Positions 1 through 64,000 of a stretch of DNA of 64,000 nucleotides are shown in pieces. The notes beneath the pieces were generated by a model. It saw nothing but the letters and a program-made list of their open reading frames with translations, did not search any database and was not told where the DNA came from. The position numbers and the translations under genes were made by a program. Position 1 is the first letter of the stretch. Every line of letters begins with the position of its first letter. Source of the DNA: a virus; IMG/VR virus record IMGVR_UViG_3300021541_000005. One strand, written 5' to 3'.

Positions 1-273
1 ATGAACATCTTCCATAAAAAAATAAATCAGGCTAAATATCCATTAACTCCTGCTGAGCCTACTCATCGTGCTTGGACAATATATGATGAGTTAAAAGACT
101 TATGGATTGGTAATAACGCAGCAATAGGATTATTAATAATCTCAATCTGCATTATCATACTATTATTCATGATGGGTTATGCCTTTGCTAATGGACACTT
201 ACATGTCTTATCCACAGAATCCAATGTATATGAACACTTAGACCAGATTGTTTTATTCTATGGTGGTGTCTAA
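1..273 (+). CDS. Hypothetical single-pass membrane protein
   Basis: Hydrophobic stretch AAIGLLIISICIIILLFMMGYAF; start overlaps the stop of the preceding gene at 42416 in the circular map. Confidence 0.7.
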   Translation: MNIFHKKINQAKYPLTPAEPTHRAWTIYDELKDLWIGNNAAIGLLIISICIIILLFMMGYAFANGHLHVLSTESNVYEHLDQIVLFYGGV

Positions 274-277
274 ATTG

Positions 278-412
278 ATGAGTTATCGTGACAGGTACGT
301 TGAATATCATTCTTTAGAATGGGATATATTCCACAGTCCATGTGGTGAATGTGAACACCTGGGCAACTGTAAACATTACACTAGTGAAGGATGCCCAAAT
401 CAAGAGGAGTGA
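278..412 (+). CDS. Small Cys-rich protein, 44 aa (not in ORF track)
   Basis: MSYRDRYVEYHSLEWDIFHSPCGECEHLGNCKHYTSEGCPNQEE fills the gap between neighbours. Confidence 0.6.
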   Translation: MSYRDRYVEYHSLEWDIFHSPCGECEHLGNCKHYTSEGCPNQEE

Positions 413-419
413 TGATTTT

Positions 420-1043
420 ATGAGTATATATGATAAAATCGCTGATGTTCAAATGGAATTATTGGATGAGGAATTCAAAACAAAAAGAGGATATCATGGG
501 GAATATATGGGTTTGGAAGAGTTAACCTGTAAAATACTTCCTAAATGTTATAAACATGGTTTATTCTATTATTTCACTGCTAATGAAACTCATTTAATAT
601 TGAAAATCATTGACCGTGAAACTAAAGAAGCATTATCTCCAGCACCTCATGTCCGTTTACCAGAACTAAGCCGAGACATGAAAGTTGAAGGTGGGAATAT
701 TACTTATATGAAAAGGTATTTGTTAATGGATACTTTTCAGGTTATTGCTGAATCATTTGATCCTGATGACACAAAAGATGGTTTACCACCACAAAAGAAT
801 AATGATGCTAGCTCAGCACGTAAGAAAAACACTAAAAAAGAACCATCTGAAACAGTGAATGTGGATATTCCACAGTTATATAAGGATGCTTTAAAAGAAT
901 TGCGTACTGTTAAAGGATTAAATGATTCTGAAATTACAGTTTCTGCTATCAGAAAACATATTTTCAAGAATGGTACGTTTAATCAAACGGAAAGAGATGA
1001 AATTGCAAGATATGTTAAAACTACTTGGAGGCTTTCAAAATGA
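420..1043 (+). CDS. ERF-family single-strand annealing protein
   Basis: GGNITYMKRYLL...FDPDD resembles the ERF GSxxTYxxRY...DxD motif; RBS gaggagtga before ATG 420. Confidence 0.7.
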   Translation: MSIYDKIADVQMELLDEEFKTKRGYHGEYMGLEELTCKILPKCYKHGLFYYFTANETHLILKIIDRETKEALSPAPHVRLPELSRDMKVEGGNITYMKRYLLMDTFQVIAESFDPDDTKDGLPPQKNNDASSARKKNTKKEPSETVNVDIPQLYKDALKELRTVKGLNDSEITVSAIRKHIFKNGTFNQTERDEIARYVKTTWRLSK

Positions 1044-1357
1044 GTTCCTCCAATATTCATATTTTATCAGTAAGTCATTATAGGTTTGGTTTATCTTTCC
1101 TGGTGCAAGGTGAAACAGGCGAATATACTGTGGATTGGAATATTTACAAAGGATGGATTTGTGACTGTCCGCATCATCTTTTCAGGCATGCTTACTGCAA
1201 GCATATTGCTGCATGTAAAAAGTATGTCCTGGAGCATGGTTTGTTATTGCATGATAAATTATGGTTTGATGATCCAAAAAGTGATATTGTTGTGAATGGT
1301 GAAAGTGCTACTAGTCATACTTTAGTTGAGGAGGCTGTAAAAAATGGTAGTTACTAG
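1040..1357 (+). CDS. SWIM zinc-finger protein
   Basis: WICDCPHHLFRHAYCKHI = CxC-x9-CxH; ATGA overlap with upstream stop. Confidence 0.8.
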   Translation: MSSSNIHILSVSHYRFGLSFLVQGETGEYTVDWNIYKGWICDCPHHLFRHAYCKHIAACKKYVLEHGLLLHDKLWFDDPKSDIVVNGESATSHTLVEEAVKNGSY

Positions 1358-1703
1358 TGAAGATATTAAATCGGTTTATAATCATTTCTTTAAATTCCAA
1401 GAAGCTTATAAAAATCTTTTAGGTAATGTTCTTAAAGAGTTACCTAAAACCCTTTTTTATAATATTAGGGACATTGAATATGATGCTGCCTGTGATGGAA
1501 CAATTTATATTAATTTTGAGAATTGGCAGCAAATGCCTTATGATTCATTAGATGAAGTTGTAGATATTTTCAAAGGTATTTTTGAGAATGGTCATGAAGC
1601 TATGTTTAATGATTATATTTGGTATGATATGGATCCTACTTTTAATGATGATGAATTTAGTATAGGTATTAGATTGTTATCTTCTGTGAGGTGGGATGAA
1701 TGA
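1344..1703 (+). CDS. Hypothetical protein
   Basis: Overlapping operon arrangement, acidic 119-aa ORF. Confidence 0.65.
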   Translation: MVVTSEDIKSVYNHFFKFQEAYKNLLGNVLKELPKTLFYNIRDIEYDAACDGTIYINFENWQQMPYDSLDEVVDIFKGIFENGHEAMFNDYIWYDMDPTFNDDEFSIGIRLLSSVRWDE

Positions 1704-2101
1704 GTAATAAAACTAAAGTTACTCTCACTTTGGATACTGATTTGGTGGATTTGGCTAAAATCAGTTATCCTAACTTTAGTGGTAGGATGAATGAGTTGTT
1801 GAGCATTGATTTGCATGCTGAAACGGAAGAGTCTAAGCTTATGAAGGAGATTGCGAAATTACATGATGAATTGGAGATTAAGGAAGATAAGTTATGTGAT
1901 ATTCGTAAGAAACGTTCTGCTTTGGAAGGTGAGGCTTCTAATATTAAGGAGGTTTTATCCTGGGCCAGGAACATTTATGAGCGTAAAGGCGTGTTGGGTT
2001 TGAATATGTTGGAGCGTGAGTGTAAAAAGAAGAAAGTTTCTTTTAGTAAGATTAAGAATATTTTGGAGCAGGAGGATGTTGCTTTTGTCAATTTTGCATA
2101 G
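1700..2101 (+). CDS. Ribbon-helix-helix (CopG/CcdA-like) DNA-binding protein with coiled coil
   Basis: N-terminal KTKVTLTLDTDLVDLAK alternating strand then helices; central heptad pattern. Confidence 0.6.
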   Translation: MSNKTKVTLTLDTDLVDLAKISYPNFSGRMNELLSIDLHAETEESKLMKEIAKLHDELEIKEDKLCDIRKKRSALEGEASNIKEVLSWARNIYERKGVLGLNMLERECKKKKVSFSKIKNILEQEDVAFVNFA

Positions 2102-2103
2102 TT

Positions 2104-2295
2104 GTATGTATAAGTATGTATTATGTGATATTGTTGCATTAAGAAACAGTGCAAGTGTTTCAAGTGTAACTCACGGGGCTCCCGTAAGTAGAGTATGTAT
2201 TTATCTGTATTATACATACAAATACATACTTGACTTATTATTCGTTTTTTTAGAGAGAAAATTATTATTATTTATTATTTATTTATTATTACTTT
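2104..2295. promoter_or_regulatory. Iteron and inverted-repeat cluster with AT-rich tract (candidate origin or operator)
   Basis: Five GTATGTAT octamers, 11-bp perfect IR at 2192-2202/2220-2230, ACGGG-GCT-CCCGT hairpin, downstream A/T-only run. Confidence 0.5.
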
Positions 2296-2350
2296 ATCAA
2301 ACAATGATAAAATATAACAATGTTAATATTTTAACCGGAAGTGATTAAAA

Positions 2351-2626
2351 ATGATTTTAAACAAAAAAACAGAAAAATTAGGCAAATCCGAACCGATTTA
2401 CCACATATTAACAGACGGTATGACTAAAAAATATACAGAATACCTGTTGAACATATGGGACATGAAAGGTCAAGACGATACAATAGATCTAGCTCTCAGT
2501 AAAGAGATTCTATTTTTTGAAGATTCAATAGTCATAATCTCTAAAAAAGATTACGCTATGTTTATTAATTTAAATCATGTTTTAACTATTGACTTATGTA
2601 TTAAACCAAAGACTCAGGTGTTGTAA
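2351..2626 (+). CDS. Hypothetical early protein
   Basis: RBS-like gaagtga; abuts next gene. Confidence 0.6.
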   Translation: MILNKKTEKLGKSEPIYHILTDGMTKKYTEYLLNIWDMKGQDDTIDLALSKEILFFEDSIVIISKKDYAMFINLNHVLTIDLCIKPKTQVL

Positions 2627-2893
2627 ATGTGTACGTTAGATGATTTCACAGAAAAAACATTCACAGACGGTGAATACACTGTCTGGGCAGAAAACATACA
2701 ACAATTAAAAAAAGGAAACGTAATTTTCTTAACCACATCAGACAGGGAATATGACTGTATGTGTGGTTGTTTCATGAATGATATTCCAAGATGTGCCCGT
2801 GTACAAGTGGAAATATTAAATGAAGAACCTGCTCAGGATGGCATTGTTTATGCATCAGCAAAGGTCCTGGAAGTTTTAGAAGTGGGGTATTAA
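2627..2893 (+). CDS. Hypothetical early protein
   Basis: Stop-start coupled (TAAATG). Confidence 0.6.
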   Translation: MCTLDDFTEKTFTDGEYTVWAENIQQLKKGNVIFLTTSDREYDCMCGCFMNDIPRCARVQVEILNEEPAQDGIVYASAKVLEVLEVGY

Positions 2894-3082
2894 ATGAAAA
2901 ATAAAATTAGGTTCAAGTATATTTTTCAATGGAGATCTAATCCTTATGCTAACACGCCAATGACGGGCCATATGAATTACTATCGTTGGTGTGAACGATT
3001 TGTGGATAGGCTACTTCCGAAACTTAAGAAAACAGATATGGTGAGGTTTAAAAAGAAGTTTCATAGAAAAGTGGGGTATTAA
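2894..3082 (+). CDS. Hypothetical basic early protein
   Basis: Stop-start coupled, RBS gtggggt. Confidence 0.55.
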   Translation: MKNKIRFKYIFQWRSNPYANTPMTGHMNYYRWCERFVDRLLPKLKKTDMVRFKKKFHRKVGY

Positions 3083-3084
3083 AG

Positions 3085-3204
3085 ATGGATGAAAATAATA
3101 ATGGTGTGTATATTTTCCCAGATGCGGATGAATTCCTACGAGTCATGGCTGATTTGCAGGAAGAGTATAATAAAAATAAGGAGGATGATCCAGATGGAAA
3201 ATGA
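3085..3204 (+). CDS. Small acidic protein, 39 aa (not in ORF track)
   Basis: MDENNNGVYIFPDADEFLRVMADLQEEYNKNKEDDPDGK behind RBS gtggggt. Confidence 0.5.
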   Translation: MDENNNGVYIFPDADEFLRVMADLQEEYNKNKEDDPDGK

Positions 3205-3298
3205 TTTTAATTGGTGTGTTCTTGGTGAGGGTTATTGCAATGAGTGTTTAGAATGTGTATTGCAATATCATGAAAATAATGAGTGTGATGTGGAATGA
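3194..3298 (+). CDS. Small Cys-rich protein, 34 aa (3' part of track ORF 3089..3298)
   Basis: RBS aggagga before ATG 3194; MENDFNWCVLGEGYCNECLECVLQYHENNECDVE. Confidence 0.45.
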   Translation: MENDFNWCVLGEGYCNECLECVLQYHENNECDVE

Positions 3299-3489
3299 AT
3301 GAATCTGATAAACGATTAGAAGAAATCAATAATTGGTTTGCTGAAAAAATAAGGGAAGCTGTTAGGCCCAGATGTCCTTTTTGTGGTGCAAAGCTTAGTA
3401 ATTATTGGTTTTATGAACCTGTGTTTTTTAGATGTTTGCAGGAGTTTCAGATTTGTCCAGAATGTAAGAAAAAGGTGGTGAAATTATGA
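3295..3489 (+). CDS. Zinc-ribbon protein
   Basis: CPFC...CPEC pairs. Confidence 0.65.
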   Translation: MNESDKRLEEINNWFAEKIREAVRPRCPFCGAKLSNYWFYEPVFFRCLQEFQICPECKKKVVKL

Positions 3490-3656
3490 GTGATAAAACA
3501 GATGAATACATTGATGATTTTTTTCAAAAACAAAAGGAAGGAACAGCAACTATGGAGGATATTCCTGTTGTTAGAAAAATGAATAATGATGAGGAGTTAA
3601 CTGAAAAAGATTTAGTAAGTTATATTTTGATGTTAGGAATGGGGATTATAGAATGA
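3486..3656 (+). CDS. Hypothetical protein, 56 aa (not in ORF track)
   Basis: MSDKTDEYIDDFFQKQKEG...MGIIE; ATGA overlaps at both ends. Confidence 0.6.
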   Translation: MSDKTDEYIDDFFQKQKEGTATMEDIPVVRKMNNDEELTEKDLVSYILMLGMGIIE

Positions 3657-3865
3657 ACAATGCTGAATTTAACAGACTGGAAAAAGTATTATCTGAGATT
3701 CTAAAAGAATTGCAGATACAGAACAAATTGAATGCATTATCATTACTAAATAAAATTATAAAAGATGCTCCAATAATGGTGGCAACGAATGAGAAAATGT
3801 ATAATGATTTGATTAAAGGAATTGAAGAAACATTAAAAGGGTATGGGTTAAAGGAGATGAAATGA
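3653..3865 (+). CDS. Hypothetical protein
   Basis: Coupled to neighbours. Confidence 0.6.
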   Translation: MNNAEFNRLEKVLSEILKELQIQNKLNALSLLNKIIKDAPIMVATNEKMYNDLIKGIEETLKGYGLKEMK

Positions 3866-4108
3866 ATGACAAAGAAAATGATTGAAAAATATGTAATACT
3901 AGATATGGCTGGAAATGTAGTTGATACTATTGAAGATATAAATGTAGAAGTAACCACTTTGCGTATTTATAATCGTGAAACAAGTCATTCAATAGTAAAA
4001 ATAGATACTGCCCTTGGTGAGTTGAATTTATTTATTGCAAAAGCTTGTATTGATGCTTGTAATGAATTTATTCCATTAGAACCAGAAACTACTGAAGATG
4101 GTGATTAA
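3866..4108 (+). CDS. Hypothetical protein
   Basis: RBS aggagat, stop-start coupled. Confidence 0.6.
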   Translation: MTKKMIEKYVILDMAGNVVDTIEDINVEVTTLRIYNRETSHSIVKIDTALGELNLFIAKACIDACNEFIPLEPETTEDGD

Positions 4109-4349
4109 AATGTTAGAATTGTATGGGCGCTGTGGAAAAGATGTTGAAATAATTAGTTTTGATATTAAGACTATGGTTGTTATTGTGAAAGATAAAATGA
4201 ATGATATCACTTACAAAGGAGTAGTAGATAGTTGTTATGTGAATGCTGATCAGCTGTATCGAAAGTTCAATGGTGATGTTGGTGATGTAGAGTATTCATT
4301 AAAAATTTCTTTGAGGGAGTATGTGGTGATAAAAAATGACGGCGATTAA
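4098..4349 (+). CDS. Hypothetical protein (start may be 4110)
   Basis: RBS ggtgat before ATG 4110. Confidence 0.55.
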   Translation: MVIKMLELYGRCGKDVEIISFDIKTMVVIVKDKMNDITYKGVVDSCYVNADQLYRKFNGDVGDVEYSLKISLREYVVIKNDGD

Positions 4350-4668
4350 ATTTAAAAAAGAATTTTTTAAACCTATTAAAAATGGAGTTAAAACTCAAAC
4401 TTTAAGAAGGCGTAGATTGGATGTAGTTCCTGGTGACTTTGCAGTATGTGTTTTTGAGGATTGTCCTGAAAAAATATTCGTCACTATTACTGATGTGGGT
4501 TACAAAATGTGGAAAACACTAAATGTTGAAGATGCAAAGCTTGAAGGTTTTGGATCTTTACATGATTTGAAAATGTGTTTATTACAAATCTATCCTAATA
4601 TTCAGCCTTGGGATAGGTTTTATTTTTACCGTTTTGAAGTTGATGGTTTTACTGAAACAATGGAGTAA
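4336..4668 (+). CDS. ASCH-domain protein
   Basis: IKFKKEFFKPIKNGVKTQTLR and EDAKLEGF are typical ASCH motifs. Confidence 0.85.
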   Translation: MTAIKFKKEFFKPIKNGVKTQTLRRRRLDVVPGDFAVCVFEDCPEKIFVTITDVGYKMWKTLNVEDAKLEGFGSLHDLKMCLLQIYPNIQPWDRFYFYRFEVDGFTETME

Positions 4669-4674
4669 ATTATA

Positions 4675-4926
4675 ATGTTCAAAGTCGTGAATGAATATTA
4701 TATTCAAAATGAGGAGACTGGAGAGTATTTAGATTTGAAAAAGGCATGTGGGGTATTAAATGAGCAACAGATGTCTATTAATCAAGTTAAAAAAGAGAAT
4801 GAGCAGTTAAAACAAAGAGTAATGGAATTAGATGACCTAAAATGGATAAGAGAAAATACAGTATGGGAACAAATGCCAACAAGGGCAAGAACATGTACAA
4901 AAACAAGTTTAAATGGTGATGAATGA
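4675..4926 (+). CDS. Hypothetical coiled-coil protein
   Basis: LNEQ...KKENEQLK heptads. Confidence 0.6.
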   Translation: MFKVVNEYYIQNEETGEYLDLKKACGVLNEQQMSINQVKKENEQLKQRVMELDDLKWIRENTVWEQMPTRARTCTKTSLNGDE

Positions 4927-5166
4927 ATGACTAAAGAAAAGCGTTATGAGGCACATATTGGCTATAACCATGATTTTGTAAGAGATAATCGTACTGGGGT
5001 AGTACATGATATTTTTTCATGTGAAGAACTATTGAATAATTATAATGAAGAGAATAGGAAATTGAGTCGTGCATTAATGAGATTGTCTGAAAAGAATGTT
5101 CAATTGAAAAAAGAATTAGATCATCAAGAGAAATATGTGGAGCATGAAAGTTATGGGGTGTGTTGA
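4927..5166 (+). CDS. Hypothetical coiled-coil protein, possibly paralogous to 4675..4926
   Basis: LLNNYNEENRKL similar to the neighbour's LN...ENEQL. Confidence 0.6.
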   Translation: MTKEKRYEAHIGYNHDFVRDNRTGVVHDIFSCEELLNNYNEENRKLSRALMRLSEKNVQLKKELDHQEKYVEHESYGVC

Positions 5167-5484
5167 ATGACTATAATGGAAGAGTTACTTGAACAAAACA
5201 GGAATAAAAACCTTGGAGAAAAAGCAGCAAAAGAAGCTTTAGATAAAGTATTTGGTTATACTATTACCCAGGAACAATTAAACCAACTACAACATTGTGC
5301 GGGTGAACTATTTAACATAGGAACACATTGCCAGCAAAAATGGGATAAAAGTATTTGTTCTGGAACTGCTGAAGCATGTGAAAGAGAGGGTGCATTTGAA
5401 TTGTTAGATAAATTTTATAAAATGCATTACCGGTTAGTTAATGAGATTGCAGGTGATGTTAAAATTGATGGTGAGGTAGAATGA
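5167..5484 (+). CDS. Hypothetical protein
   Basis: Stop-start coupled. Confidence 0.6.
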   Translation: MTIMEELLEQNRNKNLGEKAAKEALDKVFGYTITQEQLNQLQHCAGELFNIGTHCQQKWDKSICSGTAEACEREGAFELLDKFYKMHYRLVNEIAGDVKIDGEVE

Positions 5485-5570
5485 CTCTAATTAGAATCCT
5501 TATGGTTGGCCTAGCAATACTTGTGATAATTTACATTGTTGAATATTTAATGAATATGGAGTTGCCCTAA
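5481..5570 (+). CDS. Small membrane peptide, 29 aa (not in ORF track)
   Basis: MTLIRILMVGLAILVIIYIVEYLMNMELP; RBS ggtgagg; ATGA overlap. Confidence 0.5.
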   Translation: MTLIRILMVGLAILVIIYIVEYLMNMELP

Positions 5571-5572
5571 AA

Positions 5573-5854
5573 ATGTTATTTAAAAATATGAGATTTTATG
5601 ATAAGCAAAGTGTATTGAATTCATGGAAAAGTAAAATACTAGAAAAAACATTAAATTTATTGGATGATGCTGGTATAAGTGTGCGGGTGACTGTTTTGAA
5701 AAGGTATATTGAATATCTACTTGAAGATACTCATTATGATCCGTACACTAATGTGTTTTATGAGCCTGTTAGTAGGTTTAAATTTAGTGCAGATATTTTT
5801 TCTACTATTGCTTTTGAGTATATTTGTGAGCATTTAGATGAGTTTAAAAAGTAA
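5573..5854 (+). CDS. Hypothetical protein
   Basis: 93-aa ORF with RBS ggag. Confidence 0.6.
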   Translation: MLFKNMRFYDKQSVLNSWKSKILEKTLNLLDDAGISVRVTVLKRYIEYLLEDTHYDPYTNVFYEPVSRFKFSADIFSTIAFEYICEHLDEFKK

Positions 5855-5866
5855 AGGCAGGAATGA

Positions 5867-6133
5867 ATGGCAGTATGTAAAGCGTGTGGGAAAGAATTTA
5901 CTAAAAAGTATAAAACTGAGAAATATTGTTGTGATGACTGTAGGGAAGTTGCTTTAAAGCAGCAATGGCGTAATGCTTCCCACAGGCATTATCACAAACA
6001 TAAAAAAGAATGGGGTCCTATTAAACGTTATGGTGTAGGTACTGGTACTTTAGGTCCTCATGCTAATACTGATTTTAATTGTGAGAAAGAAACTATCAAA
6101 CGTGAAATGGAACGTTTACGTTTGAAATCTTAA
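5867..6133 (+). CDS. Zinc-finger protein, last gene of the early operon
   Basis: CKACGKEF...YCCDDCR; followed by oligo-T tract. Confidence 0.7.
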   Translation: MAVCKACGKEFTKKYKTEKYCCDDCREVALKQQWRNASHRHYHKHKKEWGPIKRYGVGTGTLGPHANTDFNCEKETIKREMERLRLKS

Positions 6134-6137
6134 TTTT

Positions 6138-6167
6138 TTTTATTTTTATGAGAGTGTATAATGAAGA
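6138..6167 (+). promoter_or_regulatory. 30-bp motif copy 1 (candidate late promoter)
   Basis: TTTTATTTTTATGAGAGTGTATAATGAAGA, identical at 15896..15925. Confidence 0.6.
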
Positions 6168-6173
6168 TGAAAA

Positions 6174-6332
6174 ATGTGTAATCATGACAAATATAAAAAT
6201 TTTAAATCCATGGAAATTTATTGCAGAGAATGCAAAGAACACGATGCGTTATATGATCATGTCCATGATGAAGTTTTCTGCCGTCATTGTGGGAAGGTCT
6301 TACGCATGAATTATTTCTGGTTAAATTTTTAA
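6174..6332 (+). CDS. TFB/TFIIB-type zinc-ribbon mini-protein, 52 aa (not in ORF track)
   Basis: CRECKEHDALYDHVHDEVFCRHCGKVL = CxxC-x15-CxxC with the YD, E and G-x-V positions of TFB ribbons. Confidence 0.7.
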   Translation: MCNHDKYKNFKSMEIYCRECKEHDALYDHVHDEVFCRHCGKVLRMNYFWLNF

Positions 6333-6536
6333 AAGTAAAAAAACAAAAAAACTTGACGTTTTTTTTAAGTCAAATATGTTTACACGTTAACAAGCTTTGT
6401 CGGTTATAAAAGTAGTTTAGACAGCCATAATAGAATCATAAAAAAAATTTTGCTCCCATATTGAATTAAATTAAAAAATTTCTATTTGATTGTGATTTAT
6501 ACACATTTTCATCTTTTTTTCATAAACTTAAGTTGT

Positions 6537-6643
6537 GGAGATGTTTAAAAAGAAGACATTTATTTTTTCAGGTCATTGTGTTACATTTTGATGTGATGTT
6601 TATAATTCTTTCATCATTGAGGGTTTGAATCCCTTCATCTCCA
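6537..6643 (+). ncRNA. tRNA-like element or decayed tRNA (acceptor stem and T arm intact)
   Basis: GGAGATG/CATCTCC 7-bp stem plus discriminator A; GAGGG-TTTGAAT-CCCTT T arm; no paired D or anticodon stem. Confidence 0.5.
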
Positions 6644-6684
6644 ATCCCAAAAAAGGAAAAAATGATTTTTTTAGGTGATTTAGA

Positions 6685-7026
6685 ATGAGTGATACAAATT
6701 ATATTGGAAATGGAAGTTCTATTTTTAAAACGATAGGATTATTGATTGCAGGATACACTACTCCATGGTTAATAAAAATACTATTATTGTATTGTGGTAT
6801 TGATTTAACGGGACAAGCAACTGAAATAATGCAAGGTCTAGGAGTAATCATAGGAATTATTCTATCATATGTAGATATGAAGTACACAAACAACTTCTTT
6901 AAAAAAAATCAAATCACAATCGAAGACTACATAACCTATGGAATAAAACACTTTGGCCTACAACCAATATCTGTAGAAAGTGCTTGTGAAGACTGCAAAT
7001 GTGGTGATAACGATGACATCACCTAA
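6685..7026 (+). CDS. Membrane protein, holin-like candidate
   Basis: Two hydrophobic helices, charged C terminus; RBS aggtga. Confidence 0.55.
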   Translation: MSDTNYIGNGSSIFKTIGLLIAGYTTPWLIKILLLYCGIDLTGQATEIMQGLGVIIGIILSYVDMKYTNNFFKKNQITIEDYITYGIKHFGLQPISVESACEDCKCGDNDDIT

Positions 7027-7357
7027 ACTCACAGAAAAAATACCATACCGAAAAACAATATGGATAAAAAACTTCGCAAAAACAGTCACAACAACAACCC
7101 TAGTCAGCAGCGGAATCGGATTAATCATAACAGGCCTAAACACACGCATGACTAATCAAGGATTCAGCGACGTAGAACTACAACTAGGAGTACTAAGCAT
7201 CATAATAGCAATAATAATCGTACTAATAATAGACCGTTGGGCAGAGCAAAAAAAGAAAGAAGAACTAGAAACAATCGATAAAACAATAAACGAAAAAGCC
7301 GAAGAAATAGCAGAAGAACTAGTGCTAAAACACTTAAACGAACTAGAAAAGGGATAA
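7013..7357 (+). CDS. Membrane protein, holin-like candidate
   Basis: Two hydrophobic helices and Glu/Lys-rich tail; RBS ggtgat before ATG 7013. Confidence 0.55.
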   Translation: MTSPKLTEKIPYRKTIWIKNFAKTVTTTTLVSSGIGLIITGLNTRMTNQGFSDVELQLGVLSIIIAIIIVLIIDRWAEQKKKEELETIDKTINEKAEEIAEELVLKHLNELEKG

Positions 7358-7360
7358 CTC

Positions 7361-8074
7361 ATGGCAATAACAGAATGGTCGGAAAACATACACGAACTGC
7401 AAGAAGGCGAAGTATTAAGGGAATGGTGCTATTTAGAACCTTTTATGTGGTTTAATGGAAGTTTAAGAGATTATTCTAAATTATTAGATTATGCATTTAA
7501 AAAACAATATGCAGAAGATATGCCGAAGAGATGCAGACCCTATGAGGATTTCTTAGAAAATCATCCTATTAATTTTCATAAGGATGATATTAAGAAAAAT
7601 AAGCCTCCTAGCGAAATTCAGTTGCAACACTGGTCAAATGGTTCTAATTGTAAAGCTACTATTAAACACACGTGGGCTGAACGTAGAATTTCTTTTAGAA
7701 AAGCAGTAGCACATGAAGCTACACTAGCTGCTGCTGCGGAGTATGTTGATTTTATCCCGACCATGATTAAAGGAGTAAAAGAAGGTTTTAACAATGCTAC
7801 ACAAATTGCTAAAACTGAAAAAATGGAGGGGAAGTTCACATCTGCTAAGGCAGAATCAAATTCAAAAGCTAAAAGCATGGAGATAAATAGCTTCCGTACT
7901 TTAGCTGGTTTTGATGATGCTCCTAAAAAACAAGAAGTTTCTATGGATGCTAAAGTGGATGCTGAAGCTGAAGTGAAAACTGATTTTCAAAGGGACATGG
8001 ATGAATTCCAGGAAAAAATATTATCCGGAAAACTCTCTGAAAGAATAAACCAAAAATTAGCCAAAGAAGACTAG
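7361..8074 (+). CDS. terS: Probable terminase small subunit
   Basis: Position directly before TerL; helical HTH-like N half ending W-x-ER. Confidence 0.55.
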   Translation: MAITEWSENIHELQEGEVLREWCYLEPFMWFNGSLRDYSKLLDYAFKKQYAEDMPKRCRPYEDFLENHPINFHKDDIKKNKPPSEIQLQHWSNGSNCKATIKHTWAERRISFRKAVAHEATLAAAAEYVDFIPTMIKGVKEGFNNATQIAKTEKMEGKFTSAKAESNSKAKSMEINSFRTLAGFDDAPKKQEVSMDAKVDAEAEVKTDFQRDMDEFQEKILSGKLSERINQKLAKED

Positions 8075-8078
8075 AGCA

Positions 8079-9548
8079 ATGGAACCCTTAACTATTGATG
8101 AATTCGCACAATTAGTAAGCAGAGGAGCTTGGAAACCATTCATACACTTATTACTAGTGGTTAAGCTATTACATTATGTAATAGAAGGTCGCATATCACG
8201 TTTAATGGTATTCATGCCTCCAAGACATGGTAAATCTGAGCTAATAAGTTACTATTTTTTAACATGGTTCCTAGGGTGTTTTCCTGATAAACAGGTAATA
8301 CTCACTACTCATAGCGCTAATTTCAGTCGTAAATGGGGTCGTAGAGTACGTAACCTTCTAGAATACATAGGAAAAGATGCATTTGAAGTTCCTATAGTAC
8401 TGGCTGAAGACAGTAAAGCTGCTCATACCTGGAACATTAAAGACCATAAAGGCGGTCTTGTCACAGCAGGTGTTGGTGGATCTATTCTGGGTGAGGGTGC
8501 AAATGGTTTCATCATAGATGATCCAACTAAAGGTTTCAAAAAAGCAAGAAGTAAAACACATCAAAAAGAACTAAACGATTGGTGGTTTACAGAAGCTAAA
8601 ACCCGTTTAAATGCAGATATTGAAGGTGGAAGTAAACCATGGGTAATAGGAATATGGCAAAGACTTAACATAGACGATTTAGCCGGTCAAATATTATACA
8701 AAAAAGAAGGAGACAAACGTGTACCAAATGAACCTCACATAACCTATCAAGAGGCTATGAGAATAATAGAGGAAGAAAACGAGGATGTACCTTATGGAAC
8801 ATGGGTAATCTTAAACTTACCTGCTATAGCTGAAGAAAATGACCCGTTAGGAAGAGCTCCTGGAGAGCCATTATGGCCAGAACAAAAACCATTAGAAGAA
8901 CTCCAACACATTAAAACTGAAATGGGTAGTTTCAGATTCAACGCAGTATATCAAGGAAACCCACGTGAACCTGAAGGTAATGTATTTTTCCGTAAATGGT
9001 TTCGTAACAGTAAAATGTCACCTAAAGAAATGGATAAGCTCATTGTTAAATTACCTACATTACGATACTGGGATCTTGGAGCTTCAGGTGAGGATGGAGA
9101 TCCAACAGCAGCCCTGTACACTGCATGGGATGGTGAATATATGTACATGAGAAAACTCTTACATAAAGGATTAACCCCATTACAGGTTGAAAAATACTTC
9201 CTAGACACTACTCTACGTGATGGTAAAAGTACACGTGTTAAAATAGAGCAAGAACCTGGTGCATCACCTAAAGTTTTAATCAATAACTTAGCACGTAGAA
9301 AAGAATTCAAAGGTTATAGTATAAGGCCGGATAGAGTAAGGGATTATGGTGATAAATTAACACGTAGTTTTGACTTGCAGGCATTAGCAGAGGCTGATAA
9401 AGTACGTATTTCAGAAGATATTTTTGACATGGTGGTTGATGAATTAGTTGAATTCACTGGTGAGGAAGGAGGCCAGGACAATATCACAGATGTAGCAACT
9501 GGTTCTGCCCGCCATTGGAAGCGTAGACGAGCTAAAATACACGCATAA
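8079..9548 (+). CDS. terL: Terminase large subunit
   Basis: Walker A MPPRHGKSE, Walker B FIIDDP, C-terminal RNase H-like YWDLG...D and QDNITD. Confidence 0.95.
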   Translation: MEPLTIDEFAQLVSRGAWKPFIHLLLVVKLLHYVIEGRISRLMVFMPPRHGKSELISYYFLTWFLGCFPDKQVILTTHSANFSRKWGRRVRNLLEYIGKDAFEVPIVLAEDSKAAHTWNIKDHKGGLVTAGVGGSILGEGANGFIIDDPTKGFKKARSKTHQKELNDWWFTEAKTRLNADIEGGSKPWVIGIWQRLNIDDLAGQILYKKEGDKRVPNEPHITYQEAMRIIEEENEDVPYGTWVILNLPAIAEENDPLGRAPGEPLWPEQKPLEELQHIKTEMGSFRFNAVYQGNPREPEGNVFFRKWFRNSKMSPKEMDKLIVKLPTLRYWDLGASGEDGDPTAALYTAWDGEYMYMRKLLHKGLTPLQVEKYFLDTTLRDGKSTRVKIEQEPGASPKVLINNLARRKEFKGYSIRPDRVRDYGDKLTRSFDLQALAEADKVRISEDIFDMVVDELVEFTGEEGGQDNITDVATGSARHWKRRRAKIHA

Positions 9549-9575
9549 TTAATTTAAATAGGAGATGAATAAACG

Positions 9576-11183
9576 ATGGTTAAATCAGAATCATGGATAG
9601 TAACAGTAGACGAAACTACTGGTGACGTTAAAGATGTTATAAGCGAAATTGAAATGGGCAAATATGCTATAAAAGCAGATGTTGACCCTACTACGGGGAG
9701 TAAACAAACACCTAGTGATCATTATGCTCATGGAATAACAGTTATTGACCCGAAATATAATCCTTATAATTTAATTGAATTATTAGATTTGTATAGTTAT
9801 CATGCTGATTGTGTTGATGCTGTTGCAACAGACGCCAGTGGTGTAGATTATACATTGAAACCTATTGAAGGAAAAGATGAAGTTGAAAGTGAGAAAATAA
9901 GATTCACAGAAATATTAGATAATAGTAAACCTTCAATTAATATTCACATTCACCGTATGATTTATGACCGTAGAAGCATAGGCTATGGTGCAATGGAAGT
10001 AATAAGAGAATCCACTAGTAAATCACCTATAACACGTTTAAAACACATACCATCACACACATTACGCCGTCATACAGACATGAAAAGAGTATTATACACA
10101 GATGACACAGGAAAAAAAGTCTGGTATGTGCTATATGGTAAAAATTACGATGATGATGGAAATCCAGTTGATGTTCATATGAAGACAGGTGAATTCCATC
10201 CATATAATAGTTTAAGCATGGAAGAAAAAGCTAATGAATTATTATGGACTATGGAGTATGCTCCAGGAACAAATTATTATGGTAGACCACCAATTATAGC
10301 TACATTACCATCCATACAATCTGATTTAGCTGCGGTACGTTATAATACTACTTTTTTCCAGAATTATGGTATGCCAGCATTCGCAGTCACAGTAACTGGA
10401 GATTTCCAAGATTACGAGGAAGAGAAATATATAAAAGACGATGATGGACGTGAAATTCTCAATCCCGATTATGATGAAAAACAAACTTTAAGATACCAAA
10501 TATCACAGCAAGTAAAAGAAGTAATACGCAATCCACATTCAGCTATTTGTATTACAGTACCATCTGAAGGAGTAGACGGAGATGTAGAAATTAAAATCAC
10601 TCAATTAAGTGTTGACGTTAAAGAAGGCTCTTTCAGAATGATGAAAAAAGACATACGTGATGAAGTAATACACGCTCACCAGGTTGACCCTTCACGTTTA
10701 GGTATTTTTGACAGTGGCAATTTAAATGGTACTAATTCTGAAGTCACTAAAGCATCCTATAAGTATGGTACTATTGCACCAATTAAAACTGAAGTTGAAT
10801 CTATGATAAATCAGATAGCAGCTGAATTAAAAGTGACTAGTTGGAAATTTGTTATTAATGATGTGGATCCAATTGACCATAGCCCACGTAAAGATTTAGC
10901 TGATTTTTTATTTGCACGTGGTGCAATGACTATTATGGATCTGATTAATAATTTTGGTGATGAATTCGGTTTGGCTGTTGATGACCCAAATGACCCTTAT
11001 TTGAACAGTAGATTCATTAATAATATCCCGTTGGAGCAAGTTTTCAATCAATCAGAACAGAATAGTTACTTGGAAGAAAAGAGTATTTTGAAGGCTTTGG
11101 ATGGTAATCTCTGGCAAGACTCTGAAGAGGATGATGATTTTTTAGGAGTTAACAATGACACAGGAATTGGAGAAACAGATTAA
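9576..11183 (+). CDS. Portal protein
   Basis: Follows TerL; FFQNYGMPAFAVTVTG and AHQVDPSRLG portal-type motifs. Confidence 0.9.
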   Translation: MVKSESWIVTVDETTGDVKDVISEIEMGKYAIKADVDPTTGSKQTPSDHYAHGITVIDPKYNPYNLIELLDLYSYHADCVDAVATDASGVDYTLKPIEGKDEVESEKIRFTEILDNSKPSINIHIHRMIYDRRSIGYGAMEVIRESTSKSPITRLKHIPSHTLRRHTDMKRVLYTDDTGKKVWYVLYGKNYDDDGNPVDVHMKTGEFHPYNSLSMEEKANELLWTMEYAPGTNYYGRPPIIATLPSIQSDLAAVRYNTTFFQNYGMPAFAVTVTGDFQDYEEEKYIKDDDGREILNPDYDEKQTLRYQISQQVKEVIRNPHSAICITVPSEGVDGDVEIKITQLSVDVKEGSFRMMKKDIRDEVIHAHQVDPSRLGIFDSGNLNGTNSEVTKASYKYGTIAPIKTEVESMINQIAAELKVTSWKFVINDVDPIDHSPRKDLADFLFARGAMTIMDLINNFGDEFGLAVDDPNDPYLNSRFINNIPLEQVFNQSEQNSYLEEKSILKALDGNLWQDSEEDDDFLGVNNDTGIGETD

Positions 11184-14100
11184 ACATATTAATAATAGTT
11201 TATTTGCTGCTAAAATGGAAAATATCATACAATACATGTATGAAGAGGAATTAAAAACAAGTGTAGCTGGAATATTCCATAGTATCCGTACAGAAATACT
11301 CAAGAATCTTGAAGAGTATTACGGTGATGTGCTGTTTAATGCACACATGGATTTAATATTAGCACCCATACATGAGCATCACAAACAATACTATGACACC
11401 ATAATGAAATACAAGCTCAAAGAGCATAGAAAAGGACGTGTTCAAGGAAAAAGATTAATTGCACGTGCTAAACAGTACGCCAAACAATACAGTAAAGCTT
11501 ATTATGGTGGTGCTGTTAAAGAGGACACGATTAATGTTCCTATGAATAGCATAATCAAGAAAGATGAATTATTTGCTACTTCAGACTACAGTGCTGAACA
11601 AATGCGTGACAAGACATTTGTTGCAAGTGAAAACACCTTAGCACGTGTAGATAAAGATATTAACGGCATAATCACAGATGGCTACCGTGATGGATGGGGT
11701 ATAAACGATGTAGCTAACAAGATAGAAACCCGTTTCAACCAGCTAGAAACATGGGAAGCACGACGCATAGCAAGAACCGAAATACACGGGTCACATATGC
11801 AAGGAGTAATGAACTCATATGAAGACATGGGCGTAGAATACTTACAATGGGGAGCAGCACATGACAACCGTACACGTGACACACATGCAGCATTAGACGG
11901 TGAAATCATACCCTGGAACGGTGTTTTCAGTAATGGTTTAAGGTATCCTGGAGATACAAATGGTCCGATTAGTGAGTGGATTAATTGTCGTTGTGGTGTT
12001 TTACCGTGGTTTTGTCCTCCTGGTATGATGGTGCCTGTGGGTATGTCTAATTTTAGGGAGTCTGATTTATTACCTTTAGGAACATTAGGAACCGGTGGAG
12101 ACTTATTAACACAATTCCAAGATGAAGTCTCAGCAATACCAAAACAATCATCATCTTTTGACTTAGACATTATTAATCCTAAATTAATTGATTCTAAATT
12201 CTCAATACCTAATGAAGATTTATCAGAATTTGGAATAACTGAAAAAGGAATGGAAACAATTCAAAGATATACTAAACGTAGAATTGGCTCTGATATAGAA
12301 TATGGTGTAGTATTCAATGAGAAAAACGGTAAATTCTTATCTAAAGAATTTAAAGGAGCTAGTAATGATATAGTATTAACCAAACCAAATGGAAAATATA
12401 GTACAATACACTACCATACTGATGAGGGTTTTAGACCTACATCTTCAGGAGATTTCTTTGAATTCTTAAACTCAAAAAATGAACGTGTAGGAATAAATAT
12501 CTCAAGAAAAGAATCATGGTTCATAAAAAATGAAGGCAAATTAACTTCTAAAGAAATTAATAAAATAACTGTAGATATTGATAGATTAGAACAAAAACAA
12601 TTAAAAAAGTTAACCGATGAATATCGTAAGTCATCACTTAAAATTAATAAGATTAAAGACCCTGTTAAAAGACAATCCGCTCAAAAAGAATTTGAAAAAT
12701 ATGTTGCAAATGAATTCTTAGACAAACATAATAAAGAATTAGGTGATGCAATACTTGAATATACATCAAATATCAAAGGATTAAAAGTAAAAAGAGTAAT
12801 GCATACAGAAATAAATCCAAAATCTATTAAAACAATAAGTAAAAAAGAATTAAAAGTAGATAAAAGAAGTTTTGAAGAGTTAACTGGTGTTAAAAGACAT
12901 TCAACACCAATTAATAATAAAGACTATAATAAATATGCTTTGACATCGGTTGAAGAAAAAACATTAGCAAAATTAGAAGCTGAAAAAGATTCATTAGGTA
13001 TGATAGAAAAACGTAGTTATAAGGAATTGGCAGATAGAAAAGAATTCAACTCATTATGGAATAAAATATTACGTGAAGGAGGAAATCCTAATGATGTAAT
13101 GGAGCTATCTGGGGGAGAGGGTGTAAGATATGAAAAATTAATGAAAAAATTCAAAGATTGGACTCCAAAAGGCGACATTGAAATAAAACCAATACAAATT
13201 AACAAAAAAACTATTTTTAAAGATAAAGATGCATTCAAATTAACATCTGAAGAAAAACAAGCATACAAAAAACTTAAAAAGAACAAAGGTAGCTTGTCAA
13301 CGGATGAAAAAGAATACTACTCTCAATTATCAACTAAATTACAACTCCATCAAAAACATCAAGAATTGATTGGAAACGGTTTGAGTGAAACTAAATCTAA
13401 AACATATGTTGAATTGTATTCTCGATATCGAAAACAATGGAATTTACCTGAATTATCCCTTGATTTAAAATTCACTACACAACAAAAATCATTTATTTCA
13501 TATGATTATTATAAGAATGCTACAGAATTTAAACTTACTAAAAAAGAAGCAGATAAATTATATGAATTAGAGAAAAAACAATTATACGGACGAAAATTAA
13601 CTTCAAATGAATTAAAAACAATGGATGAATTACATAATCAACAAAGATTCATTTACTTGAATAATATTAATCAAACAGAAAAAGGTTTAGATTATGATGC
13701 TACTATTGAGTTTAAAAAATTATATAAATCATTAAAAACAAAACTTAAATTAGATAAAAGTGTTTTAGAGCAACCTTTAACAGGGTATGAATCTAAAATT
13801 TCTTTAGATAAAAATCCTAAGAATTTAAAAACATTTAAAGGCACTAATGAGGAAGGTTTACTCCCGAATGGTGAATCCTTAGAAAAGTATTTCACTAAAG
13901 ATGCACGTGAAATGACCATACGTGAACAAAAAGTAGCGGATAGATGGTTGGGTTCGGATTATAAAGCATTCACTAACTTTGAAGTGGATTGTGGGCGTGA
14001 TGTTAAGAAATTCGAGAAATGGATTTATGACATGGCCAAAGCATACAAAGAAGACAATTCATTAAAATATTATCAGTATTATTATGATGAAATAACCAGG

Positions 14101-14580
14101 AGAACAGGTAGAATATCAAAATCTGAAGCTAAAAAATTAGCAGAATCTATTGCTCATGATGTGCCTGTTTTAGATGATATATTAAATAATCAATTGAAAG
14201 AAGGTATGACATTATGGCGTGTACAAGAGAATCATAATTTAAGTTCCACCACGATTGGTGAGGTTATGGATTTCCCTAATTTCAGATCTACAGCTATTTC
14301 CAAAGAAGGGGCATTATGGTTCAGTAAAACTAACGCTAAAGAGATGAATTATTTAATTGAAATTGAGGCTCCAGCAGGTACTAAAGGAGCATATTTAGCT
14401 CCAATAAAACAAGGAGAAATAATAAATCCAACATCTCCTTTCGTAGGAGAGAAATATGCGAATGAAATGGAATTTTTATTAAAAAAATCTAAAGTAGAGT
14501 TGGTTAAATTCGAGGATAAAACTGTTAAAGGTGCTAATGGTGAAAAATTAAAACATATACTGTTAAGAATAGTGGGATGA
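11155..14580 (+). CDS. MuF/SPP1 gp7-like minor head protein fused to JAMM-like, helical-repeat and ADP-ribosyltransferase domains
   Basis: ARRIARTE, W-x4-D-x-RTR-x2-H and INCRC MuF motifs; HYH-x8-S-x2-D; TLWR / FRST / NEME R-S-ExE triad. Confidence 0.9.
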   Translation: MTQELEKQIKHINNSLFAAKMENIIQYMYEEELKTSVAGIFHSIRTEILKNLEEYYGDVLFNAHMDLILAPIHEHHKQYYDTIMKYKLKEHRKGRVQGKRLIARAKQYAKQYSKAYYGGAVKEDTINVPMNSIIKKDELFATSDYSAEQMRDKTFVASENTLARVDKDINGIITDGYRDGWGINDVANKIETRFNQLETWEARRIARTEIHGSHMQGVMNSYEDMGVEYLQWGAAHDNRTRDTHAALDGEIIPWNGVFSNGLRYPGDTNGPISEWINCRCGVLPWFCPPGMMVPVGMSNFRESDLLPLGTLGTGGDLLTQFQDEVSAIPKQSSSFDLDIINPKLIDSKFSIPNEDLSEFGITEKGMETIQRYTKRRIGSDIEYGVVFNEKNGKFLSKEFKGASNDIVLTKPNGKYSTIHYHTDEGFRPTSSGDFFEFLNSKNERVGINISRKESWFIKNEGKLTSKEINKITVDIDRLEQKQLKKLTDEYRKSSLKINKIKDPVKRQSAQKEFEKYVANEFLDKHNKELGDAILEYTSNIKGLKVKRVMHTEINPKSIKTISKKELKVDKRSFEELTGVKRHSTPINNKDYNKYALTSVEEKTLAKLEAEKDSLGMIEKRSYKELADRKEFNSLWNKILREGGNPNDVMELSGGEGVRYEKLMKKFKDWTPKGDIEIKPIQINKKTIFKDKDAFKLTSEEKQAYKKLKKNKGSLSTDEKEYYSQLSTKLQLHQKHQELIGNGLSETKSKTYVELYSRYRKQWNLPELSLDLKFTTQQKSFISYDYYKNATEFKLTKKEADKLYELEKKQLYGRKLTSNELKTMDELHNQQRFIYLNNINQTEKGLDYDATIEFKKLYKSLKTKLKLDKSVLEQPLTGYESKISLDKNPKNLKTFKGTNEEGLLPNGESLEKYFTKDAREMTIREQKVADRWLGSDYKAFTNFEVDCGRDVKKFEKWIYDMAKAYKEDNSLKYYQYYYDEITRRTGRISKSEAKKLAESIAHDVPVLDDILNNQLKEGMTLWRVQENHNLSSTTIGEVMDFPNFRSTAISKEGALWFSKTNAKEMNYLIEIEAPAGTKGAYLAPIKQGEIINPTSPFVGEKYANEMEFLLKKSKVELVKFEDKTVKGANGEKLKHILLRIVG

Positions 14581-14584
14581 TAAA

Positions 14585-14905
14585 ATGAAAAGAGCAGAAA
14601 TTATTAATATAAACTATTTGATTGATCATGCTGAAGATATTATAAATAACACTACTGTTCTATTTCCTCAATGGTTGTGGCGTAGATCCAAATGTTCTGA
14701 TGATGGTGAGCAGTTGCAGGATATTTGGGATCGTATGTATCAAAAACATCAAAGAGAAAGTGGCAATTGGTATATTTTCGGTAGAGGTGATCCTTGGATT
14801 AACCCTGGTGAAACATGGGACGAAGCTCAAGACCGCATAGTCAGAGAATATTGTGAAGCCACTGGCCACTGGGATTTATTCATATGGAAAGAGGTGAAAG
14901 AATGA
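14585..14905 (+). CDS. Orphan protein, candidate immunity protein 1
   Basis: Immediately downstream of the toxin-like domain, no structural motif. Confidence 0.5.
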   Translation: MKRAEIININYLIDHAEDIINNTTVLFPQWLWRRSKCSDDGEQLQDIWDRMYQKHQRESGNWYIFGRGDPWINPGETWDEAQDRIVREYCEATGHWDLFIWKEVKE

Positions 14906-15420
14906 AAGTACTTCAATTTGATTCACATTTCATCAATGATCATATGGATGAATTAGTTCATTTGGAAGACTATGTACCAGAAATATTATTTAGTTATTAT
15001 GATAAGCAAAATGAACGTGATAGATTCTTAAAATCTAAAAATTTATTAGAAACTATACATAAGATAGATCAATTATTGGATGAAAAATGTAAACTTTCAA
15101 AAAATCCAATTATGATAAGGAATAGTATTATCATTGAATGGTTAGATTGTCATCCTGAATTTGAAGGAATAATAGCTGGGGAATTCTGGGAAAAGTATCA
15201 AATGATGAAAAATAATAATGATTTTATTGAGTTTATTGATCTTTTATCTCAATTCAAATTTGCTTCTGAAGAACAAATTATAGCAAAATATGAATATCGT
15301 AATGATGTTATTCATAAAGATGATTCTAATAGAATGTTTCCTGATTTTAAAAAAATTGATGCTATTTTTAATAAATATGGGGCTTCTTTATTAGCATGTT
15401 ATTTATCAGAGTTTGTTTAA
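14902..15420 (+). CDS. Orphan protein, candidate immunity protein 2
   Basis: RBS gaggtga before ATG 14902, ATGA overlap; very AT-rich. Confidence 0.5.
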   Translation: MKVLQFDSHFINDHMDELVHLEDYVPEILFSYYDKQNERDRFLKSKNLLETIHKIDQLLDEKCKLSKNPIMIRNSIIIEWLDCHPEFEGIIAGEFWEKYQMMKNNNDFIEFIDLLSQFKFASEEQIIAKYEYRNDVIHKDDSNRMFPDFKKIDAIFNKYGASLLACYLSEFV

Positions 15421-15428
15421 TTTTTTTT

Positions 15429-15500
15429 AGTCCTATGGTGTAATGGCAATCATGGTGGGTTTTGGTCCCGCTGACTCAGGTTCGACTCCTGATAGGACTA
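15429..15500 (+). tRNA. tRNA-Gln (anticodon UUG), no encoded CCA
   Basis: AGTCCTA/TAGGACT acceptor, GTGGG-TTTTGGT-CCCGC anticodon arm, TCAGG-TTCGACT-CCTGA T arm. Confidence 0.95.
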
Positions 15501-15514
15501 TACAACTTTTTTTG

Positions 15515-15598
15515 GGTAGAATAGTCAAGTGGTCAAAGACGATGTGCTTAGGACTCATTCCTTTAGTAGGTCCGCAGGTTCAAATCCTGCTTCTACCA
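15515..15598 (+). tRNA. tRNA-Leu (anticodon UAG), long variable arm, no encoded CCA
   Basis: GGTAGAA/TTCTACC acceptor, loop CTTAGGA, variable arm CCT-TTAGT-AGG, GCAGG-TTCAAAT-CCTGC. Confidence 0.92.
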
Positions 15599-15895
15599 TT
15601 AACAATAATTTTTTGTGTTCACAAATAGGGCATGCTCCTTGCTTCTTTAAACTTTTTTTAACGGAAAACCTTCAAAAAAGCAAAATAACACTGGATGTTG
15701 TTGTTGAGGAAAATATTTTGTTTTCTGTGATTAACTGGTTTTCCATGCTTATTTTTTATTTTTGTTTAAGATTTATTTTTTTATTCGGGTAACTGTTCAT
15801 TTGGAAAAATTAAAACCCCGTATTTTCATTTTTCGTGTTTAATATTTTTTTAAAAAACTGTAATAATGTTCAAAAAATACCCTTAAAAAAGCAGG

Positions 15896-15925
15896 TTTTA
15901 TTTTTATGAGAGTGTATAATGAAGA
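15896..15925 (+). promoter_or_regulatory. 30-bp motif copy 2 (candidate late promoter of the head operon)
   Basis: Identical to 6138..6167; partial inverted copy TATACTCATAAAAA near 16043-16056. Confidence 0.6.
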
Positions 15926-16104
15926 AAGATATTTTTTTCTTCAAAATTTTGAACATATAGGAAAAAAGAGTATTAACATTTTTTTTCTAAAAAACACGAG
16001 TATACATAGTTAAATTTTAAAATTGGTATGGTACGACTTCTATACTCATAAAAAAAATTTAATACTCTATAATTTCTTCTTAATAAACTAATTTTAACCC
16101 AAAA

Positions 16105-17154
16105 ATGGAGGTATTAACTATTCAAATAAAAAACATGGCTGTGAAAAGTGATGATCAGTTCTTATTCACTGCTCCCGTAATGATACCAGACAAACCAGAT
16201 TGTGATTATGAAAGGGGAGAGGGAACATTCACAGCAGAAGAAATACGATTCTTTAAAGAATCATTTCAGGATTATCAAATCATTGATAAGAATCATCAAG
16301 TATTCAAGGAGTTAGGGAGTGCTAAAAGCATTAAAGACCAAATGGTTGGAGACCCTGTAAATAGTTTCATCCTCGATGAAGAAACTACTTACAAACTCGT
16401 TAATGGTGGTACAGAAACTTATCCTGCGGGTACTTGGATGTTAACTTCAGATGTAACAGATCCAACTACACAACAAGAAATTGAAGATGGTATATTAACT
16501 GGTTATAGTCTATCAGTGCATCGTGAAGATATTGGACGATTAATCAAGAAATACATGGCTACTAAAGCTAGTGGTGGTCAGTTAATTCATGATATACCAA
16601 ATCCTAATGCAATCACTGTGAGCATTGTAAAAAAACCTTGTCAAAGTGGATCTAAACAATGTAAATTAAATGGAAGTGATGTTATGGGTGATGACAAAAA
16701 GACACTTGATAAAATCAGAGAAGCTCTTGGTATGGATAACCCAGGATATGCTACTAAATCTGATTTGGATGCATTAGCTAAAGAAATTAAAGAGGAAAAT
16801 GCTGCGGCTATGAAGTCAGCAGCTGAAGAAATGGGCACTACTATAAGTGATGCTATTAAAGAGGCTTTTAGTGAAGTTGGTGCTATTAAATCTAAAAAAG
16901 AACCTGATAATGACGATGATGATAAGGGTGGTTCTGGTGACAATAAACCAGCAGATACTGATGGTAATGACTCAAAACCAAACCCTGATGATGACGACGA
17001 TGAGGAACTTAAGAAAAAATCTAAAAAACCTAAAAAAGATGGTTCTAAACAAGGAAAAGTACATAATGGAGCAACTAAATCCAATAATACTGAAGATTTA
17101 GACACTTATGCGTTCCTTGGAAGAAACCCAGATGGTACAAGTAAAAATATTTAA
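16105..17154 (+). CDS. Prohead protease (XkdF/S78-like) with C-terminal scaffold region; true start uncertain
   Basis: APVMIPDKPD, GTWML and DGILTGYSL motifs; acidic low-complexity tail; precedes capsid gene. Confidence 0.8.
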   Translation: MEVLTIQIKNMAVKSDDQFLFTAPVMIPDKPDCDYERGEGTFTAEEIRFFKESFQDYQIIDKNHQVFKELGSAKSIKDQMVGDPVNSFILDEETTYKLVNGGTETYPAGTWMLTSDVTDPTTQQEIEDGILTGYSLSVHREDIGRLIKKYMATKASGGQLIHDIPNPNAITVSIVKKPCQSGSKQCKLNGSDVMGDDKKTLDKIREALGMDNPGYATKSDLDALAKEIKEENAAAMKSAAEEMGTTISDAIKEAFSEVGAIKSKKEPDNDDDDKGGSGDNKPADTDGNDSKPNPDDDDDEELKKKSKKPKKDGSKQGKVHNGATKSNNTEDLDTYAFLGRNPDGTSKNI

Positions 17155-17196
17155 TTTTTATTCAAATTAATCAAAAAAAGTGATAGGTGATTAGTA

Positions 17197-18264
17197 ATGG
17201 TGAATATGAATAATGTGCTCACTAAAGTTGTAGCTGCTGCCGGAAAAGATGGTGCTATGAAAGAAGATGAGACAATGTACGATGCAATGTTTGCAAACGC
17301 TGGTATATTGGATAGAAAACAATATAACACTTTTGTACGTGAAATGCAAATCAACAGCGTTATTCTTAACGATGCAGCATTCAAAAGAATGACAAGAGAA
17401 TCTGAAGTAACTTCAGGTGCTAGAATCGAAGGAAGAGTATTGCAAGACGGACGTTTAAAAGAAAGTAGAACAACCAAAAGCGACTTAAAAGAAGCTAAAA
17501 TCGGTTTTGGTTCTGCTGAATTAAACGCTAAAAAATTAAAAGCAAAAACTTCCATTCTTGATGATGATCTTGATGACAACATCGAAGGAACACAATTTGA
17601 ATCTACCCTACAATCCATGATGGGTGCAGCAATGGGTGAAGACTTAGCTGCTATTGCTGTATTCGGGGACACTGATTTAGATTATGATGAAGAACTTTTG
17701 TTCCATACTTTCGATGGATGGGTTAAACAAGCAACTACTACTTTAAAATCAAGTGAATTAGGTTCTACTAATGCAGAAAAAGCATTTAATGTTCATGAAG
17801 ATACTATTGAAGCTTTATTTGATGCATTAATTGCAGCGGTACCTGCAAGAGTAAGACAATCAAATCTTATGAATAGATTTAATATTTATGTTCCTTTTGA
17901 AGTTGAAGATGCTTATAGGAATCTTTTAAAATCACGTAATACTGCACTTGGGGACAGTATGCAAGTCGGTGATGCTCCTTTAAAATACAAACGTTGGAAT
18001 GTTAAATATGCTCCAGAATTGGATGCTGAAGATTGTAAAGCATTAGATAACACTGCAACATGTCTTGGAGGATTCCCAGACTTAATGAGATGGGGTGTTT
18101 ACAAAGACATCAGCATGGAAATGGAACGTAAAGCTGGTGATGAACAAACTAACTTCTGGTATCGTATGAAAGGAGATGCTGGACTTGAAGTATTCAGCAG
18201 CTTAATTGTTGGAAAATTAACCTTAGAGGAGTTAGCTGAAATCCAAGATGAAGCCAAAGCATAG
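17197..18264 (+). CDS. Major capsid protein (HK97 fold expected)
   Basis: Size, position, EDLAAIAVFGD and late-gene codon usage. Confidence 0.85.
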   Translation: MVNMNNVLTKVVAAAGKDGAMKEDETMYDAMFANAGILDRKQYNTFVREMQINSVILNDAAFKRMTRESEVTSGARIEGRVLQDGRLKESRTTKSDLKEAKIGFGSAELNAKKLKAKTSILDDDLDDNIEGTQFESTLQSMMGAAMGEDLAAIAVFGDTDLDYDEELLFHTFDGWVKQATTTLKSSELGSTNAEKAFNVHEDTIEALFDALIAAVPARVRQSNLMNRFNIYVPFEVEDAYRNLLKSRNTALGDSMQVGDAPLKYKRWNVKYAPELDAEDCKALDNTATCLGGFPDLMRWGVYKDISMEMERKAGDEQTNFWYRMKGDAGLEVFSSLIVGKLTLEELAEIQDEAKA

Positions 18265-18273
18265 GTGGTATTT

Positions 18274-18690
18274 ATGGCTTTAGAATCTTGGAATGATTTA
18301 ACTCTTACAGAGAAACGTAAAATCCGCAAGGGTTTTATACGTAATCCTCATAAAGCTTATGAGAGATTACGTGCTCAAGCTGAAGGAGAGACTCCAGACC
18401 CTACACCTACTCCTGATCCAGAACCTGAATTTACTCCTGTAGTTTATGCTTTCACTTCTTATAGTGATGCTGAAAAAACTACTGAATGGGGTACTGGAAC
18501 TGTAGAAACAACTGGTGTAGAATCTAATGGATATACTGAGGTTGAAGTGAAAACTAACTCTGTTGATGGTTTCGTTGGTAATAAGTATTATATTATTTCT
18601 TCTGCTAAGACTGATGGAACTGTTTATGAGTTATTCACTGATGCTGGTACTACTTCAGCGGAGATTTTTGTAACTATTACTGCAAACTAA
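18274..18690 (+). CDS. Probable capsid decoration protein
   Basis: Short helical N terminus, PDPTPTPDPEPE linker, Thr/Gly-rich beta domain. Confidence 0.55.
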   Translation: MALESWNDLTLTEKRKIRKGFIRNPHKAYERLRAQAEGETPDPTPTPDPEPEFTPVVYAFTSYSDAEKTTEWGTGTVETTGVESNGYTEVEVKTNSVDGFVGNKYYIISSAKTDGTVYELFTDAGTTSAEIFVTITAN

Positions 18691-18706
18691 AAGAGATGGT
18701 GATTTT

Positions 18707-19135
18707 ATGTTTTGTACTGTAGATGAAGTAATAGATTTTACTGGTTTGAAACCAAAGCATTTAAATTTATCAACAGATGATGAAAGCAAATTGGAGGATA
18801 TTGTCGAGAATTGGATTAAACAATCCACTTCTTTAATTAAAGACTACTGTAATAATGACTTCAAAAAGTATGGTGAAAATATACCAGAAGCAGTGCAAAA
18901 TGTATGCATCAGATTAACCGGCAATATGGTTGCATTAGCCACAGCCAGAAGGGATACACCAATAACACAGGTCAATGATTGGCAAGTAAACATTGTAAAC
19001 ATGCGTGTATTCAGCAATGACCTTAAAGACGACCTTGCACCATATGTAATAGACAAATCCCGTAAATCAGATAAAATAGAATTCTTTGCAATAACAGGAG
19101 AGGATGATGGTAAAAGTTATCATAAACGTAGATGA
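18707..19135 (+). CDS. Head-tail adaptor (gp6/gp15-like)
   Basis: YCTV-D-EV-type N terminus (FCTVDEV), IPEAV motif, position. Confidence 0.75.
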   Translation: MFCTVDEVIDFTGLKPKHLNLSTDDESKLEDIVENWIKQSTSLIKDYCNNDFKKYGENIPEAVQNVCIRLTGNMVALATARRDTPITQVNDWQVNIVNMRVFSNDLKDDLAPYVIDKSRKSDKIEFFAITGEDDGKSYHKRR

Positions 19136-19565
19136 TTCACAATACCAGCGTATTAGTGATAAACTACCACAAATCAAACAAAGAGGATTAAAATTAACAG
19201 GTCAAGACATGTTAAGAAACCTAGGTTTGAATAGTCCTGTTGATCATGGATTACTCAGACAATGGTTCTTTGCTAGTACCTCACCTGAACAGATAGAAAT
19301 CCGAACTCCAGCAAAATATGCTATTTTTCCAAATGATGGGACAGGAATCTACAACGGTGGAAGTGTAATAAAACCTAAAAAAGGGAAAGCATTAGCCTTC
19401 AAACCAGGTAAAAAATGGAAAGGTCCTGTAAACAAAGATGGATATGCCTTCCTAAAATATAGTAAAGGTCAAAAAGGCCAACATTTCGTTGAAAAAAGCA
19501 TTAAACAAACTCAAGGAAAAATACAGGAGATATTTATAAAATCAGTAAATGAAGTGATACAATGA
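19107..19565 (+). CDS. HK97 gp10-like neck/tail completion protein
   Basis: SPVDHGLLRQ and KGQKGQHFVEKSI motifs. Confidence 0.75.
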   Translation: MVKVIINVDDSQYQRISDKLPQIKQRGLKLTGQDMLRNLGLNSPVDHGLLRQWFFASTSPEQIEIRTPAKYAIFPNDGTGIYNGGSVIKPKKGKALAFKPGKKWKGPVNKDGYAFLKYSKGQKGQHFVEKSIKQTQGKIQEIFIKSVNEVIQ

Positions 19566-20101
19566 ACATAATCACAGGCTTCGAAGCAGTTAGCCAAATC
19601 ATAAAAGAATGCATAACATCAGAAAACACTCCAGAAGGAATGTTAAATGATGTGCTTTCAGTAATAACTGTTGCCAATAATGAGGAAGGTATTGATGAAC
19701 CAGCTATATGGATTCGTCAACATCCAACAATACCCTATGATAATGCGAAAACAAGATTATCACGTGATATTGATTTAATTACTACTTTTGAATTTGTATG
19801 TATTGAATATGATCCTGACCCTGAAATTGCTGAGTTAAAAGGTCAAAACCTTGCAAGCCGTGCATGTTTAGCAGTCATGAAAAACTTACAACATATACAA
19901 AAAGAGTATGGGGTACGTGTTATAAACAATATCTATTTTGTAGCCTTCTATCCTGTTGGAGAAATTGAGATTAGAGGTAAACGTGAAAAAGTACCTGCTA
20001 CTAGCATTGTTATAAGCGTAAAACATAATATTGACTGGTTAAACTGTTGTAAACGAAAAAATAACGAAAATAATAATGATGATAATGATGATGGTGATTA
20101 A
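19562..20101 (+). CDS. Probable tail terminator
   Basis: Position between gp10-like gene and tail tube; EPAIWI motif. Confidence 0.55.
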   Translation: MNIITGFEAVSQIIKECITSENTPEGMLNDVLSVITVANNEEGIDEPAIWIRQHPTIPYDNAKTRLSRDIDLITTFEFVCIEYDPDPEIAELKGQNLASRACLAVMKNLQHIQKEYGVRVINNIYFVAFYPVGEIEIRGKREKVPATSIVISVKHNIDWLNCCKRKNNENNNDDNDDGD

Positions 20102-20103
20102 AA

Positions 20104-21135
20104 ATGAGTTGTAGAGTATTTGGTTTAGAACCAGAAGCTGCCTATGGTGAGGAAGTAGACAAAGATGATTTTCACTTACTTTTTGACCATGATGTAGACA
20201 GCATGGATTTTAAACTCAATGACGAACCGGTAACCAAAAGTTTCGGTTCAAGAATGAATCAAAAAGCAAGAGCTGGAGTAATCAAACCAACAGGTAGTAT
20301 AGAAACTTCAGCAAACCTCCAAATATTAGGAGCTTACTTTTACGGATTCTTAGATAATTATAAGTTCACAGCAGGCCAAAATGGTAAAAACACCCATGAG
20401 TTCTGGGGTGGTGAATCTAAATTATTAAAAAGTTTCAGAGGAAAAGCAGTTAACGACGATTTAATTTTCTACTTAATGGGTTTAATCGTCGATTCAATGA
20501 AACTCGAAGTATCTTCAGAAGACATGACTCTTGGAACTGACTTCATTTATAAAACAGAATTCTCTCAAATTTTAGCCGGTGAAAACGATTACGAAAGAGC
20601 CGAAGAACTAGAAGATGATTTATTCATAATGTTTTACGATGTCATGTTAAAACTCAATGGTAATGACCCTGCCGGCGTGCAGACAAGTTTTACCTTCGAA
20701 GGAAGTAACAATCATGACGTTGACAAAACAATAGGCTTTGGTTACAGACATCCACAGGGACAAGCAAAAGCAGGAAAAAGAGAAAACAGTATCAGCATTG
20801 TAACTACACTTACTCAAGAAACTGTAAGAGCAATATTAGATGCAAGATACGGTGATGTAGACCTTCTTGAACCTGCAAAATGTAAAATATTACAGGTCCC
20901 ATTACAAATTGATGTTGAATTATGTGAATATCCTGGCCTTGGATTAACTATTTTATTCCCTAAATGTACTCTCTTAGCTGAATTCGACAGTAGTGGTATT
21001 GATGATGTGGAAGCAACATTAAATATGGCTACATTAGGTTCTGAAGAGGTTACATTAGCCGATGGAACTACTAAGAAAACAGATATGTATGTTAAATTAG
21101 TCAATAAACAACCTAAGATAGCTCCCAGCATCTGA
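20104..21135 (+). CDS. Major tail tube protein
   Basis: Size, beta-rich character, position before chaperone and tape measure. Confidence 0.75.
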   Translation: MSCRVFGLEPEAAYGEEVDKDDFHLLFDHDVDSMDFKLNDEPVTKSFGSRMNQKARAGVIKPTGSIETSANLQILGAYFYGFLDNYKFTAGQNGKNTHEFWGGESKLLKSFRGKAVNDDLIFYLMGLIVDSMKLEVSSEDMTLGTDFIYKTEFSQILAGENDYERAEELEDDLFIMFYDVMLKLNGNDPAGVQTSFTFEGSNNHDVDKTIGFGYRHPQGQAKAGKRENSISIVTTLTQETVRAILDARYGDVDLLEPAKCKILQVPLQIDVELCEYPGLGLTILFPKCTLLAEFDSSGIDDVEATLNMATLGSEEVTLADGTTKKTDMYVKLVNKQPKIAPSI

Positions 21136-21385
21136 GGTGAATCCTGAAACTATTGATGATTTAGCAATAAGCGTAACTGATGGAACAAATCCTGTAAGTC
21201 AAGTTGAAGTTGCAATAGGAGAAATCACAGGCACTACTGGTAGTCAAGGTGGATGTACCTTGCATGATGTTCCTGTAGGCACGGTTACTGTAACAGCAAC
21301 TAAAACCGGTTACGTAACTTACAGTCAGGAAGTAACAATTACTTCTAGCACTGAAACTTTAGATATTACTTTAGAGCCTCAATAA
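21125..21385 (+). CDS. Ig-like (PEGA/carboxypeptidase-regulatory-like) domain, probably appended to the tail tube by +1 frameshift
   Basis: GTTGSQGGCTL...GTVTVTATKTGY; no RBS before GTG 21137; frame opens at CCC-A. Confidence 0.6.
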   Translation, partial: PASEVNPETIDDLAISVTDGTNPVSQVEVAIGEITGTTGSQGGCTLHDVPVGTVTVTATKTGYVTYSQEVTITSSTETLDITLEPQ

Positions 21386-21396
21386 ACCTATTATAA

Positions 21397-21408
21397 TATT
21401 TTTTTTTT
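21397..21408 (+). terminator. Oligo-T archaeal terminator candidate
   Basis: T run directly after the Ig-domain stop. Confidence 0.4.
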
Positions 21409-21467
21409 AGAATGAGGCTAAAAACTTTTATTATTTTTCAAAATTATAAAGAATGGAGGCATTTAAA

Positions 21468-21896
21468 ATGGCAATATTAAAAAAATCACAAATTTTACAA
21501 GGTATCAACGACCCTAAAAAAATACGCATTGAAGCATTAGATGGTGAACTCTGGTTAAGACCATTATCTAATTCAGAGTTAGATGAACTTGATAAAATCG
21601 AAGCTAAAGGAATGGAATCCTACGAAACCAATAGTAAATCTCGTGGTAGAATACAAGGGGAAACCGTTGCCAAAGGAAAAATAAACGTTCATTTAGCAAC
21701 TGTTAATGGTGCAAAAGCACGTGATCGTAAAATAGAAATGAGTCTTGACAATCCTAAAAATGCGGATGATCCATGGACTGAAGAGGACATTGGAAAATTA
21801 CCGCGTGATGCAGTAAATGAAATCGTTGATGCAATTAATGAATTATCTGGCCTTGAGGTTACAAAAGGAGATATAGATAAATTTCCTGAAGAGTGA
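21468..21896 (+). CDS. Tail assembly chaperone (lambda G-like)
   Basis: Position between tube and tape measure; RBS ggagg before ATG 21468. Confidence 0.75.
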   Translation: MAILKKSQILQGINDPKKIRIEALDGELWLRPLSNSELDELDKIEAKGMESYETNSKSRGRIQGETVAKGKINVHLATVNGAKARDRKIEMSLDNPKNADDPWTEEDIGKLPRDAVNEIVDAINELSGLEVTKGDIDKFPEE

Positions 21897-22038
21897 TGAA
21901 GGGCAAGACATAATCTGGTTAGATTACTGCGGATACCATTTATGTGAACGTAGCAGTGATTTAACTTACATTCAATCTTATTTTATTAGTAAAGGGCGTG
22001 CTGAATTACATAAAAAAATGAATGAAGTAAAAAAATAA
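21883..22038 (+). CDS. Frameshift extension of the tail chaperone (GT-like), +1 frame (not in ORF track)
   Basis: Open frame FLKSDEGQDIIWLDYCGYHLC...NEVKK with no usable start codon, entered at TTT-C. Confidence 0.7.
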   Translation, partial: FLKSDEGQDIIWLDYCGYHLCERSSDLTYIQSYFISKGRAELHKKMNEVKK

Positions 22039-22053
22039 AGGGCGGTTTTAATA

Positions 22054-25000
22054 ATGGTTTCTGAAAATATTGTTAAAATTATATTAAAAATGGAAGACCA
22101 AGCCACCCAAATGGCTCAAAAAGCAGATCAAGCTATTAGTAAATTAGGTAATACAGCACAAACCTCAAATCAAAAAGCATCACAATCTGCACAACAGTTG
22201 ACTCAAAAATATGAAAGTACTAATGATAGTATTAGGCGAGTGGGTCAGGCTGTTGAAAAAGTTGGTCAAAATGGTGCTAAATCATTTAATAATATGGGTG
22301 AGGCTACTCAAAAAGCTGTTATTAACTTTAATAGGTTAGATGAACAGTCCCAAAATGTTATTCGCCATATGGGTAATTTAGATGATGAAAGTAGACAAAC
22401 ATTCCTTGGAATGTATAGTTATGCTCAGGATGCTATATCTAAATTTGATGCTTTACAAAATGAAACTAGAACTTGGGGCACAACTTTTGATTATACTAGA
22501 AGTAAAATGCAGCTAATGGGTACTAATGTTGACTCATTAAAAGGTAAAATACAAGTTGTAGGTTCCAGTATTACAACTCATTTAGGTAATAAATGGGATA
22601 CTATCAAATCAAAAGTAACTGTTTTTGGAAATTATATCACAAGCCATTTGTCTAGTGCATTATCTACTGTTAGAAGTAAAATTCAAAGTTTAGGTGATGC
22701 TTTTACTGGTATTGGTGGGGTAATCTCAACAGTATTTGGTGGGATTGGTTTAAAAGCAATGACAGATATGACAATAGGCGCATCAATTAACAGAGATAGG
22801 ATTAAATCATTATCTTTTGCAATGTTGGGTTATGGAGAGTCATTTGAATCTTTTAGCAAAGGAATATGGAAACAAATGGACTCTATGACAAATGCTAGTT
22901 TAGTGTCTTTGGATCAATTATCTCAAGCAGCATCTGTTGTAAAAATGAGCACTAATGCATCAAAAGAACAAATGAAAGAATTATTGCCTGTATTAAATGA
23001 TATAGGTCAAAGAGCCATATTGATGGGTAAATCTGGTGATGAGGCCATGGGACTTATGCAGGCAGCAGGTAAAGGTCTCAACGGCGAATTTGAAATGCTC
23101 AGAGAAAACTTTGGTATCACAAAAGAAAAACTTGAAAATGCCGGATGGAATGGTAGTGCAGAAGATATTGATGGTTATACTCAAGCATTAAAAAAGTGTT
23201 TAGCAGAAAGTGGTGACGTCAATGGTATGATGGATACTACTTCTGGGAAAATTACACGATTACAGAAAATGTGGAATGTTTCAGCTAGAAGTTTAGGTGA
23301 TCAATTTAAACCAGCTCTAGATCAAGCACTAAATTCTCTACTCAAATTTCTTGATGCAGATAATAATGGAGAAATAGATAAACAGGCTCAAGGATGGGTT
23401 CAATGTGCTGTCGGTGCTATGACAGCAGCAAGTGCTTTTGCAACATTAGCTCCATCAATCGCTCCAGCGTTACAAGTAATGGATATGTTTTTCAGTAAAG
23501 GTAGGGCAGTATTAACATTTTTAGGTTTACTTGAAGCTGAGGAGGGTGCTTTAACAGCTTCTACTTTAGCGAATACTATAGCTGAGAAAGCAAATGCTAT
23601 TGCAAAAGCAGCAAAAGGCGTTACAACAGCTGAGTTAACTGCTGAAGAGGTGGCTCTTGGTGCTGCTGAAGCAGGTTTAACTGCTGAAGAAATTGCTGCT
23701 GCGGCTGCCCATGCAGGAAGTGCTGTTGCTATGACTGCTGAAGGTGCTGCTGCTGTAACTGCTGCTGGTGGAACAACTACTTTAACTGGTGCTTTATGGG
23801 GAATGACTACTGCATTATTGTCTAACCCTATTACATGGATTGTTGTAGCATTAGTTGCTTTGGCTGTTGCTGTTTATGAAGTAGGTAAAGCATTTGGATG
23901 GTGGAAAGATATTCCAACATTACTTGCAGCGGTTTGGTCAGGAATACAAAGGATGTGGAATGCATTTATTAATCATCCTGATGTTAAAGCAGTGATTGGA
24001 GTTTTAGTTACTGCTTGGAATAGTCTTGTTTCTGCTATAGGATGGGTAATAAGTAAAGTTGAAGAGTTCTTTGGTATTCATATTAATGGGGAATTTGATG
24101 TTGTTCATGCTATTATCGAAGGAATTGGCGTTGCATGGCAAGTAATAACTATGCCTATCCGTACTGTAATTAGCATTATACAATTTTTAATACCTGTGTT
24201 TCAATCTGTTGCTTCAGCAGTGCAGACTGCTCAAAGTAAATTTGGTGCTTTCGGAGGATTTTTAGCTACTATGGCCTCTCCAATAATCTTTGTATGGGAA
24301 TTATTAAGAAAAATTGTATGTATATTGCTCGGTTGTAGTCCAGGTATTGTTCCAGCATTACAAAGAACTTGGGAAGTATTTCAGGAAGTATTCAATGCTA
24401 TTGCAGGATTTATTGGTGGTATTATTTCACCTATTGTGGAATCTATTAGGCCTTTAATTGATATTTTTGTGGAAATAGTAACGTATCTTGTTGAAATGTT
24501 TATGCCTGCATGGGATTTACTCAGTAATATATTATTGGTAATCTGGAATGCAGTATCTCAGCTTATTAATATTTTCCAGGCATTTCTTAGTGGTCAAATT
24601 ACTTTACCTCAAATGTTGAATATGATCTGGAATTTGATTTTGACTGCATATATGACAATTTTAACAATGATTATTAATTTTGTCTTCCAATGGGCAGGTC
24701 AAATTGTAAGTGCAGCAATTAATGCTGCTTCAGGTTTTGTTAATGGTATTATTACTTATATTAGTGGTTTACCTGGCAGATTCTTTAGTTATTTGGCTCA
24801 AACTACTAGTAATATTATTAATGCTGGTGCTCAATGGGTTAATACTGCTAGGCAAAAAGCTAGTGAAATGGTTAACAGTGCTTCAACTACTGTACAACAA
24901 TTACCCGGTAAAATTTATACGGAGTTTACTAAGGTTCCTGATCGTATACGTGAAGCTATACCTCAGGCTATAGCTGCTGCATTAAACTTTGGTAAAGAAA

Positions 25001-26775
25001 TTATTAATGGTGTACTCAACGCTATGGGTATACATTCACCAGGTATTATTCAAAATAGTATTACTGATGAATTCAAGAACTCTGTTCAAAAGATTAAGGA
25101 TGCTATTAAGCCGGCTGGTGAGTATGCAAGGCAAGTTGGTGCAGAGATAGTTGATAAATTTGGTGAACCGAAATTATCATTGGATACTGATGATTTAATG
25201 CCTTATTATGATTTGGATGAAAATCCGTTAGAAAATGTTGATTTAGCCAGTATGGATTTATCTAGTGTGTCTGGTGGTTTGGATTCTGCAATGGGTATGA
25301 CTGATGATACTAATGTTATGATTGGTGAATCTTATGATGCATTAGCAACAATGATGATGACTACTTTGCAGAATATGGTTTTACAGGATCAATTTGCTTA
25401 TGGTCAAATTCAGTCTAATGATTTAGCTACTTTCCAGAATATTAGTACTGGTTTGAACTTGAATTTGTTGTCTATGAGTAATAATCTTCGTACTCAGTTA
25501 AATCTTATGTTATTAACTCATCGTACTGCTATGACTAGTGCTACTAATACTACTCGTCAGCAATTGGCGTTAATGTTGAATGAAACAATGAAAGTCACCA
25601 GTGAGATGAGGTCTGCATGGGCGGTAATGGCAGACAGTATAATAAGTGCTGCTGCAAGGATTAAAAATGAAGCTACTGCTTACTTTGACCAGTTATCTTC
25701 TACGATTGGTACTTTTTACAGGAAATTGCAGAATCCATCACAGTGGGCTGGTGGTGATTCTACTGGATCACCTTCTACTATAAGGCGTGTTGGTCGTGAC
25801 CCTGCGGTTATGACTCGTATCACTCGTGGTGTGGCTAATAGTTTAAGACGTGATAATCAATTGCCTTACACTATTACTGCGGTTAAAGCGATGGATAATG
25901 GATTGGTTAGTCCTGTAACCTTGGAGTATATGGATAAAACTGCATCTGATAATTTAAATCTTATTGATTTGATTCAACGTGGTGCCTGTCCTAATTGTTT
26001 TGCTGGTGGATGGGATGCTGTTGCAGATCCAAACATTGCTTATATTAAGCAGACTGCTCGTGAGTGGCAAATGAAAGGGCCTGCTGTGCATACTGGTGTT
26101 GGTGATATTGACACTGGTTTATCTTTCCGTGTTAAAGACTTTGAAGGTGGAACACCGCATATTAGTTGGGAATCCTTTGTTAGGATTGCTACGGCGATTG
26201 CTAGTGCAATACCTTATGAATTGTACTACAATAGTGATGCTCATGGCTCTTGGCAAAATGCTATTGCTGCGGGTTCATGGAATTGTTATGATGGTGCTTC
26301 TGCAATGGTGGCTCTTGCAAATACCTGTGGTTATGGTGGTTATGTTGATTGTGGTTTGAATTGGGGTGGTTTTGGTCATTGTGCTGCTATTATTAATGGT
26401 TATACTTTCGATACAACTGCTTTAAGGCAACGTGGTGGTTGGACTGCTGGTCCATGCAGTTATAGTCATCCGGCACCATCTGCTGGAGGTCCAATTAATG
26501 TTCATATTCCTGGAGGCAGATCTGCTCCACGTACACATTCCAATCCATTAGAAGGATTATTTGACAATAATAATTCTAGGGGTAATGTTGAAGAGGTTAA
26601 ATTAACATTAGAACATAAAGTGGATGTTACTGTTGATGGTAATGTTGAAAATATTGGTACTGATGCATTAATCAAAGAATTAACTGAGTCAGTCACTGAT
26701 AAAAGATTGATTGACCGTATTGCTGATGCATTAATTAAAAGGGATAAACGTATAGCTCGTATGGGAGGTGCATAA
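22054..26775 (+). CDS. Tape measure protein with C-terminal cysteine-peptidase-like domain
   Basis: 1573 aa, Ala-rich helical repeats, NPITWIVVAL, W-spaced repeats; NCYD...GH...D near C terminus. Confidence 0.92.
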   Translation: MVSENIVKIILKMEDQATQMAQKADQAISKLGNTAQTSNQKASQSAQQLTQKYESTNDSIRRVGQAVEKVGQNGAKSFNNMGEATQKAVINFNRLDEQSQNVIRHMGNLDDESRQTFLGMYSYAQDAISKFDALQNETRTWGTTFDYTRSKMQLMGTNVDSLKGKIQVVGSSITTHLGNKWDTIKSKVTVFGNYITSHLSSALSTVRSKIQSLGDAFTGIGGVISTVFGGIGLKAMTDMTIGASINRDRIKSLSFAMLGYGESFESFSKGIWKQMDSMTNASLVSLDQLSQAASVVKMSTNASKEQMKELLPVLNDIGQRAILMGKSGDEAMGLMQAAGKGLNGEFEMLRENFGITKEKLENAGWNGSAEDIDGYTQALKKCLAESGDVNGMMDTTSGKITRLQKMWNVSARSLGDQFKPALDQALNSLLKFLDADNNGEIDKQAQGWVQCAVGAMTAASAFATLAPSIAPALQVMDMFFSKGRAVLTFLGLLEAEEGALTASTLANTIAEKANAIAKAAKGVTTAELTAEEVALGAAEAGLTAEEIAAAAAHAGSAVAMTAEGAAAVTAAGGTTTLTGALWGMTTALLSNPITWIVVALVALAVAVYEVGKAFGWWKDIPTLLAAVWSGIQRMWNAFINHPDVKAVIGVLVTAWNSLVSAIGWVISKVEEFFGIHINGEFDVVHAIIEGIGVAWQVITMPIRTVISIIQFLIPVFQSVASAVQTAQSKFGAFGGFLATMASPIIFVWELLRKIVCILLGCSPGIVPALQRTWEVFQEVFNAIAGFIGGIISPIVESIRPLIDIFVEIVTYLVEMFMPAWDLLSNILLVIWNAVSQLINIFQAFLSGQITLPQMLNMIWNLILTAYMTILTMIINFVFQWAGQIVSAAINAASGFVNGIITYISGLPGRFFSYLAQTTSNIINAGAQWVNTARQKASEMVNSASTTVQQLPGKIYTEFTKVPDRIREAIPQAIAAALNFGKEIINGVLNAMGIHSPGIIQNSITDEFKNSVQKIKDAIKPAGEYARQVGAEIVDKFGEPKLSLDTDDLMPYYDLDENPLENVDLASMDLSSVSGGLDSAMGMTDDTNVMIGESYDALATMMMTTLQNMVLQDQFAYGQIQSNDLATFQNISTGLNLNLLSMSNNLRTQLNLMLLTHRTAMTSATNTTRQQLALMLNETMKVTSEMRSAWAVMADSIISAAARIKNEATAYFDQLSSTIGTFYRKLQNPSQWAGGDSTGSPSTIRRVGRDPAVMTRITRGVANSLRRDNQLPYTITAVKAMDNGLVSPVTLEYMDKTASDNLNLIDLIQRGACPNCFAGGWDAVADPNIAYIKQTAREWQMKGPAVHTGVGDIDTGLSFRVKDFEGGTPHISWESFVRIATAIASAIPYELYYNSDAHGSWQNAIAAGSWNCYDGASAMVALANTCGYGGYVDCGLNWGGFGHCAAIINGYTFDTTALRQRGGWTAGPCSYSHPAPSAGGPINVHIPGGRSAPRTHSNPLEGLFDNNNSRGNVEEVKLTLEHKVDVTVDGNVENIGTDALIKELTESVTDKRLIDRIADALIKRDKRIARMGGA

Positions 26776-26778
26776 ATA

Positions 26779-27558
26779 ATGGAGAAAATAAGTGTTAACC
26801 CTGGTAGATGCCGTGTTCATGGTAATATTATAGGTTACAAATATGGTTATTTGGAAACTGATATTGGTTTTCAAAGCCATAAATGTGAAGTGGCATTGAA
26901 TCCCACACAATCAAAAGGATATGAGGATTTTGATGTCTATTCTTTTGCTTTAACAAAAAATTCGAACTTAGTTAATAAGTTTAATGATAGTATTGCTTAC
27001 TGTAGTGAAACAGATATTGATGCTATAGGTGGTTTTCTTTATGTTTGTGAGCATTTTGATAGTACATTTGATCCAATAGAATCTATTGCGAATATTCAAA
27101 ATTTCACTAATGGTTATAAATTGGTGGTGAAAAATGATTATCTAGTTAATGGGGTGGACAATACCTCTCCATTTTACCTTTTAATCCATCAAAACGGTAC
27201 AGGTGTAGCCATACCATCTGGTACAACAAGGATATTGTTCAGTACTACTTATGAAGCCTCACAACATATCAGTAGCATTAAAGTAGGCTTTGTTTATTTC
27301 GATAAAAACCATAATTATATTTCCAGTAAAGAAATAACTGATATTGCAAATGTCGCAACGGGCAATCGTGGACGTTGTAATGTACAAACAACTAACATAC
27401 CATCCAATGCTAAATATGTGAGTGTTGAATTCCATTTCAAAAATGGTGTAGGACAATACACAAATACCTCTGGAATATTGAAAAACGATTACTTTAGTAT
27501 GGAATTAAACTGTTTACTCTTTAACCAAACTTATGGAGGTTTTGTTAAAAATGGCTAG
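26779..27558 (+). CDS. Tail-associated protein, beta-rich
   Basis: Follows tape measure; IPSNAKYVSV carbohydrate-binding-like C terminus. Confidence 0.55.
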   Translation: MEKISVNPGRCRVHGNIIGYKYGYLETDIGFQSHKCEVALNPTQSKGYEDFDVYSFALTKNSNLVNKFNDSIAYCSETDIDAIGGFLYVCEHFDSTFDPIESIANIQNFTNGYKLVVKNDYLVNGVDNTSPFYLLIHQNGTGVAIPSGTTRILFSTTYEASQHISSIKVGFVYFDKNHNYISSKEITDIANVATGNRGRCNVQTTNIPSNAKYVSVEFHFKNGVGQYTNTSGILKNDYFSMELNCLLFNQTYGGFVKNG

Positions 27559-30373
27559 AGTAACATTATATCCAGTATGGGAAAATAACACTGGAATGCG
27601 TAATGTTAATGGTAATACTGGTATCTATCGTGAGATGGAGGATATTCAGGGATTACATGATACAACCATTTATGGGCATTGGGGTAATGAAGACCCTGGA
27701 GCAGGTTATATGTATGCCGTCGCTTCGGTTAATGGTGGTAAATTTAAGCCTTCACAGATTGAAGTCACTAATTTCCATGTACTCGATAATATACCAGCTA
27801 ATGCTCGTATTAAAAGCATTCAGGTTGAGTATGAGTATGCGAAATTTGCGTATCCTAATATGGGTCATGGATCATTCGGCCAACCTGTGATTAGCATACC
27901 TACATTAGGTTTGTTTGCACCGGGTAATGCTCCACCTAAAGATGTTCTCACAGCATATAATGTTAAATTTGATGATTTAAAATTTACCGCAGAGGATTTG
28001 GCGGATGTCAAGGTTACTTTTGATTTACCAATGAACACGTCAGCGAATCCTGCTTATGTGAAAATGAACTATCTTAGATTAAATATTGAATATATAGTCC
28101 CGAATTATGTTCCACAGGTTAGTTTCGGTTTGAATAGTATTGAGTATGGGATGGAAGCTCCTGTTACGGTTGAAGTAATTGATACTAATAATGCTATATC
28201 TGTTGCTGATGTGGATTGTACTGTAATAGTCACTCCTGGATTAAGGCTTGTGGATGGTAGTGTTAATTGCAGTGGAACATTTGACCCTGCTAATCATGTA
28301 TGGCATGCAAAAACCAATAATGGTAAAGCAACATTAACATTTAAGGTCACACCTGCGGATCCGAGTGTTCAAGGTTTGAATAATGTTAATGCTTATGTTT
28401 TCATGGATTCATCAACTATTCATTCATCTGTAGAATCATTGTATATTACACCGCAAAAAGCTTATCTTTTGGAATGCAGTGTATCTGAAAATGCTATAAA
28501 ACAAAGTCTAAACAGTAGGCATTATACATTATTCACTTTAACAGTGCAGAATAATGCCCGTACACCTTTAGACGTTCATTTAGATTTTGATAAACTGGAA
28601 TATGAAGGCACCCTTGAAGGTTATGATGAAGATACAAAAACTTTAACAATCACTGAATGGGATGGAAATAATTATTTCGATGTTCAATTAAGGGTGTATA
28701 GTACTGTTTTAGAGGATGCTCAAATCATATGTTACAGTTCAGCATGGACTGGAGTAACAAAGATAAAAGTGAATGTAAATGAAGAGTTTGACTATGAAGA
28801 GTATTATACAGAGTTAAATGCACCATTATTTACTTTAGAAAATATGCAAGGTACAAACGGTCAAGAATATGTTTTCGGCTGTCTTTGTAGAGTTACAGGA
28901 ACAAATAATATCATTAAAGGCATGAAAAATGCACGTGCTTCTGTATTAAATAATGGGGAAAAATTCACATCTAAAGTGTCACAAATAGGTTCATGGCAGT
29001 TATTGGCTGTTAAATTTACTTATAATGAATCTAAAAAGTTGTCTTTCCGTTTTTATGGTAATTATATTGAGGTTGATCAGGGTAAAATTGAGTTTGGTAA
29101 TCTTTTTGTGATTCATGCTGATTATTATTCAGGTTATGAATATCCTGCTTTGGCTTTTGAAGAGTTACATTCTCTTATTACAAATGAGGATTATACTAAT
29201 CTTTTATTAGAACCTCCAGAAAAGAATCCGTCAAGCAGACATTATTTTGATTTAATTGACTGGATGGGTTTGGAGGATAATCAATATTTGATACCTCATG
29301 GTTTGGAAGTTACTGGAGATATTTCTGCTGAAGAAACTATAGGCATTACATTAGGTTTTGGCCACAAAGGTATAGATGAATTTGACTTTATTTCCGATAG
29401 TTTAAACATTGATGAGAATACTCAAACATTCAAGTTCGGAGGTAAATTTGAAACCTTGGGTTTGAGTTTTACAGACATCTCCACTTTATTAAAAGACATT
29501 GCTTTCTATCTACAAATTGATGACATGTATGATAATCAAACACCCATCAACGTTCAAATGAAAAACGTAAAAATAACCCTCTACTATAGCCTGAACAGTG
29601 ATTGCTGGGAATTCTTTATCAATGGTGTTTCATCAAAACACTACTTATTAGACCTTCAAGCAGATAGTGAAATACCAAGAGGTGCTAAATACGATGTTAA
29701 TAAATTCAAAGTTGACGGTGCTGATGGTGAATATCCAAACAGAATTAATCTCAAAGGAAACAAATTAAAAATAAAATTTGGGACCTGTGAATGTGGAACT
29801 ATTGAAGACTTAACATATCTATTAGAACATGTTGTAGAATGGTTATATCCTGAAAGAGATAGTCTAGATAACCCTTTATTGAAAACAATAAGTTTCTTTT
29901 ACGCTCCTGATGTAGGTTATGATTATTACATCGAAGATACAATGGATGCTGAAGCTGTAGACGGTGCTTATGAATGTGAAGTAGAACTAATTGTACCTTC
30001 AGGACTGGCCCGCAATCTTCATGAAACAGAAAGTTCTGCAACAGGCCATACAGGCCACATGGGTAAAGTAAAACCAGTAATATTATTCTACATCTTAAGC
30101 CATGACAGTGAAATAATTGTAATTGAAAGCAAAACCGGTCAAAAATTAACAGTAACTGGAGAATTCATTGATAATTTACCATTAAACACATTGTTAAAAC
30201 TTGACTGTGGAAATCGTAAACTTTACTACGAATCCTATGGTGAATGGTTTGATATAGATCCAAATTGCATTACACTAGACAGTGATTTCTTTACCTTAGC
30301 AGGTTATTTTGATTTTTCAACTAGTGTCAACTGCAAAATATCTGAAGTAAAATACTATGAATTAAAAGGGTGA
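27551..30373 (+). CDS. Large distal-tail (Dit-like) protein with N-terminal adhesin/DUF11-like modules
   Basis: PGLRLVDGSVNCSGTFDPANHVWH DUF11-like segment; C-terminal Dit-like region beginning FFINGVSSK. Confidence 0.6.
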   Translation: MARVTLYPVWENNTGMRNVNGNTGIYREMEDIQGLHDTTIYGHWGNEDPGAGYMYAVASVNGGKFKPSQIEVTNFHVLDNIPANARIKSIQVEYEYAKFAYPNMGHGSFGQPVISIPTLGLFAPGNAPPKDVLTAYNVKFDDLKFTAEDLADVKVTFDLPMNTSANPAYVKMNYLRLNIEYIVPNYVPQVSFGLNSIEYGMEAPVTVEVIDTNNAISVADVDCTVIVTPGLRLVDGSVNCSGTFDPANHVWHAKTNNGKATLTFKVTPADPSVQGLNNVNAYVFMDSSTIHSSVESLYITPQKAYLLECSVSENAIKQSLNSRHYTLFTLTVQNNARTPLDVHLDFDKLEYEGTLEGYDEDTKTLTITEWDGNNYFDVQLRVYSTVLEDAQIICYSSAWTGVTKIKVNVNEEFDYEEYYTELNAPLFTLENMQGTNGQEYVFGCLCRVTGTNNIIKGMKNARASVLNNGEKFTSKVSQIGSWQLLAVKFTYNESKKLSFRFYGNYIEVDQGKIEFGNLFVIHADYYSGYEYPALAFEELHSLITNEDYTNLLLEPPEKNPSSRHYFDLIDWMGLEDNQYLIPHGLEVTGDISAEETIGITLGFGHKGIDEFDFISDSLNIDENTQTFKFGGKFETLGLSFTDISTLLKDIAFYLQIDDMYDNQTPINVQMKNVKITLYYSLNSDCWEFFINGVSSKHYLLDLQADSEIPRGAKYDVNKFKVDGADGEYPNRINLKGNKLKIKFGTCECGTIEDLTYLLEHVVEWLYPERDSLDNPLLKTISFFYAPDVGYDYYIEDTMDAEAVDGAYECEVELIVPSGLARNLHETESSATGHTGHMGKVKPVILFYILSHDSEIIVIESKTGQKLTVTGEFIDNLPLNTLLKLDCGNRKLYYESYGEWFDIDPNCITLDSDFFTLAGYFDFSTSVNCKISEVKYYELKG

Positions 30374-30377
30374 TTAG

Positions 30378-32894
30378 ATGATTGTAATTTTAGATCATGA
30401 TGAAAACATCCTTGAATTCATGGATGATGCAGATGCCAGTGTTGAAATCACAGACACTTACGGAGGATATAATTCTTTAGATTTAGATTGTGAATTAACT
30501 GATGTAAAAAAAGACCAATACCTCTTTAAACAAGGAAACAAACTGTTGATAAATAATATTCTTTTTGTAATTAATACTGAGGTTGAAGTGGACTATGTGG
30601 ATAATTTAATACATTTAGAAGCTGAAGAACTGGTCTATGAGTTAAATAATTGTGAACCATTCTATATTAATGATCCAATTTTTAAACAATATGTTTCAGG
30701 AAAAACAATTAAAATATCTTTCAACATGTTAAACTTACTATTCAAAGGATTTTACACTGTTGATGCTACAGATTTAAATGAAATAAGCTATGATAAGAAG
30801 TATGTTACTGTACAGGGAACAATTACAAAGTATAATCTTCTTAAAGAGATTGAAACGGCCACAGGATTAATGTTTAAATACCATTATGCTTTAGATGGAA
30901 ATAAAGTCATTAAAAAGGTGAGTCTGCTTAAACCTGAAAACTATGGAGTAACACATTCACAGCTCCTGGAACGTGTAACTGTAGGTGAAAATACAAATAA
31001 ACTGGAATATAGTAGTGATGAAACCAAAAACGCCCTTGGAATAATGCCTATTATCAAATCAGAAAACAATAGTAATGTTGATTATAATAAAATTTTACAA
31101 CAATTTTATAATTTAGACATTAACAACGAAAGAATAATGCCTTATTATGTAAATTACAGTGTTTTAGAAGAAAACTTCCTAAGTGCTGCTAAAACGCTAC
31201 ATGAAAAGATTACTACTTTTGGCATTATCCCAGATACTATTCCTATGATTTTTGATGATGATGAAATAATACCTGTAGGAATGAGCCAATTTGTCGATAT
31301 GGCAACAAAATATTTGATAAACTCGGATGAAGTTATACATCTAATTATTGTAGAACCTCCAAGCATTACACATGGTGACCGCTTAAACTGTGTTTTTGAA
31401 GAAACAGAGATTAACAACTTAGCCTACACTGTCCAAGATTATATCGCAAAAACAGGTCATATTAACACTACTATTTCAACAGGCCATGGGCGATTAAGTT
31501 TCCAATGGTTAATCTACATATTTGCAGAATATTTAACTACAAAAAAGAAAGTAGTCTGTAAATCTGAAGATTATCCTAATTTAAATAAACTTCTACCTTC
31601 TGAAGTACAATATAATGTACGTCGCATTGTTGACACTGATAATTATGAGTATATGCCTTACGTTTACACCCAAAATACCAGTGAATCAAATAACATTCCG
31701 TATCAAACACCAATGAATCCATTACCTGGGAAAAACATGTATGACTTAAATAATTACATTAGTGAATCATATCCACAAATGGTCATAACAAAAACAGCAG
31801 GTGTAGAAAACATCACTATAACAATATCTAAACAAAATATTAGTCAAAACACACCAGAATCTTTCGTAATAGGATTCCGTGATGTGAATCTAATACAGGA
31901 TGGTACGGATATTACAATAGATTTCAATAAACAGGAAATCGTTTTCATGAAATTCTTTGAATGGATTGAAGAAAAAGAAGTTGAAGTTACAGAATCCATA
32001 CCTGCCGATGATGTTATAACAGTCAATATGATGCCTTCCTGTGGTTGCTGCGGTTACCCAAAAACACCATACAAACGCTTCACGAAAACATGGAAAAATT
32101 ACTGTCCAAACTGTAAAAAATCAGGTACTTTAACAGATAATCCTAAAGGCGTTTATGAAGGTGAAATAACTTGCAGTATGAAAAAAGGCGGATGTGACGC
32201 AGACTACTGCGGATACTGCGGCGGTGACAAATGGGGTGGTGGAAAATGTGCTAGAGTAAAATTAACTCCTGCTGAAGCAACCACCGAAGAAACACGCACC
32301 GAAACGATACAGGAAGTACATCAAGAATATAAAGAAGTCACAGCTAATGATGACAATAACGGAGAGGATGAAACTAAAATAAGATTAAATCAAATACTAA
32401 CAGAAAACTCAAAATTAGACTCATGGCATGGAGATATAAGTATAAAAATCGAAGGAGCAACATTAAAAAGTCTAAAATCAGATTCCGTTAAATTATATGA
32501 ATTAGCACCATTCCCTTATGTAAAAGAGAAAGGTGACATGTTTATTCATGCTCCTATAACCTCAGCAGATTTCTACTATACTCACATGACAAATGACAAT
32601 CCAAAATTAGAACCCTTTGAAACTTCAGAACAATCCATCGAGGAAGTTTTAATCGGCTGCTGGAAAAAATTAAATGGTTCTGGTGATAATACGAATTGGT
32701 TAGAAAAATCAGAGGATATTGAAGTAGATTTAACTGAAGAAAACTTGGATTTAGAAGCTGGAGACTTTGTATATATCAAACTACCTGATAGTATGGTGTT
32801 CAAGGCACAAATTACAGAGAAAAAATATGATCCAAAAATCAAATCAGATTCCAAATTAAAAATTGGAAACGTTTCCAGGGAGGCAATTGTATGA
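30378..32894 (+). CDS. Tail tip/hub (Tal-like) protein with pseudomurein-binding-like and Cys-rich inserts
   Basis: MIVILDHDENIL N terminus and GDFVYI...AQITEKKYD C terminus typical of phage tail hub proteins. Confidence 0.65.
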   Translation: MIVILDHDENILEFMDDADASVEITDTYGGYNSLDLDCELTDVKKDQYLFKQGNKLLINNILFVINTEVEVDYVDNLIHLEAEELVYELNNCEPFYINDPIFKQYVSGKTIKISFNMLNLLFKGFYTVDATDLNEISYDKKYVTVQGTITKYNLLKEIETATGLMFKYHYALDGNKVIKKVSLLKPENYGVTHSQLLERVTVGENTNKLEYSSDETKNALGIMPIIKSENNSNVDYNKILQQFYNLDINNERIMPYYVNYSVLEENFLSAAKTLHEKITTFGIIPDTIPMIFDDDEIIPVGMSQFVDMATKYLINSDEVIHLIIVEPPSITHGDRLNCVFEETEINNLAYTVQDYIAKTGHINTTISTGHGRLSFQWLIYIFAEYLTTKKKVVCKSEDYPNLNKLLPSEVQYNVRRIVDTDNYEYMPYVYTQNTSESNNIPYQTPMNPLPGKNMYDLNNYISESYPQMVITKTAGVENITITISKQNISQNTPESFVIGFRDVNLIQDGTDITIDFNKQEIVFMKFFEWIEEKEVEVTESIPADDVITVNMMPSCGCCGYPKTPYKRFTKTWKNYCPNCKKSGTLTDNPKGVYEGEITCSMKKGGCDADYCGYCGGDKWGGGKCARVKLTPAEATTEETRTETIQEVHQEYKEVTANDDNNGEDETKIRLNQILTENSKLDSWHGDISIKIEGATLKSLKSDSVKLYELAPFPYVKEKGDMFIHAPITSADFYYTHMTNDNPKLEPFETSEQSIEEVLIGCWKKLNGSGDNTNWLEKSEDIEVDLTEENLDLEAGDFVYIKLPDSMVFKAQITEKKYDPKIKSDSKLKIGNVSREAIV

Positions 32895-35800
32895 CTAAAT
32901 TAACAAACGCTGAAAAAGATAAACTAGATAATACCTGCGGAAACCTAAGAGTAACAAAGTTAGGAACGCATGTAAAATCATTAGAAGACTTTGTGAACGA
33001 AGGAGCACTCGCTACAAGAGCAAATGATGTAACTTCTGCAATCAATGAATTATATGGGATGATTGCGAACAATGAATGTGCAGACATTCAAATTCCACCA
33101 CCAGGATTCTTTACTCTTTTTGGTAATGATGAGGATGGTAAGTTATATGTGTATTATAATGATGAAGATCATCCGCCGGTATTCCGTCATGTGGAAGAGC
33201 CTGGGGAACTGGAAGGAACATTATACTTGTATATTGCAGATCCTGAAGGTGAAAATCATTTTGAAATGGAAATCGGCCATTATATTGCAGTAAAACATCT
33301 GGATAATTATTACACAAAAGCAGAGATTGATGCAGGTTACGCCATAAAAAACCATGCAAGCACAGCTAATACCTATGGTCTTGGTTCAACTTCTAAATAT
33401 GGGCATGTAAAAACAATAAATGGTTTAACTCAAGCAAGCCATGCAGATGGTCTTGCATTATCAGCATATCAAGGGAAAGTTTTGAAAACTGCTGTTGATG
33501 AAAAAGTAGTGACTGTTGAAAAGCAATCTTCAGCTGAACAGGGTTATGCTGCTACATATGTTGTAAAACAGAATGGGTCACAGGTTGGAGTTAAAATTAA
33601 TATTCCTAAAGACTTTCTTGTGAAATCTACTTCAGTTAAAACGTGTACTACTGCAAATCAACCTGTAAATGGGTATGAAGTCGGGGACATTTATATTGAT
33701 TGGGTTGTTAATTCAAAAGATAATACTGCAACAGATGAACATCTCTATTTGCGTGCAAAAGACATAGGATCTTATCCTCCCGATGAAGTCACATTAACAA
33801 TTGAAAATAATCAATTTAAAATCAAAAATGGTGGTGTTGGTTCTACTCAGCTTGCTAAAGACAGTGTAATCACGGATAAAATCAAAGATTCTAATGTCAC
33901 TACTGCAAAAATTAAAGATGGAAATGTTACAACAGTAAAAATCAAAGATGATAATGTAACTACTCCAAAAATTAAAGATTCTAATATTACTACTGATAAA
34001 ATTGCTGATGGTGCAGTTACAAATGATAAAGTAACTTCAATTACTAAAAATAAGATAAGTGATTTTAGTCACGCTCATGGAAACTTACAAAACGACGGTA
34101 AAGTAGGAACAAGTAATAATGAAAATAAAAATGTTGTAACTGATGGAAATGGAAAAATTACAACTGAAGCAAAACCAACAGTTCCAACAGCTAACAGTAC
34201 TGCTTCTAATATTAAGATGGATGGTACTCAAAGTGCAGGTTCATTATCTACTTTTGCTAAAGCCGACCATGTCCACCCAACTGACACTAGTAGAGCATCT
34301 ACTGACGTTGCTACTCAGTCTGCTAATGGTTTAATGAGTAGTTCAGATAAAACCAAATTAGATGGTATTGCAACTGGGGAAAATAAAACAACTATAGATT
34401 CTGCATTAAGCACAACTTCTACAAACCCTGTTCAAAATAAAGTCATCAAGGCAAAAATAGACACTTTAGCAACAAAAGAAGAAGTTGATGATATTATAGC
34501 AGGAGATATTGATTTAACAGGATATGTTAAAGATACAGATTCAAGATTGGCTGATGATAGAATTCCCAAAGTTATTGAAATTGATGGTACAGTAAATGAA
34601 CCTTATGATTTGGATTTAGTATATGGCACTGGTTTCTACATTGGTAATCGTGGTGGAAACAAAACATCTTTACATACTCCAGATGATACTTATGGTTCAA
34701 GATATGTGTTACTTGTGCAGGCATTTGGTTTAAATACATATATTAAACAAGTGTTTACATTTCTTAACAATGGAAAAACTTATACAAGATTCAAAACAAC
34801 TGGAAACTGGAGTTCATGGACTGAAATAAGTTATAATGGACATACTCATCATGACACAGATATTGATTGGGAAGGTGTCGCATTAGCAAATCAAGTAAGT
34901 CCATTAGATATGGCGATGTTCGAAGAATTAAGTGCAAATCGTCTGGCATTCTTAAGTGGAGATAATATTATTTTTGAATATTCAACAGATGGAGGTAGTA
35001 CATGGACAGAAGGATATAATGATGCCGATGGAAAAACAAAAAAATTAAAACTTGTTACTACATCAGAACGTTTCAGTGGAGGTAATGGTGCTACAAAATC
35101 TGTGAATAATCAAGCAAGAATCACATTAAAAGCAGGCGAAGCAAATGTAGCAAGTAAAATTTACATGTACACAAGAAAACTTATGATTTACTTCTCAACA
35201 GCAGGAAGTAGGGGCTGTAAATGTAAAGTAGAAACTTCAACATACGGTACTCCTAGTGCTTGGACAACTATAGGTACTTACAATATTGATGGATATTCCG
35301 GATGGAATAGTATACCATTAGCACTCACACTGGGAGGATTTGCAAGTCAGACTAATGGTACAAGAATACAAAATATTAGACTTACATTTAGTTGTACCAC
35401 TATAGGCAATTATAATTTTGAAATACAAAAAATAAGACTATTTGGTGAGACATGTTGGACATCTCCATCCACTATGGCGACTAATGGACATATGTATACT
35501 TTTGATGAAAATGGAGATGTTACATTCCCCGCAAAAATTATTAAATCTGGAGGAACATCCGCACAATTCTTAAAAGCTAATGGTGATATCGATTCAACCA
35601 CCTATGTAAGTGGAGCAGGAACTGGATTAACCAAAGATGGGGTGAATTTAAAACATAGCAATTCTGTTACTGCTGATACAACAGGTAATTTTAAAAAGTT
35701 GACATATGATTCTCAAGGACATATAACTGGAACAGTAAATGTACAGGCATCTGATTTGCCAACCCATTCACATGGAGCATCTGATTTGCCGACATCATCC

Positions 35801-36880
35801 ACAAGTGCAAAGGGTATTGTAAAATTAGTGAATGACTTGACTACTGGTGGAACTGACAAAGCATTAACCGCAGAACAAGGAAAAGTATTAAATGTTGCTT
35901 TAGGTGGAAAAATTGATACTGCCGGTACAAGTATGGAAAAAGATGGTACTACATTGGGTGTTAAAAGTAGTGGAATTACCGCAACACAATTAGCATCAAA
36001 TGCAGTAACTACTGATAAAATTAATGTTAAAGCAGTTACTACTGCAAAAATAGATGATGGGGCAGTAACTGCAACACAATTAGAATCTACAGTACAAAAA
36101 AAATCCTTTGTCAGTTTGATTACTTTAGGTACTTCTGAGGGTACAGATAATATTGATAACTTATATGCAGCATCCGACCAAGGAAGATATTATTGTAAAG
36201 CAGGAAATATTGGTAATTTAGGAGGAACACTTCCGCCAGGTTGGACAACGGCATCAAATAAACACATGTTATTGCTTGTATATAATAATAATAGTAGTAA
36301 AACCATCCAAGAAGCATTTCAGATTAGTGCCAGCACTAATACAACTCTAAAACGATTTTGGAGAATGTATACTGATTATCCAACTTCAGTTAAATGGAGT
36401 GATTGGCAAGAAGTTTACACCGATAAAACCATTCCTTCTGCTTCAACAAGTACAGCAGGTATAACAAAATTAGTAAATGATTTAACTACTGGTGGAACAG
36501 ATAAAGCATTAACCGCAGAACAAGGAAAATCTTTAAATAATAAGGTTATCGCAATTACCGATTACGATACATCATCTGTTACTACAATTAGGGATTCTTT
36601 TGTAACAAGTGGATGGAGTGGAACTGTAAGATATTATGTTAAAAATGGTTGGTGTATTGTAACTTATGAGGGGTTACAGAAAACTTCAACAACAAGTTCA
36701 TATGATGCTCTTATAAACAATATTGGGGTAAATAATGCTATGGGAAGTGATGTATTTGCAAATACTGATTTGAGTGTTTATATGCCGGTTATGGTGAAAG
36801 TTAATCAAAATGGTGTATTACTGGCGAGATGTGTAAAAGCGAATACTGCATTATATGGAAGTCTTATTTTCCCAATCTAA
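32891..36880 (+). CDS. Tail fibre / receptor-binding adhesin
   Basis: VTTAKIKD repeats, duplicated KLVNDLTTGGTDKALTAEQGK, two knob-like WSxWxE modules. Confidence 0.85.
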   Translation: MTKLTNAEKDKLDNTCGNLRVTKLGTHVKSLEDFVNEGALATRANDVTSAINELYGMIANNECADIQIPPPGFFTLFGNDEDGKLYVYYNDEDHPPVFRHVEEPGELEGTLYLYIADPEGENHFEMEIGHYIAVKHLDNYYTKAEIDAGYAIKNHASTANTYGLGSTSKYGHVKTINGLTQASHADGLALSAYQGKVLKTAVDEKVVTVEKQSSAEQGYAATYVVKQNGSQVGVKINIPKDFLVKSTSVKTCTTANQPVNGYEVGDIYIDWVVNSKDNTATDEHLYLRAKDIGSYPPDEVTLTIENNQFKIKNGGVGSTQLAKDSVITDKIKDSNVTTAKIKDGNVTTVKIKDDNVTTPKIKDSNITTDKIADGAVTNDKVTSITKNKISDFSHAHGNLQNDGKVGTSNNENKNVVTDGNGKITTEAKPTVPTANSTASNIKMDGTQSAGSLSTFAKADHVHPTDTSRASTDVATQSANGLMSSSDKTKLDGIATGENKTTIDSALSTTSTNPVQNKVIKAKIDTLATKEEVDDIIAGDIDLTGYVKDTDSRLADDRIPKVIEIDGTVNEPYDLDLVYGTGFYIGNRGGNKTSLHTPDDTYGSRYVLLVQAFGLNTYIKQVFTFLNNGKTYTRFKTTGNWSSWTEISYNGHTHHDTDIDWEGVALANQVSPLDMAMFEELSANRLAFLSGDNIIFEYSTDGGSTWTEGYNDADGKTKKLKLVTTSERFSGGNGATKSVNNQARITLKAGEANVASKIYMYTRKLMIYFSTAGSRGCKCKVETSTYGTPSAWTTIGTYNIDGYSGWNSIPLALTLGGFASQTNGTRIQNIRLTFSCTTIGNYNFEIQKIRLFGETCWTSPSTMATNGHMYTFDENGDVTFPAKIIKSGGTSAQFLKANGDIDSTTYVSGAGTGLTKDGVNLKHSNSVTADTTGNFKKLTYDSQGHITGTVNVQASDLPTHSHGASDLPTSSTSAKGIVKLVNDLTTGGTDKALTAEQGKVLNVALGGKIDTAGTSMEKDGTTLGVKSSGITATQLASNAVTTDKINVKAVTTAKIDDGAVTATQLESTVQKKSFVSLITLGTSEGTDNIDNLYAASDQGRYYCKAGNIGNLGGTLPPGWTTASNKHMLLLVYNNNSSKTIQEAFQISASTNTTLKRFWRMYTDYPTSVKWSDWQEVYTDKTIPSASTSTAGITKLVNDLTTGGTDKALTAEQGKSLNNKVIAITDYDTSSVTTIRDSFVTSGWSGTVRYYVKNGWCIVTYEGLQKTSTTSSYDALINNIGVNNAMGSDVFANTDLSVYMPVMVKVNQNGVLLARCVKANTALYGSLIFPI
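35820..36530 (+). repeat. Internal ~65-bp near-identical repeat pair in the fibre gene (about 35820-35885 and 36466-36530)
   Basis: aaattagt.aatga.tt.actactggtggaac.ga.aaagcattaaccgcagaacaaggaaaa twice. Confidence 0.85.
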
Positions 36881-36919
36881 TTAAATAGTATAAAAAAATT
36901 CTAAAGAGGGTGATAAAAA

Positions 36920-37480
36920 ATGCCGTGTGCTATAATAGGAAATATAAAAGGTGTCAAAGGAGACACTGGAGAAAAAGGAGAAAAAGGAGATAAAGGAGAC
37001 AGAGGCGAACAAGGAATACAAGGACCAGCAGGCCAAAATGGAATTGACGGTACTACAGACACACCAACACAAGTACTCAGCAAATTAAAGAATGTTGATG
37101 GATCCAATAGTGGCTTAGATGCAGACTTACTGGATGGTCATGATTCATCTTATTTTGCGAAAGCAGATGACTTACCTAGCTTGATTGCTATAGAAGAACC
37201 ATATATATTTAGTGCATTCAAAATTGCTAAATCTGGAAATACTGTTGTGTTAGTTGTTGAACCATGGGCTGTTAATAGCCCGGTGGTAAATAAATATGTT
37301 AGTACAAATGTGCACGTACCTCCTGGTTATGAACCATCTTTCCCTGTTTATATTGCTAATGTTTTGCCTAATGATGTTCGAATGCAGATTACTCGAAGTG
37401 GGGATATCCAATTTTGGAGATCTGAGGGTGCTGGAACAGAATTTTGTGGTACGGGTTCATGGTTAGTTCCTGGGGAGTAA
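36920..37480 (+). CDS. Collagen-like tail fibre protein
   Basis: Gly-X-Y run GVKGDTGEKGEKGDKGDRGEQGIQGPAGQNGIDG; SGLDADLLDG motif. Confidence 0.8.
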   Translation: MPCAIIGNIKGVKGDTGEKGEKGDKGDRGEQGIQGPAGQNGIDGTTDTPTQVLSKLKNVDGSNSGLDADLLDGHDSSYFAKADDLPSLIAIEEPYIFSAFKIAKSGNTVVLVVEPWAVNSPVVNKYVSTNVHVPPGYEPSFPVYIANVLPNDVRMQITRSGDIQFWRSEGAGTEFCGTGSWLVPGE

Positions 37481-37486
37481 AGAAAA

Positions 37487-37594
37487 ATGAAGAAATCTGA
37501 TCCTCATAAAGGTTGTTGTTATAGGCGAACTTGTAATAAAGACTTGAAAAAATGTTGCTATTTATATAAAAAGGTGAAAAAATGGGAATTTTAG
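37487..37594 (+). CDS. Small basic Cys-rich peptide, 35 aa (not in ORF track)
   Basis: MKKSDPHKGCCYRRTCNKDLKKCCYLYKKVKKWEF behind RBS ggggag. Confidence 0.4.
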   Translation: MKKSDPHKGCCYRRTCNKDLKKCCYLYKKVKKWEF

Positions 37595-38712
37595 ATTGGA
37601 TAAAGAACATTTTAGGGAATAATAAAAAGAATGCTAGATTAATCACGAAAGATTTAATCAAAACGTATGGTGAAAAAGACCAGTTAGAAGTGGGCCTATA
37701 TGAAGGAAACTCACCTTTACCTGGTAAAATGATTACTTTTAATGTGAATGGTATGGATTATTATCGTAAGACTGATGATGATGGTATTGCTAGGTTAAAT
37801 ATTAATTTGCCTCCTGGTGAATATACTCCTTTAATTAGTTTTAAGGATGATGATTATAATCTTGATACTGAATTTACAACCGTGATTGTACGTTCTAAAA
37901 CACGTATGGAAGGCACTGATATTAATATGACTTATCGTGATGGTACAATGTATCAATGTGCTGTGTATGATGATTTTGGCCGTGTTCTTGGAGATGTTGA
38001 TTTAACAATCAATGGGGTTACTTATCATAGAACCGCTGATAATGAGGGTTTGTATAAGTTAAATATTAATTTGAATCCTGGAAATTATACTATTACTGCT
38101 AAATATCTTGGAGATATGTTTCATTTGCCTTCAGAGATTAAAAATACTATCCATATTAATGAAGCCCCTAAAGTGGAGCCTAAGGTAGAGTCTAAAGTAG
38201 AGCAAAATTATACTCTTAATCCATATATTACTCAACAGGGATCAGGTAAGCTTGGTCAAGTATGTGGATATTCCTGCGGTCCGCATAGTTTGATGCAATG
38301 TATCTATAGGCTGACTGGTATTGAATTGTCTGAATCTACATTAATGAGTGTGTGTGGGACTACATCAGGAGGCACAGATCATCAGGGTTTGGCGACAGGT
38401 TTAGCATGGTTTAACCGGCAATACGGGTACAACCTGAAAATGACTTGGAAAAACAAAAGTGAGTTGTCATGGGAAGAAATACAGCAAGCCATAAATAATG
38501 GAGCATTATTCTTCCATTTGTTATATCGCAATCAATGGGGTCATTATGAGGTTGCACAAAACAGTAAAAGTCCTATGTCCATTTTGAACAGCCTTGGAAG
38601 TAGATGTGGCAATGGGTATTGTGGATATATTGAAAGTAGATCAAGAGCTACTCAACAATCCTACATAAATGGTATAAGTCAGAAAAGTGTTTGTATAATT
38701 AGTAGAGGGTGA
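37582..38712 (+). CDS. peiR: Pseudomurein endoisopeptidase (PeiR-like, C39 family) with Ig-like adhesin repeats
   Basis: Q-x5-C (QVCGYSC), WGHY, ILNSLG; two N-terminal VNG-x-Y-x-R-x-TD-x2-G...LNINL-x-PG-x-Y repeats. Confidence 0.75.
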   Translation: MGILDWIKNILGNNKKNARLITKDLIKTYGEKDQLEVGLYEGNSPLPGKMITFNVNGMDYYRKTDDDGIARLNINLPPGEYTPLISFKDDDYNLDTEFTTVIVRSKTRMEGTDINMTYRDGTMYQCAVYDDFGRVLGDVDLTINGVTYHRTADNEGLYKLNINLNPGNYTITAKYLGDMFHLPSEIKNTIHINEAPKVEPKVESKVEQNYTLNPYITQQGSGKLGQVCGYSCGPHSLMQCIYRLTGIELSESTLMSVCGTTSGGTDHQGLATGLAWFNRQYGYNLKMTWKNKSELSWEEIQQAINNGALFFHLLYRNQWGHYEVAQNSKSPMSILNSLGSRCGNGYCGYIESRSRATQQSYINGISQKSVCIISRG

Positions 38713-38717
38713 TTGAA

Positions 38718-38906
38718 ATGGATGATATTGAAAGAACTAAATTAGAAGTGCAGTTACGTAATCAACAAAGAGTTTTAAATAAGAGGTATGCTGAAGAGGG
38801 TTTAACTGATGAGGTTTTGGATGAACAGATTAAATTAAATGAACTTCGGCATGAACATAATATTCCTGATGAGTCTAAGAAGGTTTATGGGGATTTTGTA
38901 CAATAA
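38718..38906 (+). CDS. Hypothetical protein downstream of endolysin
   Basis: RBS gagggtga before ATG 38718. Confidence 0.6.
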   Translation: MDDIERTKLEVQLRNQQRVLNKRYAEEGLTDEVLDEQIKLNELRHEHNIPDESKKVYGDFVQ

Positions 38907-39120
38907 GTATCTTGTATTGTTTTAGGGCTCCGATGATGCAAAATGATTTTTGTTCATTTCATGTATGGTCTTATTAGTAGCAGAGAATGTGAATCATGGG
39001 ACCTTAAATCTACGTTAAAAATTTCGGATAATATATTTTGTGGGATGAATATTTTTTTGATTGTGGAGGAGTAGTTTTTTGGGTAAATAACCATTTTTTC
39101 CTCCTTTATTTTTTGGTTTT

Positions 39121-39163
39121 GGGCTAGGAACATTTATTATGATGTTCTTGGCCTATTTTTTTT
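39121..39163 (+). terminator. Stem-loop plus T tract ending the late operon
   Basis: GGCTAGGAACAT / ATGTTCTTGGCC stem followed by T run. Confidence 0.55.
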
Positions 39164-39359
39164 GTAATTTTAATAAATTTTATATATGTGATAAATGTTA
39201 TAATATTTTATATTAGGAATTTCATATTTTTTATATGGAGAGTATAGGAAGTATTGGTTATTTTAGTGTATAACTAAATGTTAGCCCCAAAAATAACCAG
39301 TAAATATTACTCTTCAACTGCTCTCTCGCACAAAAGCAAAGTATATAAGAGTGATATAA

Positions 39360-40565
39360 ATGAAAAATATGAGACCTACAAATGAAATCCTAAATGAAAT
39401 ATTCAGAGAACGTAACTCATCAATTAACACACAAAAATCATATGCAAGAAGTGTCAATCAATTCGAGTTATACTTCCAACAACATTTAGGAGAAATATTA
39501 ATCATTGCAGAAACAGAAGAAGATCAAGGAATACCCTGGAGAAAATCGACACTAAGACAATATCTAATAGAATTCAGAAGCTACCTATATGATAAATACA
39601 AATCCAAGACAGCTAAATTATATCTTACATTAATAATATCTATTTTTAGGCATTTTGAATTTGTTATACCAAAATTACCACGTTTTAGTGAGGACATTGA
39701 AGTCATACCAATATTACCTGAAGACATTCCAGACAGGGAGATGCTTCAGAAATGTCTTGAAATAGCACCTAAGATTGTTGAAACATTCGCATTATTCACT
39801 TCCAGTTCAGGAATGAGCAGGAGAGATGCATTGAATTTGAAAGTGAAAGATTATTTGGAAGCTACTAAAGAATATCATCATAGCAATAATGTTCAGGAAG
39901 CTATTAAAGAAATGAATTGGTCTAATGTTGATATTGTTCCTTGTTTTAGGGATTTAACACGTCAAAAAACGGGTTTACCATATTATACATTTTGCAGTCC
40001 AGAAGCTGCTAAAAGTTTGAACAATTATTTACTTAGTAGAAGAGTTTTAATCTATGCTGGTGATGGTGAGGTAATTGGATCAAGAGATGTCACGCCTGAA
40101 GATGATCTCTTTGATGTGTCATATCAATGGATAGGTGATTTGTTTGATGAAGTAAATCAAAAGTTGGGGCTCGGTAAAGCTGGTAGATATAACAGGTTTA
40201 CTATTCATATGATGCGTCGTTATCATGCTACTCAGTTGCATGCTGCGGGAATGAGTGAAGATAAGATAAATCTATTGCAAGGTAGAACTCCGAAAAGTGT
40301 GATTCATGAGTCATATATTCGTGTAAAAGCAGAGGATTTGAAAGAAGAGTATATTCAAGCATTGCCATATATAGTGGTTACTGAGATTGATAAGGTGCGT
40401 ACAAAGTTAGATGTTGTTACTGAAAAGAAAGAAGTGTTGGAAAATGAGAATATTGTTTTGAAAAATGAGTTATCTGATATTAAGTCTAGGCAGGATAATC
40501 TTGAGAAATTAATCCTGGAAAATATTAGTGAGGAGCGTTTGGGTAAACTTAACAAACTAATATAA
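39360..40565 (+). CDS. int: Tyrosine recombinase / integrase with C-terminal coiled coil
   Basis: SSGMSRRD, HMMRR (HxxR), LLQGR, HESY catalytic boxes. Confidence 0.88.
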   Translation: MKNMRPTNEILNEIFRERNSSINTQKSYARSVNQFELYFQQHLGEILIIAETEEDQGIPWRKSTLRQYLIEFRSYLYDKYKSKTAKLYLTLIISIFRHFEFVIPKLPRFSEDIEVIPILPEDIPDREMLQKCLEIAPKIVETFALFTSSSGMSRRDALNLKVKDYLEATKEYHHSNNVQEAIKEMNWSNVDIVPCFRDLTRQKTGLPYYTFCSPEAAKSLNNYLLSRRVLIYAGDGEVIGSRDVTPEDDLFDVSYQWIGDLFDEVNQKLGLGKAGRYNRFTIHMMRRYHATQLHAAGMSEDKINLLQGRTPKSVIHESYIRVKAEDLKEEYIQALPYIVVTEIDKVRTKLDVVTEKKEVLENENIVLKNELSDIKSRQDNLEKLILENISEERLGKLNKLI

Positions 40566-40752
40566 TATTATGTTTTTGTTGAACACTAATTTTCAAAACA
40601 CATTGTGTTTCATTTTTTAGTGTTGAACAATAAACTATTATATTGGTTATTTTATTAAACAAATGCTTGTTTAATCTTCTATTTAGTGAATAGAAATATT
40701 TATAAACATTATCGAATAAAATAAATACTATACAAAAAAGGAGTATCATACC

Positions 40753-41241
40753 ATGGATAAGGATAAAAAAATAATATTACTACTCATCGCATTACTAGTA
40801 TGTGTATGTGTTATTGCTACAGTAAGTGCTTCAAAAGCTCCTGAAAGAATCTATGTAAATGAAAGTTATAATTTCACATACTATTCCTTTGATTCAGCAC
40901 AAGGTAAAGCAAACTATTTTTCAGGTATAGATGCCTATGATGATGCATTTTATTTCCCTTATGAAGCGGAAAGTAAAATGATGGAGTTTAGTCCAATGTT
41001 TAATCAAATGTTTATCGCTGGGAATCAGTATGAGTCCGGTGATGATGTAGATATAAATAATATACTTGGACAAAAAATAGGTGGATTGTCTAAAGATAAA
41101 GGGACATTTGCTTTTAATGTGCCTGTAGATAAGAACTTCAGTTTCACTTGGACTGGAGGTCATCAGGTTGGTTTAAATGATGATGCAAAAGAGATTAATG
41201 CAGTATATGATGCAGACGGTAAATTAATTTGGAAAAAATAA
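40753..41241 (+). CDS. Exported or membrane-anchored protein (lysogenic conversion candidate)
   Basis: KKIILLLIALLVCVCVIATVSA signal peptide with A-x-A-like site. Confidence 0.7.
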   Translation: MDKDKKIILLLIALLVCVCVIATVSASKAPERIYVNESYNFTYYSFDSAQGKANYFSGIDAYDDAFYFPYEAESKMMEFSPMFNQMFIAGNQYESGDDVDINNILGQKIGGLSKDKGTFAFNVPVDKNFSFTWTGGHQVGLNDDAKEINAVYDADGKLIWKK

Positions 41242-41268
41242 GTAAATAATGTTTTTATTGTAATCGAT

Positions 41269-41341
41269 ATGTGGGGTCGTAGAAGTGGCAGCTTCTCACC
41301 CACATGAGGTTACATAAAAAATAGATCACCAGAGATGATGA
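41269..41341 (+). other. GTGGCAGC hairpin element copy 1
   Basis: ATGTGGG/CCCACAT outer stem, AGAAG-TGGCAG-CTTCT inner stem, then CCAGAGATGATGA. Confidence 0.55.
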
Positions 41342-41501
41342 GTATTTTTGTAACCTATTTTAATATTAGGAATAAAAACTATTTAAAACTAACTATTGGT
41401 TATTTAAATAGTCCTCAGGGAGAGGTCGTACCATACCATACATTAGCGATAGCTATATTTAAAAATGGTGTTTCTACTTTTAAAAAAACAATAAAAAAAG
41501 A

Positions 41502-41663
41502 TTATTCTAATTTTTTGACAGTTATTGTTTCTGTTTTTGTATCAATAATCCATTCGAGGGTTTCACCTTTTTTCAAATCTAACATGTCTCTTGCAAATGC
41601 AGGTACTGTTGTTGTTAAAGAGCCCGCTACTGATTGTATTTTTGTTTTATATTTCAATTCCAT
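41502..41663 (-). CDS. AbrB/MazE/SpoVT-type DNA-binding protein, 53 aa (not in ORF track)
   Basis: MELKYKTKIQSVAGSLTTTVPAFARDMLDLKKGETLEWIIDTKTETITVKKLE; RBS aggaggt; only minus-strand gene I can support. Confidence 0.85.
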   Translation of the reverse strand: MELKYKTKIQSVAGSLTTTVPAFARDMLDLKKGETLEWIIDTKTETITVKKLE

Positions 41664-41716
41664 ACCTCCTAAGTATGTTTTTCTTTATATTAATACATTA
41701 ATATATCTTTTAACTA

Positions 41717-41766
41717 ATATATATAATTATCTTTATAATTTAGTATATAGAAATCTTTATATACTA
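41717..41766. promoter_or_regulatory. Divergent archaeal TATA boxes with overlapping inverted repeat
   Basis: TTTATATA at 41756-41763 (+), ATATATAA at 41719-41726 (reads TTATATAT on -), IR TAGTATATAG/TTATATACTA. Confidence 0.65.
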
Positions 41767-41790
41767 ATAACTTAATAATTAATAATCAAG

Positions 41791-41850
41791 AGAATTTACT
41801 TCAGAGTGGCAGCTCTGAAAATAAATTCTTAAAAAATCCAGAGATGATGA
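41791..41850 (+). other. GTGGCAGC hairpin element copy 2, in the early-operon leader
   Basis: AGAATTTA/TAAATTCT outer stem, TTCAGAG-TGGCAG-CTCTGAA inner stem, then CCAGAGATGATGA. Confidence 0.6.
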
Positions 41851-41853
41851 AAG

Positions 41854-41982
41854 ATGACAAAGTTTGATGAATATTTAAACAAAATAAAAGTTAACCGTTC
41901 TGAGTTAACCCAAGAAGCTGTAGACACGCTCTACCTTGGATACGTCAAACTCCACGAACTCAAAGGAGTTGACCCAGAATGA
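41854..41982 (+). CDS. First early gene, 42 aa (not in ORF track)
   Basis: MTKFDEYLNKIKVNRSELTQEAVDTLYLGYVKLHELKGVDPE; ATGA overlap with next gene. Confidence 0.55.
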   Translation: MTKFDEYLNKIKVNRSELTQEAVDTLYLGYVKLHELKGVDPE

Positions 41983-42416
41983 ACAATAGCCTTTATACAA
42001 CAATCTCTCCAGAAATGGAATGCAGCCCAATATTATCTCCTGAAGAGGAGATAATGGATTATGCCTTAACCTTCATGGATGATGTAGATTCACGGGAAAT
42101 ATTCGATGACGAACCTATCCATAACGTAAGAAATTACGTTGCAAGTGTATTCCTTAAAGGATTAAACACACAAGTCAACAGTATAGAACTCCATGGCGAA
42201 TGGGGGCTTGAAATACCTAAAAAAGACACTGAATTCATTAGTGAAATACTAAATTTAACAGGTATACAATATACTGTCAAAGATGCAAGGTTTCTTAATA
42301 TCTGGGGTCATTGGACACATAAAAGCTTTGATTTAATAGTCATTGATGACAATAATTTCAGAGTACTAGCACGTAAACTACGTAATGAAATTGTAATTGT
42401 GGGAGATGATCACTAA
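41979..42416 (+). CDS. Hypothetical early protein
   Basis: 145-aa ORF coupled at both ends. Confidence 0.65.
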   Translation: MNNSLYTTISPEMECSPILSPEEEIMDYALTFMDDVDSREIFDDEPIHNVRNYVASVFLKGLNTQVNSIELHGEWGLEIPKKDTEFISEILNLTGIQYTVKDARFLNIWGHWTHKSFDLIVIDDNNFRVLARKLRNEIVIVGDDH

Positions 42417-42834
42417 TGAACATCTTCCATAAAAAAATAAATCAGGCTAAATATCCATTAACTCCTGCTGAGCCTACTCATCGTGCTTGGACAATATATG
42501 ATGAGTTAAAAGACTTATGGATTGGTAATAACGCAGCAATAGGATTATTAATAATCTCAATCTGCATTATCATACTATTATTCATGATGGGTTATGCCTT
42601 TGCTAATGGACACTTACATGTCTTATCCACAGAATCCAATGTATATGAACACTTAGACCAGATTGTTTTATTCTATGGTGGTGTCTAAATTGATGAGTTA
42701 TCGTGACAGGTACGTTGAATATCATTCTTTAGAATGGGATATATTCCACAGTCCATGTGGTGAATGTGAACACCTGGGCAACTGTAAACATTACACTAGT
42801 GAAGGATGCCCAAATCAAGAGGAGTGATGATTTT

Positions 42835-43458
42835 ATGAGTATATATGATAAAATCGCTGATGTTCAAATGGAATTATTGGATGAGGAATTCAAAACAAAA
42901 AGAGGATATCATGGGGAATATATGGGTTTGGAAGAGTTAACCTGTAAAATACTTCCTAAATGTTATAAACATGGTTTATTCTATTATTTCACTGCTAATG
43001 AAACTCATTTAATATTGAAAATCATTGACCGTGAAACTAAAGAAGCATTATCTCCAGCACCTCATGTCCGTTTACCAGAACTAAGCCGAGACATGAAAGT
43101 TGAAGGTGGGAATATTACTTATATGAAAAGGTATTTGTTAATGGATACTTTTCAGGTTATTGCTGAATCATTTGATCCTGATGACACAAAAGATGGTTTA
43201 CCACCACAAAAGAATAATGATGCTAGCTCAGCACGTAAGAAAAACACTAAAAAAGAACCATCTGAAACAGTGAATGTGGATATTCCACAGTTATATAAGG
43301 ATGCTTTAAAAGAATTGCGTACTGTTAAAGGATTAAATGATTCTGAAATTACAGTTTCTGCTATCAGAAAACATATTTTCAAGAATGGTACGTTTAATCA
43401 AACGGAAAGAGATGAAATTGCAAGATATGTTAAAACTACTTGGAGGCTTTCAAAATGA
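42835..43458 (+). CDS. ERF-family annealing protein (second copy)
   Basis: Copy of 420..1043. Confidence 0.7.
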   Translation: MSIYDKIADVQMELLDEEFKTKRGYHGEYMGLEELTCKILPKCYKHGLFYYFTANETHLILKIIDRETKEALSPAPHVRLPELSRDMKVEGGNITYMKRYLLMDTFQVIAESFDPDDTKDGLPPQKNNDASSARKKNTKKEPSETVNVDIPQLYKDALKELRTVKGLNDSEITVSAIRKHIFKNGTFNQTERDEIARYVKTTWRLSK

Positions 43459-43772
43459 GTTCCTCCAATATTCATATTTTATCAGTAAGTCATTATAGGT
43501 TTGGTTTATCTTTCCTGGTGCAAGGTGAAACAGGCGAATATACTGTGGATTGGAATATTTACAAAGGATGGATTTGTGACTGTCCGCATCATCTTTTCAG
43601 GCATGCTTACTGCAAGCATATTGCTGCATGTAAAAAGTATGTCCTGGAGCATGGTTTGTTATTGCATGATAAATTATGGTTTGATGATCCAAAAAGTGAT
43701 ATTGTTGTGAATGGTGAAAGTGCTACTAGTCATACTTTAGTTGAGGAGGCTGTAAAAAATGGTAGTTACTAG
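43455..43772 (+). CDS. SWIM zinc-finger protein (second copy)
   Basis: Copy of 1040..1357. Confidence 0.8.
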   Translation: MSSSNIHILSVSHYRFGLSFLVQGETGEYTVDWNIYKGWICDCPHHLFRHAYCKHIAACKKYVLEHGLLLHDKLWFDDPKSDIVVNGESATSHTLVEEAVKNGSY

Positions 43773-44114
43773 TGAAGATATTAAATCGGTTTATAATCAT
43801 TTCTTTAAATTCCAAGAAGCTTATAAAAATCTTTTAGGTAATGTTCTTAAAGAGTTACCTAAAACCCTTTTTTATAATATTAGGGACATTGAATATGATG
43901 CTGCCTGTGATGGAACAATTTATATTAATTTTGAGAATTGGCAGCAAATGCCTTATGATTCATTAGATGAAGTTGTAGATATTTTCAAAGGTATTTTTGA
44001 GAATGGTCATGAAGCTATGTTTAATGATTATATTTGGTATGATATGGATCCTACTTTTAATGATGATGAATTTAGTATAGGTATTAGATTGTTATCTTCT
44101 GTGAGGTGGGATGA

Positions 44115-44516
44115 ATGAGTAATAAAACTAAAGTTACTCTCACTTTGGATACTGATTTGGTGGATTTGGCTAAAATCAGTTATCCTAACTTTAGTGGTAG
44201 GATGAATGAGTTGTTGAGCATTGATTTGCATGCTGAAACGGAAGAGTCTAAGCTTATGAAGGAGATTGCGAAATTACATGATGAATTGGAGATTAAGGAA
44301 GATAAGTTATGTGATATTCGTAAGAAACGTTCTGCTTTGGAAGGTGAGGCTTCTAATATTAAGGAGGTTTTATCCTGGGCCAGGAACATTTATGAGCGTA
44401 AAGGCGTGTTGGGTTTGAATATGTTGGAGCGTGAGTGTAAAAAGAAGAAAGTTTCTTTTAGTAAGATTAAGAATATTTTGGAGCAGGAGGATGTTGCTTT
44501 TGTCAATTTTGCATAG
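44115..44516 (+). CDS. RHH DNA-binding protein (second copy)
   Basis: Copy of 1700..2101. Confidence 0.6.
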   Translation: MSNKTKVTLTLDTDLVDLAKISYPNFSGRMNELLSIDLHAETEESKLMKEIAKLHDELEIKEDKLCDIRKKRSALEGEASNIKEVLSWARNIYERKGVLGLNMLERECKKKKVSFSKIKNILEQEDVAFVNFA

Positions 44517-46750
44517 TTGTATGTATAAGTATGTATTATGTGATATTGTTGCATTAAGAAACAGTGCAAGTGTTTCAAGTGTAACTCACGGGGCTCCCGT
44601 AAGTAGAGTATGTATTTATCTGTATTATACATACAAATACATACTTGACTTATTATTCGTTTTTTTAGAGAGAAAATTATTATTATTTATTATTTATTTA
44701 TTATTACTTTATCAAACAATGATAAAATATAACAATGTTAATATTTTAACCGGAAGTGATTAAAAATGATTTTAAACAAAAAAACAGAAAAATTAGGCAA
44801 ATCCGAACCGATTTACCACATATTAACAGACGGTATGACTAAAAAATATACAGAATACCTGTTGAACATATGGGACATGAAAGGTCAAGACGATACAATA
44901 GATCTAGCTCTCAGTAAAGAGATTCTATTTTTTGAAGATTCAATAGTCATAATCTCTAAAAAAGATTACGCTATGTTTATTAATTTAAATCATGTTTTAA
45001 CTATTGACTTATGTATTAAACCAAAGACTCAGGTGTTGTAAATGTGTACGTTAGATGATTTCACAGAAAAAACATTCACAGACGGTGAATACACTGTCTG
45101 GGCAGAAAACATACAACAATTAAAAAAAGGAAACGTAATTTTCTTAACCACATCAGACAGGGAATATGACTGTATGTGTGGTTGTTTCATGAATGATATT
45201 CCAAGATGTGCCCGTGTACAAGTGGAAATATTAAATGAAGAACCTGCTCAGGATGGCATTGTTTATGCATCAGCAAAGGTCCTGGAAGTTTTAGAAGTGG
45301 GGTATTAAATGAAAAATAAAATTAGGTTCAAGTATATTTTTCAATGGAGATCTAATCCTTATGCTAACACGCCAATGACGGGCCATATGAATTACTATCG
45401 TTGGTGTGAACGATTTGTGGATAGGCTACTTCCGAAACTTAAGAAAACAGATATGGTGAGGTTTAAAAAGAAGTTTCATAGAAAAGTGGGGTATTAAAGA
45501 TGGATGAAAATAATAATGGTGTGTATATTTTCCCAGATGCGGATGAATTCCTACGAGTCATGGCTGATTTGCAGGAAGAGTATAATAAAAATAAGGAGGA
45601 TGATCCAGATGGAAAATGATTTTAATTGGTGTGTTCTTGGTGAGGGTTATTGCAATGAGTGTTTAGAATGTGTATTGCAATATCATGAAAATAATGAGTG
45701 TGATGTGGAATGAATGAATCTGATAAACGATTAGAAGAAATCAATAATTGGTTTGCTGAAAAAATAAGGGAAGCTGTTAGGCCCAGATGTCCTTTTTGTG
45801 GTGCAAAGCTTAGTAATTATTGGTTTTATGAACCTGTGTTTTTTAGATGTTTGCAGGAGTTTCAGATTTGTCCAGAATGTAAGAAAAAGGTGGTGAAATT
45901 ATGAGTGATAAAACAGATGAATACATTGATGATTTTTTTCAAAAACAAAAGGAAGGAACAGCAACTATGGAGGATATTCCTGTTGTTAGAAAAATGAATA
46001 ATGATGAGGAGTTAACTGAAAAAGATTTAGTAAGTTATATTTTGATGTTAGGAATGGGGATTATAGAATGAACAATGCTGAATTTAACAGACTGGAAAAA
46101 GTATTATCTGAGATTCTAAAAGAATTGCAGATACAGAACAAATTGAATGCATTATCATTACTAAATAAAATTATAAAAGATGCTCCAATAATGGTGGCAA
46201 CGAATGAGAAAATGTATAATGATTTGATTAAAGGAATTGAAGAAACATTAAAAGGGTATGGGTTAAAGGAGATGAAATGAATGACAAAGAAAATGATTGA
46301 AAAATATGTAATACTAGATATGGCTGGAAATGTAGTTGATACTATTGAAGATATAAATGTAGAAGTAACCACTTTGCGTATTTATAATCGTGAAACAAGT
46401 CATTCAATAGTAAAAATAGATACTGCCCTTGGTGAGTTGAATTTATTTATTGCAAAAGCTTGTATTGATGCTTGTAATGAATTTATTCCATTAGAACCAG
46501 AAACTACTGAAGATGGTGATTAAAATGTTAGAATTGTATGGGCGCTGTGGAAAAGATGTTGAAATAATTAGTTTTGATATTAAGACTATGGTTGTTATTG
46601 TGAAAGATAAAATGAATGATATCACTTACAAAGGAGTAGTAGATAGTTGTTATGTGAATGCTGATCAGCTGTATCGAAAGTTCAATGGTGATGTTGGTGA
46701 TGTAGAGTATTCATTAAAAATTTCTTTGAGGGAGTATGTGGTGATAAAAA

Positions 46751-47083
46751 ATGACGGCGATTAAATTTAAAAAAGAATTTTTTAAACCTATTAAAAATGG
46801 AGTTAAAACTCAAACTTTAAGAAGGCGTAGATTGGATGTAGTTCCTGGTGACTTTGCAGTATGTGTTTTTGAGGATTGTCCTGAAAAAATATTCGTCACT
46901 ATTACTGATGTGGGTTACAAAATGTGGAAAACACTAAATGTTGAAGATGCAAAGCTTGAAGGTTTTGGATCTTTACATGATTTGAAAATGTGTTTATTAC
47001 AAATCTATCCTAATATTCAGCCTTGGGATAGGTTTTATTTTTACCGTTTTGAAGTTGATGGTTTTACTGAAACAATGGAGTAA
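46751..47083 (+). CDS. ASCH-domain protein (second copy)
   Basis: Copy of 4336..4668. Confidence 0.85.
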   Translation: MTAIKFKKEFFKPIKNGVKTQTLRRRRLDVVPGDFAVCVFEDCPEKIFVTITDVGYKMWKTLNVEDAKLEGFGSLHDLKMCLLQIYPNIQPWDRFYFYRFEVDGFTETME

Positions 47084-48588
47084 ATTATAATGTTCAAAGT
47101 CGTGAATGAATATTATATTCAAAATGAGGAGACTGGAGAGTATTTAGATTTGAAAAAGGCATGTGGGGTATTAAATGAGCAACAGATGTCTATTAATCAA
47201 GTTAAAAAAGAGAATGAGCAGTTAAAACAAAGAGTAATGGAATTAGATGACCTAAAATGGATAAGAGAAAATACAGTATGGGAACAAATGCCAACAAGGG
47301 CAAGAACATGTACAAAAACAAGTTTAAATGGTGATGAATGAATGACTAAAGAAAAGCGTTATGAGGCACATATTGGCTATAACCATGATTTTGTAAGAGA
47401 TAATCGTACTGGGGTAGTACATGATATTTTTTCATGTGAAGAACTATTGAATAATTATAATGAAGAGAATAGGAAATTGAGTCGTGCATTAATGAGATTG
47501 TCTGAAAAGAATGTTCAATTGAAAAAAGAATTAGATCATCAAGAGAAATATGTGGAGCATGAAAGTTATGGGGTGTGTTGAATGACTATAATGGAAGAGT
47601 TACTTGAACAAAACAGGAATAAAAACCTTGGAGAAAAAGCAGCAAAAGAAGCTTTAGATAAAGTATTTGGTTATACTATTACCCAGGAACAATTAAACCA
47701 ACTACAACATTGTGCGGGTGAACTATTTAACATAGGAACACATTGCCAGCAAAAATGGGATAAAAGTATTTGTTCTGGAACTGCTGAAGCATGTGAAAGA
47801 GAGGGTGCATTTGAATTGTTAGATAAATTTTATAAAATGCATTACCGGTTAGTTAATGAGATTGCAGGTGATGTTAAAATTGATGGTGAGGTAGAATGAC
47901 TCTAATTAGAATCCTTATGGTTGGCCTAGCAATACTTGTGATAATTTACATTGTTGAATATTTAATGAATATGGAGTTGCCCTAAAAATGTTATTTAAAA
48001 ATATGAGATTTTATGATAAGCAAAGTGTATTGAATTCATGGAAAAGTAAAATACTAGAAAAAACATTAAATTTATTGGATGATGCTGGTATAAGTGTGCG
48101 GGTGACTGTTTTGAAAAGGTATATTGAATATCTACTTGAAGATACTCATTATGATCCGTACACTAATGTGTTTTATGAGCCTGTTAGTAGGTTTAAATTT
48201 AGTGCAGATATTTTTTCTACTATTGCTTTTGAGTATATTTGTGAGCATTTAGATGAGTTTAAAAAGTAAAGGCAGGAATGAATGGCAGTATGTAAAGCGT
48301 GTGGGAAAGAATTTACTAAAAAGTATAAAACTGAGAAATATTGTTGTGATGACTGTAGGGAAGTTGCTTTAAAGCAGCAATGGCGTAATGCTTCCCACAG
48401 GCATTATCACAAACATAAAAAAGAATGGGGTCCTATTAAACGTTATGGTGTAGGTACTGGTACTTTAGGTCCTCATGCTAATACTGATTTTAATTGTGAG
48501 AAAGAAACTATCAAACGTGAAATGGAACGTTTACGTTTGAAATCTTAATTTTTTTTATTTTTATGAGAGTGTATAATGAAGATGAAAA

Positions 48589-48747
48589 ATGTGTAATCAT
48601 GACAAATATAAAAATTTTAAATCCATGGAAATTTATTGCAGAGAATGCAAAGAACACGATGCGTTATATGATCATGTCCATGATGAAGTTTTCTGCCGTC
48701 ATTGTGGGAAGGTCTTACGCATGAATTATTTCTGGTTAAATTTTTAA
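48589..48747 (+). CDS. TFB-type zinc-ribbon mini-protein (second copy)
   Basis: Copy of 6174..6332. Confidence 0.7.
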   Translation: MCNHDKYKNFKSMEIYCRECKEHDALYDHVHDEVFCRHCGKVLRMNYFWLNF

Positions 48748-49775
48748 AAGTAAAAAAACAAAAAAACTTGACGTTTTTTTTAAGTCAAATATGTTTACAC
48801 GTTAACAAGCTTTGTCGGTTATAAAAGTAGTTTAGACAGCCATAATAGAATCATAAAAAAAATTTTGCTCCCATATTGAATTAAATTAAAAAATTTCTAT
48901 TTGATTGTGATTTATACACATTTTCATCTTTTTTTCATAAACTTAAGTTGTGGAGATGTTTAAAAAGAAGACATTTATTTTTTCAGGTCATTGTGTTACA
49001 TTTTGATGTGATGTTTATAATTCTTTCATCATTGAGGGTTTGAATCCCTTCATCTCCAATCCCAAAAAAGGAAAAAATGATTTTTTTAGGTGATTTAGAA
49101 TGAGTGATACAAATTATATTGGAAATGGAAGTTCTATTTTTAAAACGATAGGATTATTGATTGCAGGATACACTACTCCATGGTTAATAAAAATACTATT
49201 ATTGTATTGTGGTATTGATTTAACGGGACAAGCAACTGAAATAATGCAAGGTCTAGGAGTAATCATAGGAATTATTCTATCATATGTAGATATGAAGTAC
49301 ACAAACAACTTCTTTAAAAAAAATCAAATCACAATCGAAGACTACATAACCTATGGAATAAAACACTTTGGCCTACAACCAATATCTGTAGAAAGTGCTT
49401 GTGAAGACTGCAAATGTGGTGATAACGATGACATCACCTAAACTCACAGAAAAAATACCATACCGAAAAACAATATGGATAAAAAACTTCGCAAAAACAG
49501 TCACAACAACAACCCTAGTCAGCAGCGGAATCGGATTAATCATAACAGGCCTAAACACACGCATGACTAATCAAGGATTCAGCGACGTAGAACTACAACT
49601 AGGAGTACTAAGCATCATAATAGCAATAATAATCGTACTAATAATAGACCGTTGGGCAGAGCAAAAAAAGAAAGAAGAACTAGAAACAATCGATAAAACA
49701 ATAAACGAAAAAGCCGAAGAAATAGCAGAAGAACTAGTGCTAAAACACTTAAACGAACTAGAAAAGGGATAACTC

Positions 49776-50489
49776 ATGGCAATAACAGAATGGTCGGAAA
49801 ACATACACGAACTGCAAGAAGGCGAAGTATTAAGGGAATGGTGCTATTTAGAACCTTTTATGTGGTTTAATGGAAGTTTAAGAGATTATTCTAAATTATT
49901 AGATTATGCATTTAAAAAACAATATGCAGAAGATATGCCGAAGAGATGCAGACCCTATGAGGATTTCTTAGAAAATCATCCTATTAATTTTCATAAGGAT
50001 GATATTAAGAAAAATAAGCCTCCTAGCGAAATTCAGTTGCAACACTGGTCAAATGGTTCTAATTGTAAAGCTACTATTAAACACACGTGGGCTGAACGTA
50101 GAATTTCTTTTAGAAAAGCAGTAGCACATGAAGCTACACTAGCTGCTGCTGCGGAGTATGTTGATTTTATCCCGACCATGATTAAAGGAGTAAAAGAAGG
50201 TTTTAACAATGCTACACAAATTGCTAAAACTGAAAAAATGGAGGGGAAGTTCACATCTGCTAAGGCAGAATCAAATTCAAAAGCTAAAAGCATGGAGATA
50301 AATAGCTTCCGTACTTTAGCTGGTTTTGATGATGCTCCTAAAAAACAAGAAGTTTCTATGGATGCTAAAGTGGATGCTGAAGCTGAAGTGAAAACTGATT
50401 TTCAAAGGGACATGGATGAATTCCAGGAAAAAATATTATCCGGAAAACTCTCTGAAAGAATAAACCAAAAATTAGCCAAAGAAGACTAG
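49776..50489 (+). CDS. terS: Probable terminase small subunit (second copy)
   Basis: Copy of 7361..8074. Confidence 0.55.
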   Translation: MAITEWSENIHELQEGEVLREWCYLEPFMWFNGSLRDYSKLLDYAFKKQYAEDMPKRCRPYEDFLENHPINFHKDDIKKNKPPSEIQLQHWSNGSNCKATIKHTWAERRISFRKAVAHEATLAAAAEYVDFIPTMIKGVKEGFNNATQIAKTEKMEGKFTSAKAESNSKAKSMEINSFRTLAGFDDAPKKQEVSMDAKVDAEAEVKTDFQRDMDEFQEKILSGKLSERINQKLAKED

Positions 50490-50493
50490 AGCA

Positions 50494-51963
50494 ATGGAAC
50501 CCTTAACTATTGATGAATTCGCACAATTAGTAAGCAGAGGAGCTTGGAAACCATTCATACACTTATTACTAGTGGTTAAGCTATTACATTATGTAATAGA
50601 AGGTCGCATATCACGTTTAATGGTATTCATGCCTCCAAGACATGGTAAATCTGAGCTAATAAGTTACTATTTTTTAACATGGTTCCTAGGGTGTTTTCCT
50701 GATAAACAGGTAATACTCACTACTCATAGCGCTAATTTCAGTCGTAAATGGGGTCGTAGAGTACGTAACCTTCTAGAATACATAGGAAAAGATGCATTTG
50801 AAGTTCCTATAGTACTGGCTGAAGACAGTAAAGCTGCTCATACCTGGAACATTAAAGACCATAAAGGCGGTCTTGTCACAGCAGGTGTTGGTGGATCTAT
50901 TCTGGGTGAGGGTGCAAATGGTTTCATCATAGATGATCCAACTAAAGGTTTCAAAAAAGCAAGAAGTAAAACACATCAAAAAGAACTAAACGATTGGTGG
51001 TTTACAGAAGCTAAAACCCGTTTAAATGCAGATATTGAAGGTGGAAGTAAACCATGGGTAATAGGAATATGGCAAAGACTTAACATAGACGATTTAGCCG
51101 GTCAAATATTATACAAAAAAGAAGGAGACAAACGTGTACCAAATGAACCTCACATAACCTATCAAGAGGCTATGAGAATAATAGAGGAAGAAAACGAGGA
51201 TGTACCTTATGGAACATGGGTAATCTTAAACTTACCTGCTATAGCTGAAGAAAATGACCCGTTAGGAAGAGCTCCTGGAGAGCCATTATGGCCAGAACAA
51301 AAACCATTAGAAGAACTCCAACACATTAAAACTGAAATGGGTAGTTTCAGATTCAACGCAGTATATCAAGGAAACCCACGTGAACCTGAAGGTAATGTAT
51401 TTTTCCGTAAATGGTTTCGTAACAGTAAAATGTCACCTAAAGAAATGGATAAGCTCATTGTTAAATTACCTACATTACGATACTGGGATCTTGGAGCTTC
51501 AGGTGAGGATGGAGATCCAACAGCAGCCCTGTACACTGCATGGGATGGTGAATATATGTACATGAGAAAACTCTTACATAAAGGATTAACCCCATTACAG
51601 GTTGAAAAATACTTCCTAGACACTACTCTACGTGATGGTAAAAGTACACGTGTTAAAATAGAGCAAGAACCTGGTGCATCACCTAAAGTTTTAATCAATA
51701 ACTTAGCACGTAGAAAAGAATTCAAAGGTTATAGTATAAGGCCGGATAGAGTAAGGGATTATGGTGATAAATTAACACGTAGTTTTGACTTGCAGGCATT
51801 AGCAGAGGCTGATAAAGTACGTATTTCAGAAGATATTTTTGACATGGTGGTTGATGAATTAGTTGAATTCACTGGTGAGGAAGGAGGCCAGGACAATATC
51901 ACAGATGTAGCAACTGGTTCTGCCCGCCATTGGAAGCGTAGACGAGCTAAAATACACGCATAA
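50494..51963 (+). CDS. terL: Terminase large subunit (second copy)
   Basis: Copy of 8079..9548. Confidence 0.95.
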   Translation: MEPLTIDEFAQLVSRGAWKPFIHLLLVVKLLHYVIEGRISRLMVFMPPRHGKSELISYYFLTWFLGCFPDKQVILTTHSANFSRKWGRRVRNLLEYIGKDAFEVPIVLAEDSKAAHTWNIKDHKGGLVTAGVGGSILGEGANGFIIDDPTKGFKKARSKTHQKELNDWWFTEAKTRLNADIEGGSKPWVIGIWQRLNIDDLAGQILYKKEGDKRVPNEPHITYQEAMRIIEEENEDVPYGTWVILNLPAIAEENDPLGRAPGEPLWPEQKPLEELQHIKTEMGSFRFNAVYQGNPREPEGNVFFRKWFRNSKMSPKEMDKLIVKLPTLRYWDLGASGEDGDPTAALYTAWDGEYMYMRKLLHKGLTPLQVEKYFLDTTLRDGKSTRVKIEQEPGASPKVLINNLARRKEFKGYSIRPDRVRDYGDKLTRSFDLQALAEADKVRISEDIFDMVVDELVEFTGEEGGQDNITDVATGSARHWKRRRAKIHA

Positions 51964-51990
51964 TTAATTTAAATAGGAGATGAATAAACG

Positions 51991-53598
51991 ATGGTTAAAT
52001 CAGAATCATGGATAGTAACAGTAGACGAAACTACTGGTGACGTTAAAGATGTTATAAGCGAAATTGAAATGGGCAAATATGCTATAAAAGCAGATGTTGA
52101 CCCTACTACGGGGAGTAAACAAACACCTAGTGATCATTATGCTCATGGAATAACAGTTATTGACCCGAAATATAATCCTTATAATTTAATTGAATTATTA
52201 GATTTGTATAGTTATCATGCTGATTGTGTTGATGCTGTTGCAACAGACGCCAGTGGTGTAGATTATACATTGAAACCTATTGAAGGAAAAGATGAAGTTG
52301 AAAGTGAGAAAATAAGATTCACAGAAATATTAGATAATAGTAAACCTTCAATTAATATTCACATTCACCGTATGATTTATGACCGTAGAAGCATAGGCTA
52401 TGGTGCAATGGAAGTAATAAGAGAATCCACTAGTAAATCACCTATAACACGTTTAAAACACATACCATCACACACATTACGCCGTCATACAGACATGAAA
52501 AGAGTATTATACACAGATGACACAGGAAAAAAAGTCTGGTATGTGCTATATGGTAAAAATTACGATGATGATGGAAATCCAGTTGATGTTCATATGAAGA
52601 CAGGTGAATTCCATCCATATAATAGTTTAAGCATGGAAGAAAAAGCTAATGAATTATTATGGACTATGGAGTATGCTCCAGGAACAAATTATTATGGTAG
52701 ACCACCAATTATAGCTACATTACCATCCATACAATCTGATTTAGCTGCGGTACGTTATAATACTACTTTTTTCCAGAATTATGGTATGCCAGCATTCGCA
52801 GTCACAGTAACTGGAGATTTCCAAGATTACGAGGAAGAGAAATATATAAAAGACGATGATGGACGTGAAATTCTCAATCCCGATTATGATGAAAAACAAA
52901 CTTTAAGATACCAAATATCACAGCAAGTAAAAGAAGTAATACGCAATCCACATTCAGCTATTTGTATTACAGTACCATCTGAAGGAGTAGACGGAGATGT
53001 AGAAATTAAAATCACTCAATTAAGTGTTGACGTTAAAGAAGGCTCTTTCAGAATGATGAAAAAAGACATACGTGATGAAGTAATACACGCTCACCAGGTT
53101 GACCCTTCACGTTTAGGTATTTTTGACAGTGGCAATTTAAATGGTACTAATTCTGAAGTCACTAAAGCATCCTATAAGTATGGTACTATTGCACCAATTA
53201 AAACTGAAGTTGAATCTATGATAAATCAGATAGCAGCTGAATTAAAAGTGACTAGTTGGAAATTTGTTATTAATGATGTGGATCCAATTGACCATAGCCC
53301 ACGTAAAGATTTAGCTGATTTTTTATTTGCACGTGGTGCAATGACTATTATGGATCTGATTAATAATTTTGGTGATGAATTCGGTTTGGCTGTTGATGAC
53401 CCAAATGACCCTTATTTGAACAGTAGATTCATTAATAATATCCCGTTGGAGCAAGTTTTCAATCAATCAGAACAGAATAGTTACTTGGAAGAAAAGAGTA
53501 TTTTGAAGGCTTTGGATGGTAATCTCTGGCAAGACTCTGAAGAGGATGATGATTTTTTAGGAGTTAACAATGACACAGGAATTGGAGAAACAGATTAA
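51991..53598 (+). CDS. Portal protein (second copy)
   Basis: Copy of 9576..11183. Confidence 0.9.
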   Translation: MVKSESWIVTVDETTGDVKDVISEIEMGKYAIKADVDPTTGSKQTPSDHYAHGITVIDPKYNPYNLIELLDLYSYHADCVDAVATDASGVDYTLKPIEGKDEVESEKIRFTEILDNSKPSINIHIHRMIYDRRSIGYGAMEVIRESTSKSPITRLKHIPSHTLRRHTDMKRVLYTDDTGKKVWYVLYGKNYDDDGNPVDVHMKTGEFHPYNSLSMEEKANELLWTMEYAPGTNYYGRPPIIATLPSIQSDLAAVRYNTTFFQNYGMPAFAVTVTGDFQDYEEEKYIKDDDGREILNPDYDEKQTLRYQISQQVKEVIRNPHSAICITVPSEGVDGDVEIKITQLSVDVKEGSFRMMKKDIRDEVIHAHQVDPSRLGIFDSGNLNGTNSEVTKASYKYGTIAPIKTEVESMINQIAAELKVTSWKFVINDVDPIDHSPRKDLADFLFARGAMTIMDLINNFGDEFGLAVDDPNDPYLNSRFINNIPLEQVFNQSEQNSYLEEKSILKALDGNLWQDSEEDDDFLGVNNDTGIGETD

Positions 53599-56500
53599 AC
53601 ATATTAATAATAGTTTATTTGCTGCTAAAATGGAAAATATCATACAATACATGTATGAAGAGGAATTAAAAACAAGTGTAGCTGGAATATTCCATAGTAT
53701 CCGTACAGAAATACTCAAGAATCTTGAAGAGTATTACGGTGATGTGCTGTTTAATGCACACATGGATTTAATATTAGCACCCATACATGAGCATCACAAA
53801 CAATACTATGACACCATAATGAAATACAAGCTCAAAGAGCATAGAAAAGGACGTGTTCAAGGAAAAAGATTAATTGCACGTGCTAAACAGTACGCCAAAC
53901 AATACAGTAAAGCTTATTATGGTGGTGCTGTTAAAGAGGACACGATTAATGTTCCTATGAATAGCATAATCAAGAAAGATGAATTATTTGCTACTTCAGA
54001 CTACAGTGCTGAACAAATGCGTGACAAGACATTTGTTGCAAGTGAAAACACCTTAGCACGTGTAGATAAAGATATTAACGGCATAATCACAGATGGCTAC
54101 CGTGATGGATGGGGTATAAACGATGTAGCTAACAAGATAGAAACCCGTTTCAACCAGCTAGAAACATGGGAAGCACGACGCATAGCAAGAACCGAAATAC
54201 ACGGGTCACATATGCAAGGAGTAATGAACTCATATGAAGACATGGGCGTAGAATACTTACAATGGGGAGCAGCACATGACAACCGTACACGTGACACACA
54301 TGCAGCATTAGACGGTGAAATCATACCCTGGAACGGTGTTTTCAGTAATGGTTTAAGGTATCCTGGAGATACAAATGGTCCGATTAGTGAGTGGATTAAT
54401 TGTCGTTGTGGTGTTTTACCGTGGTTTTGTCCTCCTGGTATGATGGTGCCTGTGGGTATGTCTAATTTTAGGGAGTCTGATTTATTACCTTTAGGAACAT
54501 TAGGAACCGGTGGAGACTTATTAACACAATTCCAAGATGAAGTCTCAGCAATACCAAAACAATCATCATCTTTTGACTTAGACATTATTAATCCTAAATT
54601 AATTGATTCTAAATTCTCAATACCTAATGAAGATTTATCAGAATTTGGAATAACTGAAAAAGGAATGGAAACAATTCAAAGATATACTAAACGTAGAATT
54701 GGCTCTGATATAGAATATGGTGTAGTATTCAATGAGAAAAACGGTAAATTCTTATCTAAAGAATTTAAAGGAGCTAGTAATGATATAGTATTAACCAAAC
54801 CAAATGGAAAATATAGTACAATACACTACCATACTGATGAGGGTTTTAGACCTACATCTTCAGGAGATTTCTTTGAATTCTTAAACTCAAAAAATGAACG
54901 TGTAGGAATAAATATCTCAAGAAAAGAATCATGGTTCATAAAAAATGAAGGCAAATTAACTTCTAAAGAAATTAATAAAATAACTGTAGATATTGATAGA
55001 TTAGAACAAAAACAATTAAAAAAGTTAACCGATGAATATCGTAAGTCATCACTTAAAATTAATAAGATTAAAGACCCTGTTAAAAGACAATCCGCTCAAA
55101 AAGAATTTGAAAAATATGTTGCAAATGAATTCTTAGACAAACATAATAAAGAATTAGGTGATGCAATACTTGAATATACATCAAATATCAAAGGATTAAA
55201 AGTAAAAAGAGTAATGCATACAGAAATAAATCCAAAATCTATTAAAACAATAAGTAAAAAAGAATTAAAAGTAGATAAAAGAAGTTTTGAAGAGTTAACT
55301 GGTGTTAAAAGACATTCAACACCAATTAATAATAAAGACTATAATAAATATGCTTTGACATCGGTTGAAGAAAAAACATTAGCAAAATTAGAAGCTGAAA
55401 AAGATTCATTAGGTATGATAGAAAAACGTAGTTATAAGGAATTGGCAGATAGAAAAGAATTCAACTCATTATGGAATAAAATATTACGTGAAGGAGGAAA
55501 TCCTAATGATGTAATGGAGCTATCTGGGGGAGAGGGTGTAAGATATGAAAAATTAATGAAAAAATTCAAAGATTGGACTCCAAAAGGCGACATTGAAATA
55601 AAACCAATACAAATTAACAAAAAAACTATTTTTAAAGATAAAGATGCATTCAAATTAACATCTGAAGAAAAACAAGCATACAAAAAACTTAAAAAGAACA
55701 AAGGTAGCTTGTCAACGGATGAAAAAGAATACTACTCTCAATTATCAACTAAATTACAACTCCATCAAAAACATCAAGAATTGATTGGAAACGGTTTGAG
55801 TGAAACTAAATCTAAAACATATGTTGAATTGTATTCTCGATATCGAAAACAATGGAATTTACCTGAATTATCCCTTGATTTAAAATTCACTACACAACAA
55901 AAATCATTTATTTCATATGATTATTATAAGAATGCTACAGAATTTAAACTTACTAAAAAAGAAGCAGATAAATTATATGAATTAGAGAAAAAACAATTAT
56001 ACGGACGAAAATTAACTTCAAATGAATTAAAAACAATGGATGAATTACATAATCAACAAAGATTCATTTACTTGAATAATATTAATCAAACAGAAAAAGG
56101 TTTAGATTATGATGCTACTATTGAGTTTAAAAAATTATATAAATCATTAAAAACAAAACTTAAATTAGATAAAAGTGTTTTAGAGCAACCTTTAACAGGG
56201 TATGAATCTAAAATTTCTTTAGATAAAAATCCTAAGAATTTAAAAACATTTAAAGGCACTAATGAGGAAGGTTTACTCCCGAATGGTGAATCCTTAGAAA
56301 AGTATTTCACTAAAGATGCACGTGAAATGACCATACGTGAACAAAAAGTAGCGGATAGATGGTTGGGTTCGGATTATAAAGCATTCACTAACTTTGAAGT
56401 GGATTGTGGGCGTGATGTTAAGAAATTCGAGAAATGGATTTATGACATGGCCAAAGCATACAAAGAAGACAATTCATTAAAATATTATCAGTATTATTAT

Positions 56501-56995
56501 GATGAAATAACCAGGAGAACAGGTAGAATATCAAAATCTGAAGCTAAAAAATTAGCAGAATCTATTGCTCATGATGTGCCTGTTTTAGATGATATATTAA
56601 ATAATCAATTGAAAGAAGGTATGACATTATGGCGTGTACAAGAGAATCATAATTTAAGTTCCACCACGATTGGTGAGGTTATGGATTTCCCTAATTTCAG
56701 ATCTACAGCTATTTCCAAAGAAGGGGCATTATGGTTCAGTAAAACTAACGCTAAAGAGATGAATTATTTAATTGAAATTGAGGCTCCAGCAGGTACTAAA
56801 GGAGCATATTTAGCTCCAATAAAACAAGGAGAAATAATAAATCCAACATCTCCTTTCGTAGGAGAGAAATATGCGAATGAAATGGAATTTTTATTAAAAA
56901 AATCTAAAGTAGAGTTGGTTAAATTCGAGGATAAAACTGTTAAAGGTGCTAATGGTGAAAAATTAAAACATATACTGTTAAGAATAGTGGGATGA
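53570..56995 (+). CDS. MuF-JAMM-like-ADP-ribosyltransferase fusion (second copy)
   Basis: Copy of 11155..14580. Confidence 0.9.
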   Translation: MTQELEKQIKHINNSLFAAKMENIIQYMYEEELKTSVAGIFHSIRTEILKNLEEYYGDVLFNAHMDLILAPIHEHHKQYYDTIMKYKLKEHRKGRVQGKRLIARAKQYAKQYSKAYYGGAVKEDTINVPMNSIIKKDELFATSDYSAEQMRDKTFVASENTLARVDKDINGIITDGYRDGWGINDVANKIETRFNQLETWEARRIARTEIHGSHMQGVMNSYEDMGVEYLQWGAAHDNRTRDTHAALDGEIIPWNGVFSNGLRYPGDTNGPISEWINCRCGVLPWFCPPGMMVPVGMSNFRESDLLPLGTLGTGGDLLTQFQDEVSAIPKQSSSFDLDIINPKLIDSKFSIPNEDLSEFGITEKGMETIQRYTKRRIGSDIEYGVVFNEKNGKFLSKEFKGASNDIVLTKPNGKYSTIHYHTDEGFRPTSSGDFFEFLNSKNERVGINISRKESWFIKNEGKLTSKEINKITVDIDRLEQKQLKKLTDEYRKSSLKINKIKDPVKRQSAQKEFEKYVANEFLDKHNKELGDAILEYTSNIKGLKVKRVMHTEINPKSIKTISKKELKVDKRSFEELTGVKRHSTPINNKDYNKYALTSVEEKTLAKLEAEKDSLGMIEKRSYKELADRKEFNSLWNKILREGGNPNDVMELSGGEGVRYEKLMKKFKDWTPKGDIEIKPIQINKKTIFKDKDAFKLTSEEKQAYKKLKKNKGSLSTDEKEYYSQLSTKLQLHQKHQELIGNGLSETKSKTYVELYSRYRKQWNLPELSLDLKFTTQQKSFISYDYYKNATEFKLTKKEADKLYELEKKQLYGRKLTSNELKTMDELHNQQRFIYLNNINQTEKGLDYDATIEFKKLYKSLKTKLKLDKSVLEQPLTGYESKISLDKNPKNLKTFKGTNEEGLLPNGESLEKYFTKDAREMTIREQKVADRWLGSDYKAFTNFEVDCGRDVKKFEKWIYDMAKAYKEDNSLKYYQYYYDEITRRTGRISKSEAKKLAESIAHDVPVLDDILNNQLKEGMTLWRVQENHNLSSTTIGEVMDFPNFRSTAISKEGALWFSKTNAKEMNYLIEIEAPAGTKGAYLAPIKQGEIINPTSPFVGEKYANEMEFLLKKSKVELVKFEDKTVKGANGEKLKHILLRIVG

Positions 56996-56999
56996 TAAA

Positions 57000-57320
57000 A
57001 TGAAAAGAGCAGAAATTATTAATATAAACTATTTGATTGATCATGCTGAAGATATTATAAATAACACTACTGTTCTATTTCCTCAATGGTTGTGGCGTAG
57101 ATCCAAATGTTCTGATGATGGTGAGCAGTTGCAGGATATTTGGGATCGTATGTATCAAAAACATCAAAGAGAAAGTGGCAATTGGTATATTTTCGGTAGA
57201 GGTGATCCTTGGATTAACCCTGGTGAAACATGGGACGAAGCTCAAGACCGCATAGTCAGAGAATATTGTGAAGCCACTGGCCACTGGGATTTATTCATAT
57301 GGAAAGAGGTGAAAGAATGA
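57000..57320 (+). CDS. Candidate immunity protein 1 (second copy)
   Basis: Copy of 14585..14905. Confidence 0.5.
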   Translation: MKRAEIININYLIDHAEDIINNTTVLFPQWLWRRSKCSDDGEQLQDIWDRMYQKHQRESGNWYIFGRGDPWINPGETWDEAQDRIVREYCEATGHWDLFIWKEVKE

Positions 57321-57835
57321 AAGTACTTCAATTTGATTCACATTTCATCAATGATCATATGGATGAATTAGTTCATTTGGAAGACTATGTACCAGAAATA
57401 TTATTTAGTTATTATGATAAGCAAAATGAACGTGATAGATTCTTAAAATCTAAAAATTTATTAGAAACTATACATAAGATAGATCAATTATTGGATGAAA
57501 AATGTAAACTTTCAAAAAATCCAATTATGATAAGGAATAGTATTATCATTGAATGGTTAGATTGTCATCCTGAATTTGAAGGAATAATAGCTGGGGAATT
57601 CTGGGAAAAGTATCAAATGATGAAAAATAATAATGATTTTATTGAGTTTATTGATCTTTTATCTCAATTCAAATTTGCTTCTGAAGAACAAATTATAGCA
57701 AAATATGAATATCGTAATGATGTTATTCATAAAGATGATTCTAATAGAATGTTTCCTGATTTTAAAAAAATTGATGCTATTTTTAATAAATATGGGGCTT
57801 CTTTATTAGCATGTTATTTATCAGAGTTTGTTTAA
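57317..57835 (+). CDS. Candidate immunity protein 2 (second copy)
   Basis: Copy of 14902..15420. Confidence 0.5.
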   Translation: MKVLQFDSHFINDHMDELVHLEDYVPEILFSYYDKQNERDRFLKSKNLLETIHKIDQLLDEKCKLSKNPIMIRNSIIIEWLDCHPEFEGIIAGEFWEKYQMMKNNNDFIEFIDLLSQFKFASEEQIIAKYEYRNDVIHKDDSNRMFPDFKKIDAIFNKYGASLLACYLSEFV

Positions 57836-57843
57836 TTTTTTTT

Positions 57844-57915
57844 AGTCCTATGGTGTAATGGCAATCATGGTGGGTTTTGGTCCCGCTGACTCAGGTTCGA
57901 CTCCTGATAGGACTA
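57844..57915 (+). tRNA. tRNA-Gln(UUG) (second copy)
   Basis: Copy of 15429..15500. Confidence 0.95.
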
Positions 57916-57929
57916 TACAACTTTTTTTG

Positions 57930-58013
57930 GGTAGAATAGTCAAGTGGTCAAAGACGATGTGCTTAGGACTCATTCCTTTAGTAGGTCCGCAGGTTCAAAT
58001 CCTGCTTCTACCA
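57930..58013 (+). tRNA. tRNA-Leu(UAG) (second copy)
   Basis: Copy of 15515..15598. Confidence 0.92.
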
Positions 58014-58519
58014 TTAACAATAATTTTTTGTGTTCACAAATAGGGCATGCTCCTTGCTTCTTTAAACTTTTTTTAACGGAAAACCTTCAAAAAAGCAAAA
58101 TAACACTGGATGTTGTTGTTGAGGAAAATATTTTGTTTTCTGTGATTAACTGGTTTTCCATGCTTATTTTTTATTTTTGTTTAAGATTTATTTTTTTATT
58201 CGGGTAACTGTTCATTTGGAAAAATTAAAACCCCGTATTTTCATTTTTCGTGTTTAATATTTTTTTAAAAAACTGTAATAATGTTCAAAAAATACCCTTA
58301 AAAAAGCAGGTTTTATTTTTATGAGAGTGTATAATGAAGAAAGATATTTTTTTCTTCAAAATTTTGAACATATAGGAAAAAAGAGTATTAACATTTTTTT
58401 TCTAAAAAACACGAGTATACATAGTTAAATTTTAAAATTGGTATGGTACGACTTCTATACTCATAAAAAAAATTTAATACTCTATAATTTCTTCTTAATA
58501 AACTAATTTTAACCCAAAA

Positions 58520-59569
58520 ATGGAGGTATTAACTATTCAAATAAAAAACATGGCTGTGAAAAGTGATGATCAGTTCTTATTCACTGCTCCCGTAATGATA
58601 CCAGACAAACCAGATTGTGATTATGAAAGGGGAGAGGGAACATTCACAGCAGAAGAAATACGATTCTTTAAAGAATCATTTCAGGATTATCAAATCATTG
58701 ATAAGAATCATCAAGTATTCAAGGAGTTAGGGAGTGCTAAAAGCATTAAAGACCAAATGGTTGGAGACCCTGTAAATAGTTTCATCCTCGATGAAGAAAC
58801 TACTTACAAACTCGTTAATGGTGGTACAGAAACTTATCCTGCGGGTACTTGGATGTTAACTTCAGATGTAACAGATCCAACTACACAACAAGAAATTGAA
58901 GATGGTATATTAACTGGTTATAGTCTATCAGTGCATCGTGAAGATATTGGACGATTAATCAAGAAATACATGGCTACTAAAGCTAGTGGTGGTCAGTTAA
59001 TTCATGATATACCAAATCCTAATGCAATCACTGTGAGCATTGTAAAAAAACCTTGTCAAAGTGGATCTAAACAATGTAAATTAAATGGAAGTGATGTTAT
59101 GGGTGATGACAAAAAGACACTTGATAAAATCAGAGAAGCTCTTGGTATGGATAACCCAGGATATGCTACTAAATCTGATTTGGATGCATTAGCTAAAGAA
59201 ATTAAAGAGGAAAATGCTGCGGCTATGAAGTCAGCAGCTGAAGAAATGGGCACTACTATAAGTGATGCTATTAAAGAGGCTTTTAGTGAAGTTGGTGCTA
59301 TTAAATCTAAAAAAGAACCTGATAATGACGATGATGATAAGGGTGGTTCTGGTGACAATAAACCAGCAGATACTGATGGTAATGACTCAAAACCAAACCC
59401 TGATGATGACGACGATGAGGAACTTAAGAAAAAATCTAAAAAACCTAAAAAAGATGGTTCTAAACAAGGAAAAGTACATAATGGAGCAACTAAATCCAAT
59501 AATACTGAAGATTTAGACACTTATGCGTTCCTTGGAAGAAACCCAGATGGTACAAGTAAAAATATTTAA
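58520..59569 (+). CDS. Prohead protease/scaffold (second copy)
   Basis: Copy of 16105..17154. Confidence 0.8.
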   Translation: MEVLTIQIKNMAVKSDDQFLFTAPVMIPDKPDCDYERGEGTFTAEEIRFFKESFQDYQIIDKNHQVFKELGSAKSIKDQMVGDPVNSFILDEETTYKLVNGGTETYPAGTWMLTSDVTDPTTQQEIEDGILTGYSLSVHREDIGRLIKKYMATKASGGQLIHDIPNPNAITVSIVKKPCQSGSKQCKLNGSDVMGDDKKTLDKIREALGMDNPGYATKSDLDALAKEIKEENAAAMKSAAEEMGTTISDAIKEAFSEVGAIKSKKEPDNDDDDKGGSGDNKPADTDGNDSKPNPDDDDDEELKKKSKKPKKDGSKQGKVHNGATKSNNTEDLDTYAFLGRNPDGTSKNI

Positions 59570-59611
59570 TTTTTATTCAAATTAATCAAAAAAAGTGATA
59601 GGTGATTAGTA

Positions 59612-60679
59612 ATGGTGAATATGAATAATGTGCTCACTAAAGTTGTAGCTGCTGCCGGAAAAGATGGTGCTATGAAAGAAGATGAGACAATGTACGATGC
59701 AATGTTTGCAAACGCTGGTATATTGGATAGAAAACAATATAACACTTTTGTACGTGAAATGCAAATCAACAGCGTTATTCTTAACGATGCAGCATTCAAA
59801 AGAATGACAAGAGAATCTGAAGTAACTTCAGGTGCTAGAATCGAAGGAAGAGTATTGCAAGACGGACGTTTAAAAGAAAGTAGAACAACCAAAAGCGACT
59901 TAAAAGAAGCTAAAATCGGTTTTGGTTCTGCTGAATTAAACGCTAAAAAATTAAAAGCAAAAACTTCCATTCTTGATGATGATCTTGATGACAACATCGA
60001 AGGAACACAATTTGAATCTACCCTACAATCCATGATGGGTGCAGCAATGGGTGAAGACTTAGCTGCTATTGCTGTATTCGGGGACACTGATTTAGATTAT
60101 GATGAAGAACTTTTGTTCCATACTTTCGATGGATGGGTTAAACAAGCAACTACTACTTTAAAATCAAGTGAATTAGGTTCTACTAATGCAGAAAAAGCAT
60201 TTAATGTTCATGAAGATACTATTGAAGCTTTATTTGATGCATTAATTGCAGCGGTACCTGCAAGAGTAAGACAATCAAATCTTATGAATAGATTTAATAT
60301 TTATGTTCCTTTTGAAGTTGAAGATGCTTATAGGAATCTTTTAAAATCACGTAATACTGCACTTGGGGACAGTATGCAAGTCGGTGATGCTCCTTTAAAA
60401 TACAAACGTTGGAATGTTAAATATGCTCCAGAATTGGATGCTGAAGATTGTAAAGCATTAGATAACACTGCAACATGTCTTGGAGGATTCCCAGACTTAA
60501 TGAGATGGGGTGTTTACAAAGACATCAGCATGGAAATGGAACGTAAAGCTGGTGATGAACAAACTAACTTCTGGTATCGTATGAAAGGAGATGCTGGACT
60601 TGAAGTATTCAGCAGCTTAATTGTTGGAAAATTAACCTTAGAGGAGTTAGCTGAAATCCAAGATGAAGCCAAAGCATAG
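59612..60679 (+). CDS. Major capsid protein (second copy)
   Basis: Copy of 17197..18264. Confidence 0.85.
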   Translation: MVNMNNVLTKVVAAAGKDGAMKEDETMYDAMFANAGILDRKQYNTFVREMQINSVILNDAAFKRMTRESEVTSGARIEGRVLQDGRLKESRTTKSDLKEAKIGFGSAELNAKKLKAKTSILDDDLDDNIEGTQFESTLQSMMGAAMGEDLAAIAVFGDTDLDYDEELLFHTFDGWVKQATTTLKSSELGSTNAEKAFNVHEDTIEALFDALIAAVPARVRQSNLMNRFNIYVPFEVEDAYRNLLKSRNTALGDSMQVGDAPLKYKRWNVKYAPELDAEDCKALDNTATCLGGFPDLMRWGVYKDISMEMERKAGDEQTNFWYRMKGDAGLEVFSSLIVGKLTLEELAEIQDEAKA

Positions 60680-60688
60680 GTGGTATTT

Positions 60689-61105
60689 ATGGCTTTAGAA
60701 TCTTGGAATGATTTAACTCTTACAGAGAAACGTAAAATCCGCAAGGGTTTTATACGTAATCCTCATAAAGCTTATGAGAGATTACGTGCTCAAGCTGAAG
60801 GAGAGACTCCAGACCCTACACCTACTCCTGATCCAGAACCTGAATTTACTCCTGTAGTTTATGCTTTCACTTCTTATAGTGATGCTGAAAAAACTACTGA
60901 ATGGGGTACTGGAACTGTAGAAACAACTGGTGTAGAATCTAATGGATATACTGAGGTTGAAGTGAAAACTAACTCTGTTGATGGTTTCGTTGGTAATAAG
61001 TATTATATTATTTCTTCTGCTAAGACTGATGGAACTGTTTATGAGTTATTCACTGATGCTGGTACTACTTCAGCGGAGATTTTTGTAACTATTACTGCAA
61101 ACTAA
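60689..61105 (+). CDS. Probable decoration protein (second copy)
   Basis: Copy of 18274..18690. Confidence 0.55.
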   Translation: MALESWNDLTLTEKRKIRKGFIRNPHKAYERLRAQAEGETPDPTPTPDPEPEFTPVVYAFTSYSDAEKTTEWGTGTVETTGVESNGYTEVEVKTNSVDGFVGNKYYIISSAKTDGTVYELFTDAGTTSAEIFVTITAN

Positions 61106-61121
61106 AAGAGATGGTGATTTT

Positions 61122-61550
61122 ATGTTTTGTACTGTAGATGAAGTAATAGATTTTACTGGTTTGAAACCAAAGCATTTAAATTTATCAACAGATGATGAAA
61201 GCAAATTGGAGGATATTGTCGAGAATTGGATTAAACAATCCACTTCTTTAATTAAAGACTACTGTAATAATGACTTCAAAAAGTATGGTGAAAATATACC
61301 AGAAGCAGTGCAAAATGTATGCATCAGATTAACCGGCAATATGGTTGCATTAGCCACAGCCAGAAGGGATACACCAATAACACAGGTCAATGATTGGCAA
61401 GTAAACATTGTAAACATGCGTGTATTCAGCAATGACCTTAAAGACGACCTTGCACCATATGTAATAGACAAATCCCGTAAATCAGATAAAATAGAATTCT
61501 TTGCAATAACAGGAGAGGATGATGGTAAAAGTTATCATAAACGTAGATGA
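61122..61550 (+). CDS. Head-tail adaptor (second copy)
   Basis: Copy of 18707..19135. Confidence 0.75.
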   Translation: MFCTVDEVIDFTGLKPKHLNLSTDDESKLEDIVENWIKQSTSLIKDYCNNDFKKYGENIPEAVQNVCIRLTGNMVALATARRDTPITQVNDWQVNIVNMRVFSNDLKDDLAPYVIDKSRKSDKIEFFAITGEDDGKSYHKRR

Positions 61551-61980
61551 TTCACAATACCAGCGTATTAGTGATAAACTACCACAAATCAAACAAAGAG
61601 GATTAAAATTAACAGGTCAAGACATGTTAAGAAACCTAGGTTTGAATAGTCCTGTTGATCATGGATTACTCAGACAATGGTTCTTTGCTAGTACCTCACC
61701 TGAACAGATAGAAATCCGAACTCCAGCAAAATATGCTATTTTTCCAAATGATGGGACAGGAATCTACAACGGTGGAAGTGTAATAAAACCTAAAAAAGGG
61801 AAAGCATTAGCCTTCAAACCAGGTAAAAAATGGAAAGGTCCTGTAAACAAAGATGGATATGCCTTCCTAAAATATAGTAAAGGTCAAAAAGGCCAACATT
61901 TCGTTGAAAAAAGCATTAAACAAACTCAAGGAAAAATACAGGAGATATTTATAAAATCAGTAAATGAAGTGATACAATGA
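61522..61980 (+). CDS. HK97 gp10-like protein (second copy)
   Basis: Copy of 19107..19565. Confidence 0.75.
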   Translation: MVKVIINVDDSQYQRISDKLPQIKQRGLKLTGQDMLRNLGLNSPVDHGLLRQWFFASTSPEQIEIRTPAKYAIFPNDGTGIYNGGSVIKPKKGKALAFKPGKKWKGPVNKDGYAFLKYSKGQKGQHFVEKSIKQTQGKIQEIFIKSVNEVIQ

Positions 61981-62516
61981 ACATAATCACAGGCTTCGAA
62001 GCAGTTAGCCAAATCATAAAAGAATGCATAACATCAGAAAACACTCCAGAAGGAATGTTAAATGATGTGCTTTCAGTAATAACTGTTGCCAATAATGAGG
62101 AAGGTATTGATGAACCAGCTATATGGATTCGTCAACATCCAACAATACCCTATGATAATGCGAAAACAAGATTATCACGTGATATTGATTTAATTACTAC
62201 TTTTGAATTTGTATGTATTGAATATGATCCTGACCCTGAAATTGCTGAGTTAAAAGGTCAAAACCTTGCAAGCCGTGCATGTTTAGCAGTCATGAAAAAC
62301 TTACAACATATACAAAAAGAGTATGGGGTACGTGTTATAAACAATATCTATTTTGTAGCCTTCTATCCTGTTGGAGAAATTGAGATTAGAGGTAAACGTG
62401 AAAAAGTACCTGCTACTAGCATTGTTATAAGCGTAAAACATAATATTGACTGGTTAAACTGTTGTAAACGAAAAAATAACGAAAATAATAATGATGATAA
62501 TGATGATGGTGATTAA
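61977..62516 (+). CDS. Probable tail terminator (second copy)
   Basis: Copy of 19562..20101. Confidence 0.55.
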   Translation: MNIITGFEAVSQIIKECITSENTPEGMLNDVLSVITVANNEEGIDEPAIWIRQHPTIPYDNAKTRLSRDIDLITTFEFVCIEYDPDPEIAELKGQNLASRACLAVMKNLQHIQKEYGVRVINNIYFVAFYPVGEIEIRGKREKVPATSIVISVKHNIDWLNCCKRKNNENNNDDNDDGD

Positions 62517-62518
62517 AA

Positions 62519-63550
62519 ATGAGTTGTAGAGTATTTGGTTTAGAACCAGAAGCTGCCTATGGTGAGGAAGTAGACAAAGATGATTTTCACTTACTTTTTG
62601 ACCATGATGTAGACAGCATGGATTTTAAACTCAATGACGAACCGGTAACCAAAAGTTTCGGTTCAAGAATGAATCAAAAAGCAAGAGCTGGAGTAATCAA
62701 ACCAACAGGTAGTATAGAAACTTCAGCAAACCTCCAAATATTAGGAGCTTACTTTTACGGATTCTTAGATAATTATAAGTTCACAGCAGGCCAAAATGGT
62801 AAAAACACCCATGAGTTCTGGGGTGGTGAATCTAAATTATTAAAAAGTTTCAGAGGAAAAGCAGTTAACGACGATTTAATTTTCTACTTAATGGGTTTAA
62901 TCGTCGATTCAATGAAACTCGAAGTATCTTCAGAAGACATGACTCTTGGAACTGACTTCATTTATAAAACAGAATTCTCTCAAATTTTAGCCGGTGAAAA
63001 CGATTACGAAAGAGCCGAAGAACTAGAAGATGATTTATTCATAATGTTTTACGATGTCATGTTAAAACTCAATGGTAATGACCCTGCCGGCGTGCAGACA
63101 AGTTTTACCTTCGAAGGAAGTAACAATCATGACGTTGACAAAACAATAGGCTTTGGTTACAGACATCCACAGGGACAAGCAAAAGCAGGAAAAAGAGAAA
63201 ACAGTATCAGCATTGTAACTACACTTACTCAAGAAACTGTAAGAGCAATATTAGATGCAAGATACGGTGATGTAGACCTTCTTGAACCTGCAAAATGTAA
63301 AATATTACAGGTCCCATTACAAATTGATGTTGAATTATGTGAATATCCTGGCCTTGGATTAACTATTTTATTCCCTAAATGTACTCTCTTAGCTGAATTC
63401 GACAGTAGTGGTATTGATGATGTGGAAGCAACATTAAATATGGCTACATTAGGTTCTGAAGAGGTTACATTAGCCGATGGAACTACTAAGAAAACAGATA
63501 TGTATGTTAAATTAGTCAATAAACAACCTAAGATAGCTCCCAGCATCTGA
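62519..63550 (+). CDS. Major tail tube protein (second copy)
   Basis: Copy of 20104..21135. Confidence 0.75.
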   Translation: MSCRVFGLEPEAAYGEEVDKDDFHLLFDHDVDSMDFKLNDEPVTKSFGSRMNQKARAGVIKPTGSIETSANLQILGAYFYGFLDNYKFTAGQNGKNTHEFWGGESKLLKSFRGKAVNDDLIFYLMGLIVDSMKLEVSSEDMTLGTDFIYKTEFSQILAGENDYERAEELEDDLFIMFYDVMLKLNGNDPAGVQTSFTFEGSNNHDVDKTIGFGYRHPQGQAKAGKRENSISIVTTLTQETVRAILDARYGDVDLLEPAKCKILQVPLQIDVELCEYPGLGLTILFPKCTLLAEFDSSGIDDVEATLNMATLGSEEVTLADGTTKKTDMYVKLVNKQPKIAPSI

Positions 63551-63800
63551 GGTGAATCCTGAAACTATTGATGATTTAGCAATAAGCGTAACTGATGGAA
63601 CAAATCCTGTAAGTCAAGTTGAAGTTGCAATAGGAGAAATCACAGGCACTACTGGTAGTCAAGGTGGATGTACCTTGCATGATGTTCCTGTAGGCACGGT
63701 TACTGTAACAGCAACTAAAACCGGTTACGTAACTTACAGTCAGGAAGTAACAATTACTTCTAGCACTGAAACTTTAGATATTACTTTAGAGCCTCAATAA
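63540..63800 (+). CDS. Ig-like tail tube extension (second copy)
   Basis: Copy of 21125..21385. Confidence 0.6.
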   Translation, partial: PASEVNPETIDDLAISVTDGTNPVSQVEVAIGEITGTTGSQGGCTLHDVPVGTVTVTATKTGYVTYSQEVTITSSTETLDITLEPQ

Positions 63801-63882
63801 ACCTATTATAATATTTTTTTTTTAGAATGAGGCTAAAAACTTTTATTATTTTTCAAAATTATAAAGAATGGAGGCATTTAAA

Positions 63883-64000
63883 ATGGCAATATTAAAAAAA
63901 TCACAAATTTTACAAGGTATCAACGACCCTAAAAAAATACGCATTGAAGCATTAGATGGTGAACTCTGGTTAAGACCATTATCTAATTCAGAGTTAGATG
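63883..64000 (+). CDS. Tail assembly chaperone (second copy, cut by window edge)
   Basis: Copy of the 5' part of 21468..21896. Confidence 0.7.
   Translation, partial: MAILKKSQILQGINDPKKIRIEALDGELWLRPLSNSELD

Follow-up and report, generated by a model that had tools for sequence, protein, structure and literature searches.

PeiW, encoded by prophage psiM100, and PeiP, encoded by phage psiM2, have been proven to be pseudomurein endoisopeptidases and use a C-H-D triad (PMC2989375). Both are placed in MEROPS family C71 (PF12386), with PDB structures 8jx4 and 8z4f, respectively. Schofield et al. 2015 (PMC4592898) reportedly assayed epsilon-Ala-Lys isopeptide hydrolysis on sacculi or synthetic peptides. 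PeiR, from the M. ruminantium prophage phi-mru, is a Peptidase_C39-like endolysin, a viral cysteine peptidase that acts on the wall of Methanobrevibacter, and PeiR-like C39 endolysins have been reported from animal-gut Methanobrevibacter viruses (PMC11375127). Pseudomurein enzymes are covered only in connection with egress in a 2024 review of how archaeal viruses enter and leave their hosts (PMC10791045), and the passage of archaeal viruses through pseudomurein has not been described. In bacteriophages, a wall hydrolase carried on the tape measure protein is of a well-known kind; the C-terminal metallopeptidase of T5 pb2, for example, is muralytic and is the first part to be expelled (PMC10038345).

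Here we analyse the tape measure protein (TMP) of IMGVR_UViG_3300021541_000005, a virus whose host group is Methanobrevibacter, within a window of 64,000 nucleotides, which is the whole stretch of DNA studied. An initial annotation had proposed that this protein ends in a PeiW-like peptidase that opens pseudomurein locally at entry. All features described below lie on the + strand and are numbered by their position in the window.

The tape measure gene and its C-terminal module

The ORF at 22054-26775 is one open frame of 1573 aa (P0001) that we identify from its profile matches as the tail tape measure protein, as the initial annotation had also read it. It matches phrog_1272 (E 1.6e-36), phrog_58 (E 1.2e-28) and phrog_38386 (E 2.8e-244), as well as more than 10 further TMP PHROGs. 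Its position is that of a siphovirus TMP gene, since it is the longest tail gene and has the tail tube/chaperone genes before it and the distal tail/hub genes after it. The tail tube gene at 20104-21135 (Phage_tube_2) precedes it; the tail-tip genes on its 3' side are a 946-aa ORF at 27533-30373, whose match to Dit is borderline (phrog_202, E 9e-4), and the fibre genes. The same tail gene order is found in MSTV1, where the published description labels the homologous gene simply as tape measure. A separate gene or an internal start for the peptidase domain was considered and rejected, as the frame runs without a break and sites resembling promoters or terminators occur at chance level.

A Kyte-Doolittle scan with 19-residue windows reveals six hydrophobic segments within residues 584-880 (23803-24693), with values of at least 1.6 at residues 584-615, 644-666, 697-723, 740-769, 801-845 and 858-879. 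Several of these are candidate membrane-inserting helices, as would be expected of the internal membrane-inserting segment of a TMP.

The folded peptidase module occupies residues ~1340-1470 of the 1573. The initial annotation was right to place it near the C-terminus; however, the protein does not end in it, as ~108 residues follow, and the module begins near residue 1340, upstream of position 26150, where the domain had been drawn to start. Residues 1300-1369 (25951-26160) are predicted to form helices and a small beta-sheet leading into the catalytic core, and W1320, I1331, W1338, P1343, F1363 and P1368 are conserved in this part of the protein. The core itself, residues 1370-1465 (26161-26448), is assigned as a transglutaminase-like, Pei-like cysteine peptidase from fold and profile matches. 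Beyond it, residues 1466-1573 and the stop codon (26449-26775) make up a tail, with a linker rich in Gly and Pro and a charged end that is conserved; the tail matches no Pfam family, and residues 1501-1573 have a mean identity of 64% among 14 TMPs. Across 188 homologues, the median length C-terminal to the matched domain stretch is 83 residues.

The predicted triad consists of Cys1411 as the nucleophile (codon TGT, 26284-26286, motif SWNCYDGA), His1442 as the general base (CAT, 26377-26379, motif FGHCAAII) and Asp1453 as the third residue (GAT, 26410-26412, in the D-T-T of motif FDTTA). All three motifs are in frame, at exactly the codons that the initial annotation had named. We examined their conservation in the same 188 homologues, which come from two database searches and extend down to about 30% identity. 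Asn1410 and Cys1411 are invariant (188/188), His1442 and Asp1453 are each present in 187/188, and T1455 is found in 186/188; Asp1413 is retained in 179/188 and is replaced by His in the other 9. This pattern in the aligned sequences is far beyond chance. The conservation of the peptidase domain as a whole (0.64) is not higher than in the remainder of the TMP's C-terminal third (0.60-0.70).

Predicted fold, relatives and a second candidate wall enzyme

The AF2 model of the C-terminal module has a pLDDT of 83 overall and of 88-95 in the catalytic core. In model numbering, a helix (21-37) and strands within 40-60 precede the core, helix 112-125 opens with Cys1411, His1442 lies on strand 141-148, and Asp1453 follows directly after strand 151-153. 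Thus, the modelled triad has the transglutaminase-like layout, in which Cys begins a helix and His and Asp sit on neighbouring strands. A fold search run without bias over 48,161 representative chains returned almost exclusively transglutaminase/papain-like enzymes at its top ranks, led by TglA (Z 8.5), PeiW (8.0), LapG (7.6), PeiP (7.4), 3isr (7.0), the TGase 4xz7 (6.7) and TgpA (5.8), where Z-scores of 8-8.5 are middling on the tool's own scale. PeiW (8jx4) superimposes on the model at Z 8.0-8.3 with an rmsd of 2.7-2.8 over 96-99 residues, and the LapG and NAT structures align to it from model residue 46. With Foldseek, 3isr, PeiP, PeiW, the 4xz7 TGase and CPR-C4 reach probabilities of 0.93-1.00 at weak E-values, and nothing in the PDB is matched at E <=0.001. 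We conclude that residues ~1340-1470 are predicted to adopt a transglutaminase-like, papain-type fold. A comparison with PeiW and transglutaminase-like folds had been set beforehand as one test of the initial annotation, whose fold claim holds, with a papain-like prediction and PeiW at Z 8.0.

The relationship to the Pei enzymes surfaced with a family profile and not with single-sequence searches; a phmmer search of the PDB with the C-terminal 291 aa gave chance matches only (an endo-beta-1,2-glucanase, E 0.23). When the family profile was searched against all PDB sequences, PeiW 8jx4 (E 1.1e-4) and PeiP 8z4f (E 3.4e-4) were found as the only transglutaminase-like or peptidase chains at E <=10, and hhalign to PeiP returned a probability of 88.7% (E 2.6e-6). 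The order NCxD...GH...D is identical in the TMP domain and the Pei enzymes, and YxFYYN, NCxD and GH motifs are common to the TMP domain, PeiP and the host proteins that combine a transglutaminase-like domain with pseudomurein-binding repeats (PMBR-TGL proteins). In the alignments, Cys1411 pairs with the Cys of the Pei NC(T)D motif, and His1442 with the GH of the Pei enzymes and the host proteins. A domain-only HMM run against the six-frame translation of psiM2 has PeiP as its sole match; the psiM2 TMP is without the peptidase domain, and hence the domain is not indispensable for Methanobacteriales viruses. From these matches we conclude that the TMP domain shares ancestry with PeiW/PeiP and the host PMBR-TGL proteins, which sustains the description "PeiW-like".

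As a placement, however, "PeiW-like" fits less well. The closest relatives are host proteins joining PMBR repeats to Transglut_core, which score 50-62 bits with the domain HMM at 26-32% identity, compared to 26 bits each for PeiP, PeiW and the MSTV1 Pei. In Pfam, the TMP domain stays below the gathering threshold of 23 bits for Transglut_core (PF01841), with 17.2 bits (E 0.0065) in one scan and 13.5-16 bits in a second, while 23/32 relatives match this family at E <=1 (best E 1.7e-6). C71 (PF12386; gathering threshold 22 bits) is matched weakly by 5/32 relatives (best E 0.0012), and the TMP sequence has no match to it at E <=1. A Pfam scan finds no pseudomurein-binding repeats (PMBR, PF09373) in the entire TMP, and the tail-hub stretch at 31104-31592 shows no PMB-like repeats and matches no Pfam family at E <=10. 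Because it falls below both Pfam thresholds and is without binding repeats, we treat the TMP domain as a separate subfamily.

With the domain HMM, host PMBR-TGL proteins are detected in 297/329 Methanobacteriota genomes, several per genome, in a set that spans Methanobacteria families only. About 30 provirus-bearing genomes of the same 329 carry the TMP domain, which is also present in 208 clusters at 50% identity; named homologues come from Methanobrevibacter and Methanobacterium, including Methanobacterium paludis. The contig of one homologue, P0167, carries a virus tail module and no host marker was seen on it. Among 50,697 phage records, the domain occurs in only 7, which represent 5 different viruses, all of them Methanobacteriales viruses.

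The window also contains a candidate endolysin at 37582-38712, whose N-terminal half is Ig-like and whose C-terminal peptidase is C39-like (PeiR-type). It matches phrog_6007 (E 1.3e-6) and phrog_1519, both PHROG endolysin families, and 22oc_A in the PDB (E 6.4e-24), while its Peptidase_C39_2 match (E 0.0086) is below threshold. The virus may therefore have two different wall enzymes, namely the TMP domain and this PeiR/C39-like candidate. The initial annotation had called the two unrelated, which is too strong, since the families of C39-like and of transglutaminase-like peptidases, though distinct, both fall in the broad papain-like superfamily (PMC10318531).

A proposed role at entry and its alternatives

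We consider it probable that the TMP carries an active triad peptidase that cuts pseudomurein locally at infection. In this reading, the virion tail would contain the module at ~1340-1470 as an active cysteine peptidase of the transglutaminase fold, whose triad is Cys1411-His1442-Asp1453; by analogy with T5 pb2, the C-terminus of the TMP would be located at the tail tip. Opening of the tip on the host would expel the TMP with its C-terminus first, and the peptidase would then break peptide or isopeptide bonds at that spot in the pseudomurein sacculus, allowing the tail to reach the membrane. The hydrophobic stretch at 584-880 would then insert into the membrane as a conduit for DNA. The presence and orientation of the module in the virion, its pseudomurein-peptide substrate, the bond that it cuts and its part in entry are all inferred from such analogies. 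In the literature, we found no paper that describes an entry function of this TMP domain, although an earlier mention is possible in Medvedeva et al. 2023 (Nat Microbiol) or in the MSTV1 supplements, and no activity or virion proteomic data for this or a homologous TMP.

Transamidation, acyl transfer and deamidation are further reactions that the transglutaminase fold supports, and the domain could instead be a transglutaminase or acyl-transferase that tethers the TMP or the tail tip to pseudomurein peptides, or that cross-links tail proteins in assembly. Transglut_core is indeed its nearest Pfam family, true transglutaminases and N-acyltransferases appear in the fold list at Z 5-7, and the host PMBR-TGL proteins that are its nearest relatives could be wall cross-linkers. 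PeiW and PeiP, however, the sole biochemically characterised pseudomurein-associated members, are hydrolases, the enzymatic modules known in tape measures are muralytic, and no acyl-acceptor or donor partner is evident; we regard this alternative as unlikely. The relatives bear in the same way on the suggestion that the domain is an effector, injected or surface-acting, directed at host proteins, whether adhesin-like, S-layer, membrane or cytoplasmic. LapG, SseI, Ceg10 and vasohibin occur in the fold list, protein-specific proteases and effectors are common among transglutaminase-fold enzymes, and TMPs do enter the cell envelope. At the level of sequence, though, the relatives are PeiW/PeiP and PMBR-linked proteins and not effector families, and no targeting signal is seen, which leaves such a role with a slim chance.

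An invariant triad suits any protease role, and so would also suit a maturation protease that cuts the TMP or other tail proteins in assembly, with no function on the host wall. The TMPs of lambda and T5 are processed near the C-terminus, with T5 pb2 cut after R1127 (PMC10038345), but the TMP processing known so far is not the work of a TMP-borne protease. Moreover, the specific relatives of the domain are wall-associated (PMBR-linked) or wall-lytic, psiM2-type TMPs manage without it, and its restriction to viruses of pseudomurein-walled hosts is not something that an assembly protease would require; the chance of this explanation is similarly slim. The conservation of the triad weighs against a non-catalytic wall-binding or plug module that retains only the fold. 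With no separate binding repeats in the protein, the domain itself could bind the wall, and its position is that at which TMPs touch the tail-tip plug. Yet an Asn-Cys pair and a His and Asp preserved to the extent described above, down to ~30% identity, are typical of catalysis and not of binding alone, and we hold this possibility to be highly improbable.

The reading of the domain as an entry peptidase may be taken one step further, although only tentatively and with the odds somewhat against it. A host wall-remodelling transglutaminase-like domain may have been captured by tailed viruses of methanogens with a pseudomurein wall, from PMBR-linked proteins into the TMP, giving rise to the first archaeal virion-associated lysin, one that acts from outside without binding repeats and perhaps on a bond other than that cut by PeiW, PeiP and PeiR. 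Such a capture, if true, would explain how a thick wall is crossed and would point to a new "lysis-from-without" class of enzyme against rumen and gut methanogens. The TMP peptidase in itself offers a concrete hypothesis and a candidate means for breaching the wall, and MSTV1 with M. smithii is a cultivable system that carries a homologous TMP. The results further tie viral endolysins, viral TMP domains and many uncharacterised host PMBR-TGL proteins into one pseudomurein-associated transglutaminase branch. Enzymes of this type are of interest for methane mitigation, where PeiR is already in use (PMC6189367), and for the permeabilisation of methanogens.

Comparison with known systems

The host PMBR + Transglut_core group, which includes transglutaminase-type adhesin-like proteins of M. 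smithii and M. stadtmanae (PMC11532034), shares its motifs with the TMP domain, including a D-x-T after the His strand that reads ADAT or ADGT in the host version. A quick tree groups the TMP and host domains together, with Pei apart; 23/24 host domains form one separate well-supported clade (SH-aLRT 98), and the monophyly of the TMP domains is left unsettled at the 97 columns on which the tree was built. Unlike the TMP domain, the host proteins are cellular, have pseudomurein-binding repeats, Ig-like domains and a membrane anchor, and reach Transglut_core scores of 82-92 bits, compared to 17 for the TMP domain.

With PeiW and PeiP, the TMP domain has in common the predicted transglutaminase-like fold (Z 7.4-8.3), the Cys-His-Asp order, the YxFYYN/NCxD/GH motifs, and a gene encoded by a virus of pseudomurein-walled methanogens. 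It differs from them in a core identity of only about 19%, in having no N-terminal PMBR domain, and in a short His-to-Asp spacing of 11 residues, as in Transglut_core. In addition, the Pei enzymes are free late-gene endolysins, whereas the TMP domain is built into a virion structural protein. PeiR differs again: it is a member of the C39-like family, has its own gene at the lysis position and works from inside the cell during egress.

The likeness to T5 pb2 is one of mode of action and implies no homology. The T5 domain is a zinc metallopeptidase and that of the TMP a predicted cysteine peptidase, so that their catalytic types are unrelated, and T5 acts on murein in Bacteria, whereas the TMP domain would act on pseudomurein in Archaea. 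In T5, the wall-degrading domain is C-terminal to the hydrophobic stretch, and pb2 has its hydrophobic segment at the corresponding relative position (PMC10038345). The same layout is predicted here from sequence: a long helical TMP, with a hydrophobic stretch at 584-880 that is followed by the C-terminal enzyme domain at 1340-1470.

The tape measure gene and its genome

The tape measure protein (TMP; 1573 residues) is encoded at 22054-26775 (+) and is assigned by its tape-measure PHROGs and by gene order. More than 10 such PHROGs match it, including phrog_1272 (E 1.6e-36) and phrog_58 (E 1.2e-28), and the gene is flanked by the tail tube gene on one side and tail-tip genes on the other, as it is in the M. 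smithii virus MSTV1. The three motifs that the initial annotation read as a PeiW-like Cys-His-Asp peptidase are in frame, with their codons exactly where it had placed them: Cys1411 at 26284-26286 (+), His1442 at 26377-26379 (+) and Asp1453 at 26410-26412 (+). The TMP was also said to end in this domain, which is indeed near the C-terminus but not at its very end, since ~108 residues come after it. The layout is a hydrophobic stretch (residues 584-880, with ~6 candidate helices), ~460 further residues, the peptidase, and a conserved tail. A family of unknown function, phrog_38386, matches the TMP at E 2.8e-244 and spans the C-terminal module.

An exhaustive phmmer search with TMP residues 1300-1480 against 1.84 billion representatives gave 208 clusters at E 0.001 or better and 128 at E 1e-10 or better. 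Nearly all of the matched proteins are 1300-2000 residues long with the match shortly before the C-terminus, a median of 83 residues following the matched stretch in 188 homologues. In the alignment of these 188 domains, Asn1410, Cys1411 and Tyr1391 are invariant; His1442, Asp1453 and Tyr1388 are each kept in 187, Thr1455 in 186, and Asp1413 in 179, with His in the other nine. Gly1426 and Gly1449 are almost invariant. Across 14 full-length relatives, the mean identity of the domain is 0.64, equal in conservation to the remaining C-terminal third (0.60-0.70), whereas the N-terminal two thirds are less conserved (0.32-0.48).

The window holds ~1.5 copies of a 42,415-bp unit, in which 1-21585 and 42416-64000 are identical, head to tail, with zero mismatches; the GC content is 33%. 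It represents a tailed virus or provirus whose host is a Methanobrevibacter. Its large terminase shares 42% identity with the terminase of Methanobacterium virus Drs3. Further genes encode a portal, a prohead protease, a MuF-like head protein, a tail tube protein, fibre proteins, an ERF recombinase and an integrase, and the nearest database proteins belong to Methanobrevibacter millerae and to further Methanobrevibacter metagenome bins. The repetition could reflect an assembly or replication concatemer, a wrapped circular genome, or a real tandem array; the TMP entry in the protein database sits on a 219,700-bp contig, or ~5.2 units. Three further frames were noted. The head protein at 11155-14580 (+; 1141 aa) matches Phage_Mu_F in its first 290 residues, and the only match in its long C-terminal extension is a weak one to DUF4329. 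Directly 3' of the tail tube gene, an 82-aa frame (21137-21385, +) resembles CarboxypepD_reg/PEGA Ig-like domains (E 1.7e-8), which would fit a recoded extension of that gene's product. The stretch 31104-31592 (+) of the 838-aa tail-hub protein has no Pfam match, pseudomurein-binding repeats included, at E up to 10.

Predicted fold and relation to Pei enzymes

The AlphaFold2 model, built from a 32-row alignment, has a mean pLDDT of 83 and a pTM of 0.73, with the catalytic core at pLDDT 88-95. A helix begins at Cys1411, His1442 is on the following long strand, and Asp1453 is just past the next strand; as modeled, this placement is the papain/transglutaminase arrangement. Foldseek against the PDB gives weak E-values only, to a list of transglutaminase-like proteins (3isr, PeiP, PeiW, a TGase, CPR-C4, NATs, menin, TgpA and LapG), except for a few axonemal and central-pair cryo-EM chains. 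In a fold search independent of Foldseek, over 48,161 representative chains, the leading hits are TglA (Z 8.5), PeiW (8jx4; Z 8.0, rmsd 2.7 over 99 residues), LapG (7.6) and PeiP (8z4f; 7.4), followed by NATs, TGases, TgpA, vasohibins and PNGase. These Z values are only middling on the search tool's own scale; the assignment gains its weight because almost all of the highest ranks go to a single superfamily and the sequence evidence agrees. The comparison thus bears out the proposed kinship with PeiW and transglutaminase-like structures, and the domain almost certainly has a transglutaminase/papain-like enzyme fold.

By itself, the TMP sequence scores 13-17 bits against Pfam Transglut_core, below the threshold of 23, and has no Peptidase_C71 match in Pfam. 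Among 32 relatives, 23 match Transglut_core (best E 1.7e-6) and five match Peptidase_C71 (best E 0.0012). When searched against all PDB sequences, the family profile finds PeiW (E 1.1e-4) and PeiP (E 3.4e-4) and, at E up to 10, nothing else that is transglutaminase-like or a peptidase, the remaining rows tracing to the helical tape-measure part of the alignment. With hhalign, the family aligns to PeiP at 88.7% probability (E 2.6e-6) over 84 columns, the Cys and His motifs among them. The relation to PeiW and PeiP that had been proposed is therefore upheld.

Viral and host relatives of the domain

A tblastn search of 50,697 phage records finds the module in only seven, representing five different viruses, all infecting Methanobacteriales: MSTV1, M. 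gottschalkii virus vir075, PhiF3, vir249 and Drs3. Named homologues are from Methanobrevibacter and Methanobacterium; in GenBank, that of MSTV1 is labeled only 'putative tape measure protein' and that of Drs3 'prominin'. A domain-only HMM built on all 188 sequences, applied to the whole psiM2 genome (L001) translated in six frames, matches the PeiP endolysin (22562-23479) and nothing else, so that the psiM2 TMP (ORF21; 14685-18245) is without the module. Therefore, the module occurs in some Methanobacteriales virus lineages and is absent from others.

The domain model has matches in 297 of 329 Methanobacteriota genomes. In ~30 these are strong (E below 1e-30) and lie in open frames of 1200-1800 residues, which are provirus TMPs. 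Nearly every genome also has several matches at 48-62 bits in frames of 300-1500 residues. All six such host frames scanned match Transglut_core (82-92 bits). Pseudomurein-binding repeats are present in five of them, Ig-like domains in some, and weak Peptidase_C71 matches in three. They correspond to the transglutaminase-type adhesin-like proteins known in M. smithii and M. stadtmanae (PMC11532034). PeiP, PeiW and MSTV1 Pei score only 26 bits each with the domain HMM. In the core alignment, the YxFYYN, NCxD and GH motifs are common to the TMP domains, host domains and Pei, and the identity of the TMP core is 26-32% to host domains vs 19% to PeiP. The nearest relatives of the TMP domain are the hosts' repeat-linked transglutaminase-like proteins, not Pei. 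A quick tree built on 97 columns separates the Pei sequences by a supported branch (SH-aLRT 96) and places 23 of 24 host domains in one clade (SH-aLRT 98), and it does not resolve the TMP domains as one clade; it is indicative only, because the alignment is short and fitted to the TMP HMM.

The host matches are near-universal in the phylum, absent in one genus (g25, 0/7 genomes) and patchy in another (g24, 14/24). Two open frames in Methanobacteriaceae genomes, L016:2711-5902 (-; 1064 residues) and L017:1261-3213 (-; 651 residues), contain the domain with scores of 85 and 64 bits, intermediate between those of TMPs and of host proteins. Neither matches any Pfam family, and they may be shorter TMPs or another kind of carrier protein.

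Candidate wall enzymes and a proposed role in entry

A candidate endolysin is encoded at 37582-38712 (+). Its C-terminal half matches two endolysin PHROGs (E 1.3e-6), Peptidase_C39_2 weakly (E 0.0086), and a solved protein, PDB 22oc_A (E 6.4e-24), which carries no deposited name beyond 'P210 WT'. Its N-terminal half has Ig-like/CarboxypepD_reg domains in place of pseudomurein-binding repeats. These matches agree with the reported use of PeiR-like C39 endolysins by Methanobrevibacter viruses of animal guts (PMC11375127), and therefore the suggestion that the virus carries two different wall peptidases stands. The two were also called unrelated, which goes too far, as the C39-like and transglutaminase-like families are both members of the large papain-like superfamily (PMC10318531).

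PeiW and PeiP use a C-H-D triad to cleave pseudomurein at its epsilon-Ala-Lys isopeptide bond, and they work only under reducing conditions (PMC2989375). The TMP domain is real and conserved, a Pei-related cysteine peptidase that is probably active. The fold would also support transamidation or protein-specific proteolysis. Because of the PeiW/PeiP activity and the layout of T5 pb2, we favor a virion-borne, thiol-dependent pseudomurein peptidase that would open the wall locally at infection. By this analogy, an entry-lysin function is reasonably likely, and pseudomurein peptides would be the substrate. The module is not described in any paper found by full-text search (the scope of which excludes the supplements of the MSTV1 paper and Medvedeva et al. 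2023), nor mentioned in the MSTV1 paper or the archaeal virus entry/egress review (PMC10791045).

T5 pb2 combines a hydrophobic segment with a cleavage site and, C-terminally, a muralytic metallopeptidase; its C-terminal part is located at the tail tip and is the first to be expelled, digesting the wall, after which the hydrophobic part forms the channel (PMC10038345). The TMP follows the same logic, a hydrophobic stretch and then a candidate wall enzyme near the C-terminus, but with a cysteine-type peptidase domain instead of a metallopeptidase. On this comparison, the domain would add an archaeal, cysteine-type and presumably pseudomurein-directed form to the known class of tape-measure-borne wall hydrolases.
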